Positions 1 through 64,000 of a stretch of DNA of 64,000 nt are shown piece by piece; position 1 is the stretch's first letter; each line of letters begins with the position of its first letter. This stretch comes from an uncultured Bacilli bacterium. Its GTDB lineage: Bacteria > Bacillota_I > Bacilli_A > RF39 > UBA660. Made by a program: the position numbers and the translations under genes. The notes beneath the pieces are model-generated. The model was not told the origin of the DNA, did no database searches, and worked only from the letters and a program-made list of their open reading frames with translations. The stretch covers positions 25,698 through 89,697 of the forward strand of contig CANQBL010000002.1 in assembly GCA_947589105.1 (NCBI GenBank). The letters run 5' to 3'.

Positions 1-1
1 A

Positions 2-100
2 TCAAATTCTATTATTGACAAGGTTTCTAATCCAGTAATATATTCTGATGTAATGGGAAGTGATCATTGTCCAATAGGAATTGATTTAAAGCTTAAATAA
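2..100 (+). CDS. 3' end of exodeoxyribonuclease III family gene (partial, runs off window start)
   Basis: Frame 2 translates to ...[23 protein letters not shown]. The SDHCP(V/I) motif is the conserved C-terminal catalytic-His motif of the ExoIII/APE1 family. Confidence 0.5.
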
Positions 101-107
101 GCTTTTT

Positions 108-184
108 GCTTACGTAGCTCAGTTGGATAGAGCATTACCCTCCGAAGGTAAAGGTCATGAGTTCGACTCTCATCGTGAGCGCCA
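108..184 (+). tRNA. tRNA-Arg (anticodon CCG)
   Basis: Cloverleaf traced by hand: acceptor GCTTACG/CGTGAGC (one G-U), D-arm GCTC..GAGC, anticodon stem TTACC/GGTAA with loop CTCCGAA, T-arm ATGAG/CTCAT with TTCGACT loop, encoded CCA. Confidence 0.85.
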
Positions 185-187
185 AAT

Positions 188-264
<77 letters not shown>

Positions 265-288
265 TAATTATAAAATATAAAAACAAAA

Positions 289-330
289 AACAAGGGACAT
301 AAGTAATGTCCCTCGCTTTTTATTTAGAAT
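289..330 (+). terminator. Rho-independent terminator after the tRNA pair
   Basis: Hairpin AGGGACAT-aagta-ATGTCCCT followed by TTTTTATTT. Confidence 0.7.
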
Positions 331-379
331 AATATAGTAATGAAGATGCATCTTTATTCAAATTTGGGGGAGATTTGGC

Positions 380-688
380 TTGAGTGATATTATTGGTTTA
401 ATTTCTAATAATCTTATTCAAATTATAAGTACAATAATTACCGGTGTTATTGGATATTTGGGAATAAGGCTTAAAAACTTATGTCAGGAATTTATTCAGG
501 AAAAAATTAAAAGGGATATAGTAGAAAAAACGGTTAAGTATGTTGAACAAGTTGGTAAAAATTTAAATTGTTCTGAAAAAAAAGAAAAAGCTTTGGAAAA
601 ATCATTAGAATGGATGAAAGAAAAGAAGATAAGTATTAGTGATACGGAACTTGAAATCTTAATTGAAAGTGCGGTTAATTGTTTATAA
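380..688 (+). CDS. Phage-type holin-like protein (LL-H holin family-like); N-terminal TM plus charged C-terminal half
   Basis: 102 aa. N-terminal hydrophobic segment IQIISTIITGVIGYLGI, then a K/E-rich tail ending ...SDTELEILIESAVNCL, the pattern typical of LL-H-type holins. The gene starts with TTG after GGGGGAG. Confidence 0.45.
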   Translation: MSDIIGLISNNLIQIISTIITGVIGYLGIRLKNLCQEFIQEKIKRDIVEKTVKYVEQVGKNLNCSEKKEKALEKSLEWMKEKKISISDTELEILIESAVNCL

Positions 689-768
689 CAAAAAGGGCTG
701 TAAGGGCTCTTTTTGTTGTTTATAAATTATATATTTTTCACATAATAAGAAATAAGGAGGAAAATAAA

Positions 769-975
769 ATGCAAAACTATGAAACTGTTCCAAGTATTAT
801 ATCAGTAAAAGACTTAGATTATTTAAGCGATATTTATAATTGGAATTTTAATGCGAGTAAATTAGCAAACCATTTTTTAAACGAAGTAGAAGATAAAGAT
901 ATTAAAGAACTTTTAGAAAAGGCTCGTGATACTCATAAGGAACATTGTATTTCAGTATTAAATATTTTAAGATAA
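769..975 (+). CDS. Small spore-coat-associated protein (partner gene of a CotF-like pair)
   Basis: ATG at 769 follows a strong RBS (AAGGAGGAAAATAAA). 68 aa, MQNYETVPSIISVKDLDYLSDIYNW..., lying immediately upstream of a Coat F-domain gene. The ORF-track start at 679 has no RBS. Confidence 0.45.
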   Translation: MQNYETVPSIISVKDLDYLSDIYNWNFNASKLANHFLNEVEDKDIKELLEKARDTHKEHCISVLNILR

Positions 976-986
976 GGAGAATATTG

Positions 987-1307
987 ATGAATAACAAAAT
1001 AAATAACCCTAAAAAAAAGGTTTCAAAAACAAGAGAAATGAATGATAAAGACTACATAACATCGATGCTAGAAGTTGAAAAGTCAATTGTAAAAGACTAT
1101 GCAGTTGCTTTAACAGAGGCGAGCAACAAAGATTTATATGAAGATTTTCATGATATGTTTGATGATGTAAGTGATTTGCAAAGGCAGATATATGATCTAA
1201 TGTTTAGGAAGGGTTGGTACTCTTTAGAAACTGCTGAAGAAGATATAATTATTCAAAAAGCAAATAAATTAGAACAAGAATTACCACAATTGGTAAATAA
1301 TGGTTAA
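987..1307 (+). CDS. Coat F domain protein (spore coat protein F-like)
   Basis: ATG at 987 follows the RBS AAGGAGA. MNDKDYITSMLEVEKSIVKDYAVALTEASNKDLYEDFHDMFDDVSDLQRQIYDLMFRKGWY matches the Coat_F / YraD-YhcQ-type domain signature. Confidence 0.6.
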   Translation: MNNKINNPKKKVSKTREMNDKDYITSMLEVEKSIVKDYAVALTEASNKDLYEDFHDMFDDVSDLQRQIYDLMFRKGWYSLETAEEDIIIQKANKLEQELPQLVNNG

Positions 1308-1384
1308 AAATTTAATTTAGGTATTGATTTTTATTAATCTTTTTGATATCATTAATATGCATTGAAATTAATGCATATTTTTCT

Positions 1385-1461
1385 GGGGCTTTAGCTCAGC
1401 TGGCTAGAGCGCCTCGCTTGCACCGAGGAGGTCAAGGGTTCGAATCCCTTAAGCTCCACCA
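1385..1461 (+). tRNA. tRNA-Ala (anticodon TGC)
   Basis: Acceptor GGGGCTT/AAGCTCC with the diagnostic G3:U70 pair; anticodon stem CCTCG/CGAGG, loop CTTGCAC; GGTTCGAATCC T-arm; encoded CCA. Confidence 0.9.
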
Positions 1462-1467
1462 GATTGA

Positions 1468-1496
1468 TAGAAAACTCGGACTTTTATTGTTCGAGT
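1468..1496 (+). other. Stable hairpin after tRNA-Ala (processing site or weak terminator)
   Basis: AAACTCGGA-cttttattg-TTCGAGTTT, a 9-bp stem including one G-U; it is not followed by a strong T-run. Confidence 0.3.
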
Positions 1497-1614
1497 TTTA
1501 ATATATTTAAAAATATTAATAGTATTAAAATTATAAAAAAATCAAAAAAATATATTGCTTTTTTAAATTTTATATAGTAGAATTAAATAGTCAGTTTTAC
1601 CAGTTTTATGAAAT

Positions 1615-1691
<77 letters not shown>

Positions 1692-1705
1692 TTTTATATT
1701 AAACT

Positions 1706-1782
1706 GGCGCGTTGGTGAAGTGGTTTAACACACCGCCCTTTCACGGCGGCATTCATGGGTTCAAATCCCATACGCGTCACCA
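1706..1782 (+). tRNA. tRNA-Glu (anticodon TTC)
   Basis: Acceptor GGCGCGT/ACGCGTC, anticodon stem CCGCC/GGCGG with loop CTTTCAC, T-arm GGTTCAAATCC, encoded CCA. Closely resembles bacterial tRNA-Glu. Confidence 0.85.
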
Positions 1783-1792
1783 AATGAAAATA

Positions 1793-1830
1793 AACCCTTA
1801 TAAAATAAGGGTTTTATTTTTTTATTTATA
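1793..1830. terminator. Bidirectional rho-independent terminator (tRNA cluster on + strand / SEDS gene on - strand)
   Basis: AAACCCTTAT-aaaa-TAAGGGTTT hairpin flanked by A-run and T-run. Confidence 0.7.
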
Positions 1831-1884
1831 ATAAGTTCGTATTATGCGTTATTTATTTACATTTTTTTGATAATTATTTTAATC

Positions 1885-3018
1885 TTAATATTTATTTTTT
1901 TTATGTGTATTTATATCATAATTTAAAATAATTGCAATTCCAATCATATAACTAATTAGTGATGAACCACCATAACTTATAAAGGGTAGAGTTATTCCAG
2001 TTATTGGTAAAAGACCAATATTCATCCCTATATTTTGTATTTGCTGGTATAATATCATTGCTAAAAATCCAGAGATTATAAATTTGTGATTCTTATCATT
2101 ATTATCTTTAGCTAATTTAAATAGAGTAAAGTCAAATAGTATTATTACTATTAATAAAAATATTGTCCCTATTAAACCAAAGTTACTTGCGTATATTGAA
2201 AAAATAAAATCAGTGTGAGCTTCTGGAATATATATTGGGGTATTTCCAATTCCAAAACCAAATAATCCCGCTGATTTAATTGCGGCCATTGCGTTAGTTA
2301 ATTGCATTCCACTACTATTAGTCCAATCAAGTAATCTATCAATTCGGTAAAAGAATGATGTTCCAAAAATATTTATAAAATTATTTTCATAATTAAAATA
2401 GAAGTATAAAAAACTAAATATAAATATTAATACAAGAGAAAATATTATAAAAAAAATACTTTTTCTAATTCCAAAAATAAATAACATTATAAATGATATT
2501 AAAAAATAAATTATTACCATTCCGGTGTCTGGTTCTAAAAAGGTAAGTATGCTAGGAATAAAAGTTATTGTCATAATTAATAAAAAAAGTATAACATCAT
2601 GATAAAATTTTCTTTTTGGATATTTTTTATTAAAATATTCAAATATTTTTGTATTTATAAGTATTAAAATTATTTTGGCAAATTCACTAGGTTGTATTGA
2701 ACCTATGCCTGGTATAGCAAACCAACATTTTGATCCATTTACCTCTGTTCCAAAAATAAGAAGTAAAAAAAGTATTATGTTTATAAAGATATATAATATT
2801 ACTGATATATCTAGTATTTTTTTACAATTTATTTTAGAAGTTATAAAAATAAGTAAAAATCCTATTAAGTACCACATAATTTGCTTAGAAAAAACATCAT
2901 TATTAGAAGATGAAATAGATGTACTATATATTGTAACAAGGCTTATTATAAAAAAAGACGTTAGCAAAGTTATTAAATAATATTTTGTTTTTTTATTGCT
3001 TTTTATGGTAGTCACCAC
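1885..3018 (-). CDS. SEDS family protein (FtsW/RodA/SpoVE-type peptidoglycan polymerase/lipid II flippase)
   Basis: 377 aa, about 10 TM segments; conserved motifs PSEFAKI and GMQLTNAMAAIKSAGLFGFGIGNT...PEAHTDFIFS. Confidence 0.8.
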   Translation of the reverse strand: MVTTIKSNKKTKYYLITLLTSFFIISLVTIYSTSISSSNNDVFSKQIMWYLIGFLLIFITSKINCKKILDISVILYIFINIILFLLLIFGTEVNGSKCWFAIPGIGSIQPSEFAKIILILINTKIFEYFNKKYPKRKFYHDVILFLLIMTITFIPSILTFLEPDTGMVIIYFLISFIMLFIFGIRKSIFFIIFSLVLIFIFSFLYFYFNYENNFINIFGTSFFYRIDRLLDWTNSSGMQLTNAMAAIKSAGLFGFGIGNTPIYIPEAHTDFIFSIYASNFGLIGTIFLLIVIILFDFTLFKLAKDNNDKNHKFIISGFLAMILYQQIQNIGMNIGLLPITGITLPFISYGGSSLISYMIGIAIILNYDINTHKKNKY

Positions 3019-3072
3019 CTTTTATCATGTTTTTAATTTTATTAACATAAAATTTTATAGGAGGATTTTGTT

Positions 3073-3399
3073 ATGAAAGATAAGTTTCCAGAAATTTTTA
3101 AGAATCGGGTAGATAAAATAAAAGGTAAAGTACAAAAAGAATTTTATTATCATAATGAAGAAGCTAATGAAACAAGAAAAAACTCTGAAGTAGAAAATAA
3201 AGAAGTGGATAAAGTAGCTCTTTTAAAAAAAATAAATAATATTTTTACAAGACCTGATTACATTTATCAAGCTGATATTACTATTTTGTACAAAAACGGA
3301 AAAAATATAAATAAAAAAATAGTGGGAATCAAAGATAATTATTTACTAACGTTTGAGGGAGAAAAAATATACATAGATGAAATTTATGATATAAAATAA
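3073..3399 (+). CDS. Hypothetical protein
   Basis: 108-aa ORF with a strong RBS (AGGAGGATTTTGTT-ATG); no recognisable family. Confidence 0.45.
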   Translation: MKDKFPEIFKNRVDKIKGKVQKEFYYHNEEANETRKNSEVENKEVDKVALLKKINNIFTRPDYIYQADITILYKNGKNINKKIVGIKDNYLLTFEGEKIYIDEIYDIK

Positions 3400-3401
3400 A
3401 A

Positions 3402-3424
3402 GACCACGTGTAAGTGGTCTTTTA
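3402..3424. terminator. Bidirectional terminator between convergent genes
   Basis: AAGACCAC-gtgta-AGTGGTCTT hairpin with flanking T/A runs. Confidence 0.7.
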
Positions 3425-3832
3425 TTAAACACCTTCAACATAAGTGTCCCCTAGACATTTTATAGCACATAAGCAATCTGTATTTATTGTGAAGAATGAA
3501 TTTGTTGCAGTATAAGTTGATGTTTCAGCATCAAATGTTAACACTCTAAGTGTTGCACAACAACCATCTACTTTTTCAACCCTAAACGTACTTGAAGTGG
3601 TTGTTTCTCCAGGAGTATTAGATACTGGTATTGAAACTAACGTACCATTACAAGTATATAAAGTTACTGGTCTAGTGTTAAAATCAACTGATGAACTTGG
3701 ACCAAAGAAAGCTCTTGTGCATGTCTCTAAGCAAGAATCGCCAGGACAAACTTCACTTTGAAGAATGTTTATAACTTTTAGTATTTCTGCAATACAGTTA
3801 CATTTTGAACTAGGATTAGAATTGTCACACAT
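3425..3832 (-). CDS. Cysteine-rich Thr/Ser-rich hypothetical protein (possible spore coat/exosporium component)
   Basis: 135 aa with 13 Cys (CNC, CPGDSC, CTRA, GCCA, CLCAIKC) and T/S-rich tracts; RBS AAAGGGTGAAATATT-ATG on the minus strand. No family recognised. Confidence 0.5.
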   Translation of the reverse strand: MCDNSNPSSKCNCIAEILKVINILQSEVCPGDSCLETCTRAFFGPSSSVDFNTRPVTLYTCNGTLVSIPVSNTPGETTTSSTFRVEKVDGCCATLRVLTFDAETSTYTATNSFFTINTDCLCAIKCLGDTYVEGV

Positions 3833-3992
3833 AATATTTCACCCTTTCTATCTTTTTCATTATTAGCTTATTCAAATAATGGTAATTAGTACCACTTTAA
3901 AAGCCCTAGTATTATTAATTTATAAGTTTTATAATTTTTTGCTTGCTTGCTTTTTTATTAATGTTGTTATATAATTTTTTTAGGGTGATGAT

Positions 3993-4307
3993 ATGTTAAA
4001 GTATTTTATTATTGTTGTGATTCTTATTATAATAGCATTAGTAGTAATAAAAGCTAATAAACCTGATTTTAAATATGAAGCAAATAAACTAGTGGAGTAT
4101 TTAGGAGGAATAAAAAACATAACTAATATGGAAGTTAGTGTCTCTAGGTTTAAGGTTACTTTAAAAGATCCTTCAAAAGTTAATAAGGAGGGAATACAAA
4201 AATTAGGCGCGAGGGGTATTGTTGAAATAGATAATACTATGAAAATTATTTTTCAAGATGATGCAAAAAAATTAAAAAAATATATTGATCAGTTAAATAA
4301 CGATTAA
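3993..4307 (+). CDS. Membrane-anchored PTS EIIB-like domain protein with degenerate active site (Cys replaced by Ser)
   Basis: N-terminal TM (FIIVVILIIIALVVI), then LVEYLGGIKNITNMEVSVSRFKVTLKDPSKVNKEGIQKLGARGIVEI..., which aligns to the EIIB(Glc) fold motif LGGkeNI..vdhC.TRLR..lkD..kvd...lk.lGa.gvv. The phospho-Cys position is Ser. Confidence 0.55.
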   Translation: MLKYFIIVVILIIIALVVIKANKPDFKYEANKLVEYLGGIKNITNMEVSVSRFKVTLKDPSKVNKEGIQKLGARGIVEIDNTMKIIFQDDAKKLKKYIDQLNND

Positions 4308-4395
4308 TTTTTACAAAATTTAATAACATTATACAAAATTCGACAAAAAATAACATGGAAGCTTGGTATAATCTACTTAAAGAAAGGAGATTGTT

Positions 4396-5601
4396 ATGGT
4401 AGTTTCCGTGTTTTTAAATGTTATATATTTACTATTTCCATTATTATGCTATTTTCTTTATTTGGTTTATAGTAAAGTTAGTTTTGAAGAAGAAAAGTTT
4501 TTATTTTTTGATTTAGCTATTTTTTCAAGTTATTACATAGGTAGTAGATTTGGTGATTTAACAGTAATATATGGTTTTATAATTAATATTCCACTTTTAT
4601 TGGCTCTTTATAAAAAAAGAATAATACCATCTTTAGTGTTATCATTTTCTACTGCGGTTTTGTTATCTGATTTATATGGGGTATCTTTTTGGTTGTTATT
4701 AATCGAATATATTTTAATACTTATCTTTTCTTTCTTTTCTAAGTATAAGGTAATAAACGTTTTTAGTGTAATAAAAATTACGTTTGCAACGTTAATGTTT
4801 TTTTTAATACAGCGAAATTTTAATGAGAGTTTTTTATTAGTTTTTATACTATTTATAATTATGTATTTTATATTTTATTTTCTAATATCTTTATATGTTA
4901 AAATAGAAAACATAGTTAATATGTATTATTCACTTGAAAGTATAACTAAAGAAAAAAAACTATATGAATCATTATTTAAAATAACTCATGAAATTAAAAA
5001 TCCTTTAGCAGTTTGTAAGGGTTATCTTGAAATGTTTAATATAAAAGATGAAAAAAAAGCAAATAAATACATTAATATAATAAATCAAGAAATAGATAGA
5101 ACTTTAACATTGCTAAAAGATTTTTCAGATGTTTCTAAAATACACGTAGAAAAAAACATAATGGATATAACTATGTTAATGGAAGATGTTTGTGATGAGG
5201 TTTCAATTGCGTTTAATGGGAATATAAAGTTTAAAGAAGATATATTAGAAGACGAAATATTGGTAAATGGTGATTATAATAGGCTTAAACAAGTTTTAAT
5301 AAATTTAGTTAAGAATGCAAAAGAATCAATTAAAGATACTGGTATGGTTATTTTAGAAGGGAAAGTAATAAATAAAAATTATGTAATAAAAGTAATAGAC
5401 AACGGACAAGGAATGGATTCGGAAACCAGCAAAAAAATTGGAACGGCTTTTTATACAACTAAAAAAAATGGAACTGGGCTTGGAGTTTGTTTATCTAAAG
5501 AAATAATAGAAAGACATAATGGGACTATTACTTATTTTTCTAAAGAACAAAAAGGTACTACGGTTAAGATAGTAATTCCAATAAATAAGGCGTCTATTTA
5601 G
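4396..5601 (+). CDS. Orphan sensor histidine kinase with polytopic N-terminal membrane domain
   Basis: 401 aa with about 5-6 TM segments. HisKA H-box HEIKNPLAVCKGYLEM; HATPase_c N-box LVKNAKESI, G1 DNGQGM and G2 GTGLGV. No adjacent response regulator. Confidence 0.8.
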   Translation: MVVSVFLNVIYLLFPLLCYFLYLVYSKVSFEEEKFLFFDLAIFSSYYIGSRFGDLTVIYGFIINIPLLLALYKKRIIPSLVLSFSTAVLLSDLYGVSFWLLLIEYILILIFSFFSKYKVINVFSVIKITFATLMFFLIQRNFNESFLLVFILFIIMYFIFYFLISLYVKIENIVNMYYSLESITKEKKLYESLFKITHEIKNPLAVCKGYLEMFNIKDEKKANKYINIINQEIDRTLTLLKDFSDVSKIHVEKNIMDITMLMEDVCDEVSIAFNGNIKFKEDILEDEILVNGDYNRLKQVLINLVKNAKESIKDTGMVILEGKVINKNYVIKVIDNGQGMDSETSKKIGTAFYTTKKNGTGLGVCLSKEIIERHNGTITYFSKEQKGTTVKIVIPINKASI

Positions 5602-6424
5602 ACGCCTTATCTAACCTGTATAAATAAATTGTAGGATGATTAAATAATCTTACGTTTATTTTACTAGTTCCTATACCTGGATTAATATAAAATTTAATTT
5701 TATTTACTTTCTGATAAGTTTTTTTATAATCACCACTAATTAATATATCTTTTAATTTAGGTATATTTATTGCCCCGTTATGTGTGTGCCCTGATAAAGC
5801 AACGTCTATATCATAATCTTTGTAAGAATTTATATCTTTTGGATTATGAATTGCAAGAATTTTAAAAAACTTGTTTTCTTTATTTAACTCAAAGTAATTT
5901 TTTATTGTATCTTTTCCTAGTAGTACGATTGGAATTGAACTTTTTAAATAAACTAGTTGCTCGTTACTATCTAAATTTATAAATTCAGATAAATTTAATA
6001 TCAATGATGCCTCTTCGAAGTCTTCCTCACCATTTACGTAATATTTTCCTAGTTCAGCATTGATATTTTTTAAATTCTTTATTAAAAAATTTTTTTCATT
6101 ATCGGTAAGCTTATGTCTTTCATCTATTAAGTCTCCAGTAAATATAACTATATCTGGTTTTGTTTCATTAATTTTTCTTACTAGCTCTTTAATCATTTTT
6201 TCATTAACGGAAGAACCATAGTGTAGATCCGAAAATTGAACTATTTTTAAACCATGCATTTGTTTATCTATTTTAGTAGTGTTTATTTTATACTCTTTAA
6301 TAAAGATTCCTTTTGTTCCAATGAAAAAAGAATATAAAATAATTAAGATTATTAGTATTAATAATTTTATTTGCCCTCTTAGTTTTCTTTTTTTAGTTTT
6401 TTCTTTTTTCATGTTAACCTCCAA
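5594..6424 (-). CDS. Membrane-anchored calcineurin-like metallophosphoesterase
   Basis: N-terminal TM; motifs QFSDLHYG, FTGDLID and SGHTHNG. Confidence 0.75.
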   Translation of the reverse strand: MEVNMKKEKTKKRKLRGQIKLLILIILIILYSFFIGTKGIFIKEYKINTTKIDKQMHGLKIVQFSDLHYGSSVNEKMIKELVRKINETKPDIVIFTGDLIDERHKLTDNEKNFLIKNLKNINAELGKYYVNGEEDFEEASLILNLSEFINLDSNEQLVYLKSSIPIVLLGKDTIKNYFELNKENKFFKILAIHNPKDINSYKDYDIDVALSGHTHNGAINIPKLKDILISGDYKKTYQKVNKIKFYINPGIGTSKINVRLFNHPTIYLYRLDKASK

Positions 6425-7148
6425 TTATTTGGGATAAAACTAATATAGTATTATGAATCATATGAATTAAAATAGGTAATACGATGTTATTTGTTTTCGT
6501 AAGAAGATAAGCAAAACAGCACCCCATTGCCCCGTAAGGAATTATGTATAAAAAGTCAAAAATGGTATTGTAACTTCCTAGTACGTGTAAAAGACCAAAA
6601 CCTAATCCACTTATAAAGATAAATAGCCATTTATTTTTAACTATTCCATAAACAGATTTTCTAAATACAAATTCTTCAAATAAAGGAGCAACTAAACAAC
6701 AAGCAAATATCATATAAAAAGGAGCTAATTTAATACTTTGTCTAATAATAGCTTCATTAGTAGAGATATTTTGCTTTAAAATAAAACTAATAATAAAAGA
6801 AGAAATAGTCATTATAATGCAACCTAAGACCCAGCATTTAAGAGATAGCATTACTTTATTTGAGAAGTTTTCTTTTAAATCATTTATTCCTTTTTTTAAT
6901 TCATTTTTAAATATTAAAACTAATAAGATTATATAAACTAAATCATTTAAGAATAAACAAAATATTCTAGGATTTCTAGGTATTTTGCTAAAATTTATTC
7001 CAAAGGAACTAATAAAAGAAATAATAAAATTGCTTTGATATAAAATATATAATAATATTGTTATTAAAAACTTATAATTATTTTTAAACCAATTCTTAAG
7101 GTATTTATTATAAAAATTTTTGACTATATCATCTATCATTTGTTTCAC
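6414..7148 (-). CDS. CPBP family intramembrane metalloprotease (CAAX protease-like)
   Basis: Motif 1 EEFVFRK, motif 2 FGLLH, motif 3 HMIHN. Polytopic membrane protein; overlaps the downstream gene by 11 nt (operon). Confidence 0.75.
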   Translation of the reverse strand: MKQMIDDIVKNFYNKYLKNWFKNNYKFLITILLYILYQSNFIISFISSFGINFSKIPRNPRIFCLFLNDLVYIILLVLIFKNELKKGINDLKENFSNKVMLSLKCWVLGCIIMTISSFIISFILKQNISTNEAIIRQSIKLAPFYMIFACCLVAPLFEEFVFRKSVYGIVKNKWLFIFISGLGFGLLHVLGSYNTIFDFLYIIPYGAMGCCFAYLLTKTNNIVLPILIHMIHNTILVLSQIIGG

Positions 7149-7192
7149 CTCTATTATAAATTATAACAAAAATATTTCTTATATAAAATATT

Positions 7193-7223
7193 TATATCAA
7201 ATTTAAGAAATAAATTTGATATA
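7193..7223. promoter_or_regulatory. Perfect 12-bp inverted repeat (candidate operator) in divergent intergenic region
   Basis: TATATCAAATTT-aagaaat-AAATTTGATATA, located between the minus-strand CPBP/phosphoesterase operon start and the plus-strand gene at 7387. Confidence 0.4.
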
Positions 7224-7386
7224 AACATTAGTTTAAAGTGATAAAAAGTTAAATATAATAAAACCAATTTGTGATTATGTAACTGACTTTAATGATTGTT
7301 TAGTAAGGGTTGTTCAAATGAAAAATGTGTAATATATAAAGAAGGAAATCAAATAACATATTGTACATTTAATTCAATTAAGATTA

Positions 7387-7683
7387 GTGGTGGAATGGTT
7401 ATTTTACATGGTAGATATAAAAACAATGGAATTATTATATTTAGTTAAATTATTATTAGGTAATAAATCAATAGAAAAAACATTTGATGATAAAAATAAA
7501 AGAGATAGCTATATAAAGGAAATTAATGATTACATAAAGGAAAAAGAAACTGAAAAAGATAATGAAGTTGATATTTTAAAAAAACAATTAGAAGAACAAA
7601 TAATTAGTATTGAAAATTCTTATGTAAATAATTTAAAAACATATGTAGATAATTGTTATAATGAATATGTTTTTAAGAAATAA
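7387..7683 (+). CDS. Hypothetical small charged protein (start uncertain)
   Basis: ORF with weak translation signals. K/E-rich; no family recognised. Confidence 0.3.
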   Translation: MVEWLFYMVDIKTMELLYLVKLLLGNKSIEKTFDDKNKRDSYIKEINDYIKEKETEKDNEVDILKKQLEEQIISIENSYVNNLKTYVDNCYNEYVFKK

Positions 7684-7800
7684 AAATTTTAAATTGTAAT
7701 AAAAAAACATTGCAATATATATTTTTTATGCTATAATACATATAGCAACAAAGAGTAGGGCTTAAAAGTCCTGCTCTTTATAATTAAGGAGGAGAATTTT

Positions 7801-8052
7801 ATGACCGAAAAAGTAAAAGCATTAATTGAAGAACCGCTAAAAAAAATTAACGTTAAATTGTGTAGTGTTAATTATGAAAAGGAGGGCTCCATTTATTTTT
7901 TACGTGTGGTAATTGATAAGGAACCTTTCGTGGATGTTGATACATGTGTTAGCGCAACGGAAATTATTAACCCCTTAATTGATGAAATAGAAGATGAATT
8001 TGAAGATGCATACGTACTTGATGTATGTTCTATGGAAAAAGGAGATAAATAA
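7801..8052 (+). CDS. rimP: Ribosome maturation factor RimP, N-terminal domain only (truncated relative to canonical ~150 aa)
   Basis: 83 aa with a strong RBS. LKKINVKLCSVNYEKEGSIYFLRVVIDKE...DVDTCVSATEIINPLIDE resembles the RimP N-domain, and the gene sits directly upstream of nusA as in Firmicutes. The C-terminal Sm-like domain is absent. Confidence 0.55.
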   Translation: MTEKVKALIEEPLKKINVKLCSVNYEKEGSIYFLRVVIDKEPFVDVDTCVSATEIINPLIDEIEDEFEDAYVLDVCSMEKGDK

Positions 8053-8054
8053 AA

Positions 8055-9140
8055 ATGAATAGTAAAGAATTTGTAAAAGCATTAAAAAACATTTGTGAAG
8101 AAAAAGGAATAAGTGAAGAAGTTATTTTCGATGGAATGGAAGTTGCTCTTCAAAAAGCTTATACTAAAGAAACGGGTCTTCCAAACATCAGAATTGATAT
8201 AAATAAAAAAACTGGAGAAATAAAAGGATACTCATATCAAAAAGTAGTAAAAGAATATACTGATGGTGAGGAAGATGAAGACGGAGAAGAGGTAGTAGAA
8301 ATATTACTTGAGGATGCTAAGAAGATTGTTCCAGATATAAAACCCGGAGAAACGATAGAAGAAGAAGTGGTTTTAAAAGATTTTGGTCGTGTTGCAACTA
8401 TGGCAGCTAAGCAAATATTAGTTCAAAAGGTAAGAGAAGCTGAAAGACAAAGTATAATGACTGAGTTTCAAGATAAAGAAGGTGAATTATTAGTAGGTAC
8501 TTTATCAAGGGAAGATTCTCAAAATTACTATGTTGATTTAGGTAGAATGCATGGTATACTTCCTAAAACAGAATTAATAAAAGGTGAAAATTTAACTATG
8601 GGTTCGGTAGTTAAGGTTTATGTTACAAAAATAGATGATACTGGTAAGAACCCTTTAATATTGTTATCAAGATCTCATTATGGTTTTGTAAAAAGATTAC
8701 TTGAAAATGAAATACCTGAGTTAAATGATGGAACGGTAATTTTATATAGTGTAGCAAGGGACGCAGGGGTAAGAAGTAAGATAGCTGTTTATTCTGAAGA
8801 TCCAAACGTTGATGCAGTTGGGGCTTGTATTGGAGAAAAAGGATCTAGAATTAACCGATTAACAGAAGAATTGGGTGGAGAAAAAATAGATGTTGTTATG
8901 TATGATAAAGATCCAGTAACCTTTATTAAAAATTCTCTTTCTCCTGCTAAGGATGTAAACGTTTACATATTAGATGATAAGAAAAAAGAAGCTTTAGCTA
9001 TTGCTGAAGGAGATAATTTATCATTAGCTATTGGTAAAAAAGGACAAAACGTAAGACTTGCAGCTCGTTTGACTCATTATAGGATAGACGTTAAAACAAA
9101 TGAGCAAGTTAAAGAAGAAAAAATAGTTTTAAATAAATAA
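8055..9140 (+). CDS. nusA: Transcription termination/antitermination factor NusA
   Basis: 361 aa; S1 and tandem KH regions (GACIGEKGSRINRLTEELGGEKIDVV, AIGKKGQNVRLAARLT); conserved position in the nusA-infB operon. Confidence 0.9.
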   Translation: MNSKEFVKALKNICEEKGISEEVIFDGMEVALQKAYTKETGLPNIRIDINKKTGEIKGYSYQKVVKEYTDGEEDEDGEEVVEILLEDAKKIVPDIKPGETIEEEVVLKDFGRVATMAAKQILVQKVREAERQSIMTEFQDKEGELLVGTLSREDSQNYYVDLGRMHGILPKTELIKGENLTMGSVVKVYVTKIDDTGKNPLILLSRSHYGFVKRLLENEIPELNDGTVILYSVARDAGVRSKIAVYSEDPNVDAVGACIGEKGSRINRLTEELGGEKIDVVMYDKDPVTFIKNSLSPAKDVNVYILDDKKKEALAIAEGDNLSLAIGKKGQNVRLAARLTHYRIDVKTNEQVKEEKIVLNK

Positions 9141-9166
9141 TGATAACATAGGGTAAGGTGATTTAA

Positions 9167-9436
9167 TTGAAACAAAAAAAAATACCAATGCGTTCTTGTG
9201 TTGTTACTAAAGAAAAGTATCCTAAAAAAGAACTTGTTAGAGTGGTTAAGGATAATAAGGGTTTAGTTTCAGTAGATTTAACTGGTAAATTAAATGGACA
9301 TGGAGCATACTTAAAAAAAGATATAGAAGTTGTTGATTTAGCAAGAAAAACTAAAGTCTTAGAACGTTATTTAAATACACAAATATCAGATGATATTTAT
9401 GATGAATTAAGGAGTGTTATAAGTAAGAATAGCTAA
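9167..9436 (+). CDS. ylxR: YlxR/RnpM family protein (DUF448)
   Basis: 89 aa, IPMRSCVVTKEKYPKKELVRVV..., between nusA and infB. Confidence 0.75.
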   Translation: MKQKKIPMRSCVVTKEKYPKKELVRVVKDNKGLVSVDLTGKLNGHGAYLKKDIEVVDLARKTKVLERYLNTQISDDIYDELRSVISKNS

Positions 9437-9454
9437 TAGAAAGGACGTGGTAAT

Positions 9455-11599
9455 ATGATGAGTGTTTTAGAATACGCAGAAGATATGAATAAAGATGTTA
9501 AAGAAATTTTAAAAAAGTGTGAAAAATTAAATATTAAAGTATCAAATAAAGAAGATATGCTTGATGATGAGGCAATTGTTTTATTGGATAATGCGTTTTC
9601 AAATGAGGAAGAAAAGGAAGATTCCACTATAGAAATAGAACAAGATGAAGAAATAATAAAAAAAATTGAGGAAGATGATTACTATGATGAAGTAGTAGAT
9701 TCCTTAATTGATAAAAAAGATACTATATATAGTAATGAACCAGTACCTTTAAAGAAGAAAAAAAATAAAAGTAAACAAAAAGATATAAAAGAAGCTAAAA
9801 AAGCAATGTATAAAAATAAAGAAAAATTAGTTTCTAATGAGGGAGAAACCTTAGAAAACGTTGTTTTATATAAAGATGGTATGACAATTAAGGAATTTTC
9901 TTTAAATCTTAACATATCTGTATCGGAGCTTTTAAAGAAACTTATGGATTTAGGAATAATGGCAAACATGAATGCTAAAATAAGTTTTGATGATGCTTCG
10001 GTTATAGCTCTTGAGTTTAATAAAACAATAAAAAAGGAAGAACAAATGGATATTTCAAATTTTGAAATGTTTGAAATAACTGATGATCCTAAGGATTTGA
10101 AAGAACGACCTGCGGTTGTTACTATTATGGGACATGTTGATCATGGAAAAACTTCCTTACTTGATGCTATTAGAAAAAGCAAGGTTGTAGATGGTGAATT
10201 TGGTGGTATAACCCAGCATATAGGAGCTTATCAAGTTAAATATAAAGATAAGAAAATAACTTTTATAGATACTCCAGGACATGCTGCTTTTACAGAAATG
10301 AGGGCTAGGGGAGCTTCCATTACTGACATTGTAATAATAATAGTTGCTGCTGATGATGGGGTTATGCCTCAAACTAAGGAAGCTATAGATCATGCAAAAG
10401 CTGCTAAAGTTCCTATAATAGTTGCAATAAATAAAATAGATAAACCTGGAGCAGATATTGATAAGGTAATGCGTGAGATGAGTGAAAACGGACTTACTCC
10501 AGATACTTGGGGTGGAGATACATTGTTTGTTAACATTTCAGCTAAAACGCATGAAGGAATAGATAATCTTTTAGATAATTTATTACTTGTTGCCGAAATG
10601 CAAGAATTAAAAGCAAATCCATCAAGGTATGCAATGGGAACGGTTATTGAATCTAAGTTAGACAAAAACGTTGGTTCTCAAATAACTTTACTAATTCAAA
10701 ATGGTACGTTAAGGTTAGGAGATCCAGTGGTTGTAGGAGAATACTTTGGTAAGGTAAGAACTTTAAAAAATGATTTAGGGGAAGAAGTTGTTGAAGCTAC
10801 CCCATCAACCCCAGTTGAGGTTACAGGTATTTCTGGAGTTCCTACGGCAGGTGATAAGTTTATGGCCTTTGATTCTGAAAAGAAAGCTCATGCAGTTGCT
10901 GAGCAAAGAAGTGAAGTTGCAAAATTAAAATCAAATACTTTATCAAGTGCTATTAGTTTAGATGATTTATTTGGAAAGATTTCAGAAGGTTTAAAAGAAA
11001 TTAACATCGTTTTAAAAGCTGATGTTAAGGGAAGTGAAGAAGCTGTTAAAAACACTTTATCTAAAATAAACGTTGAAGGTTGCAAATTAAACGTAATAAG
11101 AAGTGGTGTTGGAACTATTACCGAAAGTGATATAGTACTTGCAAATGCATCAAGTGCCATAATAATAGGTTTTAACGTAAGACCTACTGGTAAAATATTA
11201 GATATTGCTAAAGAATATGGAGTTGACGTAAGACTTCATAACATAATTTATAAAGTAGTAGAAGAAATGGAAGCAGCTATGAAGGGAATGCTTGATCCAG
11301 AGTATGAAGAAAAAACTTTAGGACAAGCAGAAATAAGAAAAATATATAAATTTTCTAAAACTGGTAATATTGCAGGATGTTATGTGTTAGATGGTGTTAT
11401 AAAATCTGATTCTAAGGCAAGATTAATTAGAGATGGTGTTGTAATTTATGATGGTAGCATTAATACTATTCAAAGAGAAAAAGATCAGGTAAAAGAAGTA
11501 AAAGCTGGTTATGAATGTGGTATTACCTTGGATAATTATCAAGATATAAAAGAAAAAGATATTATAGAAGCTTACGAATTAATAGAAATAAAGGGGTAA
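9455..11599 (+). CDS. infB: Translation initiation factor IF-2
   Basis: 714 aa. G-domain [20 protein letters not shown] and NKID, followed by a beta-barrel and the C-terminal domain. Confidence 0.95.
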
Positions 11600-11602
11600 T
11601 TT

Positions 11603-11941
11603 ATGAGTGTTAAAACAGATAGAATTGCAAATTTATTAATAAAAGAAATTAGTGAAATATTACAAAATGAAGTATATGATGAAGATATAAAATTTGTTAC
11701 AATAACTGCTTGTAAAGTAGATACAGATTTATCTTTGGCACAGGTTTATTGTACTGTATTAAATGATTCAAAAAAAGAAAAGTGTTTACATGATTTAAAT
11801 GCTGCTAAAGGTTTTATTAAAACTGAACTAGCTAAAAGAAAATTAGAAATAAGAAAGATACCGGATTTAAGATTTATATATGATGAATCTATATCTTATG
11901 GTACTAAAATAGAAAAAATTATAAAAGAAATAAACGAATAA
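11603..11941 (+). CDS. rbfA: Ribosome-binding factor A
   Basis: 112 aa with a KH-like fold, immediately after infB. Confidence 0.85.
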   Translation: MSVKTDRIANLLIKEISEILQNEVYDEDIKFVTITACKVDTDLSLAQVYCTVLNDSKKEKCLHDLNAAKGFIKTELAKRKLEIRKIPDLRFIYDESISYGTKIEKIIKEINE

Positions 11942-12088
11942 CTTGTTTATTTCTTTTTTAATACCCTTTATAATCAAAGTTAAAGTTTATTATGTTAGTT
12001 AATATAATCTAAAAAATAGTATTTTTTTGTAGAAATAATAATAAAAACAATGTATAATTATATTAGAGATAAGGTAAGGTGGTATTAT

Positions 12089-13447
12089 ATGATAAATTTA
12101 GTAAAAAAAGAAAATCTTAATCTTGGAATATTGGAAACTGATTTTGATGTTTTTGCTGATATTGTTAATACCTTTTCTAGCGAAGAAGCAAAAAAAGATT
12201 GTTTGCTTGATTTAGATGAGTATGTTATTCCACAATATTTTAGAAATAAAATTACATTAGTTGTTCAAACTAACAAGATGCTTATTGGATATACCACTTT
12301 TGAGTTTAAAAATAATAATAATATTTCTCAAGTTGAGATAAATAAATTATATGTTCTTGATGAGTTTAAAAATAAAAATATGGAAGCACTTTTGATTGAA
12401 GGAGTCATATATATTGCAGGGGAGGTTGGCTCTAGAAATGTTTTAGTTACGGTAGATGAACATAATTCTGGAATGCTTAAAATTTATCAATCTTTAGGTT
12501 TTTATGAGGTTGGTATAAACGAAACCGGAAATCTTTTAAGTGTAAATGTAAATTCAGCGGTTAGAATTAGAATGCTTAATGATAAATTTAGGAATATTCC
12601 AAGTGATTCAGTAGATTATAAAAGTTTAAAGTTAGTTAAGAAGATAACAACTGGAAGGTCAGGTAATATTTACTTAACTCAAGACGGAAGAATTCTTAAG
12701 ATGTTTACTTCTACTTCTTTTACCTATGTAAAAGATAGGGAAGAAACTATTAAATATATTAAAAGTCTTGATATTCCTGAAATTGTAAAACCAAAACATT
12801 TAGTTTACTATGATGGTATATTTGTTGGATACATAATGGAATATCTTCCAGAAGGTGATGCTTTATGCAAGAAGAGTGAAAGTTATAGTTTTGAAGAAAA
12901 AATTGACAAGATAAAAGAAATTGAAAGAGTTATGAAAAAACTTCATAAAGAAAAGATTTATATATGTGATTTAAATCCTGATAATATTTTCTTTGATAAA
13001 AATGGAAGAATTAAATTAATAGATTGTGATGCTTTTGTTGTTAAAGATAATGTTATTAATAATGAGGTTGATTTAAAATTTAGAGATCCTTTAAATAAAA
13101 TAGTTTCAGAAAAAACAGATTTGTATGCTTTTTCTATTACAACTTTACAACTTTTAATAGATAAAGAAATTCCTAATGATGCTAGTTTTTCAGAAGTAGA
13201 AAAGATATATAGTAAAAATAAAAATAAATTACCAATAAGTTTTAAAAATTATTATGATAATATATTTAAAGGAAAAGATCGCTATTACTTAACAGATTCT
13301 TACGAACGTTATTTAAATGAAATGTATACAATGGATGGAAATGATGATGAAGATAATAAAAGTGGTAGAATTAGTGTCATTATATTATCGTTTATAATGC
13401 TTGTAATTGCGGTTATTGGTTATTTTGTATTTAAATCTAGCAAGTAG
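12089..13447 (+). CDS. Fusion protein: N-terminal GNAT acetyltransferase domain, eukaryotic-like protein kinase-like domain, and C-terminal TM anchor
   Basis: ATG at 12089 follows the RBS AAGGTGG. The GNAT-like region reads ALLIEGVIYIAGEVGSRNV...KIYQSLGFYEV. Kinase-like elements: G-loop GRSGNIY, Lys motif ILKMF, catalytic loop ICDLNPDNIFF, DFG-like LIDCDAF. A C-terminal hydrophobic helix (ISVIILSFIMLVIAVIGYFVF) follows. Confidence 0.55.
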   Translation: MINLVKKENLNLGILETDFDVFADIVNTFSSEEAKKDCLLDLDEYVIPQYFRNKITLVVQTNKMLIGYTTFEFKNNNNISQVEINKLYVLDEFKNKNMEALLIEGVIYIAGEVGSRNVLVTVDEHNSGMLKIYQSLGFYEVGINETGNLLSVNVNSAVRIRMLNDKFRNIPSDSVDYKSLKLVKKITTGRSGNIYLTQDGRILKMFTSTSFTYVKDREETIKYIKSLDIPEIVKPKHLVYYDGIFVGYIMEYLPEGDALCKKSESYSFEEKIDKIKEIERVMKKLHKEKIYICDLNPDNIFFDKNGRIKLIDCDAFVVKDNVINNEVDLKFRDPLNKIVSEKTDLYAFSITTLQLLIDKEIPNDASFSEVEKIYSKNKNKLPISFKNYYDNIFKGKDRYYLTDSYERYLNEMYTMDGNDDEDNKSGRISVIILSFIMLVIAVIGYFVFKSSK

Positions 13448-13462
13448 AAACTTGCTTTTTTA
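13437..13462 (+). terminator. Rho-independent terminator
   Basis: GCAAG-tagaaa-CTTGC followed by TTTTTT, overlapping the stop codon. Confidence 0.6.
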
Positions 13463-13592
13463 ATTTTCTTAACAATTTAAAAAATATAAATAAAAAAGAA
13501 ATATTAACTGAAAAAATGTTATTAAAAAATATTGACAATTATTAAAGTTTGTGGTAGCATAACTGTCATTCAAACAAAAGGGGGAGATTTGA

Positions 13593-15605
13593 ATGAATTT
13601 ATTAAGCATTTTAGAAATTATATTTAATAATGCACAAAACGAAATACAAAAATCAAATTTAGAAGCTTCTGATGTAGCTAAACAAGAGGATAAACAATGG
13701 CTTGAAAAATTAAATAAAAAGTGTATTTTAAAAACAAATAACAAAGTTTATACTGCTAAAGAAGGAATTATTGAAGCCAAAAAGCAACGTAATAAAATTT
13801 TACTTGATTTAACAACTGGTAAGAATGATGAGAAAACTCAAATCAAATTAGGAGAAGACTTAGTTTATTTAAATAAAGTAATTTATAGTTATGACACTTG
13901 TTTTATTGAAAAAGAAAACGTTAAAAATGAAGCTATATTAATTGATGCTAAAAATAAAAAAAGTACGGCAGTAAAAAATGCTATTGAAGATTCAATTAAA
14001 AAAATTAACGAGCAAATAACTAAAATGGTAGGAGAACTTGACGAATTAAAACAGGATATAGTTAATTGCAACAATATAGAAGAATTAGACAAAAAATATG
14101 AAAAATATAAAAACATAGTTCAATTAAATAAATTTAAAAATGCTATGCAAGAACTTTTATCTATTAATGGAGTAATAAAAAGTGAAACTGCTTTAGCTTC
14201 TTTAAAAGAAGGACTAATTGATGAACATAAATCAGTTGTTGAGTCATATTATAAACTTATAATTCTTAACGGTATAAATTTAAAAAGACATACTAAATCA
14301 AAGGATACTGATTTTGGAAAATCAGATAATGAAAATGCAATTAATGAAATAAATTATTATTTTGATATAGCAAAGGAAAAAAATAGTAAAGAAGCTTTAA
14401 ATTATGCTGTTGATTTAATTAAACTAATAAATGACAAAGATTTAAGAGGCGATTTAGAATCTGAAGCTGCTTCAATTTCTTCTTTAATGAATACAAAACC
14501 TAAAAAAGATTTGTCTAAAGAAGTACAACAAGCAAAAGAATTAGTTGAAATAGTAAAAAAGACTGGAAAAGTAAAAGATTTTAAAAATGCTTTAAAGGCT
14601 AAAAATTCACTTCCTGAAGGTGAACAAAGAGATGAGATATCTAAAGAATTATTAGAGGTTTGTGAAAAAAATAAAAATAATTTTGATAAGTTATTTAATA
14701 AAATACTTGATGATATTTGTTTGGATAAAAATCTTCTAGAAGATGAAATAAATGAATTAACAGATCGTTATCAATATTTAAAAAAAGATTACGTATCTGA
14801 AATACAAAATGAATATGATAAAATTATAACGATTTATAATAATCAAGTTCAAAAACAATATCAAAAAAGTTTAAATGAAAAAGATATTGAAAAATATAGT
14901 GCTGCTGATAAGTTTAGAGAAATATTTGGTGGTATTATAGTTAACTTCTTTTCTGGTGCTATAAAAAATTCTCACTATCGTAAATTAAATAAATTACCAG
15001 AAAAATTATCTGAAGAAAAAAATGAAGCTGAAGAAAAGAAAATTTTAAATAAAATTAATAAAGTAAAAGAAGAAATTTCTGAAAGTGATGTTGTAAGTGG
15101 AATAAGATTATTTGTTTCAAGAAATAAACTAGCTAAGAAAAAGCCAAAATTATATAAAGAGGATGTTAATAATAAAGGATTTAAAAAAGTTAGTGAAGAT
15201 GAAATATTATATCAGACAAGAGAAACTGATAATATTAGTAAACTATTAACTCGTGGTTTAAATAAAAAGCTAAGAGATAGTAATATTTTAAATAGTAAAT
15301 CTCGTGCTATTACAATACTAGAACAATATTTAGAATTAATTTCTTCTGGTACTTATAATGCGGATTATGTGATAGAAGCTTATAATTTCTTAAAAAATGT
15401 AGAAGATGTTCTTTCAGAAAGTGAATATAAAGGATATTATGATGAAATTAGAATGATTGATGAATATCGTAAAAGTAATTATGGTATGCCTTATCATATG
15501 AATAATAAAGAAGATCATAACGAAGTTGATGATGTAATTAAATATTATGATAGTGAAGAATATCAAGAAGCTTTAAAAGAGGGAAGGTTTATTAAAAGGA
15601 ATTAA
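13593..15605 (+). CDS. Large (670 aa) charged coiled-coil hypothetical protein
   Basis: Strong RBS (AAGGGGGAGATTTGA-ATG). K/E-rich, predicted extended alpha-helical. No catalytic motif recognised. Confidence 0.5.
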   Translation: MNLLSILEIIFNNAQNEIQKSNLEASDVAKQEDKQWLEKLNKKCILKTNNKVYTAKEGIIEAKKQRNKILLDLTTGKNDEKTQIKLGEDLVYLNKVIYSYDTCFIEKENVKNEAILIDAKNKKSTAVKNAIEDSIKKINEQITKMVGELDELKQDIVNCNNIEELDKKYEKYKNIVQLNKFKNAMQELLSINGVIKSETALASLKEGLIDEHKSVVESYYKLIILNGINLKRHTKSKDTDFGKSDNENAINEINYYFDIAKEKNSKEALNYAVDLIKLINDKDLRGDLESEAASISSLMNTKPKKDLSKEVQQAKELVEIVKKTGKVKDFKNALKAKNSLPEGEQRDEISKELLEVCEKNKNNFDKLFNKILDDICLDKNLLEDEINELTDRYQYLKKDYVSEIQNEYDKIITIYNNQVQKQYQKSLNEKDIEKYSAADKFREIFGGIIVNFFSGAIKNSHYRKLNKLPEKLSEEKNEAEEKKILNKINKVKEEISESDVVSGIRLFVSRNKLAKKKPKLYKEDVNNKGFKKVSEDEILYQTRETDNISKLLTRGLNKKLRDSNILNSKSRAITILEQYLELISSGTYNADYVIEAYNFLKNVEDVLSESEYKGYYDEIRMIDEYRKSNYGMPYHMNNKEDHNEVDDVIKYYDSEEYQEALKEGRFIKRN

Positions 15606-15746
15606 TTAACCTTCTTCTTTTTTTATAAAATAATACAAAGAAGAATTCTTGATATATAAAATAAAATAATATAAAATATAGTTGTAATAAAAAATATATA
15701 CTTTAAGTTTGTTTTACTTCCGTAATTTTAAAAAGTGGTGATATAA

Positions 15747-16598
15747 ATGGATGGTATAATTATTGTCAATAAACCTAAAGCAATGACTAGTAGGGGTGTT
15801 GTAAATGATGTAGGTAAAATACTAAAAACTAAAAAAATAGGTCATACTGGAACTCTTGATCCGCTTGCTACAGGAGTACTTGTTTTATGTATTGGAAAAG
15901 CCACTAAATTAGTTGAGGTTTTAACTAGCAATGATAAGGAATACATAGCAACGGTTAAATTAGGAATATTAACAGATACATTAGATATTGAAGGTAAGAT
16001 TTTAAAAAAGAAAAACGAAAAATTAGATAAAAATAAATTAATAGAAGTATTAAATTCTTTTATTGGAACGTATAATCAAGAAGTTCCTGTTTATAGTGCT
16101 GTTAAAATAAAAGGTAAAAAATTATATGAGTATGCAAGATGCGGTATTAAAGTAGAACTTCCAATAAAAAAAGTTACCATTAAAAATATAGAATTATTAG
16201 AATATTTAGAGGATTCTTATACTTTTAAAGTAACAGTAACTAAAGGAACTTACATAAGAAGTTTAATAAGAGATATTAATCAAAAACTAAATATAATAGG
16301 GGTAATGAGTGATTTAAAGAGAATAAAACAGGGTATTTTTGATATAAAAGATTCTTATTTGTTAGAAGATATAAAAAATGGAAATTATAAAATGTTATCT
16401 ATAACTGATGTTTTAAAAGATGAAAATAGTGTTATAATAGAAGAAAAATTATATAATATAATTAAAAATGGTGGTTTAATAGACAATATTTATAATAAAA
16501 ATTACGTAGTTTTTATTTATAAAGATGAGGTTATTGCAATATATAAAAAATATGATAAAGATAATACAAAAATGAAACCATATAAAATGTTTATTTAA
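15747..16598 (+). CDS. truB: tRNA pseudouridine(55) synthase TruB
   Basis: GIIIVNKPKAMTSRGVVNDVGKIL..GHTGTLDPLATGVLVLCIGKATK carries the catalytic Asp motif. Confidence 0.9.
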   Translation: MDGIIIVNKPKAMTSRGVVNDVGKILKTKKIGHTGTLDPLATGVLVLCIGKATKLVEVLTSNDKEYIATVKLGILTDTLDIEGKILKKKNEKLDKNKLIEVLNSFIGTYNQEVPVYSAVKIKGKKLYEYARCGIKVELPIKKVTIKNIELLEYLEDSYTFKVTVTKGTYIRSLIRDINQKLNIIGVMSDLKRIKQGIFDIKDSYLLEDIKNGNYKMLSITDVLKDENSVIIEEKLYNIIKNGGLIDNIYNKNYVVFIYKDEVIAIYKKYDKDNTKMKPYKMFI

Positions 16599-16611
16599 GG
16601 AGGCTTTTAAA

Positions 16612-17634
16612 ATGAATAATTCAGTTTTTCTTATAAAAAACATAAAGAAAGAAGAAGATGTTAAAAAAATAAAAGAATTTTTATCAATATACGTTAACAA
16701 TGGTTTTTCTACGGAAAGTTTACTTGAAGTAGCTAAAGATTTTAAAGAAAGTAAACGTAATTTAGTACTTGATTATTTAGTGGATACGTCAATATTAAAT
16801 TTAAGTAAAATAGCGGGAAGCAATTATTTAAAAGATACTGACAAAGTTTATGTTATAAAAAAATTAATAGATAATGATAAAGATATTTTGCCGTTAGCTT
16901 ACTTAATAATGAACCACGTAGACGATCCTAAAAAATACTTTACTTCACATGAAATAAATTTAATTTTGAAAGACGTTGATACTAAAGAAATAATAGAAAG
17001 TTATGGTACTTATTTTGCTAGTTATTTATTAGATAAACCTAATTATTATTATCTTTTAGAAATAAAAAAAGATTTAAATAGCAGTGTATTAAACGAGGTT
17101 TATATAAAATCTTTTTGTTCAAAAGATGATTATTTAATTGTTATTAATTATTTAAATAATGAAGAAAAAAAAGATTATGTAGATAAGTTTTTAAATTACA
17201 AAGAAGCTAATTATGAAATAGCTTATGATATTTTAAAAAATAAATATTATAAGAAAGAAGATCATGAAAAATTATTAAAAATAATATCAGGTGCAAAAGC
17301 AAGTATAATATATGAAATATTAATGGAAGAACCATTAAACGAAAAAGAAAATAAAATGTTAGAAAAAGCTCTTTTAAAAACTGGTGATATAGAATATATA
17401 GCCTATTATTATTTCTTTAAAAATAAAGAAAAGTTTATTTTATTATTCGGTAGTTCATTATTATTTTTATCTTTTGTAGCATTAAATAAAAATACATTCA
17501 AAAATAAAAAATTATTAAATACTATTACAAAAATTATAAAAGATGAAGAAGCTTATTTTAGCGAAGAAGTTAAAACAAATGTTGATATTGCTTATCATAA
17601 AATGCAAAAAAATGTTAGTAACAGTAAAAAGTAG
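16612..17634 (+). CDS. Hypothetical protein with C-terminal TM segment (occupies the usual ribF position)
   Basis: 340 aa with a strong RBS. No FAD synthetase or riboflavin kinase motifs. Confidence 0.45.
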   Translation: MNNSVFLIKNIKKEEDVKKIKEFLSIYVNNGFSTESLLEVAKDFKESKRNLVLDYLVDTSILNLSKIAGSNYLKDTDKVYVIKKLIDNDKDILPLAYLIMNHVDDPKKYFTSHEINLILKDVDTKEIIESYGTYFASYLLDKPNYYYLLEIKKDLNSSVLNEVYIKSFCSKDDYLIVINYLNNEEKKDYVDKFLNYKEANYEIAYDILKNKYYKKEDHEKLLKIISGAKASIIYEILMEEPLNEKENKMLEKALLKTGDIEYIAYYYFFKNKEKFILLFGSSLLFLSFVALNKNTFKNKKLLNTITKIIKDEEAYFSEEVKTNVDIAYHKMQKNVSNSKK

Positions 17635-17770
17635 TAAAATAAAAGAAAATATCTTGCATATTTTATAAAATGAGTGTATATTATTATTGTTACCTTGTCT
17701 TAGATATTGGAAAGTACTCCTAACCGTATCTCAGATGAAGGCGAATAAAAGAAATAAGGAGGAATAAAAA

Positions 17771-18037
17771 ATGTTAAAGAAAGAAGTTAAACAAGCTATT
17801 ATTAAGAAATATGCTACTCACGAAGGAGATACTGGATCACCTGAGGTGCAAATTGCTGTTCTTACTGAAGAAATTAATGCTTTAACTGCTCATTTAAAAG
17901 AAAACATTCATGATTTTCACTCAAAAAGAGGTTTGTTAATGAAAGTAGGTAAAAGAAGAAACTTACTTAATTACTTAAAAAAAGCTGACATTAACAGATA
18001 TCGTGAAATAATTAAGAGCTTAGGTTTAAGAAAATAA
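17771..18037 (+). CDS. rpsO: 30S ribosomal protein S15
   Basis: 88 aa; [11 protein letters not shown]...[16 protein letters not shown] is the classic S15 sequence. Confidence 0.95.
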
Positions 18038-18042
18038 TATTG

Positions 18043-18075
18043 TTAAAAGTAGGCACTCTTTTTTGGGTGTCTTTT
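18043..18075 (+). terminator. rpsO-pnp intergenic terminator/attenuator hairpin
   Basis: AGGCACTC-tttttt-GGGTGTCT followed by TTTTA. Confidence 0.6.
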
Positions 18076-18100
18076 TATATATTTATAAAGGAGAATTAAA

Positions 18101-20296
18101 ATGGAAAAAAGAATATTTGAAACAGAATTTAGAGGAAAAAATTTAACTGTAGAAATAGGGGAACTTGCAAAACAAGCACATGGTGCAGTACTTGTAAGGT
18201 ATGGAGATACTGTTGTTTTATCAACCGTATGTGTAAGTAAAACGGCTAATGTTTTATCTGATTTTTTCCCACTTATGGTTTTATATCAAGAAAAGTTATA
18301 TTCAGTAGGTAAAATACCAGGGGGATTTATTAAAAGGGAAGGAAGACCAACGGAAAATGCAACTTTAGCAGCTCGCATGATTGATAGACCAATGCGTCCT
18401 TTATTTCCTGAAAACTTTAGAAATGAAGTACAAATAGTTAATACAGTATTATCGGTAGATCCTGACAATTCACCAGAATTAGCAGCTATGTTTGGCTCAT
18501 CTCTTGCAACTTGTATTAGTAAGGTGCCATTTGATGGTCCGATTGCAGGAGTTAAGGTAGGAAGAGTTGATGGACAATTAGTAATTAATCCAAGTATTGA
18601 ACAAATTGATGCAAGTGATATAGATTTAATTGTTGCAGGAACAAAAGATGCTATTAACATGGTTGAGGCAGGAGCTAAAGAAGTATCTGAAGAAGATATG
18701 TTACAAGCTCTTATGTTTGGTCATGAAGCAGTAAAAGAACTTATTAAGTTTGAAGAAAAAATAATTAAAGAAGTTGGACAAGAAAAAATGGAATATGAAG
18801 TTCTTGAAATAACTGATGAACTTCGTGAAGAAATATATGGGCTTGCAAAGGATCCTTTTGATAAAGCAATGCGCATTAAAGATAAACTAGAAAAATATGA
18901 AGCCATTGATAAAGTAAAAGAAGAAGTTGTTGCTAAGTTTGAGTATGAAAACGAAGCCTTGGATAAAGAAGAACTTAACGAGTTAATAACAAAGGTAAAA
19001 TTATGTTTATCTGAAGTAGAATACGAAGTATTTAGGAAAATTGTTGTTAAGGAAAAAAAGCGTGCTGATGGTAGAAAAATGACCGAAATAAGACCTCTTT
19101 CAACAGATATAGATTTACTTCCAAGAACTCATGGTTCAGCATTATTTACCCGTGGTGAAACACAAAGTTTATCAGTTGTAACATTAGGTGCTTTAGGAGA
19201 ACATCAAATAATAGATGGACTTTCCCCAGAAGATCAAAAAAGGTTTATGTTACATTATAACTTTCCTCAATTTTCGGTTGGTGAAACGGGAAGATATGGA
19301 GCTCCAGGACGTCGTGAAATAGGTCATGGTGCATTAGGTGAGAGGGCACTTTTACAAGTTATTCCATCCGAAGAAGAATTTCCATATACTATTCGTGTTG
19401 TATCAGAAATATTAGAATCAAATGGTTCTTCATCTCAGGCTTCTATTTGTGCTGGTTGTATGGCTTTAATGGCTGCTGGTGTTCCGATTAAAGCACCTGT
19501 AGCAGGAATCGCAATGGGTCTTATTACTGATGGTGATGATTATACGATTTTAACTGATATTCAAGGTATGGAAGATCATTTAGGAGACATGGACTTTAAA
19601 GTTGCAGGAACAAAAGATGGAATTTGTGCCCTTCAAATGGATATTAAAATTAAAGGTATAACTAAAGAGATATTAAAAGAAGCTCTAGCACAAGCTAAAA
19701 AAGCTAGACTTGAAATATTAAAAGTAATTGCTAAACAAATAAAAGAGCCTAGAAGCGAAGTTAGTAAGTATGCTCCAAAAACCCTTACCTTTACAATTGA
19801 TCCTACCAAAATAAAAGATGTTATTGGAAAAGGCGGAGAAATGATAACAAAAATTATTCTTGAAGCTTCAAACGTAGAAACTGTAACTGATATGAACGCG
19901 GTAAAAGTTGATATAGAAGAAGATGGTAGGGTAATTATTTATCATACTGATAAAGATATAATTGAAAAAACTGCCCAAATGATTAAAAACGTAGTAAAAG
20001 AAGTTGAAGTAGGTAAAATATATACAGGAAAAGTTGTTAAAGTAATTGATGAATTGGGTTGCTTCGTAGAGTTATGGGAAGGCTGTGAAGGTTTAGTTCA
20101 TATCTCTCAATTATCTGATAAGAGGGTAGAAAAAACAACGGATGTTGTTTCTGTTGGAGATGAAATAATTGTTAAAGCAATAGGATTTAAAAATGGAAAA
20201 CTTAACTTATCTAGAAAAGAAGCTTTAGTTAAAGATAAAATAAATGATGAAAATATTTCAAAAAAAGAAACTAACAAAAAGGAGAAAACAGAGTAA
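18101..20296 (+). CDS. pnp: Polyribonucleotide nucleotidyltransferase (PNPase)
   Basis: 731 aa with two RNase PH domains, a KH domain and an S1 domain. Confidence 0.95.
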
Positions 20297-20492
20297 TAGT
20301 TTTCTTCTTTTTAAATTATCTAAAGCTTATTTTAATGTTTATAAAATAGTTATCATTTTGTTTGTTTATTATAATTTATAGATACTAAGTTTATTTAGAA
20401 GATGTTAACTATAATACAAATATAAAACTGGTTTAATTAATAAAAGCCGTGGATCAATATTTTAATTGTATAGAATTAAAGTAAAATTAAAA

Positions 20493-20527
20493 GGACTGTC
20501 ACCTGTTCAATTTAGGTTACAATCCTT
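20493..20527 (-). terminator. Probable terminator of the minus-strand RNase J gene
   Basis: Imperfect hairpin AGGACTGT...ACAATCCT, followed on the minus strand by a T-rich tract. Confidence 0.4.
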
Positions 20528-20571
20528 AAATAATAAGCTGCTAAATTTTTGTTTTTCCGTTTTTTAAATTC

Positions 20572-22251
20572 TTATTTTTTTACATCTAATATTACTGGTA
20601 ATATAATTGGTCTTCTACCTGTTTTATCATAAACAAAAGTTAATAAATTACTTATTATTTGTCCTTTTAATTCATTAAAATTTAAGTTATTCTTTGTTAA
20701 TTCTTTATTTACGATATTTGTTGCAACATCTTCGATTTGTTTTAATAATTCTTCGTTTTCATTTACTAAAATAAAACCCCTTGTGGTTATATTTATTTTA
20801 CCTAATAACTGATGGGTATCCATGTTAATGTTACATATAGCCACTAATATACCATCATTTGCCATTATTTTTCTATCTCTTATAACAACGTTTCCAATAT
20901 CACCAATACGATTTCCATCAACGTATATGTCATCTGCACCTACGTTTCCAACTTTTCGTACTTCTTTTTTATTTAAAGCTAAAACGTCACCATTTTCAAG
21001 TAAAAATGTTTTTTCTTTTGGAATTCCACAGTCAATAGCTATATCTTGGTGAGCCTTAAGCATTCTATATTCGCCATGTATTGGCATAAAATATTCTGGT
21101 TTCAATAACCTTATCATTAATTTTAATTCTTCTTGATTGGCGTGTCCAGACGTATGAATTTCGTTTTCTGAATTGTTAACGAAAACTTCAACCCCCTGTA
21201 AATATAAAGCGTTAATTGTTTTTGCAACACTAGCATTATTTCCAGGAATTGGGTTAGAAGAAAAAATAACGGTATCCGTAGGTCTTAATTTTATTTGTTT
21301 ATGTGTGCCATTTGCAATTCTTGATAAAGCTGCAAGTGGTTCACCTTGAGACCCTGTACAAAGTAAGCATACTTCTTCTGGTGGAAGAGTATTAGCAATT
21401 TCAGGTGATACAAATATCTTATCATCTTTTATATAACCACCTTCAATTGATATTTCTATATTATTTTCCATACTTCTACCAAATAAAGCTATTTTACGAT
21501 TGTTTTTTTTGCATGTTTCAACGATATGTTTTAGTCTATATATATTTGATGCAAAAGTAGCTACTATTATTCTACCTTTTTTCTTTTCGAATATTTCTTG
21601 TAATTCTTCTTCAACTTTTGATTCACTTAAGGAAAAACCTGGCGATAAAGCATTTGTTGATTCACTCATTAATAATCTAACTCCAGATTTTCCAGTATCA
21701 GACATTTTATGAATGTTACTCATTGGACCAATAGGTGTTAAATCAAATTTAAAATCACCAGTTTCAACTATTTTCCCGTTTGGTGTATTTATTATAATAC
21801 CATGAGAATCTGGTATTGAGTGGGTAGTTGCAAAAAACTCAACTGCTAGATGTTTAAATTTGACTTTAGTATCTTCATTATAAACTTTTAAGTTATCATA
21901 ACTTATATTTCTATCTAAAAGTTTTCTTTTAATTAAGCCACAAGCTTGATTTGGAGCATATATATAAGGAATTTTTACGGTTTGTAGCAAAAATGAAATT
22001 CCTCCAATATGATCCTCGTGACCGTGGGTAATGAATAAAGCTTTTATTTTTTCTTCGTTTTTCTTAAGAAAAGAAAAATCTGGAATTACATAATCTATTC
22101 CCATTAAATCGTTTTTAGGAAACATTACTCCTGCATCGATTATAATAATTTCATCATCGTGCATAATTGCGTACATGTTTTTTCCGACTTCTCCTAAACC
22201 TCCTAGTGCAACGACTAGTGTTTCTGCACGATTAGTATCAAAAATTTTCAT
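20572..22251 (-). CDS. rnj: Ribonuclease J (metallo-beta-lactamase/beta-CASP)
   Basis: 559 aa; HGHEDHIGG motif, beta-CASP and C-terminal domain; RNase J family architecture. Confidence 0.9.
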   Translation of the reverse strand: MKIFDTNRAETLVVALGGLGEVGKNMYAIMHDDEIIIIDAGVMFPKNDLMGIDYVIPDFSFLKKNEEKIKALFITHGHEDHIGGISFLLQTVKIPYIYAPNQACGLIKRKLLDRNISYDNLKVYNEDTKVKFKHLAVEFFATTHSIPDSHGIIINTPNGKIVETGDFKFDLTPIGPMSNIHKMSDTGKSGVRLLMSESTNALSPGFSLSESKVEEELQEIFEKKKGRIIVATFASNIYRLKHIVETCKKNNRKIALFGRSMENNIEISIEGGYIKDDKIFVSPEIANTLPPEEVCLLCTGSQGEPLAALSRIANGTHKQIKLRPTDTVIFSSNPIPGNNASVAKTINALYLQGVEVFVNNSENEIHTSGHANQEELKLMIRLLKPEYFMPIHGEYRMLKAHQDIAIDCGIPKEKTFLLENGDVLALNKKEVRKVGNVGADDIYVDGNRIGDIGNVVIRDRKIMANDGILVAICNINMDTHQLLGKINITTRGFILVNENEELLKQIEDVATNIVNKELTKNNLNFNELKGQIISNLLTFVYDKTGRRPIILPVILDVKK

Positions 22252-22373
22252 TTATTTTTTTAAACTCCTTTCTTTTTGGTTAATAATTAAAAAAGAATTA
22301 ACGAATAAAATTATACTATTTTTTTGAACTTTTGTCTATTGTTTGATATAATGTTAACAGGAGGATAATCTAT

Positions 22374-23336
22374 ATGAGTCAAATAGGTAAAAGTAAATTA
22401 TTTAATAGTGCCTTAAGTAAGCTTTCAGAGCAAGACTTTAAAGCAAGAGCAATAGTTTCATATAATAAGCAATTAGATGGAGTTACTAATTCAATTAAAA
22501 GAGGTGAATTAGATAAAGAAGCATTAAGAAAATTAGGAGATTCATATAATTATTTGACAAAAATATATATTGAAACTTTAAAAGAAGATTATAATAAGGT
22601 AGAAGATAAATCAAATTTTAATGATTTAACAGCATTATATATATTAAATAATTTTACAAAGTTATGTCCAAGTAAAATATTATTACCTTATTATGAAAGA
22701 TTATCTTTTTTAAGAAAACAATTAGAAAAAGAGTTTGATATAGAACTACAATTAGGAATTATGCTAAGAGCAAGTTTAATTATTAATAGATTTTCTAAAA
22801 TACAAAGAAAAGATGCTATTGAAAAGTTTGTTAAAATGTTAGAAAATTCAAAAGAATTTGATAGTAATATTTTATACATTATATATTTTGGTTTATTTGA
22901 TGGAACAATAAATAATAGCCTTATTTTAGATAAAGAAGAAATAATAAATAATCATGAGATAGCTTGGGAACTTTTAAATAATACAGAAAACTTACCGGAT
23001 AGTATAATAAAAGAATTATGCGTAGATAAACAGTTTGAAAATGTTAAACCTCAAATAGTAATATTTATTATGAATTTATTTTTTATGTTTAGAGTGTTTC
23101 CAAAATTACCAGATGATGATATGTTAGATATAATACAAAAAATATTTAACAATAACGTTAGGAATTTTAATAGTAAAGCGGAGTTTTTAGATTTGCAAAA
23201 ACTTATTGAAAAAGTTGAACGAACTTTTTCAAAGGTAAATCTAAGTGATGAATTTACGAATTATTTTGTTGAGATTGTAAATGGATTAGAAGTTTTAGAT
23301 AGAAAGGAAGAAAGTAAAAACTATGGGTCTTTTTAG
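22374..23336 (+). CDS. Hypothetical protein (overlaps ftsY start by 14 nt)
   Basis: 320 aa with a strong RBS (AGGAGGATAATCTAT-ATG). No family recognised. It sits where smc normally precedes ftsY. Confidence 0.5.
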   Translation: MSQIGKSKLFNSALSKLSEQDFKARAIVSYNKQLDGVTNSIKRGELDKEALRKLGDSYNYLTKIYIETLKEDYNKVEDKSNFNDLTALYILNNFTKLCPSKILLPYYERLSFLRKQLEKEFDIELQLGIMLRASLIINRFSKIQRKDAIEKFVKMLENSKEFDSNILYIIYFGLFDGTINNSLILDKEEIINNHEIAWELLNNTENLPDSIIKELCVDKQFENVKPQIVIFIMNLFFMFRVFPKLPDDDMLDIIQKIFNNNVRNFNSKAEFLDLQKLIEKVERTFSKVNLSDEFTNYFVEIVNGLEVLDRKEESKNYGSF

Positions 23337-24294
23337 TAAAATAAAACAAACTTTTAAAAAAGAAGATAAAACAATATTAACTTATGAAAAGGGACTTTCA
23401 AAAACAAGAAAAAATTTTGTTAATAAATTAGCTAATCTTTCTAAAGAGTATGATGAGATAAATGATAATTATTTTGAAGAGTTAGAAGAATTACTTATTA
23501 ACGCTGATATTGGTGTTAATACGGTAATTAATTTCATGGACAAATTACAACTTAGGGTATCTAAGGAAAAAATAACTGATCCTAAAACATTAACCGAAAT
23601 AATAGTTGATGAGTTATTTATAATATATGTTAATGAAGAAATTTTATCAAATAAAATAAATTATAATTCAAACGGACCTACCGTTATTTTGTTTGTTGGA
23701 GTAAATGGAGTAGGAAAAACAACAACGATTGCTAAACTTGCGTCTAAGTTTAAAAAAGAAGGAAAAAAAGTTTTACTTGTAGCAGCGGATACTTTTAGAG
23801 CGGGAGCGGTAGAACAACTTATTTCTTGGGGAGAAAAAACTGGTTGCGAGGTAGTAAGTGATTTAAATACAACTGATCCAGCTAGTGTTGTTTATAAAGG
23901 ATTAGAAAAGGCAGTAAATGATAATTATGATATGGTATTAATAGACACGGCTGGTAGACTTCAAAATAAAATTAATCTGATGAAAGAACTAGAAAAAATA
24001 AATAGCGTTGGCAATAAAATTATACCAAAAGCTCCACATGAAACATTTTTAGTAATAGATGCTACAACTGGACAAAATGGTATTAGTCAAGCAAAGGCTT
24101 TTAAAGAAATAACTAACTTAACTGGAATTATTTTAACAAAGTTAGATGGTACTGCAAAAGGTGGTATTGTTCTTGCAATAAAAGATGAAGTAGGAGTGCC
24201 TGTTAGATATATTGGATTAGGGGAAAAACAAGAGGATTTACAAACTTTTGATATAGAAAAATATATATATGGTTTATTTAAGGAAATGATGTAA
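23323..24294 (+). CDS. ftsY: Signal recognition particle receptor FtsY
   Basis: NG domain: GVNGVGKTTT, DTAGR, TKLDG. Short N-terminal region. Confidence 0.9.
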   Translation: MGLFSKIKQTFKKEDKTILTYEKGLSKTRKNFVNKLANLSKEYDEINDNYFEELEELLINADIGVNTVINFMDKLQLRVSKEKITDPKTLTEIIVDELFIIYVNEEILSNKINYNSNGPTVILFVGVNGVGKTTTIAKLASKFKKEGKKVLLVAADTFRAGAVEQLISWGEKTGCEVVSDLNTTDPASVVYKGLEKAVNDNYDMVLIDTAGRLQNKINLMKELEKINSVGNKIIPKAPHETFLVIDATTGQNGISQAKAFKEITNLTGIILTKLDGTAKGGIVLAIKDEVGVPVRYIGLGEKQEDLQTFDIEKYIYGLFKEMM

Positions 24295-24295
24295 T

Positions 24296-24592
24296 ATGGT
24301 AGATAGAAATAATTTAATTATTTTATATGATTATTATGGAGAATTATTAAACGATGATAATAGAAAGTATTTTGAAGAATATTATTTTGATAATTTATCA
24401 TTAGGAGAGATTGCAGAAAATAGTGGTATTAGTCGTAACGCGGTTCATAAACATATTAAAAGTACCGAAAGTAAACTTTTATTTTATGAAGAAAAATTAA
24501 AACTTCTTGAAAAAGAAAAAAAACTTAAAATAATTATAAGTAAACTAAAAGATGAAAAATTAAAGGTAGAAATAGAAAAAATATTTGATTAA
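24296..24592 (+). CDS. ylxM: YlxM/UPF0122 family putative DNA-binding protein
   Basis: 98 aa with a sigma-70 region-4-like HTH (LSLGEIAENSGISRNAVHKHIK), upstream of ffh as in Bacilli and Clostridia. Confidence 0.8.
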   Translation: MVDRNNLIILYDYYGELLNDDNRKYFEEYYFDNLSLGEIAENSGISRNAVHKHIKSTESKLLFYEEKLKLLEKEKKLKIIISKLKDEKLKVEIEKIFD

Positions 24593-24603
24593 GGTGATTA
24601 AAA

Positions 24604-25911
24604 ATGTTTGAAAGTTTAACTGAAAAACTAGAAAAAGCAATAAGTAAAATAAAAGGTTATGGGATTATAACCGAGGAAAATATATCTGAGGCAATGCGGG
24701 ACGTAAGGCTTGCTTTGTTAGAAGCTGATGTTAATTATAAGGTGGTAAAAGAATTTACTAATAAAGTTAAGGAAAAAGCTCTTGGAGAAGAGGTTAAAAA
24801 ATCTTTAAAACCTGGAGATGTTTTTCTTAAAATTCTAAAAGATGAACTATTAAGTTTATTAGGTAATGATAAAGCTGAACTTTCCTTAAATAATAATCCT
24901 TCTATTATTATGTTAGTTGGTCTTCAAGGAAGTGGTAAGACAACTACCATTGGTAAATTAGGAAATTTACTTAGGAAGAAAAAATCTAAAAAACCTATTT
25001 TTATAGCAGCGGATGTTTATCGTCCAGCAGCGATAGATCAACTTAAAACAATTGGTAAAGAACTTAATATTGAGGTTTATGAAGAAGGACAAGCTGATGC
25101 GGTAAAGATAGTAGAAAATGGCGTTAATTACGCTAAAAAAAATGGTTATGACGTAGTTTTAATAGACACTGCAGGAAGACTTCATGTTGATGATGAGTTA
25201 ATGCAAGAGCTTAAAAACATTGTTGAAAAAGTAAGGCCTAATGAAATAATTTTGGTTATTGATGCAATGATAGGTCAAGATGCAATAAATGTAATTACTG
25301 GTTTTAATGATAAATTATCTCTTACTGGAACTATTTTAAGTAAAATGGATGGAGATACCAAAGGTGGGGTTGCGTTATCTTTAAAACATCTAACGGGAGT
25401 TCCTATTAAGTTTATTGGTACTTCTGAGAAATTGGATGGATTAGATGAATTTAATCCCGAAAGAATGGTTTCTAGGATTTTAGGAAACGGGGATATTATG
25501 TCAATAATAGAAAAAGCTGAAAGCGTTATTGATGAAAAAGAAGCTATGTCAACCGTTAAAAAAATACAATCTGGGAAAATGGATTTAGAAGACTTTCTTT
25601 CTCAATTAAAACAAATAAAAAAATTAGGACCATTAGAAAATTTGATAAAGCTACTTCCGGGAGCAAGAAAACTAGGATTAAATAACATAAGTATTGATCC
25701 TAAGGAGTTTACTAAATTAGAAGCTATAATATCATCAATGACAAAAAAAGAAAGGCAACATCCAGATATTATAAAAGCCTCTAGAAAGCAAAGAATAGCA
25801 AGTGGTAGTGGGACATCTGTTCAAGATGTAAATAAATTATTAACTCAATTTGAACAAATGCAAAAAATGATGAAGATGATGAAAAACGGAAATTTTAAGA
25901 TGCCTTTTTAA
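24604..25911 (+). CDS. ffh: Signal recognition particle protein Ffh (SRP54)
   Basis: NG domain (GLQGSGKTTT, DTAGR) plus a Met-rich M domain (QMQKMMKMMK). Confidence 0.95.
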   Translation: MFESLTEKLEKAISKIKGYGIITEENISEAMRDVRLALLEADVNYKVVKEFTNKVKEKALGEEVKKSLKPGDVFLKILKDELLSLLGNDKAELSLNNNPSIIMLVGLQGSGKTTTIGKLGNLLRKKKSKKPIFIAADVYRPAAIDQLKTIGKELNIEVYEEGQADAVKIVENGVNYAKKNGYDVVLIDTAGRLHVDDELMQELKNIVEKVRPNEIILVIDAMIGQDAINVITGFNDKLSLTGTILSKMDGDTKGGVALSLKHLTGVPIKFIGTSEKLDGLDEFNPERMVSRILGNGDIMSIIEKAESVIDEKEAMSTVKKIQSGKMDLEDFLSQLKQIKKLGPLENLIKLLPGARKLGLNNISIDPKEFTKLEAIISSMTKKERQHPDIIKASRKQRIASGSGTSVQDVNKLLTQFEQMQKMMKMMKNGNFKMPF

Positions 25912-25959
25912 AAGTAAAACCCAATTTATTAGTAAAAATTATTAATGTTTGGCAAAGAC

Positions 25960-25992
25960 CTATTCAAACATTTAAAACTCTCATACTATAAA
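25960..25992 (+). promoter_or_regulatory. Candidate mother-cell sigma (sigmaE/sigmaK-type) promoter for the cotD-like gene
   Basis: -10-like element CATACTATA (compare sigmaK CATAnnnTA and sigmaE CATACAnT), about 20 nt upstream of the RBS, with an AC dinucleotide about 17 nt further upstream. Confidence 0.3.
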
Positions 25993-26012
25993 GTAGGTAA
26001 GGGGGATTTTAA

Positions 26013-26288
26013 ATGTTTTTTAATAATAACAAATGTTGTTGTCAAAACAATTGGCAACAAGAAGGATGCTGTAATCAAGATCCATGCGGATGTGGACCAA
26101 TTATAGAACCAACCATTGAAAGATGTGTAGAAAGAAATATATGTCATCAAGTAGAACATGTTTGTCCTATACACACTAGAGTTATTAATAATCATATAAT
26201 AGAACATACTTATAGACCAGAATATACATGTTCTGAGGAAAATACAGTAACAAACATAGATCCAGGTTGCAGCGGACAAAATTTCTAA
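26013..26288 (+). CDS. Spore coat protein CotD-like
   Basis: 91 aa rich in Cys, His and Gln. IIEPTIERCVERNICHQVEHVCPIHTRVINNHIIEHTY has the H-x-x-H repeat pattern of Bacillus CotD. Chosen over the overlapping minus-strand ORF, which has no RBS. Confidence 0.6.
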   Translation: MFFNNNKCCCQNNWQQEGCCNQDPCGCGPIIEPTIERCVERNICHQVEHVCPIHTRVINNHIIEHTYRPEYTCSEENTVTNIDPGCSGQNF

Positions 26289-26342
26289 AAAAAATTCCTA
26301 ATTAGGAATTTTTTTAATTTTATGATATAATAATTAAGTATC

Positions 26343-26831
26343 ATGGAGGAAGTTATGGAAAGTACTGATAATCCTATAAAAGAACTAATAACCGAAAGAA
26401 TTAATAATTTATTAGGAGAAGAAAATGAAGATTTAAAATACGGTGATTTATTTTTTCCAAAACTTAACACGTTAATTGGAACAGAAGGATGTTTAAAGAT
26501 ATATGAGGGAGAAAATCCAATTAAAGTTTTTGAAACTATTGGATTGTCTAAAGAGGATTATGAATCAATCACATCAATAATTAAACAGGGAAAAAATATT
26601 TCTTTAATGGATGATTCACAGGAAACTCTTAGTGAAATTGATAAAAGAAGTGATGCTTTAATGAGGGGTTATATAGATAAAATAAGAAATTTCAAAATAA
26701 AAAATAGTTCTTTAGAAGAAATAAATAAATTTGATGATGATGTTAAAAACTTTTTTGGTAATAATCCTGTAATATTTACACCTTGCGCAGAATATGAAAA
26801 TAGTTTGGAAAATAAAAATAATGTAAAATAA
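26343..26831 (+). CDS. Hypothetical acidic protein
   Basis: 162 aa, RBS GGAGGAAGTT-ATG. Confidence 0.45.
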   Translation: MEEVMESTDNPIKELITERINNLLGEENEDLKYGDLFFPKLNTLIGTEGCLKIYEGENPIKVFETIGLSKEDYESITSIIKQGKNISLMDDSQETLSEIDKRSDALMRGYIDKIRNFKIKNSSLEEINKFDDDVKNFFGNNPVIFTPCAEYENSLENKNNVK

Positions 26832-26885
26832 TGTACAAACTATTGATATTAATATTACACTAGGTATATACTAATTATAGGGAGT

Positions 26886-27089
26886 GTGATATTAGTGATT
26901 TATCCTTCAATTGATAAACTACTTACCAAGGTAGGTTCAAAGTATTTGTTGGTTCATATTGTTTCAAGAAGAGCTAAAGAAATGGCTGAAAAGGGTCATT
27001 ATCAAATGCCAGAAGGTAAGTATAAATGTGATAAAAATATAGGTAGAGCGCTTGAAGAAGTGATGGAAGACTTAATACAAATTAAATAG
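26886..27089 (+). CDS. rpoZ: DNA-directed RNA polymerase subunit omega
   Basis: YPSIDKLLTKVGSKYLLVHIVSRRAKEM closely matches Firmicute RpoZ (B. subtilis: [28 protein letters not shown]). Confidence 0.85.
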   Translation: MILVIYPSIDKLLTKVGSKYLLVHIVSRRAKEMAEKGHYQMPEGKYKCDKNIGRALEEVMEDLIQIK

Positions 27090-27118
27090 TATTATGTTTT
27101 TTTCTTATGGAGGACTTT

Positions 27119-27892
27119 ATGAAAATATTAAAGTTTAAAAAAATATCTAAAGATAAATATAAAATATATTTAAATAATGGTGATGAAATTACTTTATTTG
27201 ATGAAGTTATAATAAATAATAACTTATTATTAACTAAGGAAATAGATGATAAAAAATTGGATTTATTAATTAATCAAAATAGTATTGTTTATGCTCATCA
27301 GTTATCACTTGGTTTTATTTCTATTAGAATCCGTAGTAAAAAAGAAATAGAAGATTATTTATTAAAAAAGGGTATTTCAAATAAATTAATAGATATTACT
27401 ATTAATAAACTACAAGAAGAAGGTTATTTAAATGACTTTGATTTTTCTAAAGCTTATGTTAATGATCAGATGAAATTATCAAATATAGGGCCTTATAGAA
27501 TAAGAAATAACTTAATTAAATATGGTATATCTGAAAAGATAATAGATGAGATAATGCAAGAAATTGATTATAAAAAAATAATAGAAAAATTATCCAAATT
27601 AATAGAAAAACAAATAAGAATAAAAAAGGGTAGTTCAAACATGATAAAAACTAAATTAGTAAATTATTTTATTAACCTTGGATATGATAAAGACATGATA
27701 TTAAATGTATTATCTAATTATGATATTAAATCTGATAAACAAGAACTTAGACGTGATTATGATAAACTTTATAATAAATATAAAAATAAATATAAAGAAA
27801 GTAAATTAACATATTTCATAGCAGGTAAGCTATATTCTAAAGGTTATACACAAGAGGATATTACAAATGTTATAAAAGAAAATAATTTTTAA
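27119..27892 (+). CDS. RecX-like regulatory protein
   Basis: About 258 aa with three repeated helical modules and an aromatic/K-rich C-terminus. Start placed at the ATG after GGAGG. Identification is by architecture only. Confidence 0.4.
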   Translation: MKILKFKKISKDKYKIYLNNGDEITLFDEVIINNNLLLTKEIDDKKLDLLINQNSIVYAHQLSLGFISIRIRSKKEIEDYLLKKGISNKLIDITINKLQEEGYLNDFDFSKAYVNDQMKLSNIGPYRIRNNLIKYGISEKIIDEIMQEIDYKKIIEKLSKLIEKQIRIKKGSSNMIKTKLVNYFINLGYDKDMILNVLSNYDIKSDKQELRRDYDKLYNKYKNKYKESKLTYFIAGKLYSKGYTQEDITNVIKENNF

Positions 27893-27931
27893 TAAAAAAT
27901 AGTTCATATTGTACGATATGAACTATTTATT

Positions 27932-29167
27932 TTATTCATCACTACTGGTAGTTGTAGTTTTTGTAGATTCTTTTATATAACTATTATAATCACTTTTAAC
28001 TGTTTTATCTTTTATTTTAATATTATATTTTTCTCTTAAAGCAATCATTGCTTTAACACTTATATTAGAATCATTTGTTTTTGTTTGCTCAACTAATTTT
28101 TCAATTATTGTATCTTTTGCTTTATCATAACTAGGTTTTTCTTTTTGTCCAGTTTTCATTATTATATGATATCCATAAGTTGTTTTAACAGGTGTTGTAG
28201 TATACTCATTTACCTCTAATTTATATGCAGCATTCTCAAATTCTTCAACCATATCACCTGTGTTAAAATAACCTAAATCCCCACCATTTTCTTTAGAACC
28301 CTCATCATCTGAATATTCTTTAGCAAGAGAACTAAAATCTTCTCCTTTTTTAATTTTTTCAATGATTTCTTCTGCTTTAGCTTTAGCTTCTTTTTCAGCT
28401 TGTTCTTTTACTTCATCAGTATCATCATCTTCATAACCAAAAGAAATTAATATATGTTTAGCAGAAATATCACCATGAATATTATTTTCATAGTATTCTT
28501 TCATTTCTTTACTAGTTAAATTCTCTTTTATGTAATTTTCAGTAACAAGGGTTAATTTACTATTTTTAATTAATATTTCCTTTAATTCTTTTTCATTTTT
28601 AATTCCGTTGTATTCAAGAAAGGCATTATAATTATCACCATATGTATTTTTGTAATTTTCAATTGTATTTGTAGCTGATTGCTTCATATCATTAGTGGTT
28701 TTATATTCTTTGTTTAATATATAATCATCTATTAAATTTATAGCAACGTTTTGACCGTTTTGTTTTTTTAATTCGGTATATAACTCATTAGCGGTAATTG
28801 TCTTTCCTTTAACACTTACTACTATATCATCACCATTTTTAGTTTTAGTATTTTTAGTTGCAACACATATTAAAATAATTAATAACAACGCTGTTATAAT
28901 AAAACCACATATTACTATTTGTTCTAAAGTTAAGCTATTAAACCATTTTTTAATTTTTGATTCTTTTTTCTTTTCCTTTAGGGTTGGAACCTTAGTATCT
29001 TCAACCTTCTCTTTTTTTATGTCCTCTTTTTTTATTTGCTTTGTTTTAATATTTTTATTATTAACATCTTTTTTTGCATCTTGTTTTTTAGAAGATGTTT
29101 TTTTAGCTATTTCAGTAGTCTTTTTTACATTTTTGTTTTTATTTTCTGTTTTCTTTTTTTCAGCCAT
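27932..29167 (-). CDS. Membrane-anchored parvulin-type peptidyl-prolyl isomerase (PrsA/SurA-like foldase)
   Basis: Lys-rich N-terminus, one TM segment, and a PpiC domain (SAKHILISFGYED...GGDLGYFNTGDMVEEFENAAYKL...GYHIIMK). Confidence 0.75.
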   Translation of the reverse strand: MAEKKKTENKNKNVKKTTEIAKKTSSKKQDAKKDVNNKNIKTKQIKKEDIKKEKVEDTKVPTLKEKKKESKIKKWFNSLTLEQIVICGFIITALLLIILICVATKNTKTKNGDDIVVSVKGKTITANELYTELKKQNGQNVAINLIDDYILNKEYKTTNDMKQSATNTIENYKNTYGDNYNAFLEYNGIKNEKELKEILIKNSKLTLVTENYIKENLTSKEMKEYYENNIHGDISAKHILISFGYEDDDTDEVKEQAEKEAKAKAEEIIEKIKKGEDFSSLAKEYSDDEGSKENGGDLGYFNTGDMVEEFENAAYKLEVNEYTTTPVKTTYGYHIIMKTGQKEKPSYDKAKDTIIEKLVEQTKTNDSNISVKAMIALREKYNIKIKDKTVKSDYNSYIKESTKTTTTSSDE

Positions 29168-29266
29168 TTTAATTTATTCCTCCTATTGATTTATATATAT
29201 CATAGCAAATTATACGTTTTCATGCAACTTTTTTGATAAAGATACTCACACTTTTTAAACAAATAC

Positions 29267-29275
29267 CATAAAATA
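29267..29275 (+). promoter_or_regulatory. Candidate sigmaK-type -10 element upstream of the YjcZ-like genes
   Basis: CATAAAATA matches CATAnnnTA and lies about 22 nt upstream of the RBS. Confidence 0.3.
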
Positions 29276-29296
29276 CTTTGAAAAGACAAAAAGGAG

Positions 29297-29380
29297 GAAT
29301 GAATTATGGGAAACAATTATGCATCCGGCGCTGGAATCATATTAGTATTATTTATCTTATTAGTAATCATAATAGGTGCT
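29297..29380 (+). CDS. YjcZ family small sporulation protein (27 aa; not in ORF track)
   Basis: RBS AAAGGAGGAATGAATT-ATG; MGNNYASGAGIILVLFILLVIIIGAYV has the Gly-rich N-terminus plus hydrophobic tail of the YjcZ family. Confidence 0.6.
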
Positions 29381-29415
29381 TACGTTTAATATAAAAAAAA
29401 GGAGGTTTGTAAACT

Positions 29416-29559
29416 ATGGCATGTTGTACAACAACCACAACTAACTCTTGTAACCCATGTGGAAACACTTGCAATTCAAGAGGAAGAGGCAATGGATTTT
29501 TACTAGTAATAGTACTTTATATCCTACTTGCTATAATAGTTGGTTCACTTGTATGCTAA
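29416..29559 (+). CDS. YjcZ-like small sporulation protein paralog, Cys/Thr-rich N-terminus (47 aa; not in ORF track)
   Basis: RBS AAGGAGGTTTGTAAACT-ATG; MACCTTTTTNSCNPCGNTCNSRGRGNGFLLVIVLYILLAIIVGSLVC. Confidence 0.55.
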   Translation: MACCTTTTTNSCNPCGNTCNSRGRGNGFLLVIVLYILLAIIVGSLVC

Positions 29560-29561
29560 AG

Positions 29562-29595
29562 GAAGCAAAATTTTGCTTCTTTTTTCTTTATTAAA
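29562..29595. terminator. Bidirectional terminator
   Basis: GAAGCAAAATTTTGCTTC hairpin followed by TTTTTTCTTT. Confidence 0.7.
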
Positions 29596-29602
29596 AAAAG
29601 TC

Positions 29603-30001
29603 TTAAGACTCTTTTATTTGATTATAAACTTCTTTTACATCTTTAATGAATTCTTGATGTTTTATTAATTCATTAGGTCTTTTATTATTGTAATATGGTT
29701 TTATGTGTAAATGATAGTGCTTTACTTCCTGTACATCACCGTTATTTTGAAGCAAACTAAAACCATTACAACCTAATTTTTCTTTTAATAATTCCATTAT
29801 TTTTTTAGATGTTTTATATATATGTAATAAAACGTCATCTGGAATATCATTAAGGTCTTTATAATGTAATTTCGGTATTATAAGAGTGTGACCGTCACAA
29901 TCAGGATTAATATCTAAGTATGCTAAACAAATATTATCTTCATACACTTTCATACTAGGAATATCACCATTTATTATTTTACAAAATATGCAATCTTTCA
30001 T
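29603..30001 (-). CDS. HIT family hydrolase
   Basis: Histidine triad HYHLHI and the N-terminal CIFCKII motif. Confidence 0.85.
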   Translation of the reverse strand: MKDCIFCKIINGDIPSMKVYEDNICLAYLDINPDCDGHTLIIPKLHYKDLNDIPDDVLLHIYKTSKKIMELLKEKLGCNGFSLLQNNGDVQEVKHYHLHIKPYYNNKRPNELIKHQEFIKDVKEVYNQIKES

Positions 30002-30106
30002 ATTATCACCTCTAACAATATTTTACCATAAAAATAATAATTTTTGCCGTATGTATATAAAAAATTATTAAAAAGTGTTAAAATAAAAGAACTAGGAGCT
30101 GATTAT

Positions 30107-30877
30107 ATGTTAGAAATAAAAAATTTAACAGGAAAGATAGAAAACAAAGTTGTTTTAAATAATTTTAATTTAACTATAAATGATGGCGAGGTTCATGTAA
30201 TAATGGGTCCTAATGGAGTAGGAAAATCTACTTTAACCAAGATAATTATGGGAGATTTTAACTATGAAGTTGTAGAAGGAAACATAATTTATAATGGGAC
30301 TAACATTTTAAAACTTAAAACTGATGAAAGGGCTAGACTAGGCATTTTTTTAGCAATGCAAAATCCTTTAGAAATAGATGGGGTTACAAATGCTGATTTT
30401 TTGAGAACGGCTCTTTCTAGTAAGAATCAAAAAAACGTTAATTTATACGAGTTTATAAAAAAAATTGACACTGCAAAACAAGAATTAATGATGCCTGATG
30501 AAATGGTTCATAGAAGTGTTAATAAAGGTTTTTCTGGTGGTGAAAAAAAGAAAAACGAAATATTACAAATGAAAATATTAGAACCCACCTTTATAATGCT
30601 TGATGAAATAGATTCTGGTGTTGATGTAGATGCTTTGAAAATAGTGGGAAATAATATTAACATGTATAGGAAAAAATATCCTAACGCATCATTTTTAATT
30701 ATTACTCATTATACACATCTATTAAAATATGTTAAGCCTGATTTTGTACACGTAGTAAAAGAAGGTAAGATTGTTAAAACTGGAGATTATAAATTAGCTA
30801 AGGAAATTGAAACAAATGGTTTTAACTTTGAAAAAGTAGTGATAGAAGCATTTGATGGAAGTGAAGTAAGTGAATAG
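30107..30877 (+). CDS. sufC: Fe-S cluster assembly ATPase SufC
   Basis: ATG at 30107 after AGGAG. Walker A GPNGVGKST, signature FSGGEKK, Walker B IMLDEIDSG, and the H-loop. Confidence 0.9.
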   Translation: MLEIKNLTGKIENKVVLNNFNLTINDGEVHVIMGPNGVGKSTLTKIIMGDFNYEVVEGNIIYNGTNILKLKTDERARLGIFLAMQNPLEIDGVTNADFLRTALSSKNQKNVNLYEFIKKIDTAKQELMMPDEMVHRSVNKGFSGGEKKKNEILQMKILEPTFIMLDEIDSGVDVDALKIVGNNINMYRKKYPNASFLIITHYTHLLKYVKPDFVHVVKEGKIVKTGDYKLAKEIETNGFNFEKVVIEAFDGSEVSE

Positions 30878-31607
30878 GATATTAATAGGAAGCAATAATG
30901 TTACAATAGGAAAAGTAAAAGAAAATAAAATAGTTATTGATGTAACTTATGATGTTAATCTTTTAATTGAAAATGATTCTTTTAAAGAATATGTTTTTAA
31001 CGTAAATAATGCTAATTTAAATATTTTAGTTACATCACTTAATAAAGATAAAGTAACATATGAAATAAATATAAATAAGGCAAACGTATCATTTAATAAC
31101 GTATCAAATAGTAATAATGATGTTTTTTTAACTGTTAATCTTAATAAAGAAGATTCTAATATAACGGTTCATAATTCAGTTATTGCAGATAAAAAACTTA
31201 AATATATTATAAATGTTAACCATAATAAAAAATTAACAAATAGTTTTATTTATAATAATGGAATAACTAAGGAAGATGGAACTATTGAATTTAATGTAGT
31301 AAGTCATGTTTTAAAAAAAAGTAAAGGTTGCAGCGTTATTCAAGATAGTAAAATTATAACCCTAAACGAAGCTAACGAAAGTAAAATAGAACCAATTTTA
31401 TTAATAGATGAATATGAATGTGAAGCAAAACATGCAGCATTTATTGGGAATTTTAACAAAGATGAATTGTTTTACTTAATGAGTAGGGGACTTACTATTA
31501 CAAAAGCTAAGGCCTTATTAACAAATGGAATATTAATTGGAACGCTAGATGTTTGTTTTAATGAAAAAGAAATTTTAAGAAAAAAATTAGAAAAAGAATG
31601 GAGGTGA
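30870..31607 (+). CDS. sufD: Fe-S cluster assembly protein SufD (short form)
   Basis: 245 aa; the C-terminal motif ELFYLMSRGLT is conserved in SufB/SufD. GTG start overlaps the sufC end. Confidence 0.7.
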   Translation: MNRILIGSNNVTIGKVKENKIVIDVTYDVNLLIENDSFKEYVFNVNNANLNILVTSLNKDKVTYEININKANVSFNNVSNSNNDVFLTVNLNKEDSNITVHNSVIADKKLKYIINVNHNKKLTNSFIYNNGITKEDGTIEFNVVSHVLKKSKGCSVIQDSKIITLNEANESKIEPILLIDEYECEAKHAAFIGNFNKDELFYLMSRGLTITKAKALLTNGILIGTLDVCFNEKEILRKKLEKEWR

Positions 31608-31614
31608 TGTTAAA

Positions 31615-32811
31615 ATGAATTTTAACAAAGATTTTAATATTTTATCTTCTGGAATTAATTATTTGGATAATTGTGCTACTACTTTAAAACCTAATAGCGT
31701 TATTGAAGCTTTAAGTGATTACTATAAAAACTATAGTGCTAATGCCCATAGAGGAGACTACGATATGAGCCTTAAAGTAGATAATAAAATAAGTGAGACA
31801 AGAAAAAAAGTTGCTAGGTTTATAAATGCAAAAGATTATAAAGAAATAATATTTACATCTGGAGCAACGGAAAGTTTAAATATGATAATTATGGGATATT
31901 TTCTTAATCGTCTTAAACCAGGTGATGAAATATTAACTACTAAAGCAGAACATGCTTCACTTCTTTTACCATGGTTTTATGTAGCAAAAAAAACGAATGC
32001 TAAAATAAAATACATAGATTTAAATTCTAATCTAGAAGTCACTTTAGATAATGTTAAAAAAGCGGTTACTAAAAATACTAAAGTAATATCTTTAGCGCAT
32101 GTAACAAACGTAATGGGAGATATAAGACCAATAAAAGAAATAATAAAATACGCTCACGAAAACAATATTTTAGTTGTTGTTGATGGAGCCCAAAGTGTTC
32201 CTCATGATACTGTTGATGTATCTAATTTAGACGTTGACTTTTTAGCTTTTTCAGCTCATAAAATGCTTGGCCCAACGGGACTTGGAGTTCTTTATGGTAA
32301 GGAAAAACTCTTAAAAGAAATGCAACCAATAATAACGGGCGGTGGAATGAACGCGTTTTTTGATAGTTTAATGAACGTAGAATATAAAGATATTCCTGAT
32401 AAGTTTGAGGCAGGTACTCCTAATGTTGCGGGTATAATAGGTTTTTCTAAAGCTATTGATTATTTAAATGAACTTGGAATGGAAAACGTCCATAAGTACG
32501 AAGTTGATTTAAAAAAATACTTAGTATCAAAACTTTCAAAGCTAAAAAATATTATTATTTATAATAAAGATATCCCAAATGGCATTGTAACGTTTAACGT
32601 AGATGGAGTTTTTGCTCAAGATGTTGCTGCTTATTTAAATAAAAAGGGCATTTGTGTTAGAGTAGGTAGCCATTGTGCCAAAACACTTTCTGAGGTTTTG
32701 GGAGTAAAAAATACTTGCCGTGCTAGTCTTTATTTTTATAATACAAAACAAGATGTTGATAAACTTGTTGAAGCATTAGATAATGATAATATATTATATG
32801 ATTCATTATAG
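31615..32811 (+). CDS. sufS: Cysteine desulfurase SufS
   Basis: PLP-dependent class V fold: SAHKMLGPTGLGVLYGK (Lys-PLP) and RVGSHCA (catalytic Cys). Confidence 0.9.
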   Translation: MNFNKDFNILSSGINYLDNCATTLKPNSVIEALSDYYKNYSANAHRGDYDMSLKVDNKISETRKKVARFINAKDYKEIIFTSGATESLNMIIMGYFLNRLKPGDEILTTKAEHASLLLPWFYVAKKTNAKIKYIDLNSNLEVTLDNVKKAVTKNTKVISLAHVTNVMGDIRPIKEIIKYAHENNILVVVDGAQSVPHDTVDVSNLDVDFLAFSAHKMLGPTGLGVLYGKEKLLKEMQPIITGGGMNAFFDSLMNVEYKDIPDKFEAGTPNVAGIIGFSKAIDYLNELGMENVHKYEVDLKKYLVSKLSKLKNIIIYNKDIPNGIVTFNVDGVFAQDVAAYLNKKGICVRVGSHCAKTLSEVLGVKNTCRASLYFYNTKQDVDKLVEALDNDNILYDSL

Positions 32812-32820
32812 GAGGTTTTT

Positions 32821-33246
32821 ATGGACGAGAATTTAAGAAAAAGTATTATACTAGAACATTATAGTAATCCTATTAATAAGGGTTTAGTAAATGATAAAAA
32901 ATATGTTAAAATAAACATGAATTCATCTTCTTGCATAGATAATTTAGATTTTATGGTAAAGATAGAAAATGGTATAATAAAAGACGCTAGGTTTGATGGA
33001 GAAGCTTGTGCTATATCAACGGCAGCTTCGTCAATTATGATGAATTTAATTATTGGAAAAAAAATAGAAGAGGTAGAAGATATAATAATTAATTATGAAG
33101 CAATGATTAATGAAGAAAGTTATAATGATAAACTTTTAAAAGAGGCTTGTGTATTTGATCAAATATATAAACAAGCTAATAGAAAAAAATGCGCACTTTT
33201 ACCTTTTGAAGGATTAAAGAGAATTTTATCACAAGAAAAGGAGTAA
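32821..33246 (+). CDS. sufU: SufU/IscU-type zinc-dependent sulfur transferase
   Basis: NifU-like N domain; GEACAISTAASSIMMNLIIGK. Confidence 0.85.
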   Translation: MDENLRKSIILEHYSNPINKGLVNDKKYVKINMNSSSCIDNLDFMVKIENGIIKDARFDGEACAISTAASSIMMNLIIGKKIEEVEDIIINYEAMINEESYNDKLLKEACVFDQIYKQANRKKCALLPFEGLKRILSQEKE

Positions 33247-33252
33247 TAAATT

Positions 33253-34032
33253 ATGATAAAGAAAAAACAAATAGTAGATCCCAAAAAAATAATGTATGCA
33301 CATTTAGCTAGATTAACAGCTGAAGATTTAGAAATTAATAAGTTAAATAATGTTAATTTAAGGTGTACTAATGAAAGCTACATCGTTGGTAAATTAGAAG
33401 AAGATAAATATGGGGTTAGAAAGTTTTTGGATATTATGCAAGACGATTCTTTTGGGTATTTATATTTTGATAAAGTATCTGATGCTGAAAATACTTTAAA
33501 ACCATATTATCAAGATGAAGTTTTTGTTATATATGCAAAACCTTTAACTGATTTAGGAATAACAAATCCTTGTACAAAAGATGAATTAAAAAGAAAGCTA
33601 CTTAATTCGGGAATTTACTTTAATTTTTCTTATTTAGATCCTGAAAACACTATGTATGCTAATTTAGCAGAATTTACTAGCCAGGACATATTAGAAAATG
33701 AGAGTAATAGCTCTATTTTAAGTTTCACAAACAAATCTTATATTGCTGGACAAATATCAGAAAAAGAAAATGGTTCTTTAGTATTTTGTGATATGGTAAG
33801 CAAAAAAACAAAACAGTATGAATATTTTAAAGACTTAAAAAAGGCATATAATACTCTTAAAACAGAGGATAAAAAAATTTTTGTTATTAATGCTAAACCT
33901 TTAACAGAAATTGGAATTAACGAATTATATACCGCTAAAGAATTAAGAGATGAATTAGTTAATAGTGATTTAAAATTTAATTTTTTAGATGACGAAGCTA
34001 TAGAAAAAGAAAAAGCAAGAATAAAAAAATAG
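33253..34032 (+). CDS. Hypothetical protein with two tandem ~120-aa homologous repeats, embedded in the suf operon
   Basis: Repeat 1 (MYAHLARLT...AKPLTDLGI...FNFSYLD) and repeat 2 (MYANLAEFT...AKPLTEIGI...FNFLDD) are about 35% identical. Strong RBS. Confidence 0.55.
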   Translation: MIKKKQIVDPKKIMYAHLARLTAEDLEINKLNNVNLRCTNESYIVGKLEEDKYGVRKFLDIMQDDSFGYLYFDKVSDAENTLKPYYQDEVFVIYAKPLTDLGITNPCTKDELKRKLLNSGIYFNFSYLDPENTMYANLAEFTSQDILENESNSSILSFTNKSYIAGQISEKENGSLVFCDMVSKKTKQYEYFKDLKKAYNTLKTEDKKIFVINAKPLTEIGINELYTAKELRDELVNSDLKFNFLDDEAIEKEKARIKK

Positions 34033-34047
34033 AAAGGAAAAATCTAG

Positions 34048-35382
34048 ATGGTTGAGTTTGGTAAGGGTTTGAACGAAGAAAAAATTAAATTGATTTCAGA
34101 GATAAAAAAAGAACCAAAATGGATGCTTGACTATCGTCTTGATTCTTATAAAAAGTTCAAAAATAGTAATGAACCTTGTTTTGGTCCCAAAATAAAACTT
34201 AATTTAAATGATATTAGATATTATAAATCAATAAATAAAGAATTAACAAATGACTGGAATAAAATTGATAATAGTATTAGAAAGACGTTTATAGATATTG
34301 GTATTCCAAAAGCAGAACAAGATTATTTAGCAGGAGTGCATGTTCAGTATGAAAGTGAAGCTTTATACCATAACATGTTAAAAGAACTAAACGAAAAAAA
34401 AGTTATCTTTTTAGATACAGATACCGCTTTAAAAAAATATCCGCAAATATTTAAAAAATATTTTGGTACATTGGTAAAAAATGATGATAATAAATATGCT
34501 TCTTTAAATGGATGCGTATGGAGTGGAGGAACTTTTATATATGTTCCTCCACATACTAAATTAGATAGACCGCTTCAAAGTTATTTTAGAATTAATTCAA
34601 AAGATATGGGTCAATTCGAAAGAACTCTTATAATTGTTGATGAAGATAGTAGTTTACATTATATAGAAGGTTGTACCGCACCTACTTATTCATCCGATTC
34701 ACTTCATGCTGCGGTAGTCGAGATTTTTGTAGGTAAATGTGCTAAATGTCGTTATACAACCATTCAAAATTGGTCAAATGATGTATATAATTTAGTTACC
34801 AAAAGGGCTATAGTAGAAGAATCCGGAGTAATGGAGTGGATTGATGGAAATATAGGTTCTAAGGTTACTATGAAATATCCAGCTTGTGTTTTAAAAGGTG
34901 ATTATGCGAAGGGTAGTTGCATAACCATTGCTGTAGCAACTGGAAATCAAGTGCAGGATACGGGAGCTAAAATGATTCATTTAGGTAAACATACTAAAAG
35001 TAATATTTTATCTAAATCTATTGCAAGAAGAGGTGGTAATGCTTCATACCGCGGACTTGTAAAAATAACTAAAGATGCTACGGATTCTTATGCAAACGTA
35101 AAATGTGATACCATTTTATTAGATGAAAAATCAAAAAGTGATACGTTTCCTACAAATGCTTGTTATAACGCTTCTAGCTTTATTGAACATGAAGCTACCA
35201 TATCTAAAATAGATCCTAACTTATTATTTTATTTAATGTCTAGGGGAATTAGTGAGGAAAAAGCAACTGAACTTTTAATAATTGGATTTTTAGAAGCTTT
35301 TAGAGAGGAACTACCATTAGAGTACGCGGTTGAATTAAATCAATTATTAAAAGGGGAAACAATAAAGGAATGCAAAATATAG
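34048..35382 (+). CDS. sufB: Fe-S cluster assembly scaffold SufB
   Basis: 444 aa; C-terminal LLFYLMSRGISEEKA motif and overall SufB architecture. Confidence 0.9.
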   Translation: MVEFGKGLNEEKIKLISEIKKEPKWMLDYRLDSYKKFKNSNEPCFGPKIKLNLNDIRYYKSINKELTNDWNKIDNSIRKTFIDIGIPKAEQDYLAGVHVQYESEALYHNMLKELNEKKVIFLDTDTALKKYPQIFKKYFGTLVKNDDNKYASLNGCVWSGGTFIYVPPHTKLDRPLQSYFRINSKDMGQFERTLIIVDEDSSLHYIEGCTAPTYSSDSLHAAVVEIFVGKCAKCRYTTIQNWSNDVYNLVTKRAIVEESGVMEWIDGNIGSKVTMKYPACVLKGDYAKGSCITIAVATGNQVQDTGAKMIHLGKHTKSNILSKSIARRGGNASYRGLVKITKDATDSYANVKCDTILLDEKSKSDTFPTNACYNASSFIEHEATISKIDPNLLFYLMSRGISEEKATELLIIGFLEAFREELPLEYAVELNQLLKGETIKECKI

Positions 35383-35589
35383 CATTCTTTTTTATAATTT
35401 AATAAATTGTCTAATTTTGTTTTAAGTTTTATAAAATTAAAATTATTGTTTGTTACAAAAAAACAGAATTTAATTTTTTAGTGTATTAACTTCTATTTTT
35501 AAAATTAAATAATTTACAAAAATTCAAATTTTATACTTTGTTTATTACTTTCTAAATAAGTATATTATTACCCGAAAGGAGAAATAAAA

Positions 35590-35931
35590 ATGTTAAATCA
35601 ATTAGTAGTAATAGGCAGATTAGTAAAAGATCCAGAGTTACGAAAGACAGAAAATGGTAAGAACGTTACTAATATAACGCTTGCAGTACCTAGAAGTTAT
35701 AAAAATTCTAACGGGGAATATGAAACCGATTTTATCGATTGCGTTCTTTGGAGTGCGGTTGCAGAGTCAACTAGTGAATATTGTAAAAAAGGTGATTTGT
35801 TAGGAGTTAAAGGTAGAGTACAATCAAGAAAGATAGAATTAGAAGATGAAAAAACTAAACAAATAACAGAAGTAGTTGCCGAAAAAGTTACGTTTTTATC
35901 ATCAAAAAAGCAAAATAAAACAGATGAATAA
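35590..35931 (+). CDS. ssb: Single-stranded DNA-binding protein, short form lacking acidic C-terminal tail (SsbB-like)
   Basis: 113 aa OB-fold. NQLVVIGRLVKDPELRKTENGKNVTNITLAV...DFIDCVLWSAVAE matches SSB but ends ...KKQNKTDE with no DDDIPF-type tail. Confidence 0.75.
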   Translation: MLNQLVVIGRLVKDPELRKTENGKNVTNITLAVPRSYKNSNGEYETDFIDCVLWSAVAESTSEYCKKGDLLGVKGRVQSRKIELEDEKTKQITEVVAEKVTFLSSKKQNKTDE

Positions 35932-36117
35932 TTAACTCGTAAAATAAACGTAAATACAAAATATGTGTTTACGTTTTTATTATATTAAAAATATATGGTG
36001 ATGATAAAATATTAACTAAGACTAAAGATACAAAAAGAATAATTCGTTTTATTTTATACCTAGTTGTTGACTTTTAAAAATAAATTACTATAATATTATT
36101 TTCTGTAGGGGAGATTA

Positions 36118-36648
36118 GTGATGAAAAAAAAGTATATTTTAATAAAAAATCCTATTGTAAAGAATACTATAGCAATTACACTAGCATGTACAATGGCAGT
36201 TTCTTTATTTAGTTATATAAAAAATAAAAAAGATAACAAAATGATAAAATTAATAAATGAAAACGGGGAAGATTTAGTAGTAATTACTTTGATTGATAAG
36301 GCTAGTGATTATGTAATAGGTAATGAAATGTATGGATACATTGATGAAGATTTTAATTTTAATAGTGTAACCAAAGATTATTCAGTAAATTTAAATTTTG
36401 AAGGAAATACAAATTGCGATTTTTATTATACTAAGTACTTGAATTGTTTGTCAGAAAAAGAAAAAAAAGAAGCTACAGAAATACCTTTTAGTGATATATC
36501 AGAGTTTGAGAAAAAAGCTTATATAATAATTCCTTATGGGGAACCTAAATTAACCGATGAAACAAAAGTAATTAACATGGACAAATTAGATTATGGATAT
36601 TTTAAAGATTCAGAAGAAAAAGAAAAAGTAATGGTAAAACAAAATTAA
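36118..36648 (+). CDS. Putative lipoprotein, function unknown
   Basis: Signal peptide with a lipobox-like ITLAC; 176 aa. Confidence 0.45.
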   Translation: MMKKKYILIKNPIVKNTIAITLACTMAVSLFSYIKNKKDNKMIKLINENGEDLVVITLIDKASDYVIGNEMYGYIDEDFNFNSVTKDYSVNLNFEGNTNCDFYYTKYLNCLSEKEKKEATEIPFSDISEFEKKAYIIIPYGEPKLTDETKVINMDKLDYGYFKDSEEKEKVMVKQN

Positions 36649-36745
36649 AGAAAAAATAAAGTTTTCTTTTTTTTATGTAATTTTGTAGTTATGTAAATAC
36701 AATTTTGATATAATTATAGTAATAAATATAGAAAGGGTTAAAACT

Positions 36746-38020
36746 ATGAACATAACTAGTATTATAGAAAAAAAGAAAGATAAAAAAAATCTTAGTGAAG
36801 ATGAAATTATTTATGCGGTTAACGCTTATGTAATGGGACTTATATCTGATGCTCAAATGTCAGCTTTATTAATGGCAATTTGTATTAATGGAATGAACTT
36901 AGAAGAAACTTATTTTTTAACTAAAGCTATGATAGAAAGCGGTAACGTAATAGATTTATCCAATATTCCTGGAATTAAAGTCGATAAACATTCTACTGGA
37001 GGGGTAGGAGATAAAACAACTCTTATCGTAGCTCCAATTGTTTGTTCTTGCGGCGTTAGTGTTGCAAAATTATCAGGAAGAGGTCTTGGTCATACTGGAG
37101 GAACTATTGATAAACTTGAATCTATTAAAGGTTTTAAATCGGATTTAAGCGAAGAAGAATTTATAAAACAAGTAAAAGAAATTGGAATAGTTGATGCACA
37201 GCAAACGAAGCAAATAGTTCCTGCGGATAAAAAAATATATGCTTTAAGGGACGTTACCGGAACTACAAGATCAGTACCTTTAATTGCATCTTCTATAATG
37301 AGTAAGAAAATAGCTGCAGGAGCTGATAAAATTGTTTTAGATGTTAAAACTGGTTCTGGAGCATTAATAACTGATTTTGAGGAATCCGTTGAGCTTGCTA
37401 AAACAATGGTTTTTCTTGGTAAAAAATTTAATAAAGAAACTATAGCCCTTATAACCGATATGAATGAGCCTCTTGGAAATTCAATAGGTAATGCACTAGA
37501 AGTTAAGGAAGCAATAAAAACCCTTGAAGGTAATGGCGAAGAAAGATTAACTGAGTTATGTTTAACAATTGCTTCTTACATGATAAGTTTAGGTAAACAA
37601 ATATCTTTTGAAGAAGCAAAAAAACAGGCGCAAGAAGCTTATACATCTAAAAAAGCATTGGAAAAATTTAAAGAATTTATTAAGTATCAAGGTGGTAATA
37701 TAGAAGATATAAAAACTTCAAAAAATTTTTATGATATACACTCTAATTATGATGGATATATAAGAGATATAGATGAGACTGTTCTTGCTATGGAATGTTT
37801 AAAAATGGGTTCTGGAAGAATTAATAAAGAAGATAAAATAAATTATGGTGTTGGTATCGTTATTAAAAAACATATAGGAAATTATGTTTCTAAAGGAGAT
37901 ATACTGGCAACTATTTATTATGATGATAAGAAGCCTGATAATAAAAACATAATAAATTCCTTTATGTTAAGTGAAAAAAAAGAAAAAGGTTTTCCACTTA
38001 TATATACGGTAATTAAATAA
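36746..38020 (+). CDS. pdp: Pyrimidine-nucleoside (thymidine) phosphorylase
   Basis: 424 aa; motifs DKHSTGGVGDKTTL and SGRGLGHTGGT, plus the C-terminal PYNP domain. Confidence 0.9.
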   Translation: MNITSIIEKKKDKKNLSEDEIIYAVNAYVMGLISDAQMSALLMAICINGMNLEETYFLTKAMIESGNVIDLSNIPGIKVDKHSTGGVGDKTTLIVAPIVCSCGVSVAKLSGRGLGHTGGTIDKLESIKGFKSDLSEEEFIKQVKEIGIVDAQQTKQIVPADKKIYALRDVTGTTRSVPLIASSIMSKKIAAGADKIVLDVKTGSGALITDFEESVELAKTMVFLGKKFNKETIALITDMNEPLGNSIGNALEVKEAIKTLEGNGEERLTELCLTIASYMISLGKQISFEEAKKQAQEAYTSKKALEKFKEFIKYQGGNIEDIKTSKNFYDIHSNYDGYIRDIDETVLAMECLKMGSGRINKEDKINYGVGIVIKKHIGNYVSKGDILATIYYDDKKPDNKNIINSFMLSEKKEKGFPLIYTVIK

Positions 38021-38076
38021 AAAACTTGAATGTATAAATTAAAATAAAAGACATATTTTTTATTAGAGGTGTTTAA

Positions 38077-39282
38077 ATGAAAAAAATATGTTTTTTTATT
38101 GTTTGTATGTTTTTCTTTGTACCGTTTGTTTTTGCTGTTACAAATGAAGAGGGTATTGGAGAAAAAAATGAGAAAAACCAAACTGAAACAAGTACTTTAG
38201 ATGATGGTTTATTAAATGATGGTAAAAGTGCAATACTAATAGAAGCATCAACGGGAAAGATCCTTTATGAAAAAAATTCTCATGAACGTTATGCTCCTGC
38301 TTCTATGACCAAAATAATGAGCATGATTCTTATTATGGAGGCAATAGAAAAAGGAAAATTAAAATGGAATGATGTTTTAGTTACTAGTGAATATGCGTCT
38401 TCAATGGGTGGGTCTCAAATATTTTTACAACCTAATGAAAAAATGAGTGTTAAAGACTTATTTAAAGCTGTTGCTATAGGTTCTGCTAATGATGCAACGG
38501 TAGTTTTTGCTGAAACAATAGCAGGAACTGAGGAAAAATTCGTAAGTAAAATGAATGATAAAGCTAAAAAATTAGGTCTTAAAGATACCAATTTTAAAAA
38601 TGCGGTAGGATTAGATGAAGCTAATCATTATTCTTCTGCTTATGACATGTCCATAATGGCAAAAGAACTAGTTAAACATGAAAAAATATTTGATTTTACT
38701 ACGGTTTATGAAGATTATTTAAGACAAAATACTGATAATAAATTTTGGTTAGTTAACACTAATAAGTTAATTAAAACATACGAAGGAGCCGATGGTCTTA
38801 AAACGGGTTATACAAAAGAAGCAGGATACTGTTTAACTGCAACTGCTAAAAAAAATGACATGAGACTTATTGCAACCATCATGGGAGCAAGTGATAGCAA
38901 AAAAAGAAATAGTAACATGGCAACCCTTTTAGATTATGGATATAACTCTTATGAAATACAAGTAGAGGTAAAAAAAGGGGAAACAGTATCTAAAAAAAAT
39001 ATCACAAAAGCAAAAGATCAAATAGTAGAAATAGTTCCTAAAAATGATGCTAGCGTACTAATAGAAAAAGGAGAAGAAAATAAAAATTTAAATTATGAAA
39101 TAGATTTAGGTAAAATTAAATTGCCAATTAAAAGTGGTGATAAGGTAGGAATATTAAAGTTAAAAGATGGAAATAAAGTAGTAAGTACGGTAGATTTAAC
39201 GGTTAAAAAAGATGTTCAAAAAGCTAGTATATTACAATTGTATAAAAGATCAATTAAAAGTGTATTATCAGGAAATATGTAA
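38077..39282 (+). CDS. dacF: D-alanyl-D-alanine carboxypeptidase (PBP5/DacF-like)
   Basis: Signal peptide; SXXK (SMTK), SXN (SAND) and KTG (KTGYT) motifs; C-terminal PBP5_C domain. Lies two genes upstream of spoIIAA-sigF, as dacF does in Bacillus. Confidence 0.8.
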   Translation: MKKICFFIVCMFFFVPFVFAVTNEEGIGEKNEKNQTETSTLDDGLLNDGKSAILIEASTGKILYEKNSHERYAPASMTKIMSMILIMEAIEKGKLKWNDVLVTSEYASSMGGSQIFLQPNEKMSVKDLFKAVAIGSANDATVVFAETIAGTEEKFVSKMNDKAKKLGLKDTNFKNAVGLDEANHYSSAYDMSIMAKELVKHEKIFDFTTVYEDYLRQNTDNKFWLVNTNKLIKTYEGADGLKTGYTKEAGYCLTATAKKNDMRLIATIMGASDSKKRNSNMATLLDYGYNSYEIQVEVKKGETVSKKNITKAKDQIVEIVPKNDASVLIEKGEENKNLNYEIDLGKIKLPIKSGDKVGILKLKDGNKVVSTVDLTVKKDVQKASILQLYKRSIKSVLSGNM

Positions 39283-39310
39283 AGACCTTTCAAGGTCTTT
39301 TTAATATTTA
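39283..39310 (+). terminator. Rho-independent terminator after dacF
   Basis: AAGACCTT-tc-AAGGTCTT followed by TTTAATATTT. Confidence 0.65.
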
Positions 39311-39374
39311 TTTTAAAATATATATAGCTAATAAATATATTAAGATGTTATAATAAAAAAGGAGATGATATAAA

Positions 39375-40349
39375 ATGAACGTGACAATATTAGGAGCAGG
39401 AGCTTATGCTTTAGCGCTAGCACTAAGATTTAATAAAAATAATAATAAAATAGTAATTTGGTCAGCAGTTAAAAAAGAAATATTAGAGTTAAATAAAACC
39501 AAAAAAAATGAAAAAGCTTTACCTGGAATTATTATGCCGGATAATTTTATTTATACAACAGATGAAAAAAAGGCTATAGAAGGTTCTGATATAGTGGTTT
39601 TGGCAGTTGCAACTAAATATTTATCTAGTGTTTGTAATACCATAAAACCATATATAAAAAATAAACATATAGTAATAGCATCGAAGGGAATAGAACAAGA
39701 AACTAATAATTTTGCTAGTAATATAGTTAAGAATAAACTAAAAACAAGAAAATTATGTACGATATCAGGTCCTTCTTTTGCAAAGGATATGGCATCGGAT
39801 GAATTAATAGGGTTATCACTTGCTACTACTAATAATAAGACAAAACAAGTTGTTATTAAGGCATTGTCATCAAGTACTTTAAAAATAAGGTCTACTAATG
39901 ATTTTTTAGGCGTTGAACTTTGTGGGACCTTAAAAAACGTAATAGCTGTAGCATCAGGTATATTAGATGGAATGAAAGTATCAGAATCTACTAAAGCAAT
40001 GTTTTTAACAGAAAGTTTAAATGATACAAGAAAACTTATAAAGAAAATAGGAGGAAATGAAAAAACAATTCTTTCTTTCGCTGGTTTTGGGGATATATTG
40101 TTAACTTGTACCTCTTTAAGCTCCCGAAATTACTATTATGGAAAGTTAATAGGAGAAGGGAAAAGTAAAGAAAAATTAAATGAATATTTAAATAATAATA
40201 CAGTAGAGGGAGTGTACACTTTAAAATCAATTTATGGGTTAATAAAAAGTAAAAGGGTTAAAATGCCATTTATTGATCTTATTTATGATGTTGTTTTTGA
40301 CTATCGTAACACTAAGGATATATTACCATTTTTAAAAGAAAAAGAGTAA
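39375..40349 (+). CDS. gpsA: NAD(P)H-dependent glycerol-3-phosphate dehydrogenase
   Basis: N-terminal GAGAYALALA Rossmann motif and the GTLKNVIAVASGILDGM catalytic region. Confidence 0.8.
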   Translation: MNVTILGAGAYALALALRFNKNNNKIVIWSAVKKEILELNKTKKNEKALPGIIMPDNFIYTTDEKKAIEGSDIVVLAVATKYLSSVCNTIKPYIKNKHIVIASKGIEQETNNFASNIVKNKLKTRKLCTISGPSFAKDMASDELIGLSLATTNNKTKQVVIKALSSSTLKIRSTNDFLGVELCGTLKNVIAVASGILDGMKVSESTKAMFLTESLNDTRKLIKKIGGNEKTILSFAGFGDILLTCTSLSSRNYYYGKLIGEGKSKEKLNEYLNNNTVEGVYTLKSIYGLIKSKRVKMPFIDLIYDVVFDYRNTKDILPFLKEKE

Positions 40350-40365
40350 AAAAACCCCAAAAAAG

Positions 40366-40392
40366 GAACACTAATTTGAAGTGTTTTTTTTT
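40366..40392 (+). terminator. Rho-independent terminator after gpsA
   Basis: GGAACACT-aatttga-AGTGTT followed by TTTTTTTTTAT. Confidence 0.65.
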
Positions 40393-40407
40393 ATTTTTGT
40401 AAGCTTG

Positions 40408-40414
40408 TGTCGAA
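40408..40414 (+). promoter_or_regulatory. Spo0A box (TGTCGAA) upstream of the spoIIAA-sigF operon
   Basis: Perfect 7-mer 0A-box consensus, 55 nt upstream of the spoIIAA start codon. Confidence 0.4.
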
Positions 40415-40468
40415 AGTCTTTTTTTTAATGTCTAATAGTGATTAAATAAATTTGTAGGAGGAATTAAG

Positions 40469-40786
40469 TTGCTTAAAGTATTAATGGAATTTAGGAAGGG
40501 AATTCTTTTCGTAAGACTTTATGGAAAACTAGATGATACAACTTTAGATATCTTTGAAAATGATGTTAAGGAGGTGATTATTCAATCTGGTATAAGATAT
40601 GTTGTTTTAAATACTTATAATTTGGAAAGTATATCTAATGAAGGAATTAAGCAGATAAAGCGCCTAAGACGAATACTTAAAAAGACAGATGGTGAATTTT
40701 TCTTGTTTGGAGGGGAAATAAAAGAACTCAAATCTCTGGTCAATCTAGAAAACGAACTAAAGGTATTTGAAAGGGTTGTGATATAG
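40469..40786 (+). CDS. spoIIAA: Anti-sigma factor antagonist (STAS domain; SpoIIAA-like)
   Basis: 105 aa; TTG start after AGGAGG. STAS fold with a candidate phospho-Ser in LESISNEG, aligned to DSSGLGV of SpoIIAA. Confidence 0.7.
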   Translation: MLKVLMEFRKGILFVRLYGKLDDTTLDIFENDVKEVIIQSGIRYVVLNTYNLESISNEGIKQIKRLRRILKKTDGEFFLFGGEIKELKSLVNLENELKVFERVVI

Positions 40787-41454
40787 TGATAGAACAAGCT
40801 TACGAAAAAGTAATCAATCAAAATAGTAAATTAGTATATGGTATTTGCTCTAAATATAGTAATTATAAAGATAAGGAAGACTTACATCAAGTAGGAATGT
40901 TAGGTCTTATAAAAGCCTATAATAATTATGACAATAATAAAAATACTAAATTTTCTACTTATGCTTTTCCATACATTGTAGGAGAGGTAAGTAAATACGT
41001 AAGAGAAAATAAATCTATAAAGGTAAGTAAAGATTTAATTAGGCTAGGAAGAAAGATAAATGAATATATTGATAAACATTTTGAAGTAAGAGGTTATAAA
41101 CCATCTATTAGTAACATAGCTTTAATGTTAGAAGTTAAAGAAGAAAAAGTAATTAGTGCGCTAGATGCTTACGGAATGATTACTAAAAGTTTGGATGAAG
41201 AAATAAATGATGATGGTAAAACAATTACTCTTTTAGACGTAACTCCTACTGAACAAAAGATAAGTAATGAGCAAATGATGGATTTAAAAGAGGCTTTTGA
41301 GTGCTTAAGCGAGCAAGAAAAAGAATTACTAATAAATAGATATTTTAAGGACTTAACACAAAGTGAGGTAGCAGAATTATTTGGTGTTAATCAAGTATAT
41401 GTGTCAAGGTTAGAAAAAAAAGCTTTGACTAAAATGAAAAATAAGATGTCTTAG
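40786..41454 (+). CDS. sigF: Sporulation sigma factor, SigF/SigG family
   Basis: GTG start overlaps the spoIIAA stop (taGTG). Region 2 (KFSTYAFPYIVGEVSKYVRENKSIKVS) and region 4 (YFKDLTQSEVAELFGVNQVYVSRLEKK) are near-identical to B. subtilis SigF/SigG motifs. Confidence 0.8.
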   Translation: MIEQAYEKVINQNSKLVYGICSKYSNYKDKEDLHQVGMLGLIKAYNNYDNNKNTKFSTYAFPYIVGEVSKYVRENKSIKVSKDLIRLGRKINEYIDKHFEVRGYKPSISNIALMLEVKEEKVISALDAYGMITKSLDEEINDDGKTITLLDVTPTEQKISNEQMMDLKEAFECLSEQEKELLINRYFKDLTQSEVAELFGVNQVYVSRLEKKALTKMKNKMS

Positions 41455-41477
41455 GCTAAACAATATTAAAAAAACAC

Positions 41478-41508
41478 GAATAAAACACCTTTAAGATAAG
41501 GTGTTTTA
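41478..41508 (+). terminator. Rho-independent terminator after sigF
   Basis: AAAACACCTT-taagat-AAGGTGTTTT followed by ATTAT. Confidence 0.7.
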
Positions 41509-41601
41509 TTATATGTAAAATTATTTTACATAAGGTATATATTCTTGTTTACTGGGAATATTTTTAATGATAATATTTATTTAGATAATAGGAGTGAAGG
41601 C

Positions 41602-42663
41602 ATGAAAAAGGACGTAACTGAATATTTAGGTTTTGAAAATGAAGATATTAAGAAAAAAGTTGGTAGACCAAAACTTGCAGATAAAAATACTAAAAGAAAA
41701 TCTTTAATTATTGCTGCATTATCTTTTTTTGCTGTTACTCTATTACTTATTTTTGGGTATGGAAGCTTATTTGGATTTAGAAGTACTAATTTATTAGGAA
41801 CAGTAAATAATATAAATAGTAAAAATGTTGATCAAAATATACTTATTACGGACTTATCTGCTTTAATAAAAGATATTACAATAAAAGAAAAAACGGCAAG
41901 AAAGTTATATTTAACGGTGTCACCTGCAAATGCTAGTAATAAAAAAATAATATATAAAAGTTCTGATAATACTATTGCAACGGTTGATTCTAATGGAAAG
42001 GTAACTGGTCTAAAAGAAGGTTTTGTTACTATAAAGGCTATTGCAACGGATGGGTCTTTAAAAACAACAACTTTTAATGTTACGGTTATAAAAGATGCAT
42101 CAGGAAAATGTACTTTTTCTTCTTTAGAAAAAAATAGCAATGGAATTTTTTATCAAATATCTTGCGATAATGCTAAGGTAAAGGAAATTCAATATAAAGT
42201 TGGAAATACTGATTTTAATAAGTTAAGTACAAAAAAATTAAGTGATATAGTTAAATTTTCAAAAGAACAGTTAAATGAAAAAATAACTCTTAAGGTTGTT
42301 TATTATCCAAATAATAGTAAGGTAACTAAGTATTCTACTAGAACGATTAATAACGTTTCTAATACTAAAAAAACAAATGGTAGCTGCGCTCTTACTATTA
42401 AAGAGGTAAAGTCAAATAGTGCTAAATATGATATAACATGTGATAATGCAACCGTAACTAAAATTGCTTATAAAATTGGTAGTGGTAGCTATGTAGGAAT
42501 AGATTCAAGTAGTTTAGCAGATACAATTTTATTTGAAGAAAGTGATATTACTAGGGTAATATATTTTAACGTTGAGTATAATATAGATGGAAGTGATGAA
42601 CTTAAAACAATTTCTAAAAGCAGTGTAATAGAAAAAGTCTCTTCTAATAATTTTGTAAATTGA
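41602..42663 (+). CDS. Membrane-anchored Big_2 (bacterial Ig-like) domain protein with repeated Cys-containing modules
   Basis: N-terminal TM; Big_2 signature (SSDNTIATVDSNGKVTGLKEGFVTIKAIA), then two homologous modules sharing C...Y.I.CDNA.V..I.YK.G. Confidence 0.6.
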   Translation: MKKDVTEYLGFENEDIKKKVGRPKLADKNTKRKSLIIAALSFFAVTLLLIFGYGSLFGFRSTNLLGTVNNINSKNVDQNILITDLSALIKDITIKEKTARKLYLTVSPANASNKKIIYKSSDNTIATVDSNGKVTGLKEGFVTIKAIATDGSLKTTTFNVTVIKDASGKCTFSSLEKNSNGIFYQISCDNAKVKEIQYKVGNTDFNKLSTKKLSDIVKFSKEQLNEKITLKVVYYPNNSKVTKYSTRTINNVSNTKKTNGSCALTIKEVKSNSAKYDITCDNATVTKIAYKIGSGSYVGIDSSSLADTILFEESDITRVIYFNVEYNIDGSDELKTISKSSVIEKVSSNNFVN

Positions 42664-42689
42664 ACTTAAAATAAAATAATATATAAAAA

Positions 42690-42716
42690 AAGACTTATTA
42701 AGTCTTTTTTTGTATA
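42690..42716 (+). terminator. Rho-independent terminator
   Basis: AAAAAGACTTA-tt-AAGTCTTTTTTTG. Confidence 0.7.
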
Positions 42717-42758
42717 AATATATTATTAAAAGATAATTATATAAATGGGTGAATTTTT

Positions 42759-43496
42759 ATGATGCATGATATTTTAAATACTAATTGGTATGAAGTATGG
42801 GTTGTAGCAGCAAGAGCAATATTTTCTCTTGTAACTCTTTTTTTAATTACCAAAATGATAGGAAAAAAACAAGTTTCGGAACTTAGTTTATTTGATTATG
42901 TTATAAGTATATCAATAGGAAATTTTGCAGCGGAAATGACGATGAATTTAGATTCTCAAGTTTTAAATGGCTTTATATCGGTTGTTATTTTTGGTTTTAT
43001 AGCAACAACGGTTTCTATTTTGACAATGAAAAGTGTTGTTTTAAGAAGATTTTTTATGGGAACACCAACCATTATAATTCAGGAGGGTTCTTTTGCATTA
43101 AAAAATCTAAAAAAAATAAAATTTGATATAAATGATTTTTTAGAAACCGCAAGAAGTGCTGGATATTTTGATATTAGTCAAATAAAATATGCGATAATGG
43201 AAGCAGATGGTAAAATAAGTTTTTTACCAAAAGAAGAAAATTTACCAGTTACTAATAAAGACATGAACTTAAAGCCTAGTAAACAGGGTCTTTGTGCAAA
43301 TGTTATAATTGATGGTAAAATAATGAAAAATAATTTAGAAAATATTAATAAGGATAAAGATTGGTTGATAAAAAACTTAAAAATTAAAGGGCATGAAAAA
43401 ATAGAAGATATTTTACTTGCAACCGTTGATGTAAACGAAAAACTAACAGTATTTAATAAAAAAGATATTAAAGACGTTAAAAACGTATTAGAATAA
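42759..43496 (+). CDS. DUF421 (YetF/YdfS-like) membrane protein
   Basis: VAARAIFSLVTLFLITKMIGKKQVSELSLFDYVISISIGNFAAEM is typical of DUF421, followed by a C-terminal DUF1657-like soluble part. Confidence 0.65.
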   Translation: MMHDILNTNWYEVWVVAARAIFSLVTLFLITKMIGKKQVSELSLFDYVISISIGNFAAEMTMNLDSQVLNGFISVVIFGFIATTVSILTMKSVVLRRFFMGTPTIIIQEGSFALKNLKKIKFDINDFLETARSAGYFDISQIKYAIMEADGKISFLPKEENLPVTNKDMNLKPSKQGLCANVIIDGKIMKNNLENINKDKDWLIKNLKIKGHEKIEDILLATVDVNEKLTVFNKKDIKDVKNVLE

Positions 43497-43547
43497 CTAT
43501 ACTTGCTAATTCTTACTTTTTTATGTTATTATTTCTTTGGTGATTAT

Positions 43548-46133
43548 ATGAAAAATAAAATAAAAGAGTATTATAAAAAAAATAAATGGTTATTAATTAC
43601 TTTTTTATTTAGTAGTTTTATTATTTCTATCATATATACTTTAAAACACATTGCACCATTTGGTAATAACTCTATGTTAGACGTTGATTTTTATCATCAG
43701 TATGGACCTTTATTAAATGAATTATATGATCGCGTTAAACAAGGAGAAAATCTTTTATATTCATTTAATACTGGTGGCGGAATACCTTTTTATCGGAATT
43801 TTTTGAATTATTTGTCAAGTCCTTTTAACATAGTAATGTTTTTATTTAAAAAAGAGGATATTGTTATGTCCTTTTCAATAATAATTGGCTTAAAAGCTAT
43901 TTTTGCATCAACTACAATGGCCTATTATTTAAAGAATACGTTTAAAAAAGATGGTTTTTTAATATGTATTTTTGGAACTTTATATGCCTTTTCAGGTTAT
44001 TTTTGTGCTTATTATTGGAATATCATGTGGCTTGATGGAATGGTGTTTTTACCCCTTATTATGTTAGGTATAAATAAGATAATAGATGAAAAAAAGCCTT
44101 TATTTTATACTTTTTTTCTTTCTCTTATGTTATTTTCAAATTATTTTATTGGGTATATGATATGTATTTTTTGTGTACTTTATTTTTTAGGATACTTCTT
44201 TATTAGGAATAACTTTAAAATAAAAAATATTTTATCTAAGTTTTTTATGTTTATTGTATTTTCTTTTTTAGCTGCGGGATTAGTTTCTTTTGCATTATTA
44301 CCACTTTTTTATTCTTTAGAAAGCATATCTGCAACAAAGGATAGTTTTCCATTATTAAGGACTAATTTTGGACTATTAGAATATTTATTTAATCATATTA
44401 CCTCAAGTAATAGAACTGTCTTTGCAAGTGATATATTACCTTTACCTAACGTTTATTCGGGACTTCTTTCAATTTGTTTAATATTACTTTTATTTATTAA
44501 TAAAAAAATAAATAAAAGAACAAAAATCGTAGTTATTTTATTTCTTTTATTATTTTATCTTTCCTTTAACATTAATACATTAGATTATGTTTGGCATGCT
44601 TTTCATGTACCAAATGATTTACCTTGGCGTTATTCTTTTATATATGTATTTGTTTTGATAACCGCTAGTTATTATTCTATTATAAATATGAAGGATATAA
44701 ATAAACTTAAAGTTAGCATATGTTTTATGATAACCTTTGTATTTGTGATGTTAGCCTCTAAATTATCTTTTAAAAATTTAAATGATGATAAAATTATATT
44801 TTGCTTAATAATTATAATTTGTTATTACTTGTTATATCTTTTATCTTTTATAAAAAAAGTTCCTCGAGGTTTAATTAAATTATTGTTTTTATTAGTTGTT
44901 ATGACAGAATGTGTTTATGGTATAAACATAAATTGGGAAATAGACCATGATATAAAATTATTTATGAGTGATAAAAAAACTTATAAACATTTAATAAATA
45001 CTGCAACAAGAATTGATAATGATTTATATAGAATTGAAAAAACTGATTATTTAACTCTTAACGATGGTGCTTGGTATGATTATAAGGCAATGTCAGCTTT
45101 TTCTTCGATGGCATACGAAAATGTTTCTAAGTTTCAAAGAATGATTGGTATGGCAGGAAATGATATTAATAGCTATTATTATAAGTATTTGCAAACCCCG
45201 GTTTATAATACTATTTTTAATATAAAATACATGTTAGGAAATTATATAAATTCACAATATTATAATACAATAGAAGAAAAAAATGGTTATTATTTAACAG
45301 AATATAATTATCCTTCATCTTTAATTTACGTAGTAGATAAAAAAATAAAAAATTTAAAATTAGTACCATATGAGCCTTTTTTAAACCAAAGTAATTTTGT
45401 ATTTTTATCAACTGGTAACGAAGATGTTTTTACACCTGTTAATGTATCTAAAGTAGAAGGTGGTAAAATCCTTGATTTTGATTTTAAAGATAATTCAAAT
45501 GGTGTATTTAACTATGAATTAAATACTGAAAAAAATAGTCTTACCATGGTTTTAGATAATTTAAATCATGATGATATATATCTTTATATTGGTGGTGAAA
45601 AAGTTAGCAGTTTTTATGTAAATGATAGTTATTATAGTATAACGTCTGATGAGTATTATGTAGTTAACGTCCAAAATAAGGATAGTGATACTATAAATGT
45701 GACTATTAACTTTGATGAATCAAAATCTGGATTTTTAAGATTTTATGCTTATAAAATAAATAATGAAATTTTTAATAACTTTTATAATGATATTAAAAGT
45801 GGTTTAATGAAGATAAAAAAATATAATGATTCATTAATTACTGGAACGATAACCTCTTATAAAGAAGGTTGTGCATTTACTAGTATTGCTTACGATAAAG
45901 GCTGGAATGTTTTTGTAGATGGTAAAAAAGTTGATACTTATATAATAGCAGATGCTTATTTAGGATTTGATGTTCCTTTAGGTACGCATGATATTAAACT
46001 TATATTTTATCCTAAAAAACTTAAGGAAGGTATTGTAATATCTATAGTTTCTTTAATTTCTTTACTTTTATATATTTGGTTTAAAAATAAAGCAATATAT
46101 AAAAAAGAACAAAAAGATGAATTTATTGTTTAA
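43548..46133 (+). CDS. YfhO family polytopic membrane protein (putative glycosyltransferase, GT-C like)
   Basis: About 860 aa. The N-terminal 450 aa has 12 or more TM segments with YfhO-type motifs (LDVDFYHQYGPLL...FNTGGGIPFY); a large C-terminal extracytoplasmic domain follows. Confidence 0.65.
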   Translation: MKNKIKEYYKKNKWLLITFLFSSFIISIIYTLKHIAPFGNNSMLDVDFYHQYGPLLNELYDRVKQGENLLYSFNTGGGIPFYRNFLNYLSSPFNIVMFLFKKEDIVMSFSIIIGLKAIFASTTMAYYLKNTFKKDGFLICIFGTLYAFSGYFCAYYWNIMWLDGMVFLPLIMLGINKIIDEKKPLFYTFFLSLMLFSNYFIGYMICIFCVLYFLGYFFIRNNFKIKNILSKFFMFIVFSFLAAGLVSFALLPLFYSLESISATKDSFPLLRTNFGLLEYLFNHITSSNRTVFASDILPLPNVYSGLLSICLILLLFINKKINKRTKIVVILFLLLFYLSFNINTLDYVWHAFHVPNDLPWRYSFIYVFVLITASYYSIINMKDINKLKVSICFMITFVFVMLASKLSFKNLNDDKIIFCLIIIICYYLLYLLSFIKKVPRGLIKLLFLLVVMTECVYGININWEIDHDIKLFMSDKKTYKHLINTATRIDNDLYRIEKTDYLTLNDGAWYDYKAMSAFSSMAYENVSKFQRMIGMAGNDINSYYYKYLQTPVYNTIFNIKYMLGNYINSQYYNTIEEKNGYYLTEYNYPSSLIYVVDKKIKNLKLVPYEPFLNQSNFVFLSTGNEDVFTPVNVSKVEGGKILDFDFKDNSNGVFNYELNTEKNSLTMVLDNLNHDDIYLYIGGEKVSSFYVNDSYYSITSDEYYVVNVQNKDSDTINVTINFDESKSGFLRFYAYKINNEIFNNFYNDIKSGLMKIKKYNDSLITGTITSYKEGCAFTSIAYDKGWNVFVDGKKVDTYIIADAYLGFDVPLGTHDIKLIFYPKKLKEGIVISIVSLISLLLYIWFKNKAIYKKEQKDEFIV

Positions 46134-46230
46134 ATTTATCTTTTTTTGTGATAGAATGTTTATAGTCATAATATGAGAGGGTAAACCAAACATATTTAAA
46201 GGGGTAGGATACATTGTAAGGAGGCTAGTT

Positions 46231-47262
46231 ATGATTGGCGTAATAGAAAGGGTTAAGAATAACGTTCTTTTAAAGTGTAGCGCTTTAAATGATAAAATTA
46301 TTTCTAAAACCCTAATTGATATTATAAATGAAGGCATATATCATTTTGCGGAAGATTTAATGAGTTTGATAAGTGATATAAATTTTGATTTAACAGAAGA
46401 CGACTTACGTAAAAAAACTAGTGATATTATTAAAGTTTTAATTATTAAGAAAATAAAAAGAAAACTTTTTATTGATTCGCTTGCACTTCAAATAACAAAT
46501 GATTCGTATATTGAGGATTATTTTAATAAAAATATTAATTTAGATGAAATAAAAAATTCGTATATTAAAGAACTTAATGTTAATAAAAGTTCTAACCAAC
46601 TTAATATGACAGAAGATCTTAATCTTAATGAAATAATTCAAAATTTACGATTTTATATTAATGAAAATATTACTAACAGTATAAAAGAAAACGTTTTTTT
46701 AGTAAATGCGATAGATTCTTTGATAGAAAAAACAAAAAGTGAATTAGAACAAAGCTTGCAAAATATGATTAATGTTGCGGATTTAAATTATTTGGATATT
46801 TTAACTAACGAATTAAAAGAAAATATGAATGAAGAGAATAAAAAAGTAGAAAAAGGGGAAGAAAAGATGATGGAAAATGAAAGTATAGTTACAAATGATA
46901 ACTTAAAAGAAAACATTCATGATATTAACAAATTTGATAAATATGATGATATGACATTGTTTAATAAAACGATTTTAAGTCTTAATACAAAAGAAGAAAA
47001 ATTAACAAGAAAAGAAAATAGTTTAGAAAAAAGAAAAGAAGAAGTTGACGAACGTTTGAGTGCTACAAATAAAAATATTGAGGCAAACATTGAAAGGGAA
47101 AATAAATTATCTCAAAAGAAGTTAGAATTAAATTCAAAAGAAGTAGAACTTAATTCTAAATTATCAGAGGCTGAGGTAATATTCCTTAATATGAAACCTC
47201 TTATTAAAGGTTTGAACAAAATTATGGTTTCTGATGAGAAAGGTGGTAATGATGGTGAGTAA
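46231..47262 (+). CDS. Hypothetical acidic coiled-coil protein
   Basis: 343 aa with a strong RBS (AAGGAGGCTAGTT-ATG) and an E/K/N-rich C-terminal coiled coil. Confidence 0.45.
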   Translation: MIGVIERVKNNVLLKCSALNDKIISKTLIDIINEGIYHFAEDLMSLISDINFDLTEDDLRKKTSDIIKVLIIKKIKRKLFIDSLALQITNDSYIEDYFNKNINLDEIKNSYIKELNVNKSSNQLNMTEDLNLNEIIQNLRFYINENITNSIKENVFLVNAIDSLIEKTKSELEQSLQNMINVADLNYLDILTNELKENMNEENKKVEKGEEKMMENESIVTNDNLKENIHDINKFDKYDDMTLFNKTILSLNTKEEKLTRKENSLEKRKEEVDERLSATNKNIEANIERENKLSQKKLELNSKEVELNSKLSEAEVIFLNMKPLIKGLNKIMVSDEKGGNDGE

Positions 47263-48586
47263 ATTATTAAGTAGTGTTTTAGATAAAGTTAGTGAAGATA
47301 ATAACTCATATCGAATGAATCTAAGAAATTTAAATAAAGCCATCGATGAAAAAACAACTGCGTTAGTAGGTGATGTTGTTACCCTTTCTAATTATACGAT
47401 AGATTTTTCTAATGCAGTAATAACTGCAAAGGATATGCTAGTAAATCCAATATCAAGAGTAATAGAATCGTATGTTATTAAAGATTTAAGAAGTGTTGAA
47501 ACAGTAAATGAGCAATTTGTTGATAAGATAAACGATAAAATCGATAATTCAAGTATAAATAATTTTAATGAAAAGGATAGTTTTATACAAAATCTAGATT
47601 CATTGTTAAATGATAAATATTTAGAAATAGTTAAAATAAAACGGGTTAACTTTTTAAATGAAAAAGAAGAAAATGAGGATATTAAATCTGCTATTAATAA
47701 CTTTATTTCATTTTTAAAAAATGCTACTAATTTTGAAGATAATAAATTAGAAAATTTAATGTTAACATATGAAAAAGATTTATATAATATTATATCTTTA
47801 ACTTTAGACGAAATTAGCAAGTTATATTTGAATAATTTTGTTAGTGAAGTAACAAGTTCTTTAAACGCTAATTTAAATGTTGGTGAAACAATACAAAATT
47901 TAAATTCTACTGATGATTCTTTTGTTCCTTACATGCCAGATATTAAACCAGTTTTAGAAACGGGAGTACCACCAGTTCCAGAAATACCAGTGATTTCAAA
48001 TGATAGTAATTCTGATATTCAAAATGTTACTTCTTCAGTTCCAGAAATTCCAACAATAGAAGAAAACAAAGTACTTCCTATGGATATTCCTTCAATTGCT
48101 CCGATAGAAATAACTGATAAAAATAAGGAAGAAGAAGTAAAGAAAACTTATGATGTTGAAGAAATTCTTAAGATAGCTAAATCTCCAGTTGCTTCTTTAC
48201 CTATAGAGGAAAAGAAAAATGATAGTGATTATTTATCTGTGGCACCAATTTCTGTGAAAGAAGAAAGCGATGTAATTGATTCTGAATTTGATGAAAAAGA
48301 AATAGTTGAAGAAATGATTGCTAGATTATCAAAACGATTAGATCTTATAAACGAAAGACAGAAAAAATATGAAGAAGAAAAACAAAAATTAGAAGAAGAT
48401 GAAAGCTTTGTTAATGATTTAATTAATAGTTCTAATGCTAAAAAAGAAGAATTAGATAAATTTGAAGAGGAATTAAATAACAAAGAAAAAGAAATCGAAG
48501 AAAAACAAAAAGAATTAGATAAAAAAATTAATGATGTTTTACCTTTTGCAGATGCAATAATGAAAACAGAACACGAAGAGGCTTAA
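47252..48586 (+). CDS. Hypothetical acidic protein with Pro-rich linker and C-terminal coiled coil
   Basis: Start placed at the ATG after AAAGGTGG; overlaps the upstream gene by 11 nt. Contains PVLETGVPPVPEIPVIS...PEIPTIEE and a C-terminal EEEKQKLEE coiled coil. Confidence 0.45.
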   Translation: MVSKLLSSVLDKVSEDNNSYRMNLRNLNKAIDEKTTALVGDVVTLSNYTIDFSNAVITAKDMLVNPISRVIESYVIKDLRSVETVNEQFVDKINDKIDNSSINNFNEKDSFIQNLDSLLNDKYLEIVKIKRVNFLNEKEENEDIKSAINNFISFLKNATNFEDNKLENLMLTYEKDLYNIISLTLDEISKLYLNNFVSEVTSSLNANLNVGETIQNLNSTDDSFVPYMPDIKPVLETGVPPVPEIPVISNDSNSDIQNVTSSVPEIPTIEENKVLPMDIPSIAPIEITDKNKEEEVKKTYDVEEILKIAKSPVASLPIEEKKNDSDYLSVAPISVKEESDVIDSEFDEKEIVEEMIARLSKRLDLINERQKKYEEEKQKLEEDESFVNDLINSSNAKKEELDKFEEELNNKEKEIEEKQKELDKKINDVLPFADAIMKTEHEEA

Positions 48587-48620
48587 ATAAGCTTCTTTTT
48601 TTGTTCTTTTTTTTTAAAAT
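48581..48620 (+). terminator. Rho-independent terminator
   Basis: GAGGCTT-aaat-AAGCTTC followed by TTTTTTTGTTCTTTTTTTTT. Confidence 0.65.
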
Positions 48621-48656
48621 ATACATATAGTTAATTAGAAAGATATGGAGGATAAT

Positions 48657-49157
48657 ATGATTAATAAACAAAAATTGTGGTTTTTAACTTTATTTAGCTT
48701 AATACTTGTTTTGAGTGTATATTATATTACTATGCCTAGTGAACTATTGACTACTACCAAAACTAATAGCAATAAAGAAAAAACAAATACCGATAAAGTA
48801 AATGTAACAGAAACGGATTTTTTAACGGCACTTCAAGTTGAAGCTGATGAAGAACGAGCTTCTTTAGCGGCAGAGTATAATGAAATATTAACTAACAAAG
48901 ACACTACAACAGAAGAAAAAAATAATGCTTATGATGGTCTTAAAGAAATAGATGAGATAAAAGCAAAAGAAGAAGAATTAGAAAAAAAATTGAAAAAACA
49001 ACTAAAGCTTGATTCTTTCATTAAAATTGATTCAAATAATGTAAGTGTAACTATAAAGAAAAAAGATCATGATTATTCTCTTGCAAACAATGTAATGAGA
49101 CTCATTCAAGAAGAATATCAGAACAAGATGTATGTTTCTGTAAAATTTCAAAATTAA
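48657..49157 (+). CDS. spoIIIAH: Stage III sporulation protein AH (SpoIIIAH-like)
   Basis: ATG after GGAGG. MINKQKLWFLTLFSLILVLSVYYITMPSE closely matches the B. subtilis SpoIIIAH N-terminus (MLKKQTVWLLTMLSLVVVLSVYYIMSPES); the C-terminus has a YscJ/FliF-like domain. Confidence 0.7.
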   Translation: MINKQKLWFLTLFSLILVLSVYYITMPSELLTTTKTNSNKEKTNTDKVNVTETDFLTALQVEADEERASLAAEYNEILTNKDTTTEEKNNAYDGLKEIDEIKAKEEELEKKLKKQLKLDSFIKIDSNNVSVTIKKKDHDYSLANNVMRLIQEEYQNKMYVSVKFQN

Positions 49158-49236
49158 GTACCTTTTTATGCCTTTACTCATAAAATAATATAGAAAAATA
49201 TTAAAATACCTCTTATTATAGGAAAGTGGGGAAAAT

Positions 49237-49443
49237 ATGGGAAAGGCAATACTAACTAAAAGGGAAAAAGAAATCTTTGATTATCTTATAACGAATAAAA
49301 CTACTAAGGATATAGCAATAAAACTAGGAATAAGTGAAAAAACAGTTAGGAATCACATATCTAACGTAATGCAAAAACTTGGCGTTAAAGGAAGAGCTTG
49401 TGCGGTAATTGAACTTATAAAATTAAATGAGATTACTTTATAA
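49237..49443 (+). CDS. gerE: LuxR-type spore germination/late mother-cell transcription regulator GerE
   Basis: 68 aa; ILTKREKEIFDYLITNKTTKDIAIKLGISEKTVRNHISNVMQKLGVKGRACAVIELIK is near-identical in pattern to B. subtilis GerE. Confidence 0.85.
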   Translation: MGKAILTKREKEIFDYLITNKTTKDIAIKLGISEKTVRNHISNVMQKLGVKGRACAVIELIKLNEITL

Positions 49444-49470
49444 AATCGCATATTAAATGCGATTTTTTCA
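49444..49470 (+). terminator. Rho-independent terminator after gerE
   Basis: AAATCGCAT-attaa-ATGCGATTT followed by TTTCAT. Confidence 0.7.
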
Positions 49471-49491
49471 TATAATGTAAAGGAGGTAACC

Positions 49492-50448
49492 ATGCTAAGA
49501 AAATTTGCTTATAATAAAATATTTAGGACAACTGGTATGCTTTTACTCTTACTTTTGCTTCTTTTGTTTCCTGCTTCTAAAGAATATAGCTTAGAAGATG
49601 ATAGGGTGGTAAAAACTAGTTCTAATATGGAAAAGAATGAAGTCTTTTTAATTGATAAAGATGGTTATGTAGCAAGATGCAAGGTAAATATTAGTGCTGA
49701 TAATGATGAAAAGTATGCTAAAAAACTAATAGAGTTATTAATTATAGGTGGTAAATACGAAGAAAAAATCCCTAATGGTTTTAAAGCTATATTACCAACG
49801 GATCTTAAAATAAATAGTGTAAGTATAAATGGAAGTGATATAACAATTGATGTATCAAATGATATTTATGAATTAAGAAAAAAAGATGACGAACTTGCTA
49901 TTGAAGCTTTAACGTTTAATTTAACATCAATTGATGGTATTTCAAATCTATATATTAACGTTGATGGTAGTCCCCTTAAAACATTTACTATATCTGGAAG
50001 GAATGTAGTTCAACCATTTAGTAAAAAAGATGGTATTAATAAGATTTATGATGTTATTAATTATAAAAATGTAAACAATGTTATAGTATATTATGTAAGC
50101 CGAGGCAACAATAATTATTATTACGTTCCTGTTACAAAGGTAACTAATGATAATAGAGATAAAATAAAAATTATAATAGATGAGTTGACATCATCACATA
50201 TATATGAAACAAATTTGATGAGTTTTCTTAATTATAATGCTAAACTTTTAAACTATGATATTACTGATGGAACTTTAACTCTTAACTTTAATAATTTTTT
50301 ATTTGATGATGAAAACACGAAAAGTATTTTAGAAGAAGTAATATATTCTATTTCTTTATCAGTTAGGGATAATTATAATGTTAAAGAAGTAGTATTTAAT
50401 GTAGAAGGTAAGGAAATTACAAAAAGTGTTATAAAAAATATTGAATAA
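49492..50448 (+). CDS. Secreted/lipoprotein-like protein, possibly GerM-type (tandem GerMN-like domains)
   Basis: Poly-Leu signal sequence (MLLLLLLLLFPAS), 318 aa. Sits beside gerE and spoIIIAH. The GerM assignment is from architecture and context only. Confidence 0.35.
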   Translation: MLRKFAYNKIFRTTGMLLLLLLLLLFPASKEYSLEDDRVVKTSSNMEKNEVFLIDKDGYVARCKVNISADNDEKYAKKLIELLIIGGKYEEKIPNGFKAILPTDLKINSVSINGSDITIDVSNDIYELRKKDDELAIEALTFNLTSIDGISNLYINVDGSPLKTFTISGRNVVQPFSKKDGINKIYDVINYKNVNNVIVYYVSRGNNNYYYVPVTKVTNDNRDKIKIIIDELTSSHIYETNLMSFLNYNAKLLNYDITDGTLTLNFNNFLFDDENTKSILEEVIYSISLSVRDNYNVKEVVFNVEGKEITKSVIKNIE

Positions 50449-50496
50449 TTAAATATTTTTTGGTATAATTGATTTGTTGTTTTCAAACAAATCATT

Positions 50497-50573
<77 letters not shown>

Positions 50574-50582
50574 TTTAGTAAA

Positions 50583-50612
50583 TAACCCTTGTTATACAAG
50601 GGTTTTTTATTT
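50583..50612 (+). terminator. Rho-independent terminator after tRNA-Arg
   Basis: AACCCTTGT-tata-CAAGGGTT followed by TTTTATTTTTTT. Confidence 0.75.
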
Positions 50613-50840
50613 TTTTAATAATTAAAGTTTAGATAATATGTTTAATATTAATCATAAATAATAAATATATTTATGTTAAAAATAGTTTTATAAACTAGTT
50701 AATATCAATATTATTTTATTTTTTATAATTAGGTATTTTTATCAATAACTCAATTATAATAAGAAGACTTTTTAAAGTCTTTTTTTATATATTAAATTAA
50801 AATAAAAAAATTGTATAAAATCCGAGGGTTTTAAATATTT

Positions 50841-52892
50841 ATGTTTAACAATATAACTGAGGAGATGATAAAAATAAAAGAAAATTGTTTTGTAAATCAA
50901 ACTTCGTATAATGATTGTGGCTTAGCTTGCTTGACTATGATTTTAAAAAGTTATGGTCTTAAGGTTGAACTACATAATTTAAAAAGAGAATTTTCTACTG
51001 AAGATAAAATGATAAGTGTGTATGATCTTATTAAAATATCAAATAAAAAAGGAGTTAAAGCTACTGGCTATAAAAATGTATCATTAGAAAATACTAAACC
51101 ATTATGTATAGCTCATTTAATTGATAATGATAAACAACACTTTGTTGTTTTAATAAAGGTTTTAAAAAATAAGGTTTTGATAGCAGATCCATCAAGGAGA
51201 ATAATGTATGTTGATAAAAATAGTTTTATAAAAAAATATACTGGGGTAATGATTACTTTTGAGAAAAAAAAGCAAATTGTGAACGTAGTTTTAAAAAATA
51301 AAAAAATGATATTTAAAACTATTTTTCTTTCCGTGTTACTTTGCTTATTTAATGTTTTGTTTTCCTTTATGTTGCCAAGTGCTATTAATTTAATAAATGC
51401 TGGTAAAAAATTTCAATTTGTTATTTTAACACTTTTATTGTTTTTACTTATAGGTATTTTAAAAGATCTTTTAAATTATGTTAAAACTAATTTTTCTCTT
51501 AAGTTTCAATTATTTATCGATAGGTTTATTACAATTCCAACAATAGAAAATATTATCAATCTTCCTCACGAATTTTACCATGAAAATGGGTCTGGAGAAT
51601 TAATCGCAAAAATAAACGATTTATCTTTTATAAAAGAGGCAATTTTTAATTTTGTTGAGGTAGTTATTTTAAACTTACTTTTGATAATTTTTACTATTAT
51701 AATTTTCCTTTGTACTGATTTTTATATTTTTGTTTTAACGGTGTTGTTTATTTTTATATCATATTTAATTAATCGCTTTTATGTTTTAAAGAACTTAAAT
51801 AAATCTTACGATATTCAATTTTTAAACGAAAAATTTAGTAATAAACTTACTGATTCGCTTAATTTTATATTAACTATTAAAAATTTAGGTAAGGAAACCT
51901 TTTTCATTAATAAGATAAACTCTTCGTATAATGACGTTTTAAAAAAATATAAAGAGGTTTGTAAAGCTTATCAAAAAAAAGAATTGTTAATGAATATCAT
52001 TATTACTTTTTTCACTATCCTAATTCTTACTTTATTAGTAATTAAAAACAATTCTTTATCTAATATTTTATTTTTATTTTCATTAGAAACAATGATGATA
52101 AATTCAGTTTTAGAAATTTATAAGCTACTTCCTCTTTACATGGATTTTAAAAACGTTTATACAAGGTTAAATAATGCTTTAAAAAAAGTTGAAGTTTCAA
52201 ATGATTTAGATAAAATTAACATAAATAAAATAGTAATTAAAAATCTTAAGTACGATTATGATAATAAGCCTGTTTTAAAAGGAATTTCTTTAAAAATAAA
52301 AAAAGGAGATTGGATAATGGTTAATGGTCCAACCGGGAGTGGTAAATCTACTTTATTCAAAATACTTACTAAACAAATAGAATATAACGGAGACTCTATT
52401 TTTATAAATGAAACAAAAATAAGCAATCTTGATTTTTCGATTATTAGAAATTCCATAGTTTATGTTGATCAAAAAATAAAGCTTATAAACGAAAGTATTA
52501 AGGATAATGTTTTCTTAGGAGATAAATTTAATAATAAAGTGGTATTAACATCAGAAATTAGTAGTTTTTTAAAAGAAAACAATATAAATTATGATTACGT
52601 TATTGATAATACAAATTCTAATATATCAGCTGGTCAAGCTGGTAAAATAGCAATAGCGCGGGCATTAAACACAAAACGAAATTTTATAATTTTAGATGAA
52701 ACAACCAGTAGTATGGACGTATTAACCGAAGAAAAAATATTAGATAATATCAAAAAAAATTATAAAGATAAAACGATAATTCTAATTACCCATAGAAAAT
52801 CAAACATTAAATATTTTAATAAAATAGTAACGTTTAAAGATGGTAAAATAAAACAAATTATTGGAGGTAAAAATGGAAAAATTAACGTGTAG
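50841..52892 (+). CDS. Bacteriocin-processing/export ABC transporter with N-terminal C39 cysteine peptidase domain (SunT/LagD/ComA family)
   Basis: C39 domain: NQTSYNDCGLACLTMILKSYG (catalytic Cys) and a downstream His region. Six-TM MSD; NBD with Walker A GPTGSGKST, signature SAGQAGKIAIARA, and Walker B IILDETTSSMD. Confidence 0.85.
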   Translation: MFNNITEEMIKIKENCFVNQTSYNDCGLACLTMILKSYGLKVELHNLKREFSTEDKMISVYDLIKISNKKGVKATGYKNVSLENTKPLCIAHLIDNDKQHFVVLIKVLKNKVLIADPSRRIMYVDKNSFIKKYTGVMITFEKKKQIVNVVLKNKKMIFKTIFLSVLLCLFNVLFSFMLPSAINLINAGKKFQFVILTLLLFLLIGILKDLLNYVKTNFSLKFQLFIDRFITIPTIENIINLPHEFYHENGSGELIAKINDLSFIKEAIFNFVEVVILNLLLIIFTIIIFLCTDFYIFVLTVLFIFISYLINRFYVLKNLNKSYDIQFLNEKFSNKLTDSLNFILTIKNLGKETFFINKINSSYNDVLKKYKEVCKAYQKKELLMNIIITFFTILILTLLVIKNNSLSNILFLFSLETMMINSVLEIYKLLPLYMDFKNVYTRLNNALKKVEVSNDLDKININKIVIKNLKYDYDNKPVLKGISLKIKKGDWIMVNGPTGSGKSTLFKILTKQIEYNGDSIFINETKISNLDFSIIRNSIVYVDQKIKLINESIKDNVFLGDKFNNKVVLTSEISSFLKENNINYDYVIDNTNSNISAGQAGKIAIARALNTKRNFIILDETTSSMDVLTEEKILDNIKKNYKDKTIILITHRKSNIKYFNKIVTFKDGKIKQIIGGKNGKINV

Positions 52893-53013
52893 TCAAGCAA
52901 AACAGATAAAAGGTGGTGCATCAGGAGGTTGGATAGTTGCTGGTATAATAGCAGGAATAACTTTTTTAGTAGGTGTATTTGATGGCTTTACGAGGCCTTT
53001 TAAATGTCGTTAG
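52873..53013 (+). CDS. Double-glycine-leader bacteriocin precursor A (46 aa; not in ORF track)
   Basis: RBS GGAGGTAAAA-ATG, overlapping the transporter stop. Leader MEKLTCSQAKQIKGG; mature peptide ASGGWIVAGIIAGITFLVGVFDGFTRPFKCR with GxxxG motifs. Confidence 0.75.
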   Translation: MEKLTCSQAKQIKGGASGGWIVAGIIAGITFLVGVFDGFTRPFKCR

Positions 53014-53027
53014 GAAAGGAGAAATAT

Positions 53028-53195
53028 ATGAAATTAACTAAAAATGAAGCGCAAAATATTGTTGGGGGAGCAGGAATAACAGGTACTCTTATAAATTCGT
53101 TAATTAAAAGTTTTAATACTTTTTTGGATGTAGGTAGATATTTTGGAAGTAGTATAAGAAGATTATTTGGTGGCGCATCTTGTCCTATAAGATAA
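53028..53195 (+). CDS. Double-glycine-leader bacteriocin precursor B (55 aa; ORF-track start too far upstream)
   Basis: RBS AAAGGAGAAATAT-ATG. Leader MKLTKNEAQNIVGG; mature peptide AGITGTLINSLIKSFNTFLDVGRYFGSSIRRLFGGASCPIR (cationic, amphipathic). Confidence 0.75.
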   Translation: MKLTKNEAQNIVGGAGITGTLINSLIKSFNTFLDVGRYFGSSIRRLFGGASCPIR

Positions 53196-53390
53196 GAAAA
53201 GGATTTAGAATAATTATACTAATAATTATTTTTCCAATTGTAGTTGAATTCATTAATTTTTTTGCTAGGTTTTTAATGCAAGGGGGTAGAATTTTAGGGA
53301 CAATAATTCGAATAATTATGAGTTTTTAAAAATAAATGGCAGCTTTTAATAAAAAACTGTCATTTTTTGTTATAAATAAACAAAAATATA

Positions 53391-53419
53391 TTGTCATAAT
53401 TAAAAACGGGTGTTATAAT
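53391..53419 (+). promoter_or_regulatory. SigmaA-type promoter for rpsU
   Basis: TTGTCA, 17-nt spacer, TGtTATAAT (extended -10). Confidence 0.6.
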
Positions 53420-53453
53420 TACTAGTAGAAAAAAAGAGAGGGGGGAAAGAAAA

Positions 53454-53654
53454 ATGATAACCGTACAAGTAAAGAACGGAAACGTTGATGCAGCGTTAAA
53501 GAGATTTAAGCAAAAAGTTGCAAAAAGTGGTCTCCCTTCAGAAATTAAAAAGAAACAAGCTTTTGATAAACCTGGAGTTGAAAGAAGAAACGCTAAAAAA
53601 GAAGCAATTAAGAACAGTCGTAAGGCTGCAAAACGTGAAAGAAATGCTGCGTAG
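53454..53654 (+). CDS. rpsU: 30S ribosomal protein S21
   Basis: 66 aa, basic; ...ALKRFKQKVAKSG...KPGVERRNAKKEA... is S21-like. Confidence 0.85.
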   Translation: MITVQVKNGNVDAALKRFKQKVAKSGLPSEIKKKQAFDKPGVERRNAKKEAIKNSRKAAKRERNAA

Positions 53655-53667
53655 TTTTTCTTTGCTC

Positions 53668-53700
53668 ATAATTATAAGTTGCTATTTTACATAGTAACTT
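53668..53700 (+). terminator. Rho-independent terminator after rpsU
   Basis: AGTTGCTAT-tttaca-TAGTAACT followed by TTTTTTTTTG. Confidence 0.6.
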
Positions 53701-53722
53701 TTTTTTTGCATAAAATTAACTG

Positions 53723-53983
53723 GTGATACATTTGAACATTAGAAGAATCATTAATGATTATGTAGAATGTAATAATTTTGAAATAAAGTTTACTAATGGT
53801 AAAGTTATAGTATATTACCATGATAAAATTGAGCATTTTTCCAGTGATACTATAATTGTTTCAAAAGAAGGAAAAAAATATAAAATAGAAGGGAAGAATA
53901 TGGTTATTGAAACGATGTTTAAGGAAATGATTATTATTTCTGGAACGATATATAAAATAACATTAGGTAACAAAGATGAATAA
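53723..53983 (+). CDS. yqfC: YabP/YqfC family sporulation protein
   Basis: 86 aa with a GTG start. Small beta-rich protein immediately upstream of the yqfD-like gene, overlapping it by 8 nt; same position relative to rpsU as in Bacillus. Confidence 0.55.
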   Translation: MIHLNIRRIINDYVECNNFEIKFTNGKVIVYYHDKIEHFSSDTIIVSKEGKKYKIEGKNMVIETMFKEMIIISGTIYKITLGNKDE

Positions 53984-55148
53984 GGGGTATGTTAAAATAA
54001 GTATTACTGGAAAAAACCCAATTTTCTTTGTAAAACATTTCGTAATAAATAAAATAAAATTTGATAAGTATAAACAAATTAATCATGGAAAAATAGTATT
54101 TACAACGTCTTATGAAGAATATCTTTTATTAAAGGAAAAGTCAAGCATAAATGAAATTACAATTATTAAATACTATGGACCTATAAAGTACATTTCTTTT
54201 ATAAAAAATAATTCTTCTTTCATATTGTGTTTTATATTTTCATTAATGTTTTTGCTGCTAATTTCTAATATGTGTTTTGATTTAAAAGTTATTCATAATG
54301 ATAGTAGCATAAGAAGTTTAGTAAAAGAACAATTATACTCTAATGGTATAAAAAAATTTGCCATTATTCCTAAATTTACTAATAGAAAGAAAATAATAGA
54401 TAAAATAATAAAGGAAAATAAAGATAAAATAGAGTGGCTTGAAATTGAAAGGTTAGGTAGTAAATTAATTGTTAAAGTTACTGAAAGAAAGATAAATAAA
54501 AAAGAAAAAGAGTTACAAAACAGACATATTGTTGCAAAAAAAAGTGGCATAATAAAAAAAATAGAAGCTTTAAATGGGGTTATTGTAAAAAAGAAAGATG
54601 ATTATGTAGAAAAAGGAGAAATTATTATTTCAGGAGATATAATTAAAGACGAAACAGTAAAGGGGCAAGTCGTATCTAAAGGTTGTGTTTATGCTGAAAC
54701 ATGGTATAAAGTTAAAATTGAATACCCTTTATATTACGAGGAAACTAAATATCTTGATGAATTAAAATATAATTACATAATAGATTTTTTAGGTAAAAGT
54801 ATGGCACTTAAAAAAAATTATACAACTTCGTATTTAGAAAAAAAGAAAGTGTTAATTAAAGATAAAATTTTTCCTTTTGAAATAAGTATGGAAAAGCAAC
54901 GTAAAACTTTAGTTACAAAAGAAACTTTAACAAAAAAACAAGCAACTAATAAAGCTTTAGTTGTAGCAGAAAATAAAATAAAATCTTTACTTGATGATGA
55001 TGAGTACATTATTAGTAAAAAAACTTTGAATTTTACTACTAATAATAGTAAAATAGAAGTAGATGTTTTTTTTAAGGTATATGAAAATATAACCGATTAT
55101 AAGAACACTGATCCAAGTTTATTAAATTCACCAATAAATGCAGAATAA
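53976..55148 (+). CDS. yqfD: Stage IV sporulation protein YqfD-like
   Basis: 390 aa with a central TM segment (FILCFIFSLMFLLLISNM). Architecture and gene order match YqfD. Confidence 0.55.
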   Translation: MNKGYVKISITGKNPIFFVKHFVINKIKFDKYKQINHGKIVFTTSYEEYLLLKEKSSINEITIIKYYGPIKYISFIKNNSSFILCFIFSLMFLLLISNMCFDLKVIHNDSSIRSLVKEQLYSNGIKKFAIIPKFTNRKKIIDKIIKENKDKIEWLEIERLGSKLIVKVTERKINKKEKELQNRHIVAKKSGIIKKIEALNGVIVKKKDDYVEKGEIIISGDIIKDETVKGQVVSKGCVYAETWYKVKIEYPLYYEETKYLDELKYNYIIDFLGKSMALKKNYTTSYLEKKKVLIKDKIFPFEISMEKQRKTLVTKETLTKKQATNKALVVAENKIKSLLDDDEYIISKKTLNFTTNNSKIEVDVFFKVYENITDYKNTDPSLLNSPINAE

Positions 55149-55158
55149 AGGGGTTATT

Positions 55159-55773
55159 ATGTTTGATTTGTTTTTAAAGGCAGCGCATAATGTATGGCCA
55201 ATGATTTTTATATTTACTGTTATAATAGTATCAATTAGAATTGCTTATTTAATATGTAACAAACAAAAACTGGTGCTTTATAAAGAAATAACCATGTTTT
55301 GTTTTATTATCTATATATTGTTACTTTATTATATAGTAACTTTTCAAGATAATAATTACGGAACAAATAATTTTATTCCATTAAAAGAAATTTTAAGATA
55401 TAACTTAAATTCTAAATTATTTTTAAAAAACATAATAGGCAATATCTTATTATTTGTTCCTTTTGGAATTTTTGTTACTTATTATGTAAAAAGTAAAAGC
55501 ATTATACCTGTTATATTATTATCTTTTTTGATATCTAGTTCAATTGAATTTGCTCAAGGTGTAATTGGACGAACTTGTGATGTTGATGATGTTATATTAA
55601 ACTCTATAGGAGGTATATTAGGTTATCATTTATATAAACTTGTAAATAAAAGGATGTTAAAATTGCCAAAGTTTATGAAGAGCCAATTATTCTTGGATTT
55701 ATTGTCATTAATGAGTATTTTGATTATAATATATCTTACATTTAAATTTAATTTTTGGAGGATTATATCATGA
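55159..55773 (+). CDS. VanZ-like family membrane protein
   Basis: IGNILLFVPFGIF....SSIEFAQGVIGRTCDVDDVILNSIGGILGY matches the VanZ/YoaI-like motif. Confidence 0.7.
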   Translation: MFDLFLKAAHNVWPMIFIFTVIIVSIRIAYLICNKQKLVLYKEITMFCFIIYILLLYYIVTFQDNNYGTNNFIPLKEILRYNLNSKLFLKNIIGNILLFVPFGIFVTYYVKSKSIIPVILLSFLISSSIEFAQGVIGRTCDVDDVILNSIGGILGYHLYKLVNKRMLKLPKFMKSQLFLDLLSLMSILIIIYLTFKFNFWRIIS

Positions 55774-56222
55774 ATTATATAGAAATTATTAATAAACTAG
55801 ATATTGAAATAGAAGAAAAACTTGTATTAGAAGATTTTATTAACTATTGTGTTAATAAATTAAAATTGAAAAATGTATTGTTTAATGTTATAATTATAGA
55901 TAATGAAGAGATTCATAAATTAAATAAAAAATATCGAGGAATTGATCGAGCTACTGATGTAATAACTTTTGCTTTAGAAGATCAAAAAGATGGTCCTACT
56001 TTAGATGTTAGAATGCTTGGTGATATTTATATTTCTTATGATAAAGTAATATCTCAGGCTTTAGAGTATGGTCACAGTAAAACAAGAGAAATCTGTTTTT
56101 TAGCCGTTCATGGATTATTACATTTACTTGGTTATGATCATATGAAAAAAGAAGAAGAAGAGATAATGTTTGGTATACAAAAGGAGTTGTTAAATAATTA
56201 TGGCATCAAAAAAGAAAGTTAA
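55770..56222 (+). CDS. ybeY: rRNA maturation endoribonuclease YbeY
   Basis: Metal-binding motif HGLLHLLGYDH; UPF0054 family; start after GGAGG. Confidence 0.9.
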   Translation: MNYIEIINKLDIEIEEKLVLEDFINYCVNKLKLKNVLFNVIIIDNEEIHKLNKKYRGIDRATDVITFALEDQKDGPTLDVRMLGDIYISYDKVISQALEYGHSKTREICFLAVHGLLHLLGYDHMKKEEEEIMFGIQKELLNNYGIKKES

Positions 56223-56637
56223 AGTTGAAATATCAAGAGGAAAATACGTTGAATCACTAAATTTAAAAAAATTAGGTTTTAAAAGAATTTTAAAAAGTTT
56301 TAAATTTTCTTTCGATGGATTAAAATACGCTTATTTACATGAACAAAGTTTACTTTTACATGTAATTGTTATGACTATTATAATAGTTTGTGGTTTTGCT
56401 TTTAAAATAACACCAATTCAGTGGGTAATAACACTTGTTATGGGAGCTTTAATATTGGTTGCCGAATTATTTAATACATCAATTGAAGCAGTAGTAGATA
56501 TGGTAACGGAAGAATATCACCCCCTTGCAAAGGTTGCTAAAGATACAGCTTCTGCTGCTTGTTTTGTAGCGGACATGACGGCTTTTGGTATGTGGCTTGT
56601 TGTGTTTGTTCCAAAAATAATATCATTATTTAGGTAA
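56200..56637 (+). CDS. dgkA: Diacylglycerol/undecaprenol kinase DgkA
   Basis: DAGK_prokar: three TM helices, ELFNTSIEAVVDMVTEEYHPLAKVAKDTASAA. Confidence 0.85.
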   Translation: MASKKKVKVEISRGKYVESLNLKKLGFKRILKSFKFSFDGLKYAYLHEQSLLLHVIVMTIIIVCGFAFKITPIQWVITLVMGALILVAELFNTSIEAVVDMVTEEYHPLAKVAKDTASAACFVADMTAFGMWLVVFVPKIISLFR

Positions 56638-56642
56638 TTATA

Positions 56643-56969
56643 ATGAAAAAAATAATAACTTTTTTTAACCGAGAGCAAAATCTTTTAATACATATAATAG
56701 CAACAATAGTAGTAACAATTTTTGGTATTTATTTTAATTTAACTCTTTATGAGTGGATATTAATATATTTTGCCGTAGGTTTAGTAATATCATCAGAATT
56801 ATTAAATTCCGCAATAGAGCTTGCGGTTGATATTTTTACTAGTGAATTTAATTCTCTTGCTATGGTTGCAAAAGATACCGCTGCTGCAGCGGTTGTTATA
56901 TCAGCTTTAGTTGCGGTAGGAATAGGAATGTATGTTTTTTTTCCAAAGATAATAAGTTTAATTGGTTAG
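56643..56969 (+). CDS. Second, shorter DgkA paralog (tandem duplicate)
   Basis: ELLNSAIELAVDIFTSEFNSLAMVAKDTAAAA...FFPKIISLIG parallels the upstream dgkA (…VFVPKIISLFR). Confidence 0.75.
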   Translation: MKKIITFFNREQNLLIHIIATIVVTIFGIYFNLTLYEWILIYFAVGLVISSELLNSAIELAVDIFTSEFNSLAMVAKDTAAAAVVISALVAVGIGMYVFFPKIISLIG

Positions 56970-57032
56970 AAGCTTGCTTCTAATTTTTTTAATTAGTTTT
57001 TATATATGTTATAATTTATAAAGGAGTTAAAT

Positions 57033-57467
57033 ATGAAAATTAGAAAAAGAGAAAAAATATTAGTAAGTGCGTGTTTAGCAGGAGTTAATTGTAAATATGA
57101 TGGTACGAATAATATTAATGAAAAAATAACTGAATTTATAAAAAATAATGACGTTATATTAGTTTGTCCTGAGCAAATGGGAGGTTTAAAAACTCCTAGA
57201 TGTCCTTCAGAGTTAAACGGTAATTTTGTTATAACAAAACAAGGAAAAGACATAACAAAGCAATATTATAAAGGCGCTAATGAAGTTCTTGCAATAGCTA
57301 AAAGATATAATATAAAAAAGGCAATTTTAAAATCTAAAAGCCCATCTTGTGGTAAAAACCAAATTTACGATGGTACGTTTAGACATAAATTAAAAAAAGG
57401 AAATGGGATAACTGCCAAAATTCTTATGGAAAATGGTATTGATGTAATATCATCTGATGAAATTTAA
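57033..57467 (+). CDS. DUF523 family protein (TudS-like putative Fe-S thiouracil desulfidase fold)
   Basis: ILVSACLAGVNCKYDG..., CPEQMGGL, SKSPSCG; conserved Cys triad pattern of DUF523. Confidence 0.55.
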   Translation: MKIRKREKILVSACLAGVNCKYDGTNNINEKITEFIKNNDVILVCPEQMGGLKTPRCPSELNGNFVITKQGKDITKQYYKGANEVLAIAKRYNIKKAILKSKSPSCGKNQIYDGTFRHKLKKGNGITAKILMENGIDVISSDEI

Positions 57468-57511
57468 TAATGAATTTATGTTATAATATTGAGTAATAAG
57501 GAAGTGATTAA

Positions 57512-58406
57512 TTTGAAATCCGGTTTTGTTAGTTTAACAGGAAGGCCCAACGTAGGTAAATCAACTCTTATAAATGCTTTGGTTGGTCATAAGATAGCAA
57601 TAACGTCTAATAAGTCAGGGACAACAAGAAATAATATTCAAGGAATATATAACGATGAAGAAAGTCAAATAGTATTTGTCGATACTCCAGGAATTCACAA
57701 AGCAAAAAATAAGCTTGGTCAAAGATTAAATGAAGAAGCATATTATTCTACTTATGATGTTGATATCATACTATTTTTAGTTGATGTAACCGAAAAACTA
57801 GGTACTGGAGATAAATATATCATTGATAAATTAAAAAAACTAAATAAACCAGTTATTTTAATTCTAAATAAAATAGATAAAATAAAAAAAGAAAAGTTAT
57901 TTGAGATAATATTATCTTATAAAGATTTATATGATTTTAAGGAAATAATTCCAATATCTGCTATAAAAAATGATGGAATTAAAGAATTAATAAAAACATT
58001 AAAAAAATATTTGCCTGATACGGTTAAATATTTTCCAGATGAAGATTTAACTGATACAACTTGTGAATTTAGAGTAGCTGAATTAGTAAGAGAAAAAGTA
58101 TTAAGATTAACAAATGATGAAGTTCCGCATACGGTTACGTGCGTTGTAGATGAATATATAGATAAAAAAGATAAGGTAATTATAAGTGCAACAATTATCG
58201 TAGAAAAAGATTCAGTAAAGAGTATAATAATTGGAAAACAAGGTTCCATGTTAAAACAAATAGGAACTAAGGCGAGAATTGATATAGAAAAAATGCTCAA
58301 TAAAAAAATTTATTTAAATCTTTTTGTTAAAACTATAAAAAACTGGAGAGATAAAGAAAAATATTTAAAAGAATTTGGTTTTTATGATATAAATCAAAAA
58401 GATTAG
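57512..58406 (+). CDS. era: GTPase Era
   Basis: Start placed at the TTG after AAGGAAG (the ORF-track start 57489 is an alternative). G-motifs GRPNVGKST, DTPG and NKID, and the C-terminal KH domain (VEKDSVKSIIIGKQG). Confidence 0.9.
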
Positions 58407-58479
58407 AAAAATTATTCATATAAATAAAGTTGCATAAAAAGTAATATTGCTACCATTATATTAATGGATGGTGATTATT

Positions 58480-58596
58480 ATGACAAAAAAAGATGTATGG
58501 AACTTATTTAAAATGACGGGGAAAATAGAATATTTTATTAAGTATCAAGAAATGGTTGAGGGGAAGATTGATAAACTTGGAAATCAAAACAATTGA
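58480..58596 (+). CDS. yqzL: YqzL family small protein (38 aa; not in ORF track)
   Basis: RBS GGATGGTGA; MTKKDVWNLFKMTGKIEYFIKYQEMVE... resembles YqzL, which precedes recO in Bacilli. Confidence 0.5.
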   Translation: MTKKDVWNLFKMTGKIEYFIKYQEMVEGKIDKLGNQNN

Positions 58597-59311
58597 AGGA
58601 GTAATAATTGGTGAAAAGCCTTATGGTGAAACTAGCAAGATATTGGATATAATTACTAAAGATTTAGGTGTAATAGGAGTTATTGCAAAAGGAGCAAAAA
58701 GATTAAAAAGTCCACTTAGAAGTGTTAGCGAAAGATTTACTTATGCTAATTTTGAAATAAGTTATAAGAAGGATAAACTTTCAACGTTAATAACGGGTGA
58801 TATAATAAATCCTTTATCTAATATAAGTAAGGATATAGAAAAATTATCCTACATTAACTTTATATCTGAGTTAACAAAACAAGTTTTAAAACAATCTAAA
58901 AATAAAACTATTTATGATAATTACGTAGCAAGTATAGTTAAAATTAATAATGGGTATGATCCAATGGTTATAACTAATATCTTGGAACTTAAATATTTAG
59001 ATTTTTTAGGAGTTAGGCCAGAACTTGATTCTTGCGTTGTTTGTGGAAATCAAAAAGTTGTAACTTTATCTGTAGAAAAAGGAGGTTTTTTATGTAAAGA
59101 TCATCTTTTTGATTCTTATATAACAAATGCCAAAACTATAAAAATTATTAGAATGTTAAAATATGTTGATATATCTAAAATAAGTAAATTAGACATATCA
59201 GATATAGTAAAAAAAGAAATAAACGATTTTATTAATCAATATTATGATAGATATACCGGTTTATACCTTAAAAGTAAAAATTTTTTAAAAAATATTGTCA
59301 AGATAAAGTGA
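58577..59311 (+). CDS. recO: DNA repair protein RecO
   Basis: N-terminal OB fold and the C-terminal zinc finger CVVCGNQKV...CKDH. Start uncertain (TTG at 58577 chosen; the ORF track gives 58556). Confidence 0.8.
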   Translation: MEIKTIEGVIIGEKPYGETSKILDIITKDLGVIGVIAKGAKRLKSPLRSVSERFTYANFEISYKKDKLSTLITGDIINPLSNISKDIEKLSYINFISELTKQVLKQSKNKTIYDNYVASIVKINNGYDPMVITNILELKYLDFLGVRPELDSCVVCGNQKVVTLSVEKGGFLCKDHLFDSYITNAKTIKIIRMLKYVDISKISKLDISDIVKKEINDFINQYYDRYTGLYLKSKNFLKNIVKIK

Positions 59312-59324
59312 TTTGTGTTATAAT
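59295..59324 (+). promoter_or_regulatory. SigmaA-type promoter driving the T-box leader
   Basis: TTGTCA, 18-nt spacer, TGtTATAAT; lies within the 3' end of recO. Confidence 0.5.
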
Positions 59325-59329
59325 GTAAC

Positions 59330-59460
59330 ACGTTATATGGATGCGATGACGAAGCTTGGAAACTTCATCAGTAATACATTAAAAGTGATTCTTCTAGAAT
59401 AAGAAGGGTGGAACCGCGGGTTTTCTCGTCCCTTTGTTATCTAGAAGCTTTTTATTTATA
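59330..59460 (+). ncRNA. T-box riboswitch leader (tRNA-sensing antiterminator)
   Basis: Conserved T-box sequence AAGGGTGGAACCGCGG (59403-59420) lies inside a long terminator hairpin (CTTCTAGA...TCTAGAAG, 59391-59447) followed by CTTTTTATTT. A stem I-like hairpin lies upstream. Confidence 0.75.
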
Positions 59461-59472
59461 GGAGGTTTTGAT

Positions 59473-60159
59473 ATGAAAAAGAAAAAAAATTTAAATGAAG
59501 GATATTTATATAGAGTTCGTAAAAATGATGTAGGAGATTATTGCTATTCACCTTATAATGCAATTGAAGATATTTCTAGCAGTGCTTCGGTGGTAGGAAA
59601 ATTTTTATGTGAAAATTTCGTTTTTACAATGCAAAAAAGCGTACGTTTTTCTAAAGAAACTTGGAATAAAGAAATGGTTATATTAAAGTCTAGAGATAAC
59701 GTTCTTGAAATTGAAAAACCAATATATGATAGGTATAAAGACGATATAGATTATGTGCTAGCTTGTAACATGAATTATGCTGCTCAAAAATATTTAAGTA
59801 ATGGAAAAACAAGGATTGTCGTTACATATAATTTAAGTGGTTGCGATTATGATATTAAGGATGAACGTACTGCTTTAGGAGATTCAAGTACAATTAAAGG
59901 TTTAAATACACTTTATATTTCATATGCAAATGATTATGATATAGCATTATTTAAAAACATAATAGTTTCTTTAATAGGAGAAGATAAAGCAAGTTATAAG
60001 TTTTTAAATAGTAATGATATTTTATTTGAGGCAGGTCAAAGAAGTTTAATTCTAGATAAAAGTGCGTATAATTTATTGAATGATGTAATTAAAGAACATG
60101 AAAAAAATATAAAAGAAAAAGGTTCTGTTAAAGTTAAGCAAATGAAGTTGGAGGATTAA
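59473..60159 (+). CDS. Hypothetical protein under T-box control, translationally coupled to glyQS
   Basis: ATG after the RBS AGGAGG (the ORF-track start 59434 would lie inside the leader RNA). 228 aa, no family recognised. Stop codon is 1 nt before the glyQS ATG. Confidence 0.5.
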   Translation: MKKKKNLNEGYLYRVRKNDVGDYCYSPYNAIEDISSSASVVGKFLCENFVFTMQKSVRFSKETWNKEMVILKSRDNVLEIEKPIYDRYKDDIDYVLACNMNYAAQKYLSNGKTRIVVTYNLSGCDYDIKDERTALGDSSTIKGLNTLYISYANDYDIALFKNIIVSLIGEDKASYKFLNSNDILFEAGQRSLILDKSAYNLLNDVIKEHEKNIKEKGSVKVKQMKLED

Positions 60160-60160
60160 A

Positions 60161-61531
60161 ATGAACTATATCAACATGGAAAAAATGGTTAATCTATGCA
60201 AACAATATGGTTTTATTTATCAAGGAAGCGAGATTTATGGAGGTCTTGCTAACACTTGGGATTATGGACCACTTGGAGCTAGACTTAAAAATAATGTTAA
60301 AGATGCTTGGAGAAAAAGATTTATTCAGGAAAGAAAAAATGCATACGAATTAGATGCTGATATTTTAATGCATCCAAAAGTATGGGAAGCTTCTGGCCAT
60401 GTTGGTAGTTTTTCTGATCCGTTAATAGATTGTCGTGAGTGTAAAACAAGACACCGTGCTGATAACTTAATTAATGATTATACTAACTCTTCTAAAGCAG
60501 ATTCATTAAATGAAGAGGAAATGATGGAATTTATCAGAAAAGAAAAAATACCATGCCCTAAATGTGGTAAGTCTAATTTTACTGATATAAGACAATTTAA
60601 TTTAATGTTTGAAACCCAAAGGGGAGTAACAAATGATGGAAAAAATACGGTATATTTAAGGCCTGAAAATGCTCAAGGCGAATATGTTAATTTTTTAAAT
60701 GTTCAAAGAAGTATGAGGGCTAAGCTACCTTTTTCTATAGGACAAATAGGAAAAGCTTTTAGAAATGAAATTACTCCTGGTAATTTTACTTTTAGGACTA
60801 TAGAATTTGAACAAATGGAATACCAAACTTTTTGTAAAAAAGGTGAGGACGAAAAACTATATAACTATTTTAAAGAATATGGAAAAAAATTTTACATGGA
60901 CTTAGGTTTGCCTCTTGAAAAATTAAGATTTCATGATCACGAAAAATTAGCACATTATGCTAAGGCAGCTTGTGATATTGAATATAATTTTCCATTTGGT
61001 TGGGGAGAGATAAACGGAACACATAATCGTACTGATTTTGATCTTTCAAGGCATAAACAATATTCAGGGGTATCAACAGAATATTTAGACCCTGAAACAA
61101 ATGAAAAGTATATTCCATATATAATAGAATCAACTTATGGTTTAGATAGAACTGTATTAGCCATTTTGTTTAATTCTTACGAAAGAGAAATTTTGGAAAA
61201 TGGTGATGTAAGGGAAATAATGCATTTTAAACCATTTTTAGCGCCTTACAAGTTAGCGGTTTTGCCTCTTGTTAAGAAGTATCATGGTAAAAAAGCAAGT
61301 GAAGTATATGAATTATTATCTAAGGATTTTATGACAACTTATGATGAAACGGGTTCTATAGGTAAAAGATATAGAAGACAAGATGTTATCGGAACTCCTT
61401 GGTGTATAACTATTGACGATGAAACAATTAACAATGATATGGTAACTTTAAGAGATAGGGATACAATGCAGCAAATTTCGTTACCTCTTAAAGAAGTTAG
61501 TTCATATATAAAAGAAAGAATAAGGTTTTAA
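60161..61531 (+). CDS. glyQS: Glycine--tRNA ligase (single-chain class II, alpha2 type)
   Basis: 456 aa; class II motifs FRNEITPGNFTFRTIEFEQME and GLDRTVLAIL, plus a Zn-type Cys cluster (CRECK...CPKCG). Confidence 0.9.
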   Translation: MNYINMEKMVNLCKQYGFIYQGSEIYGGLANTWDYGPLGARLKNNVKDAWRKRFIQERKNAYELDADILMHPKVWEASGHVGSFSDPLIDCRECKTRHRADNLINDYTNSSKADSLNEEEMMEFIRKEKIPCPKCGKSNFTDIRQFNLMFETQRGVTNDGKNTVYLRPENAQGEYVNFLNVQRSMRAKLPFSIGQIGKAFRNEITPGNFTFRTIEFEQMEYQTFCKKGEDEKLYNYFKEYGKKFYMDLGLPLEKLRFHDHEKLAHYAKAACDIEYNFPFGWGEINGTHNRTDFDLSRHKQYSGVSTEYLDPETNEKYIPYIIESTYGLDRTVLAILFNSYEREILENGDVREIMHFKPFLAPYKLAVLPLVKKYHGKKASEVYELLSKDFMTTYDETGSIGKRYRRQDVIGTPWCITIDDETINNDMVTLRDRDTMQQISLPLKEVSSYIKERIRF

Positions 61532-61545
61532 AGGAGTTATCCATC

Positions 61546-62943
61546 ATGAAAAAATCTAATAAGGGAGCCAGTAAAGGCTCCTTGAAAAGACTAAAGGAAG
61601 AGATATCATCTAGTTTTAGTGATAAAGATTATGATAAAGCTAAGATTTTAAGCGATAAAGCAATTGTTTTGTTTCCAAAAAACGCATATATATATGTATC
61701 ACAAATAAAAGCTTTAACACATGATTATAATAAATATTTAGATCAAGAACAAATAAAAGAAGTAAAGAAAATTTATGAAAAAGCTTATGAATTATCGAGT
61801 AAAAATGATAGAGAATTATTAAAAAAGGAATTTGAAGATTATTTATATGATTTAAAAGAAGTTGATAATTTAAGAAGAATAAAAAAAGATATTACATCTA
61901 AAGAATTTTTAAAAAATATATATTGTGACTCTCTAACGTTTTTAAATCAAAATATTACTACTTTATTAAGTTATGGTAAAAATGGTTTAAAAATAAAAAA
62001 CGGTTACGATTTTATAAACGGTTTATTTTTATTTAGCATGCTTATATTTAATTTGACAATTCCTAATTACTTACTTATATTAACCGTTCCTTTTGGTATT
62101 TTTGGTACTATAACAATGTATAGTTTTGTTGAGATGAACTTTCTTAATAAAGGTAAATATAAATTAGAAAAAGAAGAATATCAAAAAATTAATAGTTATG
62201 CAAATGAAAAGGTAAATAATTTAAAAAAAGAAATAAATGATATAGAACAGGGTCTTTCGTTTTTAAAAGAACAAAAAAATTCTTCTACAAGTAAAATACC
62301 AGAGTTATTTTTAGAAGATATTACAGATTTGATTAATAATGATGAAAAAAAATTAGCAGATGAAATATATTCTGTGTTTTCTAGTGGAGATATTGTTAAA
62401 TTTTCAGTTTTATTAGAAAATTATACAAATTTAGAAGCGGATGAAATTATTAACCGGATAAAAAATATATTAAATAAAGAAGATGAGCTTTCTAAATATA
62501 TAAAAAATAAAATTCTAGAAAAGAAAAATAAACAAAATGAAGCCTTGTTAATGAAAAAAATAAGTAAAAAAAATTTGATAGCATTAGTAATTTCTTTGTT
62601 TATTAGTATATTTAGTATAATTATTTTAATAAATAATTTTTATAATATAAATCTTATAGCTTTTATTTTCTCAGTTATTATAGGCTTTGTATCAATGTTT
62701 ATTTATAATGTAAACACAGGAAAACATAGTAATTTTAAGGATACATTTAATGATAATTTATTATCAACGGTATTTAATTCAACACTAGTTTATGATTTGG
62801 TTTATTATAAAGTAATAAAAGGATTGCCAATAGCGTATGGATTTGTTAAAATTCCAATTATAATTACATTTATACTGATGGGATTTGTAATGTTAGCATC
62901 ATTAATAAAGTATAATTATTTATTAAAAAGATTAAGGAGTTGA
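61546..62943 (+). CDS. Hypothetical membrane protein (helical-repeat N-domain, 2+2 TM segments)
   Basis: 465 aa with a strong RBS. TPR-like N-terminal region, two TM hairpins, and a central coiled coil. Confidence 0.45.
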   Translation: MKKSNKGASKGSLKRLKEEISSSFSDKDYDKAKILSDKAIVLFPKNAYIYVSQIKALTHDYNKYLDQEQIKEVKKIYEKAYELSSKNDRELLKKEFEDYLYDLKEVDNLRRIKKDITSKEFLKNIYCDSLTFLNQNITTLLSYGKNGLKIKNGYDFINGLFLFSMLIFNLTIPNYLLILTVPFGIFGTITMYSFVEMNFLNKGKYKLEKEEYQKINSYANEKVNNLKKEINDIEQGLSFLKEQKNSSTSKIPELFLEDITDLINNDEKKLADEIYSVFSSGDIVKFSVLLENYTNLEADEIINRIKNILNKEDELSKYIKNKILEKKNKQNEALLMKKISKKNLIALVISLFISIFSIIILINNFYNINLIAFIFSVIIGFVSMFIYNVNTGKHSNFKDTFNDNLLSTVFNSTLVYDLVYYKVIKGLPIAYGFVKIPIIITFILMGFVMLASLIKYNYLLKRLRS

Positions 62944-62960
62944 ACTCCTTTTTTATTTTA
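62932..62960 (+). terminator. Rho-independent terminator
   Basis: AAGGAG-ttgaa-CTCCTT followed by TTTTATTTTA, overlapping the stop codon. Confidence 0.55.
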
Positions 62961-63004
62961 CTTTAAAAAGAAATTGAATTGAATAAAGTTTCTTAGAATA
63001 TAAA

Positions 63005-63036
63005 AAAAGTAAGATTAAATATTAATCTTACTTATT
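63005..63036 (-). terminator. Terminator of rpsD (minus strand)
   Basis: GTAAGATTA-aatat-TAATCTTAC hairpin followed on the minus strand by TTTTTTT. Confidence 0.65.
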
Positions 63037-63633
63037 ATAGAATTCAACTATCATTGATTCTTTAATATCAGCGCTAAGTTCGCTTCTTTCAGGCATACGT
63101 ATGTAAGTTCCTTGTAATTTTTTCTTATCAAATTCAACGTACTCAACGGTTTTATTAATTTTTTCTAATGATTCTAAAATAGCTTTATGATCTTTAGAAG
63201 TTTCTTTTACAGCAATAACATCTCCAGGAATAACTTGGTATGAAGGAATATCAATCTTTTTACCATTAACAGTTATATGACCATGGTTAACTATTTGACG
63301 AGCAGCCCTTCTTGTTGTAGCCATACCCATACGATATACTACGTTATCTAATCTGCTTTCAAGTAATTTAAGAAAGTTTTCACCTTGAATACCTTTCATT
63401 TTAGCTGCTTTTTCAAATGTTAATCTAAATTGCTTTTCATTAACTCCATACATTAATCTAACTTTTTGTTTTTCCATTAATTGAAGTTTGTATTCTGAAG
63501 ATTTACCACGTTTTTTGTCATTACCGTGTTGACCTGGGCCATATGGCCTTTTAGTAAGTTCTTTTCCAGTTTCTAATATAGAAAAACCTAAATGACGACT
63601 TTTCTTATATACTGGACCAGTGTATCTTGACAT
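63028..63633 (-). CDS. rpsD: 30S ribosomal protein S4
   Basis: [19 protein letters not shown]...PGQHG, the classic S4 N-terminus; 201 aa. Confidence 0.95.
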
Positions 63634-63957
63634 ATTTTTGTCCTCCTTTATTTTTTTGTAAACTAAAGGACTTTTGCCATTTGATAGGGAGTTTATTTTA
63701 ATGTTTTCATCCTCGCAGCTTATAAGGATTACTTACATAACTAATTTGCAAACAAACACGTTATCAAATTCAAAAAGTGCTGCTTTAAAGTTTACGCGTA
63801 AATAATTATAACTAATTATATGAAAATAGTCAACTTTTATTTAATAAAAGAAGAATATTTAAAAAATAAAAAGGAGTTTTTTGATTTTATTTTTATTTAT
63901 ATGTCGCAAATTATATAATTTTATGGTAATATATTTTATATAGTAGGAGGAATTAAG

Positions 63958-64000
63958 ATGGGAGAGGGTTTATATATTGCTACAATTATCATACTTTTTA
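63958..64000 (+). CDS. 5' end of an unknown gene (partial; MGEGLYIATIIILF...)
   Basis: RBS AGGAGGAATTAAG-ATG; hydrophobic N-terminus; runs off the window. Confidence 0.3.
   Translation, partial: MGEGLYIATIIILF

Follow-up and report, generated by a model that had tools for sequence, protein, structure and literature searches.

The window, that is, the whole 64,000-nucleotide stretch of uncultured Bacilli DNA analysed here, carries five consecutive forward-strand genes in the order rbfA, ORF-A, ORF-B, truB and ORF-C. The rbfA gene (11603..11941; 112 aa; Pfam RBFA at 2.5e-31) is the conserved upstream neighbour of ORF-A (12089..13447), which encodes a 452-aa protein with a GNAT-fold domain, a Hanks-type kinase domain and a C-terminal transmembrane (TM) helix. 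ORF-B (13593..15605) encodes a 670-aa K/E/N-rich, all-helical orphan protein, truB (15747..16598; TIGR00431 at 3.4e-68) is the conserved downstream neighbour, and ORF-C (16612..17634) encodes a 340-aa orphan with one hydrophobic segment (aa 276–292), in a place often held by ribF. The rpsO (17771–18037) and pnp (18101–20296) genes follow, and the Pfam search confirmed TruB_N and YlxR, besides RBFA, at the locus. A previous sequence-only reading had placed both ORF-A and ORF-B between rbfA and truB and had reported ylxQ and ribF as missing, and our analysis agrees on each point: ylxQ is absent, ylxR ending at 9436 and infB starting at 9455, and ribF is missing between truB and rpsO, where ORF-C has no match in Pfam, NCBIfam, PADLOC or PHROG. 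SpoIIIAH, YqfD and GerM genes are also present in the window, the host being a putative spore-former.

A terminator-like hairpin with a T-run overlaps the rbfA stop codon (11925..11959; 13-bp stem and −10.7 kcal/mol in RNAfold, then UUUUUU), and a similar one is found in two related loci, L030 and L031. Consensus scanning located a promoter-like site of ORF-A, TAGAAA-17-TATAAT, at 12030..12058; its TATAAT is at the same place in all 33 orthologous loci, and the complete TAGAAA-N16-18-TATAAT precedes ORF-A in 28 of them. Another hairpin with a T-run, detected by terminator scanning, lies after ORF-A (13439..13464), and most related loci have such a stop-proximal structure. ORF-B, as had been proposed, possesses a promoter-like site of its own, TTGACA-17-TAGCAT with TG (13532..13560; consensus scan), whose TTGACA is found again after ORF-A in many of the related loci, as well as a terminator-like hairpin with a T-run (15575..15625; −15.3 kcal/mol in RNAfold, then a U-run). 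Judging from these signals, ORF-A would be a transcription unit of its own, not coupled to an operon. The former description of an insertion into a conserved operon is correct as to position, but ORF-A has its own conserved promoter-like site and terminator-like hairpins on both sides, and the locus takes other insertions, unrelated genes (glyA and a pilin-like gene) being found there in relatives. The promoter-like site and flanking hairpins suggest that the rbfA–truB position is the result of an ancestral insertion into a locus which, in this clade, has come apart into separate transcription units, and the place of ORF-A beside ribosome-maturation genes does not indicate co-regulation with them.

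The ORF-A frame is open from 12050 to 13447, and the true start is at 12089, because a ribosome-binding site, AAGGTGG (12076..12082), lies 6 nt before this ATG, the listed homologues (236 were found) are all 451–456 aa long with the N-terminus MINLVKK, and gene callers give a 452-aa product. GGTGG or GGAGG is kept at the ribosome-binding site in relatives. The architecture proposed earlier, a GNAT domain, a eukaryotic-type kinase and a C-terminal TM helix, was recovered by Pfam, PDB profiles, Foldseek and hydropathy. In Pfam, both Pkinase (1.1e-10; 41.7 bits, gathering cut-off 31.7) and Acetyltransf_1 (2e-4; 22.0 bits, gathering cut-off 20.7) were matched, and the AF2 model (pLDDT 84.5, pTM 0.78) is a confident two-domain model. 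The GNAT-fold domain occupies aa 1–165 (12089..12583), and the conserved linker and eukaryotic-type protein-kinase domain, supported by Foldseek and a PDB profile, occupy aa 166–415 (12584..13333). The TM helix (aa 428–448, ISVIILSFIMLVIAVIGYFVF; 13370..13432) is kept in all orthologues, is the sole hydrophobic segment (Kyte-Doolittle windows up to 2.55), is followed by four residues and is covered by a helix spanning aa 424–451 in the AF2 model; the juxtamembrane region is acidic (MDGNDDEDN). From this topology we infer a tail-anchored protein whose GNAT and kinase body is wholly cytoplasmic, without an extracellular sensor. The combination of GNAT and kinase domains is unusual.

ORF-A is present in 32 species-level genomes of a single clade, family CAG-433 of GTDB RF39, and its carriers are uncultured, putatively spore-forming gut Bacilli of the genus CAG-594 (Ca. 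Aphodocola) and relatives. In the related loci, rbfA is upstream of ORF-A in 28 of 32 (directly in 26) and not seen in the other four, and truB is downstream in all 25 that extend far enough. The GNAT and kinase domains have dN/dS values of 0.13 and 0.12, respectively. Identity of ORF-A to that of the window tracks infB and nusA identity, the three evolving about equally slowly, and orthologues reach down to 44% overall identity. Among 72,556 plasmids there was no full-length or kinase-domain match to ORF-A, only two unrelated GNATs, and phages gave zero matches. We read ORF-A as a genuine gene that is passed on vertically within this clade, and it appears not to be mobile.

ORF-B has no family match in Pfam, NCBIfam, PADLOC or PHROG and no PDB match by fold or sequence. 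It had been described as a long K/E-rich coiled-coil protein; it is K/E/N-rich, and its AF2 model is all-alpha at medium confidence (pLDDT 69.7), but the coiled-coil label is unsupported. The family has 27 members in related loci, with tandem duplication in four, and identities are 24–56% where those of ORF-A are 64–88%; one locus, L031, has ORF-A and no ORF-B. Separate from ORF-A, well promoted and evolving fast, this helical protein is found together with ORF-A in nearly every case, and it could be a partner or substrate of ORF-A. A search of 5.8 billion proteins gave only 16 homologues of ORF-C, which is absent in L030 and L031. ORF-B and ORF-C are both fast-evolving, clade-restricted genes.

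Every one of the best 50 Foldseek PDB matches listed for ORF-A is a protein kinase, with Aurora A and JAK2/3 among them (prob 1.0; TM(target) 0.43–0.69), and the kinase profile matches JAK2, RIPK1 and the S. aureus kinase entry 4eqm (E=1.1e-6) in the PDB. No aminoglycoside phosphotransferase (APH) occurs among these 50 or among the best 60 PDB profile matches listed, and Pfam APH has no match to ORF-A at E<=0.1. The sequence-only reading had conceded that it would fail if the N-terminal region were no GNAT and the central region an APH; the searches returned a GNAT fold and a protein kinase. All three motifs that it had picked out (GRSGNIY, ICDLNPDNIFF and DCDAF) do occur in ORF-A, and they are conserved. 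The beta3 Lys (K204), the alphaC Glu (E218/E219) and the catalytic Asn (N299) are found in 33 of 33 orthologues, the catalytic Asp (D294) in 32 and the DFG-like Asp (D312) in 30, and D294, N299 and D312 are spaced by 5 and 13 residues, just as D166, N171 and D184 are in PKA. The catalytic loop is atypical, as had been noticed: both H and R of HRD are replaced (ICD), and Asn stands for the catalytic-loop Lys of DLKPEN. The Gly-rich loop is reduced to GxxG, and in the window's ORF-A Ser, Thr and Tyr are all absent between DCD and RDP, which fits a non-RD kinase. The term pseudokinase, which had also been considered, seems ill-suited to a family in which each of the catalytic residues listed above is kept in 30–33 of 33 orthologues. 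Since the ATP-/Mg-binding and catalytic residues are intact, an active Ser/Thr kinase is most likely, and on their residues most orthologues are probably active; the loop changes could mean that the activity is weak or that the substrate is other than protein. The predicted kinase would most likely be independent of activation-loop phosphorylation. Three orthologues (L022, L025 and L027) are without the DFG-like Asp, and L022 additionally without the catalytic Asp; all three proteins are full-length and otherwise conserved, which suggests at least some non-catalytic role.

For the GNAT domain, the closest solved structure is PaiA (1TIQ; E=8.9e-8), and the order of secondary structure in the AF2 model fits a GNAT; the NCBIfam PaiA family, NF053587, is matched at 2.8e-5 (23.9 bits vs a cut-off of 250). 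RimI/bS18 acetyltransferases are matched weakly (TIGR01575 at 9.6e-4, 9mto at 0.011), below family cut-offs and less well than PaiA, and AACs are also weak matches (NF033083 at 0.008; several AAC PDB entries at E 0.1–0.6). The domain is PaiA-like without the canonical acetyl-CoA loop: FKNKNME stands where the Q/RxxGxG/A acetyl-CoA pyrophosphate loop belongs, the G-x-G positions pair with N97 and E99 in three independent PDB alignments, no orthologue of the 33 has the canonical motif, and the last loop position is acidic in 32. Little or no variation is seen in ILETDFD, in Y133 or in the GF..G part of YxxLGFxxxG, and Y133 appears to align with the general-acid Tyr of SSAT-type GNATs; via Y133 the domain may retain residual acyl-transfer chemistry. 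The PaiA/SSAT-type polyamine N-acetyltransferases have the same fold order as ORF-A and, like it, a C-terminal YxxLGF motif, whereas the CoA loop of PaiA is Q-K-H-G-L-G and that of ORF-A, in a domain fused to a kinase, is K-N-K-N-M-E. This loop speaks against the earlier suggestion that the protein could both acetylate and phosphorylate. Because the acetyl-CoA loop is missing and the two-domain AF2 model is confident, the GNAT domain is better regarded as a regulatory, ligand-sensing or docking module.

The reading that we favour, with slightly better than even confidence, is that ORF-A is an active, non-RD, tail-anchored Ser/Thr kinase with a regulatory or substrate-docking GNAT fold, and no dual enzyme. 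The single C-terminal helix would tether it to the membrane, with the GNAT and kinase body in the cytoplasm, and the non-RD Hanks kinase would phosphorylate without needing activation-loop phosphorylation. The PaiA-like fold, presumably coupled rigidly to the kinase N-lobe, would serve in regulation, ligand sensing or substrate docking and not as a conventional acetyltransferase, despite purifying selection as strong as that on the kinase, and ORF-A would be transcribed from its own conserved promoter, bracketed by terminator-like hairpins. No support was found for a role beyond a signalling kinase.

It seems rather unlikely that ORF-A writes two modifications, the GNAT acetylating and the kinase phosphorylating the same or neighbouring proteins (e.g. 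ribosomal proteins or translation factors). Equally strong purifying selection on both domains, the conservation of ILETDFD, Y133 and GF..G, the weak RimI/bS18 matches and the neighbouring translation genes are consistent with this, but the Q/RxxGxG/A loop is found in 0/33 orthologues with an acidic last position in 32/33, the RimI matches do not equal those to PaiA or reach family cut-offs, and adjacency to translation genes says little because ORF-A comes with a promoter-like site and terminator-like hairpins of its own, and the locus also takes unrelated insertions. Improbable, too, is a pseudoenzyme in which both domains are non-catalytic and ORF-A organises proteins such as ORF-B at the membrane. 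The atypical ICDLNPDN loop, the degenerate Gly-rich and GNAT loops and the three full-length orthologues lacking one or both Asp residues would suit such a scaffold, but the beta3 Lys, alphaC Glu and catalytic Asp/Asn persist in 32–33 of 33 species, down to 44% identity, and exactly these residues would hardly be preserved in a pure scaffold. We give very little credence to an anti-phage defence kinase with ORF-B as its variable sensor or effector partner: the best NCBIfam/PADLOC matches are the defence kinases MADS6 (3e-8), mad6 (1.3e-9), MkoA and PD-T4-6, and ORF-B diverges fast, with tandem copies in four species, but these matches (about 33–36 bits; MADS6 32.6 vs a cut-off of 460 bits) cover the generic kinase core only and are no better than Pfam Pkinase, neither ORF-B nor ORF-C has a PADLOC match, L031 carries ORF-A without ORF-B, and ORF-A is slow, fixed in position and in all 32 species found, whereas defence genes are patchy. 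A small-molecule or resistance enzyme like the bifunctional AAC(6')-Ie-APH(2'')-Ia, which resembles ORF-A in its order of an N-terminal GNAT (~170 aa) and a kinase fold, in its size (479 vs 452 aa), in a loose likeness of DLNPDNIFF...IDCD to the APH motif HGDLxxxN...IDxG and through the weak AAC matches, is the least credible and largely refuted, since Pkinase scores above its cut-off and APH is not matched at E<=0.1, the best 50 Foldseek and best 60 PDB profile matches listed are all protein kinases, the 72,556 plasmids and the phages yielded nothing beyond the two unrelated GNATs, and ORF-A is membrane-anchored at a fixed chromosomal position over 32 species. The resistance protein itself has an APH-type kinase (PF01636), acts on aminoglycosides, is soluble and resides on transposons and plasmids.

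Among known kinases, B. subtilis YabT is a cytoplasmic Hanks-type Ser/Thr kinase with one C-terminal TM helix and no extracellular sensor (PMC6333020, PMC3708118). It shows that a Hanks kinase can be tail-anchored and lack an ectodomain, and it comes from a spore-former, as the host of ORF-A putatively is. However, YabT is without a GNAT domain, the added module of ORF-A being N-terminal, and it is activated via a basic, DNA-binding juxtamembrane region, where ORF-A is acidic. YabT is not among the best 60 PDB matches listed, and no specific sequence relationship to ORF-A was seen. PknB, PrkC and Stk1 have the fold and core catalytic residues in common with ORF-A, and 4eqm is matched by its kinase profile. 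They are RD kinases (HRDLKPxN and DFG) activated by loop phosphorylation, with an N-terminal kinase, a TM helix and extracellular PASTA repeats, in contrast to ORF-A, which is non-RD (ICDLNPDN and DCD), lacks an ectodomain and begins with a GNAT. In Firmicutes the prkC operon also includes ribosome-related genes, such as rsgA/cpgA. The nearest outside relatives of the ORF-A kinase domain (25–35% identity) are stand-alone kinases of ~240–270 aa from low-GC Bacilli and Mollicutes-like MAGs, such as a 257-aa ORF at 7905–8678 of locus L033; they have neither GNAT domain nor TM helix and lie in a genomic context unrelated to that of ORF-A, with which they share (I/L)FK(I/M)F ... EE(K/T)(E/L)RN ... 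FVGY(I/V)MEY(I/L)P ... Y(I/L)(C/G)D(L/V)..DN.

We rate ORF-A, the gene at 12089–13447 (+), as encoding a Hanks-type kinase with an input-domain architecture that is unreported and confined to a single family of the order RF39; a word search of the open-access literature found no described fusion of a GNAT domain and a Hanks kinase. The surrounding region (window G+C content, ~25%) carries on the + strand rimP, nusA, ylxR, infB, rbfA (11603–11941), ORF-A, ORF-B (13593–15605), truB (15747–16598), ORF-C (16612–17634), rpsO and pnp, followed by an RNase J gene on the − strand. ylxQ is absent, the gap between ylxR and infB being just 18 bp, and there is no ribF between truB and rpsO; the order of genes described in the sequence-only reading, including both absences, was correct. 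The rimP gene (7801–8052, +) encodes only 83 aa, about half the usual length, and contains the RimP_N domain only; this short form is common to all of the related loci in other genomes (designated here by L-numbers). Scanning the window for Rfam families and tRNAs detected no RNA element within or close to the locus.

The longest reading frame of ORF-A starts at 12050 (the 465-aa form). The real start is the ATG at 12089, because AAGGTGG is located 6 nt upstream of this ATG, the −10 hexamer of a promoter-like site falls within the longer frame, the listed homologues have 451–456 aa (one has 465 aa) and the N-terminus MINLVKK, and public gene calls give 452 aa. NCBI labels ORF-A simply 'hypothetical protein', and one listed homologue bears the name 'hypothetical protein [Bacilli bacterium]'. 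The sole hydrophobic segment of the 452-aa product is aa 428–448, with four residues beyond it, from which we infer that ORF-A is tail-anchored and that its GNAT-fold domain (aa 1–165) and kinase domain (aa 166–415, linker included) are both cytoplasmic. An AlphaFold2 model built on 29 orthologues (pLDDT 84.5, pTM 0.78) begins with an N-terminal domain whose secondary-structure elements run in GNAT order, continues with a two-lobed kinase and four helices of the C-lobe, and ends in a long helix. The architecture read earlier from the DNA, a GNAT fold joined to a eukaryotic-type kinase and a C-terminal transmembrane helix, is thus supported by Pfam, PDB profiles, AlphaFold2 and hydrophobicity.

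Pfam Pkinase (PF00069) matches aa 197–389 of the 465-aa form with 41.7 bits (cut-off 31.7), and it matches P0132, an orthologue with 44% identity, with 40.0 bits. Searches of the PDB with phmmer retrieved ROCK, RSK, Aurora, PKA and a Staphylococcus aureus kinase entry (4eqm), and a kinase-domain profile built from 16 orthologues retrieved JAK2, RIPK1, 4eqm and Aurora B. Furthermore, each of the best 50 listed PDB matches that Foldseek gave for the model is a eukaryotic-type protein kinase (prob 1.0), with TM(target) values of 0.43–0.69 over 238–386 aligned columns. By the sequence-only reading's own account, an N-terminal region without a GNAT fold and a central region of the aminoglycoside phosphotransferase (APH) kind would overturn it. 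APH (PF01636) gave no Pfam match in ORF-A at E≤0.1, the only others that appear being Kdo, ABC1 and FAM69, all under their cut-offs, and no APH occurs among the best 50 listed Foldseek matches or the best 60 listed PDB profile matches; Pfam, phmmer, PDB profile and Foldseek all give a protein kinase. Outside the ORF-A family, the nearest relatives of the kinase domain are stand-alone kinases of ~257 aa (YLGDVHSDN ... IDLEE; 7905–8678 in both L033 and L037) from Mycoplasma-like and Erysipelotrichaceae MAGs. Many proteins of this stand-alone type (220–270 aa) occur among the representative matches, and they barely reach Pfam Pkinase.

Comparison of 33 orthologues (ORF-A of the window and the copies at 32 related loci) defines the kinase active site. 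The beta3 lysine K204 (LKMF; predicted strand 202–206), which is aligned with the VAVK lysine of JAK2, the alphaC glutamate E218/E219 (KDREET; helix 211–225), the asparagine N299 and the alphaF motif TD(L/M/I)YAF are retained in all 33. The catalytic aspartate D294 is kept in 32, and the DFG-like aspartate D312 (IDCD), which is aligned with the DFG aspartate of ROCK2, in 30, being lost in L022, L025 and L027. The spacings D294–N299 (5 residues) and N299–D312 (13 residues) are equal to those of PKA. The glycine-rich loop is GRSGNIY, that is, GxxG compared with the usual GxGxxG; G189 is present in 31 of the 33, and G192 is replaced by Ser in P0132 and L031 and by Thr in L030. The atypical catalytic loop noted earlier, with the arginine of HRD replaced, is indeed seen: it reads ICDLNPDN compared with HRDLKxxN, so that Asp and Asn are kept and other residues stand in for His, Arg and the loop Lys (Asn in the case of the Lys). 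Because HRD reads ICD, the ORF-A kinase is of the non-RD kind. The activation segment of the window's ORF-A includes no Ser, Thr or Tyr, and we infer that the kinase is probably active and independent of activation-loop phosphorylation. The earlier suggestion of a pseudokinase is weakened by the retention of these catalytic residues. In L022, the orthologue (8001–9356) has Asn at the catalytic Asp (YICNLDPSN) and Gly at the DFG-like Asp (LIGCDSF), yet it is full length and otherwise conserved, and for this reason part of the function of ORF-A may be non-catalytic; L025 (Asp to Gly) and L027 (Asp to Asn) have lost the DFG-like Asp alone.

Pfam Acetyltransf_1 (PF00583) matches the N-terminal domain of ORF-A with 22.0 bits (cut-off 20.7). 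When a profile of aa 1–165 from 17 orthologues was compared with the PDB, the best match was Bacillus subtilis PaiA (1TIQ, E=8.9e-8), followed by ~40 more GNAT structures, and the order of elements in the AlphaFold2 model (beta1-alpha1-alpha2-beta2-4-alpha3-beta5-alpha4-beta6-7) fits that fold. The GNAT assignment is sound. The position of the acetyl-CoA pyrophosphate loop (motif A, Q/R-x-x-G-x-G/A) reads K-N-K-N-M-E in ORF-A, where the aligned loops are QKHGLG in PaiA, KRTGVG in 8osp and QGQGLG in GNA1; in these three PDB alignments the G-x-G falls on N97 and E99. The canonical Q/RxxGxG/A is found in none of the 33 orthologues, the nearest being R-Q-K-G-M-E (L019), and the last position of the loop is Asp or Glu in 32 of them. 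Even so, the GNAT domain is constrained to the same degree as the kinase: the median pairwise dN/dS is 0.13 for the former and 0.12 for the latter, and ILETDFD, Y133 and GF..G are invariant in surface loops of the GNAT domain. In our reading the fold has been kept but standard acetyl-CoA binding has probably gone, and the domain would serve as a regulatory or docking module. The domain may still carry out residual or non-canonical acyl transfer. The proposal of an enzyme that both acetylates and phosphorylates is weakened, the acetyl-CoA loop being missing in 33 of 33 orthologues.

Consensus scanning located a promoter-like site, TAGAAA-N17-TATAAT (+), 31 nt upstream of the ORF-A start. TATAAT occurs at this place in all 33 loci and the full two-hexamer pattern in 28. 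A second site, TTGACA-17-TAGCAT with a TG (+), precedes ORF-B, and its TTGACA recurs at the same place in many relatives. Hairpins followed by a T-run are predicted after rbfA (−10.7 kcal/mol), after ORF-A (−8.6 kcal/mol, by scan) and after ORF-B (−15.3 kcal/mol), and one lies at the ORF-A stop codon in most of the orthologous loci. The ORF-B promoter and terminator of the sequence-only reading were thus both recovered, as predictions, by scanning and folding. Conservation of these consensus promoter matches and hairpins speaks for ORF-A and ORF-B each being transcribed on its own from within what was once an operon, in which case their adjacency to rbfA and truB would be weak evidence of a functional link. 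Operon coupling of ORF-A with rbfA and truB was rejected because the ORF-A promoter is conserved and hairpins flank the gene; insertion into the operon, as claimed earlier, holds for position and not for transcription.

The position of ORF-A is shared widely among the relatives. rbfA lies upstream in 28 of the 32 loci, directly so in 26. Four loci showed no rbfA: L005 and L026, whose contigs break off just upstream, and L022 and L025, in which the upstream half is rearranged. truB lies downstream of ORF-A wherever the contig reaches far enough, and the segment between them ranges from 99 bp (L031, without ORF-B) to 4.7 kb. Identity of ORF-A to that of the window is 64–87% in the main clade, tracking infB and nusA, and synteny persists down to 44–45% (61–62% for infB there). 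The nusA-infB-rbfA-truB block is an insertion hot spot in this family. L003 and L024 have an extra gene of ~1 kb between rbfA and ORF-A, which by eye is a secreted-protein gene in L003 (7222–7893) and encodes a type IV pilin-like protein (KGFTLIELLAVIVVL) in L024 (7046–7897). A glyA-like serine hydroxymethyltransferase gene, also identified by eye, lies between infB and rbfA in L016 (6301–7539) and L027 (6279–7514). The two loci with broken upstream synteny, L022 and L025, are both among those that have lost the DFG-like Asp, and L022 has an ORF for a C-terminal fragment of EF-Tu at 6052–6477.

RF39 is a widespread, uncultured gut lineage with small genomes. ORF-A has 236 homologous clusters in a collection of 5.8 billion proteins, and each of the 120 listed has an identity of at least 74% and a length of 451–465 aa. 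When 1.84 billion representatives clustered at 50% identity were searched exhaustively with HMMER, just three clusters were full length: that of the query, P0130 (63% identity) and P0132 (44%). The other strong matches are fragments, and all those weaker than approximately E=1e-14 are generic kinases or GNATs. In a scan of GTDB species genomes, ORF-A was found in 32 species, at a fixed chromosomal position. All 32 are uncultured gut MAGs, Clostridium sp. CAG:594 and Ca. Aphodocola excrementigallinarum among them. GTDB places Ca. Aphodocola, as genus CAG-594, in family CAG-433 of the order RF39 (PMC8035907). Genes of sporulation type (SpoIIIAH-like, GerM-like 'Germane' domain, YqfD) and a sigma-70-family factor are located in the window at 48645–50448 and 53976–55148, and also at 40786–41454, with a CotZ-like gene on the source contig; it appears that this lineage of RF39 forms spores.

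Membership of an anti-phage defence system (MADS Mad6, PD-T4-6, MkoA) was rejected, and a defence role is kept as a low-probability rival. ORF-A does have matches in NCBIfam, PADLOC and PHROGs, all of them generic kinase or GNAT matches: those in PADLOC reach ~33–36 bits on the generic kinase core only, the defence family NF047741 gives 32.6 bits against a cut-off of 460, and the neighbours ORF-B and ORF-C have no PADLOC match. A resistance enzyme of the AAC(6')-APH(2'') type has only the order of folds in common with ORF-A, and the comparison fails because the kind of kinase, mobility and the membrane anchor differ: Pfam, PDB profile and Foldseek give a protein kinase, and tblastn matched just two unrelated GNAT genes in 72,556 plasmids and nothing in 50,697 phage records. 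A link to Bud32/KEOPS or RimI appears unlikely, as the NCBIfam matches (Bud32 1.7e-7, rimI 1e-3) are far under their cut-offs, and the generic matches to Pkinase and PaiA are stronger.

The 670-aa ORF-B product is rich in K (15%), E (11%) and N (10%) and has no hydrophobic segment. Nine homologues (38–56% identity) were detectable in the large collection, and the related loci contain 27 members that form one BLAST cluster. L011, L012, L019 and L024 have tandem pairs, in each of which the two copies are strongly diverged. L028 has a distant member (family HMM, 4e-16), in L030 the place of ORF-B is taken by an unrelated ORF of 506 aa, and in L031 the 99-bp gap leads straight to truB. Well-conserved motifs in the C-terminal half (ELTDRYQYL, YNNQVQNEYQ, SRNKLAKKKxKLYK, SRVITILDQYLELIxSGTY and EVDDVIKYYDSDxY...RYIKRK) establish that ORF-B is a real protein family, beyond low complexity. 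Its AlphaFold2 model is all-helical (pLDDT 69.7, pTM 0.35). No significant PDB match was found (best Foldseek E 0.12; best profile match a designed helical repeat, E 0.008), nor any Pfam, NCBIfam, PADLOC or PHROG family. ORF-C (340 aa) has a single hydrophobic segment near its C-terminus, 16 homologues and no Pfam or NCBIfam match, and it is missing in the divergent lineage. Both ORF-B and ORF-C are clade-restricted, fast-evolving genes. Because ORF-B co-occurs with ORF-A almost constantly, we guess that it might be a partner or substrate of the kinase.

In bacterial Hanks-type kinases, control usually comes from extracellular sensor domains, PASTA among others, or from phosphorylation of the activation loop. 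PknB and PrkC share the fold of ORF-A but differ in being RD kinases and in carrying PASTA ectodomains. The closest putative functional analogue is YabT of B. subtilis, a Hanks kinase expressed during sporulation that lacks an ectodomain and is tethered by a C-terminal transmembrane helix (PMC6333020, PMC3708118). The input of YabT is a basic, DNA-binding juxtamembrane segment, whereas the juxtamembrane segment of ORF-A is acidic and its extra module is the N-terminal GNAT fold. ORF-A is a tail-anchored non-RD kinase whose sole added module is a conserved GNAT fold without the cofactor loop; it would exemplify the use of a pseudo-acetyltransferase as the input or docking domain of a kinase, in a clade-specific, strongly conserved signalling gene of RF39. 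A speculative and rather improbable mechanism is that the GNAT fold would sense a metabolite (acyl-CoA, polyamine or a related amine) and allosterically gate a membrane-tethered, loop-phosphorylation-independent Ser/Thr kinase acting on ribosome-maturation or translation proteins or on an ORF-B scaffold. If true, this would link metabolic state directly to translation or sporulation in a reduced-genome, spore-forming gut lineage, and control of a bacterial Hanks kinase by a pseudo-acetyltransferase input domain would be a previously undescribed way.

Elsewhere in the window, Pfam at E≤1e-5 matches none of several further ORFs of 250–450 aa (22374–23336, 46231–48586 and 33253–34032); among them are one immediately 5' of ftsY and, after a YfhO-like gene, a pair of 343 and 450 aa. 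The ABC transporter gene at 50841–52892, whose product has a C39 peptidase domain at its N-terminus and is of the bacteriocin/peptide exporter type, adjoins tRNA-Arg (50497–50573).

Follow-up and report, generated by a model that had tools for sequence, protein, structure and literature searches.

A reduced spoIIA operon without spoIIAB, encoding a STAS protein without the SpoIIAA phosphoserine, in the uncultured Bacilli order RF39

The window analysed here, a stretch of 64 kb, comes from an uncultured gut bacterium with very AT-rich DNA, which belongs to the order RF39 (class Bacilli) and is close to Candidatus Aphodocola and the family CAG-433. On its forward strand, a gene for a DacF-like D,D-carboxypeptidase of family S11 (38077..39282; Peptidase_S11, 274 bits, plus PBP5_C) is followed by gpsA, encoding glycerol-3-phosphate dehydrogenase (39375..40349; NAD_Gly3P_dh N- and C-terminal domains; NF000942, 286 bits, above cut-off). 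The dacF-like gene is a marker of spoIIA-region synteny outside the operon proper, from which gpsA separates it. The operon itself consists of two genes. The first encodes a SpoIIAA-derived STAS protein of 105 amino acids (40469..40786; PF01740, 36 bits), with a TTG start codon after AGGAGG. Directly 3' of it lies the gene for a divergent, N-terminally short sigma-F orthologue of 222 amino acids with a GTG start codon (40786..41454; SigF model, 190 bits). The two genes overlap by one base in TAGTG, where the G of the STAS stop codon TAG (40784-40786) is also the first base of the sigma GTG (40786). A preliminary description of this DNA had reported both this overlap and the dacF-gpsA-STAS-sigma order; all coordinates were verified, and each gene was confirmed by Pfam or NCBIfam domain matches. 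A terminator-like palindrome at 41479..41510, called on the minus strand (chance expectation 0.1), closes the operon and is the sole call of this kind in 40250-41650.

Upstream of the STAS gene, a forward-strand hairpin followed by a T-run (40367..40392), which we read from the sequence as the likely gpsA terminator, likely sets the operon apart from gpsA. Most close relatives have a hairpin and T-run at the matching spot, with different stem sequences. A consensus terminator scan overlooked this hairpin, because it contains too few G-C pairs. The candidate Spo0A box TGTCGAA that had been pointed out at 40408 is indeed present (40408..40414), in forward orientation and 61 nt 5' of the STAS start codon. 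It is conserved as well: 57 of 64 loci carry a forward box at a fixed position upstream of STAS, compared with 0.11 per kb in the background, and the orientation is forward in every locus that has one. Distant families have 2-3 boxes per locus. The -10-like element TAATAGTG (40433..40440, forward strand), a conserved putative promoter, lies 18 nt after the box, and its consensus tAatAGTG persists across loci when these are aligned on the Spo0A box. No canonical sigma-70 promoter was called upstream of STAS in the window.

The sigma factor is identified by synteny and by its best HMM match as an orthologue of SigF, which bears out its earlier labelling as SigF-like. NCBIfam models gave 196 bits for SigB/F/G, 190 for SigF, 155-165 for SigG and 144 for SigB, and SigF was the best sporulation sigma model, above SigG, SigB, SigE and SigK. 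The SigF, SigG and SigB scores all lie below the cut-offs of their models (for TIGR02885, 189.8 bits versus 321.45). Six other sigma factors of the clade, which is monophyletic, likewise score 154-203 bits with TIGR02885, whereas a canonical SigF (locus L064) passes with 341 bits. The SigF model exceeded the SigG model by 15-55 bits in all eight proteins tested, and the SigB model by 45-80 bits. A SigB-type identity is excluded by these HMM scores together with the sporulation synteny. The best PDB match is sigma-F (1L0O_C, E 1e-40), aligned from chain residue 28; about 25-30 N-terminal residues are absent relative to canonical sigma-F. Pairwise identity cannot tell SigF (34%) from SigG (33%).

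Between STAS and sigma (40469-41454) there is neither a SpoIIAB gene nor a remnant of one, and the locus has no RsbW either. A six-frame search of the 64-kb window with the SpoIIAB HMM gave a histidine kinase at 4396-5601 as its sole match (E 2e-4), which we rejected as a hidden SpoIIAB in view of its classical HisKA plus HATPase_c architecture. The same arrangement recurs widely. An identical sigma factor is found on 11 contigs (ENA, Logan and NCBI), with the gene order of the window on the six listed, which were assembled independently. Among 65 related loci in MAGs of uncultured Bacilli, 61 have STAS adjoining sigma without SpoIIAB. These loci come from different species and studies and include the RF39 families CAG-433 and CAG-611 (CAG-594 is placed in RF39/CAG-433, CAG-877 in RF39/CAG-611). 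The 65 loci, examined to at most 10 kb on each side of sigma and less at contig ends (about 20 kb per locus at most), contain no SpoIIAB-like ORF; SpoIIAB was seen solely in four canonical Clostridia-type loci. The lack of a SpoIIAB-like ORF near the operon, as originally noticed, extends to the whole window and to the relatives, and the accompanying view of an invariant three-gene operon does not hold.

Gene neighbourhoods point to the origin of this two-gene operon. In the relatives, about 20 of 65 loci have a dacF homologue upstream of STAS-sigma and about 21 have gpsA directly upstream, while spoVAC-AD-AE follow downstream in about 50 of 65; Pfam confirmed these synteny genes on L027 and L037 (dacF on L037). 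The sister-genome comparison that the preliminary description had called for showed both the lack of spoIIAB and the spoIIA-type flanks. With dacF upstream and spoVAC-AD-AE downstream, the locus corresponds to spoIIA with spoIIAB excised. The window itself has dacF but, unlike its closest relatives, no spoVAC-AD-AE at the corresponding position. In 20 of 50 loci, spoVAC is preceded by a forespore-type promoter (GnATR-N17/18-CATnnTA), versus 0.01 expected. In the window, one strict match to this pattern was found, which is chance level, and candidate promoters of this type 5' of dacF and yetF were rejected as their spacings did not fit.

The STAS protein is nearest in fold to SpoIIAA. Its best PDB match by phmmer is SpoIIAA (1TH8_B, E 3e-5), and its AlphaFold2 model (pLDDT 78) has SpoIIAA 1TH8_B and 1H4Z as top Foldseek PDB matches (TM 0.53-0.60). 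Its score with the SpoIIAA equivalog model TIGR02886, 27.5 bits, is below the cut-off of 114.75. Alignment did not bear out the earlier claim of a preserved phosphorylatable Ser: the Ser in question (in ISNEG) pairs with Asp57 of SpoIIAA, and the column of phospho-Ser58 holds Asn, which HMMER also places on the phospho-Ser. Residues S54, F55, M56, D57, S58, S59, G60, G62, G66, R67 and Y68 are invariant in five reference SpoIIAA proteins. Across 61 STAS proteins of the clade, in contrast, the SpoIIAB docking motif SFMDSSGxG...GRY is eroded. The Ser58 column contains K in 17, S in 11, N in eight, Q in seven and other residues in the remainder (entropy 3.06 bits), and G62, G66, R67 and Y68 are gone as well. 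Because this motif, including the phospho-Ser, has been lost, the STAS protein can no longer serve as a SpoIIAB substrate.

Nevertheless, purifying selection still acts on the STAS gene, with a median dN/dS of 0.17 versus 0.14 for sigma (260 pairs). It is also translationally coupled to sigma in 58 of 61 loci, in which the sigma start lies -1 to +12 nt from the STAS stop. Four related loci carry sigma-F without any STAS, three of them preceded by a Spo0A box; STAS is therefore dispensable in some lineages.

Textbook sigma-F control probably cannot operate in RF39, because the operon has lost the kinase and keeps, besides sigma-F, only a helper STAS protein that lacks the phosphosite. The explanation that we favour, and consider probable, is a reduced spoIIA operon with a Spo0A-driven sigma-F and a phosphorylation-independent STAS protein. 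An ancestral spoIIAA-spoIIAB-sigF operon would have been reduced to two coupled genes, STAS and a divergent sigma-F, by clean excision of spoIIAB. Selection and coupling to sigma-F would have preserved STAS despite the loss of the SpoIIAB-substrate motif. Sigma-F would then be free of the phosphorylation-driven partner switch, and its timing may be set mainly by Spo0A~P-dependent transcription. STAS may act stoichiometrically, most plausibly on sigma-F itself or on another partner. The preliminary description had left two options, a kinase encoded elsewhere or a different mode of control. The evidence favours the latter, as the docking motif is eroded clade-wide and, in a KEGG-orthology survey of RF39 genomes, spoIIAB and spoIIE came out as reduced or absent (PMC10868615, Microb Genom 2024). 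That survey also predicts spore formation in RF39 with markedly different regulation. A point against our explanation is that no member of RF39 is known to form spores. The four loci with sigma-F but no STAS, and the lack of spoVAC-AD-AE from their expected place in the window, also count against it. A literature search on RF39 in spore-enriched stool fractions found nothing.

That sigma-F itself is the target of STAS can be suggested only tentatively. AlphaFold2 modelling of a natural 324-residue STAS-sigma fusion (P0078), based on a small balanced set of 12 sigma and 24 STAS sequences in a shallow, unpaired alignment, gave a pTM of 0.31 and a disordered, low-confidence junction; direct docking of STAS on sigma is therefore neither backed nor ruled out. 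The mirror-tree partial correlation between STAS and sigma, given SpoVAD, was weak (0.36). The more far-reaching version, in which loss of SpoIIAB and SpoIIE collapsed the three-component switch to a sigma/STAS pair with STAS as a direct, phosphorylation-independent regulator of sigma-F, is doubtful. If true, however, it would mean forespore-specific activation by a mechanism not so far known from endospore formers.

An alternative explanation, which we regard as unlikely, is that the operon has been split. An anti-sigma-F factor, perhaps a degenerate non-kinase GHKL protein so diverged that orthology assignment misses it, would be encoded elsewhere, and STAS would antagonise it without phosphorylation. 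Mycobacterium tuberculosis offers a model, as its RsfA antagonises UsfX under redox control. The purifying selection on STAS and its coupling to sigma would fit an antagonist still in use, and our coverage comprised 64 kb of this genome and up to 10 kb on each side in the relatives. However, few parts of the clade STAS proteins vary as much as the SpoIIAB-type contact surface DSSGxG...GRY, where the variation goes beyond the Ser, and none of the 65 related loci contains a SpoIIAB-like ORF in up to about 20 kb. The published survey bears on both sides of this question. In RF39 genomes more than 95% complete it found spoIIAB and spoIIE in 'reduced presence or complete absence' (PMC10868615), a wording that also accommodates a split operon. 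This genome-wide result comes from a single KEGG-orthology survey, through which very divergent proteins could slip.

Another explanation might be decay or repurposing. RF39 would then be non-sporulating, STAS-sigma a remnant or the regulator of a non-sporulation regulon, and the loss of SpoIIAB one step in the breakdown of the pathway. This seems quite improbable to us. It would agree with the reduced genomes of RF39, in which several other sporulation genes are listed as missing (PMC10868615), and with one prediction tool that assigned RF39 MAGs a 0% sporulation probability. The loss of STAS in some loci and of spoVAC-AD-AE from their usual position in the window point in the same direction. 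Yet, both STAS and sigma are under purifying selection, and the Spo0A box and the forespore-type promoter before spoVA have been kept across families. Moreover, the window contains other sporulation genes (CotF, CotZ, SpoVE-like, YetF, SpoIIIAH, GerM and YqfD), with intact ORFs matching the Pfam families of spore coat proteins, SpoIIIAH, GerM, YqfD and YetF, and the survey's prediction of RF39 spores also speaks against decay (PMC10868615).

Finally, although all sources are metagenome assemblies, in which local errors occur, an assembly gap, frameshift or mis-binning that deleted spoIIAB shows no specific sign here and has a negligible chance of being correct, because the same structure is replicated on the six listed independent contigs of the 11 and in 61 loci of different species and studies, and because the one-base overlap leaves no space for a spoIIAB remnant.

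SpoIIAB and SpoIIE are usually counted among the core genes that every endospore former has. In Bacillus subtilis, absence of SpoIIAB releases sigma-F prematurely, which is deleterious. The common gut order RF39 has kept a sigma-F behind a Spo0A box, together with spoVA, coat and engulfment genes, while the kinase is gone and so, by the published account, is the phosphatase. Since the kinase was dropped and a STAS protein without the phosphosite was retained under selection, RF39 either activates sigma-F in the forespore by a different route or has simplified its programme of sporulation. Both possibilities bear on the evolution of cell-specific sigma-F activation and on the minimal sporulation network. 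It also matters for predicting sporulation from MAGs, because some tools take spoIIAB as a universal marker.

The gene loss as such is not new, contrary to the first impression that the case was unreported, because the reduction or absence of spoIIAB and spoIIE was already on record in the RF39 survey (PMC10868615). Our results agree with its lineage-level loss of both genes. They differ from it in kind: the survey is a presence/absence table, and in its main text we came across no mention of spoIIAA, sigF or an anti-sigma factor and no treatment of operon structure, the phosphosite or a Spo0A box. What appears to be new is the anatomy of the operon, the missing phosphosite and the persistence of STAS.

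Compared to the canonical spoIIA operon and SpoIIE of Bacillus and Clostridia, the RF39 locus shares dacF upstream and spoVA downstream, STAS as first and sigma-F as last gene, and the Spo0A box. Its closest solved structures are likewise SpoIIAA (1TH8, 1H4Z) and sigma-F (1L0O). In contrast to the canonical system, which has SpoIIAB, the RF39 STAS lacks the phospho-Ser and docking motif, the sigma factor lacks about 25-30 N-terminal residues of SigF and scores below the SigF/SigG cut-offs, and SpoIIE is reported as reduced or absent (PMC10868615).

The RsbV-RsbW-SigB general stress module follows the same three-component scheme with proteins of the same families, and SigB was the third-best sigma model (144 bits). 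It differs in that the SigF model scores 45-80 bits higher, that the RF39 synteny is sporulation-specific, and that RsbW is missing at the locus.

A further parallel is the SigF-UsfX system of M. tuberculosis, with the antagonists RsfA and RsfB; the UsfX-RsfB structure 8IH8 was among the Foldseek PDB matches of the STAS model. Unlike the RF39 locus, where none is evident, this system keeps a GHKL-type anti-sigma factor, UsfX. Phosphorylation does not control its STAS-type antagonist RsfA, which shows that a STAS protein can function in the absence of a phospho-switch.

ORF calling and Pfam/NCBIfam scans of the window (G+C ~25%) identified, in this order, a pyrimidine-nucleoside phosphorylase (36746-38020), a DacF-like S11 D,D-carboxypeptidase (38077-39282), GpsA (39375-40349), a STAS protein of 105 aa (40469-40786; PF01740, 36 bits), a sigma factor of 222 aa (40786-41454), a membrane-anchored Big_2 protein (41545-42663) and YetF/DUF421 (42759-43496). 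The dacF-gpsA-STAS-sigma order without spoIIAB, as given in the preliminary description, is confirmed by the ORF calls, the domain scans and the sequence, and the lack of spoIIAB between STAS and sigma holds across the lineage. From our reading of the sequence, the STAS gene starts with TTG, preceded by the ribosome-binding site AGGAGG. Its stop codon overlaps the sigma start by one base (ATA TAG TG), and there is no space for a spoIIAB remnant at this locus. Downstream of gpsA is a hairpin with a T-run (40367-40392), and a terminator-like palindrome lies 3' of the sigma gene (41479-41510).

Scanning one genome per GTDB species yielded 80 loci. For the 65 loci in the sigma factor's own clade, sequence was inspected up to 10 kb on each side. 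The STAS gene immediately adjoins the sigma gene in 61 of these 65, and the two genes are tightly coupled, with -1 to +12 nt from STAS stop to sigma start in 58/61. No SpoIIAB was found in the clade loci, either between STAS and sigma or within up to 10 kb on each side. One MAG (Lapin-030__bin25) carries two different STAS-sigma operons (STAS dN 0.13, dS 1.17), reflecting either two RF39 species binned together or an operon duplication.

Four related loci (L050, L053, L056 and L057, with sigma at 7005, 2023, 10067 and 9959) lack the STAS gene. Three of them have spoVAC-AD-AE after sigma, and L057 has other genes. In three of the four, a forward predicted Spo0A box precedes the sigma start by about 60 nt; L053 has a degenerate copy. 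These loci suggest a stepwise reduction from AA-AB-sigF through AA-sigF to sigF alone.

In a six-frame search of the 64-kb window, the SpoIIAB HMM matched solely a HisKA histidine kinase (4396-5601). A divergent anti-sigma factor might be encoded elsewhere in the genome, which we consider unlikely. A gene-content survey that annotated Bacilli genomes >95% complete (PMC10868615, Microb Genom 2024) reports spoIIAB and spoIIE as reduced or absent genome-wide in RF39, and predicts that spores are formed under regulation that differs markedly; term searches of the main text turned up neither spoIIAA nor sigF nor anti-sigma. The preliminary interpretation is partly supported. The case is not unreported: the bare absence of the gene is already published, and what is new is the variant of a known system.

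None of the genes immediately next to the HisKA kinase encodes a response regulator; the kinase is a candidate Spo0A phosphorylator. It clusters with CotF-domain (945-1307), FtsW/RodA/SpoVE-family (1885-3018, minus strand) and CotZ-like coat protein (3425-3832, minus strand) genes; a phage-type holin (Phage_holin_6_1, 380-688) adjoins the CotF-domain genes at the window start. In the nusA-infB operon region, a Hanks-type Ser/Thr kinase (Pkinase, 12050-13447) and a 670-aa protein without Pfam match (13593-15605) sit between rbfA and truB. Two overlapping ORFs without Pfam match (46231-47262 and 47234-48586; 343 and 450 aa), which may encode divergent sporulation proteins, lie directly upstream of SpoIIIAH (48645-49157), itself followed by a GerE-like 68-aa protein and GerM (49492-50448).

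The STAS protein has lost its phosphosite. In five reference SpoIIAA proteins, S54, F55, M56, D57, S58, S59, G60, G62, G66, R67 and Y68 are invariant. In contrast to the preliminary description, which had the phosphorylated Ser retained, the Ser in question aligns with Asp57, and the window protein has Asn opposite the phospho-Ser (HMMER alignment to Geobacillus SpoIIAA). The Ser58 column is one of the most variable across the 61 STAS proteins of the clade (entropy 3.06 bits; K 17, S 11, N 8, Q 7, others); Lys predominates at G62, and G66, R67 and Y68 are gone. Judging from these residues, the clade STAS protein is probably a SpoIIAB substrate no longer.

The predicted fold is intact: the AF2 model (pLDDT 78) has SpoIIAA structures as top PDB matches. 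Median dN/dS over 260 close pairs was 0.17 for STAS versus 0.14 for sigma; the STAS gene is under selection and therefore functional. Alternatively, the sporulation programme might be decaying or repurposed, a reading we regard as improbable. RF39 MAGs scored 0% with a sporulation predictor, which finds spoIIAB in all its predicted spore-formers. To our knowledge, there is no cultured RF39 spore former. The mirror-tree partial correlation (0.36) gives only a hint of direct STAS action on sigma-F. A lone natural STAS-sigma fusion (P0078, 324 aa, on a 1215-bp ENA contig), seen once with Gln in place of the stop, could be real or a sequencing error; its AF2 model, built from a shallow though correctly blocked alignment, had a pTM of 0.31 and was disordered at the junction.

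An artefact as the cause of the missing spoIIAB can practically be dismissed, because the identical sigma occurs on 11 contigs (ENA, Logan, NCBI), with the same gene order in the 6 shown, and the STAS-sigma junction recurs well beyond a single genome.

The Spo0A box described before the operon, TGTCGAA at 40408-40414, is conserved. A forward copy lies upstream of STAS in 57/64 loci (background 0.11 per kb), at a fixed position about 61 nt from the true STAS start, and a TAnAGTG-type -10-like element is conserved about 18 nt after it. More distant families have two or three predicted boxes. We propose that sigma-F would escape the phosphorylation-driven partner switch, that its timing would be set chiefly by Spo0A~P-dependent transcription, and that the STAS role may be phosphorylation-independent. 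Through the RF39 case, sigma-F activation in the absence of SpoIIAB and SpoIIE can be tested directly.

The window sigma matched the SigB/F/G (196 bits, cut-off 234) and SigF (190 bits, cut-off 321) models best, ahead of SigG (155-165 bits) and SigB (144 bits). The SigF HMM exceeded SigG by 15-55 bits and SigB by more in all clade members tested, upholding the SigF-like assignment; none of these sigmas reaches the curated cut-offs that the canonical SigF (L064) and SigG (L063) pass. The clade is monophyletic in a neighbour-joining tree, and by raw identity equally far from SigF and SigG. Sigma-F of the SpoIIAB complex (1L0O_C, E 1e-40) is the nearest solved structure by sequence; the alignment begins at chain residue 28, so the sigma lacks about 25-30 N-terminal residues. 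A predicted forespore-type promoter (GnATR-N17/18-CATnnTA) precedes spoVAC in 20/50 loci versus about 0.01 expected, as intergenic GTATA-N17/18-CATAnTA in L007-L065 (e.g. L013, 2337-2395). SigF/SigG-type promoter recognition therefore seems preserved in the RF39 order.

The clade records carry the labels uncultured Bacilli, Mollicutes or Tenericutes; among them are Clostridium sp. CAG:594, CAG:302 and Candidatus Faecimonas. CAG-594 (Candidatus Aphodocola) belongs to order RF39, family CAG-433, and CAG-877 (Faecimonas) to RF39 family CAG-611 (PMC8035907). Because of these assignments and the 77% identity of the window STAS to an Aphodocola excrementigallinarum protein, we assign the window to a member of RF39 close to family CAG-433. 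At least two RF39 families have the two-gene arrangement.

In the window the Big_2 gene is followed directly by YetF (41545-43496), and the 64 kb contain no spoVA genes, which may have been relocated or lost in this genome. The closest relatives (L007, L008, L012, L019) have sigma, a variable surface-protein gene and then spoVAC-AD-AE.

The canonical AA-AB-sigF order occurred only in four Clostridia-type loci (L064, L076, L079, L086), and SpoIIAA and SpoIIAB of the canonical kind are present in Turicibacter, a cultured relative. Twelve further loci were sigG-type, and spoIIGA-sigE was observed upstream in L063. Across the clade, spoVAC-spoVAD-spoVAE lies downstream of sigma in about 50/65 loci (Pfam-confirmed on L027) and a DacF-like gene upstream in about 20/65. 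These genes make up the classical dacF-spoIIA-spoVA neighbourhood, and the locus is spoIIA.

Follow-up and report, generated by a model that had tools for sequence, protein, structure and literature searches.

A four-gene cassette beside rpsU in uncultured gut Bacilli encodes a predicted, deeply conserved class IIb-like two-peptide bacteriocin

Layout of the cassette and its flanking elements

The window, i.e., the entire 64-kb stretch of DNA analyzed here, includes at positions 50841–53329 of the forward strand a cassette of four genes: a C39 ABC exporter, two small peptide genes designated pepA and pepB, and ORF3, a putative immunity factor. The tRNA, terminator, exporter, and both peptide genes described for this region in an earlier sequence-only reading were all found in place. 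Outside the cassette on its 5′ side, tRNA-Arg(tct) (50497–50573, + strand; ARAGORN and Rfam) is a conserved neighbor of the upstream germination-like gene, and follows a Germane-domain gene in 17 related metagenome-assembled genomes (MAGs) as well. It is followed by an intrinsic terminator with a 9-bp stem and a T-run (50584–50614, + strand), and an AT-rich hairpin with a T-run can be read from the sequence 5′ of the exporter gene (50764–50786, + strand). Among relatives, the interval between the tRNA and the exporter gene is variable, which carry there a divergent DAGK_cat gene that is absent from the corresponding interval of the window. No conserved promoter or regulatory motif was found upstream of the exporter gene, where the spacer is extremely AT-rich and only the ribosome-binding site (RBS; CGAGGG) is conserved.

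The first gene of the cassette (50841–52892, + strand) encodes a 683-aa peptidase-containing ABC exporter (PCAT) composed of a C39 peptidase, a 6-TM domain, and an ATPase. Pfam domains Peptidase_C39 (E-value 1.4e-31), ABC_membrane, and ABC_tran were all matched above cut-offs, and the N-terminal C39 domain with a catalytic cysteine in an NDCGLACL context, as noted previously, corresponds to Cys26 within YNDCGLACL. Residues Q20, C26, H100, and D116 are invariant across 39 homologues, Walker A and Walker B are located at residues 496 and 616, and ISAGQ takes the place of LSGGQ in the signature motif. The best NCBIfam match, to TIGR01193 (“peptide cleavage/export ABC transporter”), reached 250.9 bits, under the cut-off of 523.85. 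Since the exporter scored under the curated cut-off of every NCBIfam transporter subfamily, it represents a divergent lineage, and is a divergent PCAT by architecture rather than by the curated TIGR01193 threshold. Its nearest solved structures, with full-length alignments, were PCAT1 of Clostridium thermocellum (4ry2, E-value 1e-62) and ComA (8hf4, E-value 1.5e-49). The exporter, the function of which is a predicted one, retains their catalytic Cys/His/Asp residues and their oxyanion Gln, and in the window lineage it likewise comes without an HlyD-type partner gene.

The ATG of pepA (52873–53013, + strand; 46 aa), at position 52873, sits 20 nt inside the end of the exporter gene, and the product consists of a 15-aa double-glycine leader (MEKLTCSQAKQIKGG) and a 31-aa mature hydrophobic helix. 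The product of pepB (53028–53195, + strand; 55 aa), with an ATG at 53028, consists of a 14-aa double-glycine leader (MKLTKNEAQNIVGG) and a 41-aa cationic amphiphilic mature peptide. Both genes had been described as overlapping the exporter stop codon, which holds for pepA but not for pepB, as the latter begins about 14–15 nt past the pepA stop. The strong RBS proposed for each of the two was recovered: GGAGG for pepA (52863–52867, 5 nt upstream of the ATG) and AAGGAG for pepB (53016–53021, 6 nt upstream). The two genes had also been presented as missing from the list of open reading frames, but both, at 46 and 55 aa, already figure among the public gene calls for identical contigs. No other open reading frame with a double-glycine leader was found in the 64-kb window. 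The last gene, ORF3 (53180–53329, + strand; 49 aa), overlaps the end of pepB by a conserved 16 nt, its start codon taking the TG of the pepB Cys codon, and encodes a protein with a basic N-terminus followed by a single predicted TM helix and, at the C-terminus, a “GRIxGTxIR” motif.

At the end of the cassette, a weak terminator-like hairpin with a T-run can be read from the sequence (53337–53368, + strand), at a position where other lineages display clear intrinsic terminators. It is followed by a sigma-70-type promoter of rpsU (TTGTCA-17 nt-TG-n-TATAAT, 53391–53419, + strand) with 11/12 consensus matches and an extended -10, the architecture of which is the same across all lineages examined, and by rpsU itself (ribosomal protein S21; 53454–53654, + strand; Pfam Ribosomal_S21) as a separate transcription unit. 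Co-transcription was considered as a cause of the adjacency between the cassette and rpsU, and rejected because every lineage inspected has a terminator and an independent consensus rpsU promoter between the two units. In the window, Rfam models detected tRNAs only and no further RNA genes.

The pepA and pepB family and its relation to ORF3

Both peptide leaders in the window match the double-glycine consensus, with L-12, I-4, G-2, and G-1, and homologue leaders additionally display E-8 and L-7, with G or A at position -2. The proposal that both peptides carry such leaders is thus borne out in the window and across the family. Mature pepA includes the two GxxxG-type motifs GIIAG and GVFDG, in line with the helix-packing motifs first noted, and ends with the tail DGFTRPFKCR. 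Mature pepB is cationic and amphiphilic, and its helix-packing motifs are GRYFG (G36xxxG40) and SLIKS, the latter matching the SxxxS motif reported earlier. In a diverse set of homologues, the pepB motif GxxxG..RR..C is invariant at G36, G40, R44, R45, and C52, and each mature peptide keeps a single Cys near its C-terminus. An AF2 model of P0247, a natural pepA-pepB fusion, was of low confidence (pLDDT 58.6, pTM 0.30); the run used a pepA-only alignment, and is usable for helix shape rather than for packing or Cys proximity. Read at this level, the model suggests that each mature peptide may form one long helix.

The mature peptides are under strong purifying selection: their mature and leader regions displayed 66–78% vs 47–52% identity, and dN/dS ratios of 0.06–0.19 vs 0.30–0.38, respectively. 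The faster evolution of the leaders is the pattern one would expect of genes that function through their mature peptide. For pepA, the mature part showed 78% mean identity across 28 species and a dN/dS of 0.055–0.13, and for pepB a dN/dS of 0.13–0.19. Both mature peptides are more conserved than YbeY, and mature pepA more so than most neighboring core proteins.

The peptides had been regarded as lacking any homolog that could be placed, but hundreds of relatives exist, all of them uncharacterized. Homologues of pepA formed 23 clusters (70–89% identity) and those of pepB 35 clusters at 90% identity, while a pepB profile search recovered 397 clusters at 50% identity, all unnamed or “hypothetical”. 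Together with the low dN/dS of the mature parts, these relatives show that pepA and pepB did not arise as open reading frames by chance. Carriers of the pepB family are uncultured low-GC gut and digester Bacilli. The pairing of the two genes is conserved as well, with pepA immediately 5′ of pepB in 68 of the 76 metagenomic loci that extend far enough upstream, and in the 27 related species with a contig that covers this position.

When the window peptides and their profiles were compared to Pfam, NCBIfam, and PDB sequences, only leader-type or chance matches were obtained. For TIGR03949 (NCBIfam “class IIb bacteriocin, lactobin A/cerein 7B family”, a 45-position model), the cut-off of 21.5 bits was passed by three close pepA homologues (P0010 with 27.4 bits, P0006 and P0018 with 21.7 bits each), which align over nearly the whole model, i.e., the leader and the Gly-rich hydrophobic region, with the conserved tail of the pepA family, DGxxRPxxC[RN], largely outside the matched stretch. 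In alignment A1, made up of the window pepA and 23 homologues, 9 of the 24 sequences matched at E-value ≤ 0.1; most homologues fell under the cut-off, and the window pepA itself gave no match at E-value ≤ 1. Full-text literature searches on the conserved peptide motifs returned a single, unrelated match; no paper linking double-glycine peptides with RFN20 was found, and none of the matches listed for RF39 with bacteriocin and C39 concerned this clade.

The sequence-only reading had reported no recognizable immunity gene at the locus. This is not supported, as that reading missed ORF3, a conserved candidate gene directly after pepB with the right position, size, and predicted topology. ORF3 is kept in 22 of 28 related species, starting with TTG, ATG, or GTG at the same aligned codon, and its dN/dS is 0.35–0.39. 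Compared to the pepB family, it yielded an hhalign match at 95.5% (E-value 1.5e-8) with a score reached by none of 200 column-shuffled controls: ORF3 is homologous to the C-terminal half of pepB but has no leader. Among class IIb systems, small immunity proteins include CbnZ (42 aa), BrcI (53 aa), EnkIaz (52 aa), and AbpIM (55 aa), and CbnZ has a single N-in/C-out TMD, its gene coming immediately after the peptide genes cbnXY (PMC6957408). ORF3 resembles these proteins in size, single predicted TM, basic N-terminus, and location right after the second peptide gene, a likeness of size, place, and predicted topology, and it differs from them by its homology to its own peptide pepB and its absence from part of the family. 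In the case of gallocin A (GllA1/GllA2), the immunity peptide GIP is the product of the third operon gene, and its resemblance to the toxin peptides suggests immunity by competition (PMC10100652). The window locus shares with gallocin A the two peptides, a gut bacterium as host, Cys residues (functionally important in gallocin A), and a toxin-like third gene product. However, gallocin A has intramolecular disulfides in helical hairpins whereas the window-locus peptides have one Cys each, and the resemblance of GIP to toxins is structural and derived from modeling while that of ORF3 to pepB is seen at the sequence-profile level. ORF3 would thus fit a candidate immunity protein that works through mimicry, the mechanism put forward for gallocin A.

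Within the window lineage, 6 of the 28 species have no ORF3, and neither do about 60% of the distant loci; ORF3-like genes were detected in 31 of 80 metagenomic loci. If ORF3 is the immunity factor, another protein must substitute for it there, perhaps a 109–151-aa single-pass protein that distant relatives encode between the exporter gene and pepA. The window lineage has lost this accessory protein, so that the absence of an accessory gene, initially seen as unusual in itself, reflects a loss in this lineage.

Synteny and inheritance of the locus

The gene order ABC-pepA-pepB-(ORF3)-rpsU-yqfC-yqfD is identical in 28 species-level MAGs, which were retrieved via pepB itself and hence all carry the locus. 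The cassette adjoins rpsU in all 28, and is located directly 5′ of rpsU in 37 of the 69 metagenomic loci with enough downstream sequence. The related-locus scan used alignment A4, which is narrower than the diverse alignment A3. Where flanks differ, the cassette stays with rpsU and not with the tRNA. The exporter co-diverges with flanking core genes (Mantel r 0.82, reached by 0/2000 permutations) across species whose YqfD proteins are only 41% identical. The GC content of the cassette is that of its surroundings (about 0.21–0.28), no integrase or repeats were found nearby, and the cassette was found neither on plasmids (tblastn) nor in viral contigs (scan).

Horizontal acquisition beside the tRNA gene, as previously suggested, is not supported in view of the synteny across 28 species, the co-divergence with core genes, and the lack of detection on plasmids and viral contigs. 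Instead of a recent island, these comparisons point to a locus passed on vertically beside rpsU within a large, uncultured group of gut Bacilli. The genes spoIIIAH, gerE, yqfC, and yqfD flank the locus, and the host genomes are those of spore formers. As initially reported, there is no two-component system at the locus: no kinase or regulator domains, and no sporulation-type promoter, were found within about 6 kb.

Predicted function of the cassette and alternative roles

Characterized class IIb peptides all have GxxxG motifs and are encoded by adjacent genes, in operons that also include the immunity gene (PMC2850506). Their leaders are of the double-glycine type, 15–30 residues long, and cleaved by a dedicated ABC transporter. 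At the window locus, the peptide genes are adjacent, the predicted leaders of 15 and 14 aa are accompanied by an intact C39 ABC gene, and helix-packing motifs of the kind expected for the class (GxxxG, or AxxxA/SxxxS) are found in both mature peptides. The likeness to systems such as lactococcin G, plantaricin EF/JK, carnobacteriocin XY, and brochocin C thus includes adjacent genes, double-glycine leaders, a C39 ABC gene in the operon, cationic hydrophobic or amphiphilic peptides with GxxxG motifs, and a small membrane protein directly downstream. Unlike these systems, pepA and pepB each have exactly one conserved Cys near the C-terminus, mature pepB has no detectable sequence similarity to any characterized peptide, the window lineage is without an accessory protein, and the chromosomal place is fixed and co-diverging instead of patchy or plasmid-borne. 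The class IIb character proposed at first is supported by the exporter, the paired leaders, the GxxxG motifs, and the pepA homologues above the TIGR03949 cut-off. The window peptides themselves match no Pfam, NCBIfam, or PDB entry. Overall, pepA and pepB are predicted to define a new family of class IIb-like two-peptide bacteriocins that is deeply conserved.

We consider it probable (about 0.6) that the cassette is a self-contained two-peptide system of class IIb type expressed as one transcription unit. The PCAT exporter would recognize the double-glycine leaders of pepA and pepB, and its Cys26/His100/Asp116 peptidase would cleave after GG (AG in relatives), so that the hydrophobic peptide (31 aa) and the cationic amphiphilic one (41 aa) are exported. 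Once secreted, their helices may pack via GxxxG motifs in the target membrane, possibly with the involvement of a membrane-protein receptor, and permeabilize it, with killing by synergy of the pair as the presumed outcome. The single conserved Cys of each peptide may join the pair by a disulfide. ORF3, presumably translationally coupled to pepB, would be anchored N-in/C-out according to its predicted topology and display a copy of the pepB GxxxG-Arg motif, and could render the producer immune through competition with pepB, either for pepA or for the receptor. Within this clade of low-GC, uncultured gut Bacilli, the system is ancient and vertically inherited beside rpsU.

The evolutionary pattern of the locus is unusual for a bacteriocin, as it combines a fixed position, co-divergence, conservation of the mature peptides, and absence from plasmids and viruses, which would also fit a self-directed or housekeeping role. 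Less probably, the peptides could thus act on the producer or its kin, through sporulation-linked fratricide or cannibalism-type lysis, kin discrimination, or a membrane-active signal. This would account for the core-gene-like behavior of the cassette, which is fixed beside rpsU in the 28 species and in most of the distant lineages, tracks its flanking core genes, and includes a mature pepA that outranks most of its neighbors in conservation, and the spore-forming hosts are consistent with it. The pneumococcal two-peptide fratricin CibAB-CibC, likewise chromosomal and conserved, provides a precedent. However, neither a sensor kinase, a response regulator, nor a sporulation-type promoter was identified within about 6 kb, and a 31-aa transmembrane-like peptide would be poor as a diffusible signal. 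The anatomy of the locus is also the same as that of an ordinary class IIb bacteriocin, so that this alternative concerns the target and ecology of the system and not its biochemistry.

It is improbable that pepA and pepB are instead quorum-sensing or inducer pheromones released by a ComA-like transporter. Double-glycine leaders and C39 exporters are common to ComC/BlpC-type pheromones, ComA is among the nearest solved structures of the exporter, and pepA gave a weak, leader-only match to the NCBIfam EntF induction-factor model (E-value 0.053). Against this, ComC/BlpC-type systems have an adjacent kinase and regulator and a single short unstructured peptide, whereas here no histidine kinase or response regulator is adjacent, two peptides of 31 and 41 aa carry GxxxG motifs and a membrane-spanning hydrophobic core, a conserved single-TM protein homologous to pepB is encoded downstream, and pepA homologues match a class IIb model across leader and mature region. 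Finally, a strain-specific island recently acquired at tRNA-Arg, without immunity or accessory genes, is hardly credible: although the cassette comes directly after a tRNA gene and the intervening interval varies among relatives, its conserved gene order, co-divergence with the flanks, unremarkable GC content, lack of a nearby integrase or repeats, association with rpsU instead of the tRNA, and immunity-like ORF3 all argue against it.

A bolder and rather speculative reading is that the cassette is less an ordinary weapon of competition than a housekeeping-like module of the whole clade of uncultured, small-genome gut Bacilli, located beside rpsU since the origin of the clade. The peptides might then form a covalent disulfide heterodimer through their single conserved Cys residues, ORF3 might be a duplicate of a toxin gene that neutralizes or anchors pepA by mimicry, and the module might fulfill a lineage-wide role, e.g., kin-directed lysis or sporulation-linked cannibalism. 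If true, this would document at the sequence level how a bacteriocin gave rise to the immunity protein that counters it. The ORF3-pepB homology gives “immunity by mimicry” a concrete form. The 397 pepB clusters at 50% identity now define a large unnamed family of double-glycine peptide pairs, carried by uncultured low-GC gut and digester Bacilli for which the biology of antagonism and secretion is almost unexplored. As the peptides are short, apparently unmodified, and synthesizable, they are immediate candidates for narrow-spectrum antimicrobials against hard-to-culture gut Bacilli. The deep vertical conservation of the cassette challenges the picture of bacteriocin loci as fast-turnover accessory genes, and invites the question of why reduced genomes retain it as a fixed element.

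The exporter and its two peptides

The features that the sequence-only reading had reported at this locus are real: a tRNA-Arg(tct) gene (50497–50573; ARAGORN, Rfam) and a strong terminator (50584–50604) precede an ABC exporter of 683 amino acids (50841–52892; Peptidase_C39, E 1.4e-31, ABC_membrane and ABC_tran) and two small genes, pepA (52873–53013) and pepB (53028–53195), each with a ribosome-binding site and a double-glycine leader. The closest solved relatives of the exporter are the peptidase-containing ABC transporter PCAT1 (4ry2, E 1e-62) and ComA, and 39 homologues all retain its oxyanion Gln20 and its catalytic Cys26, His100 and Asp116. The ATG of pepA (52873) lies 20 nt within the ABC gene, 5 nt downstream of GGAGG, and that of pepB (53028) follows AAGGAG by 6 nt; both products, of 46 and 55 aa, already appear in the gene calls of identical public metagenome contigs. 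Both leaders fit the double-glycine consensus, with L-12, E-8, L-7, I-4, [G/A]-2 and G-1 plainly visible in homologues. In the mature peptides (pepA, ASGGW...FKCR; pepB, AGITG...CPIR), pepA keeps DG..RP..C[RN], and G36, G40, R44, R45 and C52 of pepB are invariant across a diverse set.

Far from lacking homologues, as had been claimed, the peptides belong to a large family. At 90% identity, homologues formed 23 clusters for pepA and 35 for pepB, while a search of 1.84 billion representatives with a pepB profile recovered 397 clusters at 50% identity, and a word-indexed profile search 327. None of the clusters from the pepB profile searches bears a name other than “hypothetical”, and where a source label exists, as it does for a few, it points to metagenome-assembled genomes (MAGs) named “Bacilli bacterium”. 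In NCBIfam, three pepA homologues exceed the curated cut-off of TIGR03949 (class IIb lactobin A/cerein 7B family), the window’s own pepA does not, and matches of pepB members are limited to leader models. Two database entries on short metagenome contigs of ~500 nt (P0247 and P0164) encode pepA and pepB as a single 102-aa ORF with no stop between them, and may be genuine fusions or errors of sequencing or assembly; an AF2 model of a pepA–pepB fusion was uninformative on packing.

Inheritance and linkage to rpsU

When one genome per GTDB species was scanned, 28 MAGs sharing the locus were identified, with labels that include uncultured Bacilli, Mollicutes, Clostridium sp. CAG:594 and Candidatus Aphodocola. 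The order ABC-pepA-pepB-(ORF3)-rpsU-yqfC-yqfD-vanZ-ybeY is kept in all 28, and tRNA-Arg lies downstream of a Germane-domain gene in every MAG whose contig extends there. Pairwise identity of the exporter is correlated with that of the core proteins on either side (Mantel r 0.82, 0/2000 permutations), as does that of the peptides (r 0.83), GC content is even over the locus and its flanks, and no copy of the cassette was found in the plasmids or viral contigs searched. Synteny, co-variation and uniform GC speak against the proposed horizontal acquisition, leaving the reading of the cassette as a recent island poorly supported: it is vertically inherited and not a tRNA-targeted island.

Only the interval between tRNA-Arg and the ABC gene varies among these species. 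In most of them it holds a divergently transcribed gene for a DAGK_cat (lipid kinase) domain protein of ~310 aa (e.g., 873–1811 in locus L005), often with additional variable genes. Neither this gene nor a remnant of it occurs in the whole 64 kb of the window, where the interval (50574–50840) holds, in its position, only an AT-rich hairpin with a T-run (50764–50786). Further upstream, a 450-aa Glu/Lys/Asn-rich protein without a Pfam match (47234–48586), encoded between an unannotated gene and spoIIIAH, keeps its position in related contigs.

Mean identity to the window was 78% for mature pepA, 66% for mature pepB and 47–52% for the leaders, compared to 46% for the ABC exporter, 61% for YqfD, 70% for YbeY and 88% for S21. 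The corresponding dN/dS ratios, which are rough since dS is near saturation, were 0.055–0.13 (mature pepA), 0.13–0.19 (mature pepB) and 0.30–0.38 (leaders).

In four distant lineages the outer flanks are wholly different (gyrBA-ylbDE, ogg, Flg_new and DUF4176 upstream; yqeY or recG downstream), and the cassette still lies directly upstream of rpsU (53454–53654 in the window). Across 90 loci, 80 from a metagenome scan (L043–L122) and 10 from look-up (L033–L042), 69 had sufficient downstream sequence, and 37 of these showed rpsU in the same orientation ≤700 nt away. In five further loci a Bro-N-domain gene is inserted between the two, encoding ~280 aa in one sub-lineage (L051, 2524–3411; L052, 5368–6207; L081, 5327–6205) and present as fragments in L055 and L057; elsewhere the cassette is followed by the core genes relA, ftsAZ, polC, dinB or gatCA. 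This adjacency does not reflect an operon: in all lineages inspected, the cassette ends in a terminator, and rpsU is preceded by a promoter of its own (TTGnnn, 17 nt, TGTTATAAT) and a strong Shine-Dalgarno sequence. The likeliest reading is an ancestral linkage, seldom broken since.

The rpsU promoter and leader, in which these elements are followed by GAAGGGAGGGA before the start codon, are themselves strikingly conserved among the spacers compared (window 53391–53453, L033, L039, L041, L045, L061, L079, L098, L118 and L120), to the point that several species show a conserved but spurious ORF (“...FFVINKQKYIVI..GCYNY”).

Distant lineages also encode a single-pass protein of 109–151 aa between the ABC gene and pepA (L033, 7414–7857; L036, 7440–7856; L039, 4414–4848; L040, 4384–4713; L041, 4424–4858; L042, 4387–4842). 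It has no match in Pfam and, judged by eye from the sequences, consists of an N-terminal transmembrane helix and an apparently extracellular domain. Missing throughout the window lineage, which has lost it, this protein might act as an accessory factor or provide alternative immunity.

ORF3, an immunity-like relative of pepB

The cassette (50841–53329) does contain a candidate immunity gene, contrary to the sequence-only reading. ORF3 (53180–53329; 49 codons) overlaps the final 16 nt of pepB, and its frame is open with equal length in 22/28 related species, where the start codons (TTG, ATG or GTG) align with one another, at a similarly approximate dN/dS of 0.35–0.39. Its TTG combines the final base of a pepB Ser codon with the TG of the conserved Cys codon, and its Shine-Dalgarno sequence (GGTGG, 53169–53173), 6 nt upstream, lies inside pepB Gly-Gly codons. 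The two genes overlap in an identical way in a distant lineage (L033, position 8153), which indicates that the coupling is ancient, and the pepB C-terminus may owe some of its conservation to this dual coding.

In the ORF3 product, a basic N-terminus and a single hydrophobic helix precede a conserved C-terminal motif (GRIxGTxIR), which profile–profile comparisons align to the invariant GRxxGSxIRR...C of pepB. For the window lineage alone this match reached P = 2.3e-4, rising to a probability of 93% (E 3e-7) with four distant gene-called homologues and 95.5% (E 1.5e-8) with 48 unique sequences, the metagenomic part of which was chosen partly by motif regex; none of 200 column-shuffled controls of this last comparison came near (best control 20.4 vs 40.2). 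ORF3 of distant lineages likewise ends in Cys, at the pepB Cys position. Together, these alignments and the shared terminal Cys identify ORF3 as a predicted membrane-anchored, leaderless relative of the pepB C-terminal half.

The pepA Cys is lost in a single locus, that of the close relative L006 (3849–4388; ABC 65% identical), where Ser replaces it, ORF3 is gone as well and the pepB Cys is kept. This system could be starting to decay, or the pepA Cys and ORF3 could be functionally linked.

Putative function of the cassette

The definition of class IIb bacteriocins comprises two neighbouring genes whose products have double-glycine leaders, a dedicated ABC transporter that removes these leaders, GxxxG motifs through which helices pack together, and an immunity gene within the operon (PMC2850506). 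The anatomy of the cassette, with ORF3 as the candidate immunity gene, fits this definition, supporting the original idea of a class IIb-like two-peptide locus. Immunity proteins as small as 42–55 aa are documented; one of them, CbnZ, has a single transmembrane domain in N-in/C-out orientation, and its gene comes immediately after those of the peptides (PMC6957408). In the gallocin A system, the immunity peptide is a structural mimic of the toxins, and a mechanism of competition has been proposed (PMC10100652); the ORF3–pepB homology fits this mimicry model and adds sequence-level evidence to it.

Cleavage of the leaders would free mature pepA and pepB, which may be joined by a disulfide through their single Cys residues and would together permeabilise the membrane once exported, with ORF3 conferring immunity by mimicking pepB. 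We hold this reading, of a bacteriocin whose two peptides permeabilise membranes and whose immunity protein is of the mimic type, with moderate confidence, since we infer killing, synergy, cleavage, the inter-peptide disulfide and the immunity role alike. In the main alternative the biochemistry is the same and the target another: a kin-directed or housekeeping role would also suit the core-gene-like evolution of the cassette in spore-forming, apparently small genomes. A pheromone function of the peptides is poorly supported. Overall, the cassette represents a new class IIb-like bacteriocin system, exported by a PCAT and surprisingly widespread, that is unusual in its deep vertical conservation beside rpsU, in the one conserved Cys of each peptide, and in having a relative of one of these peptides as its immunity-like protein.
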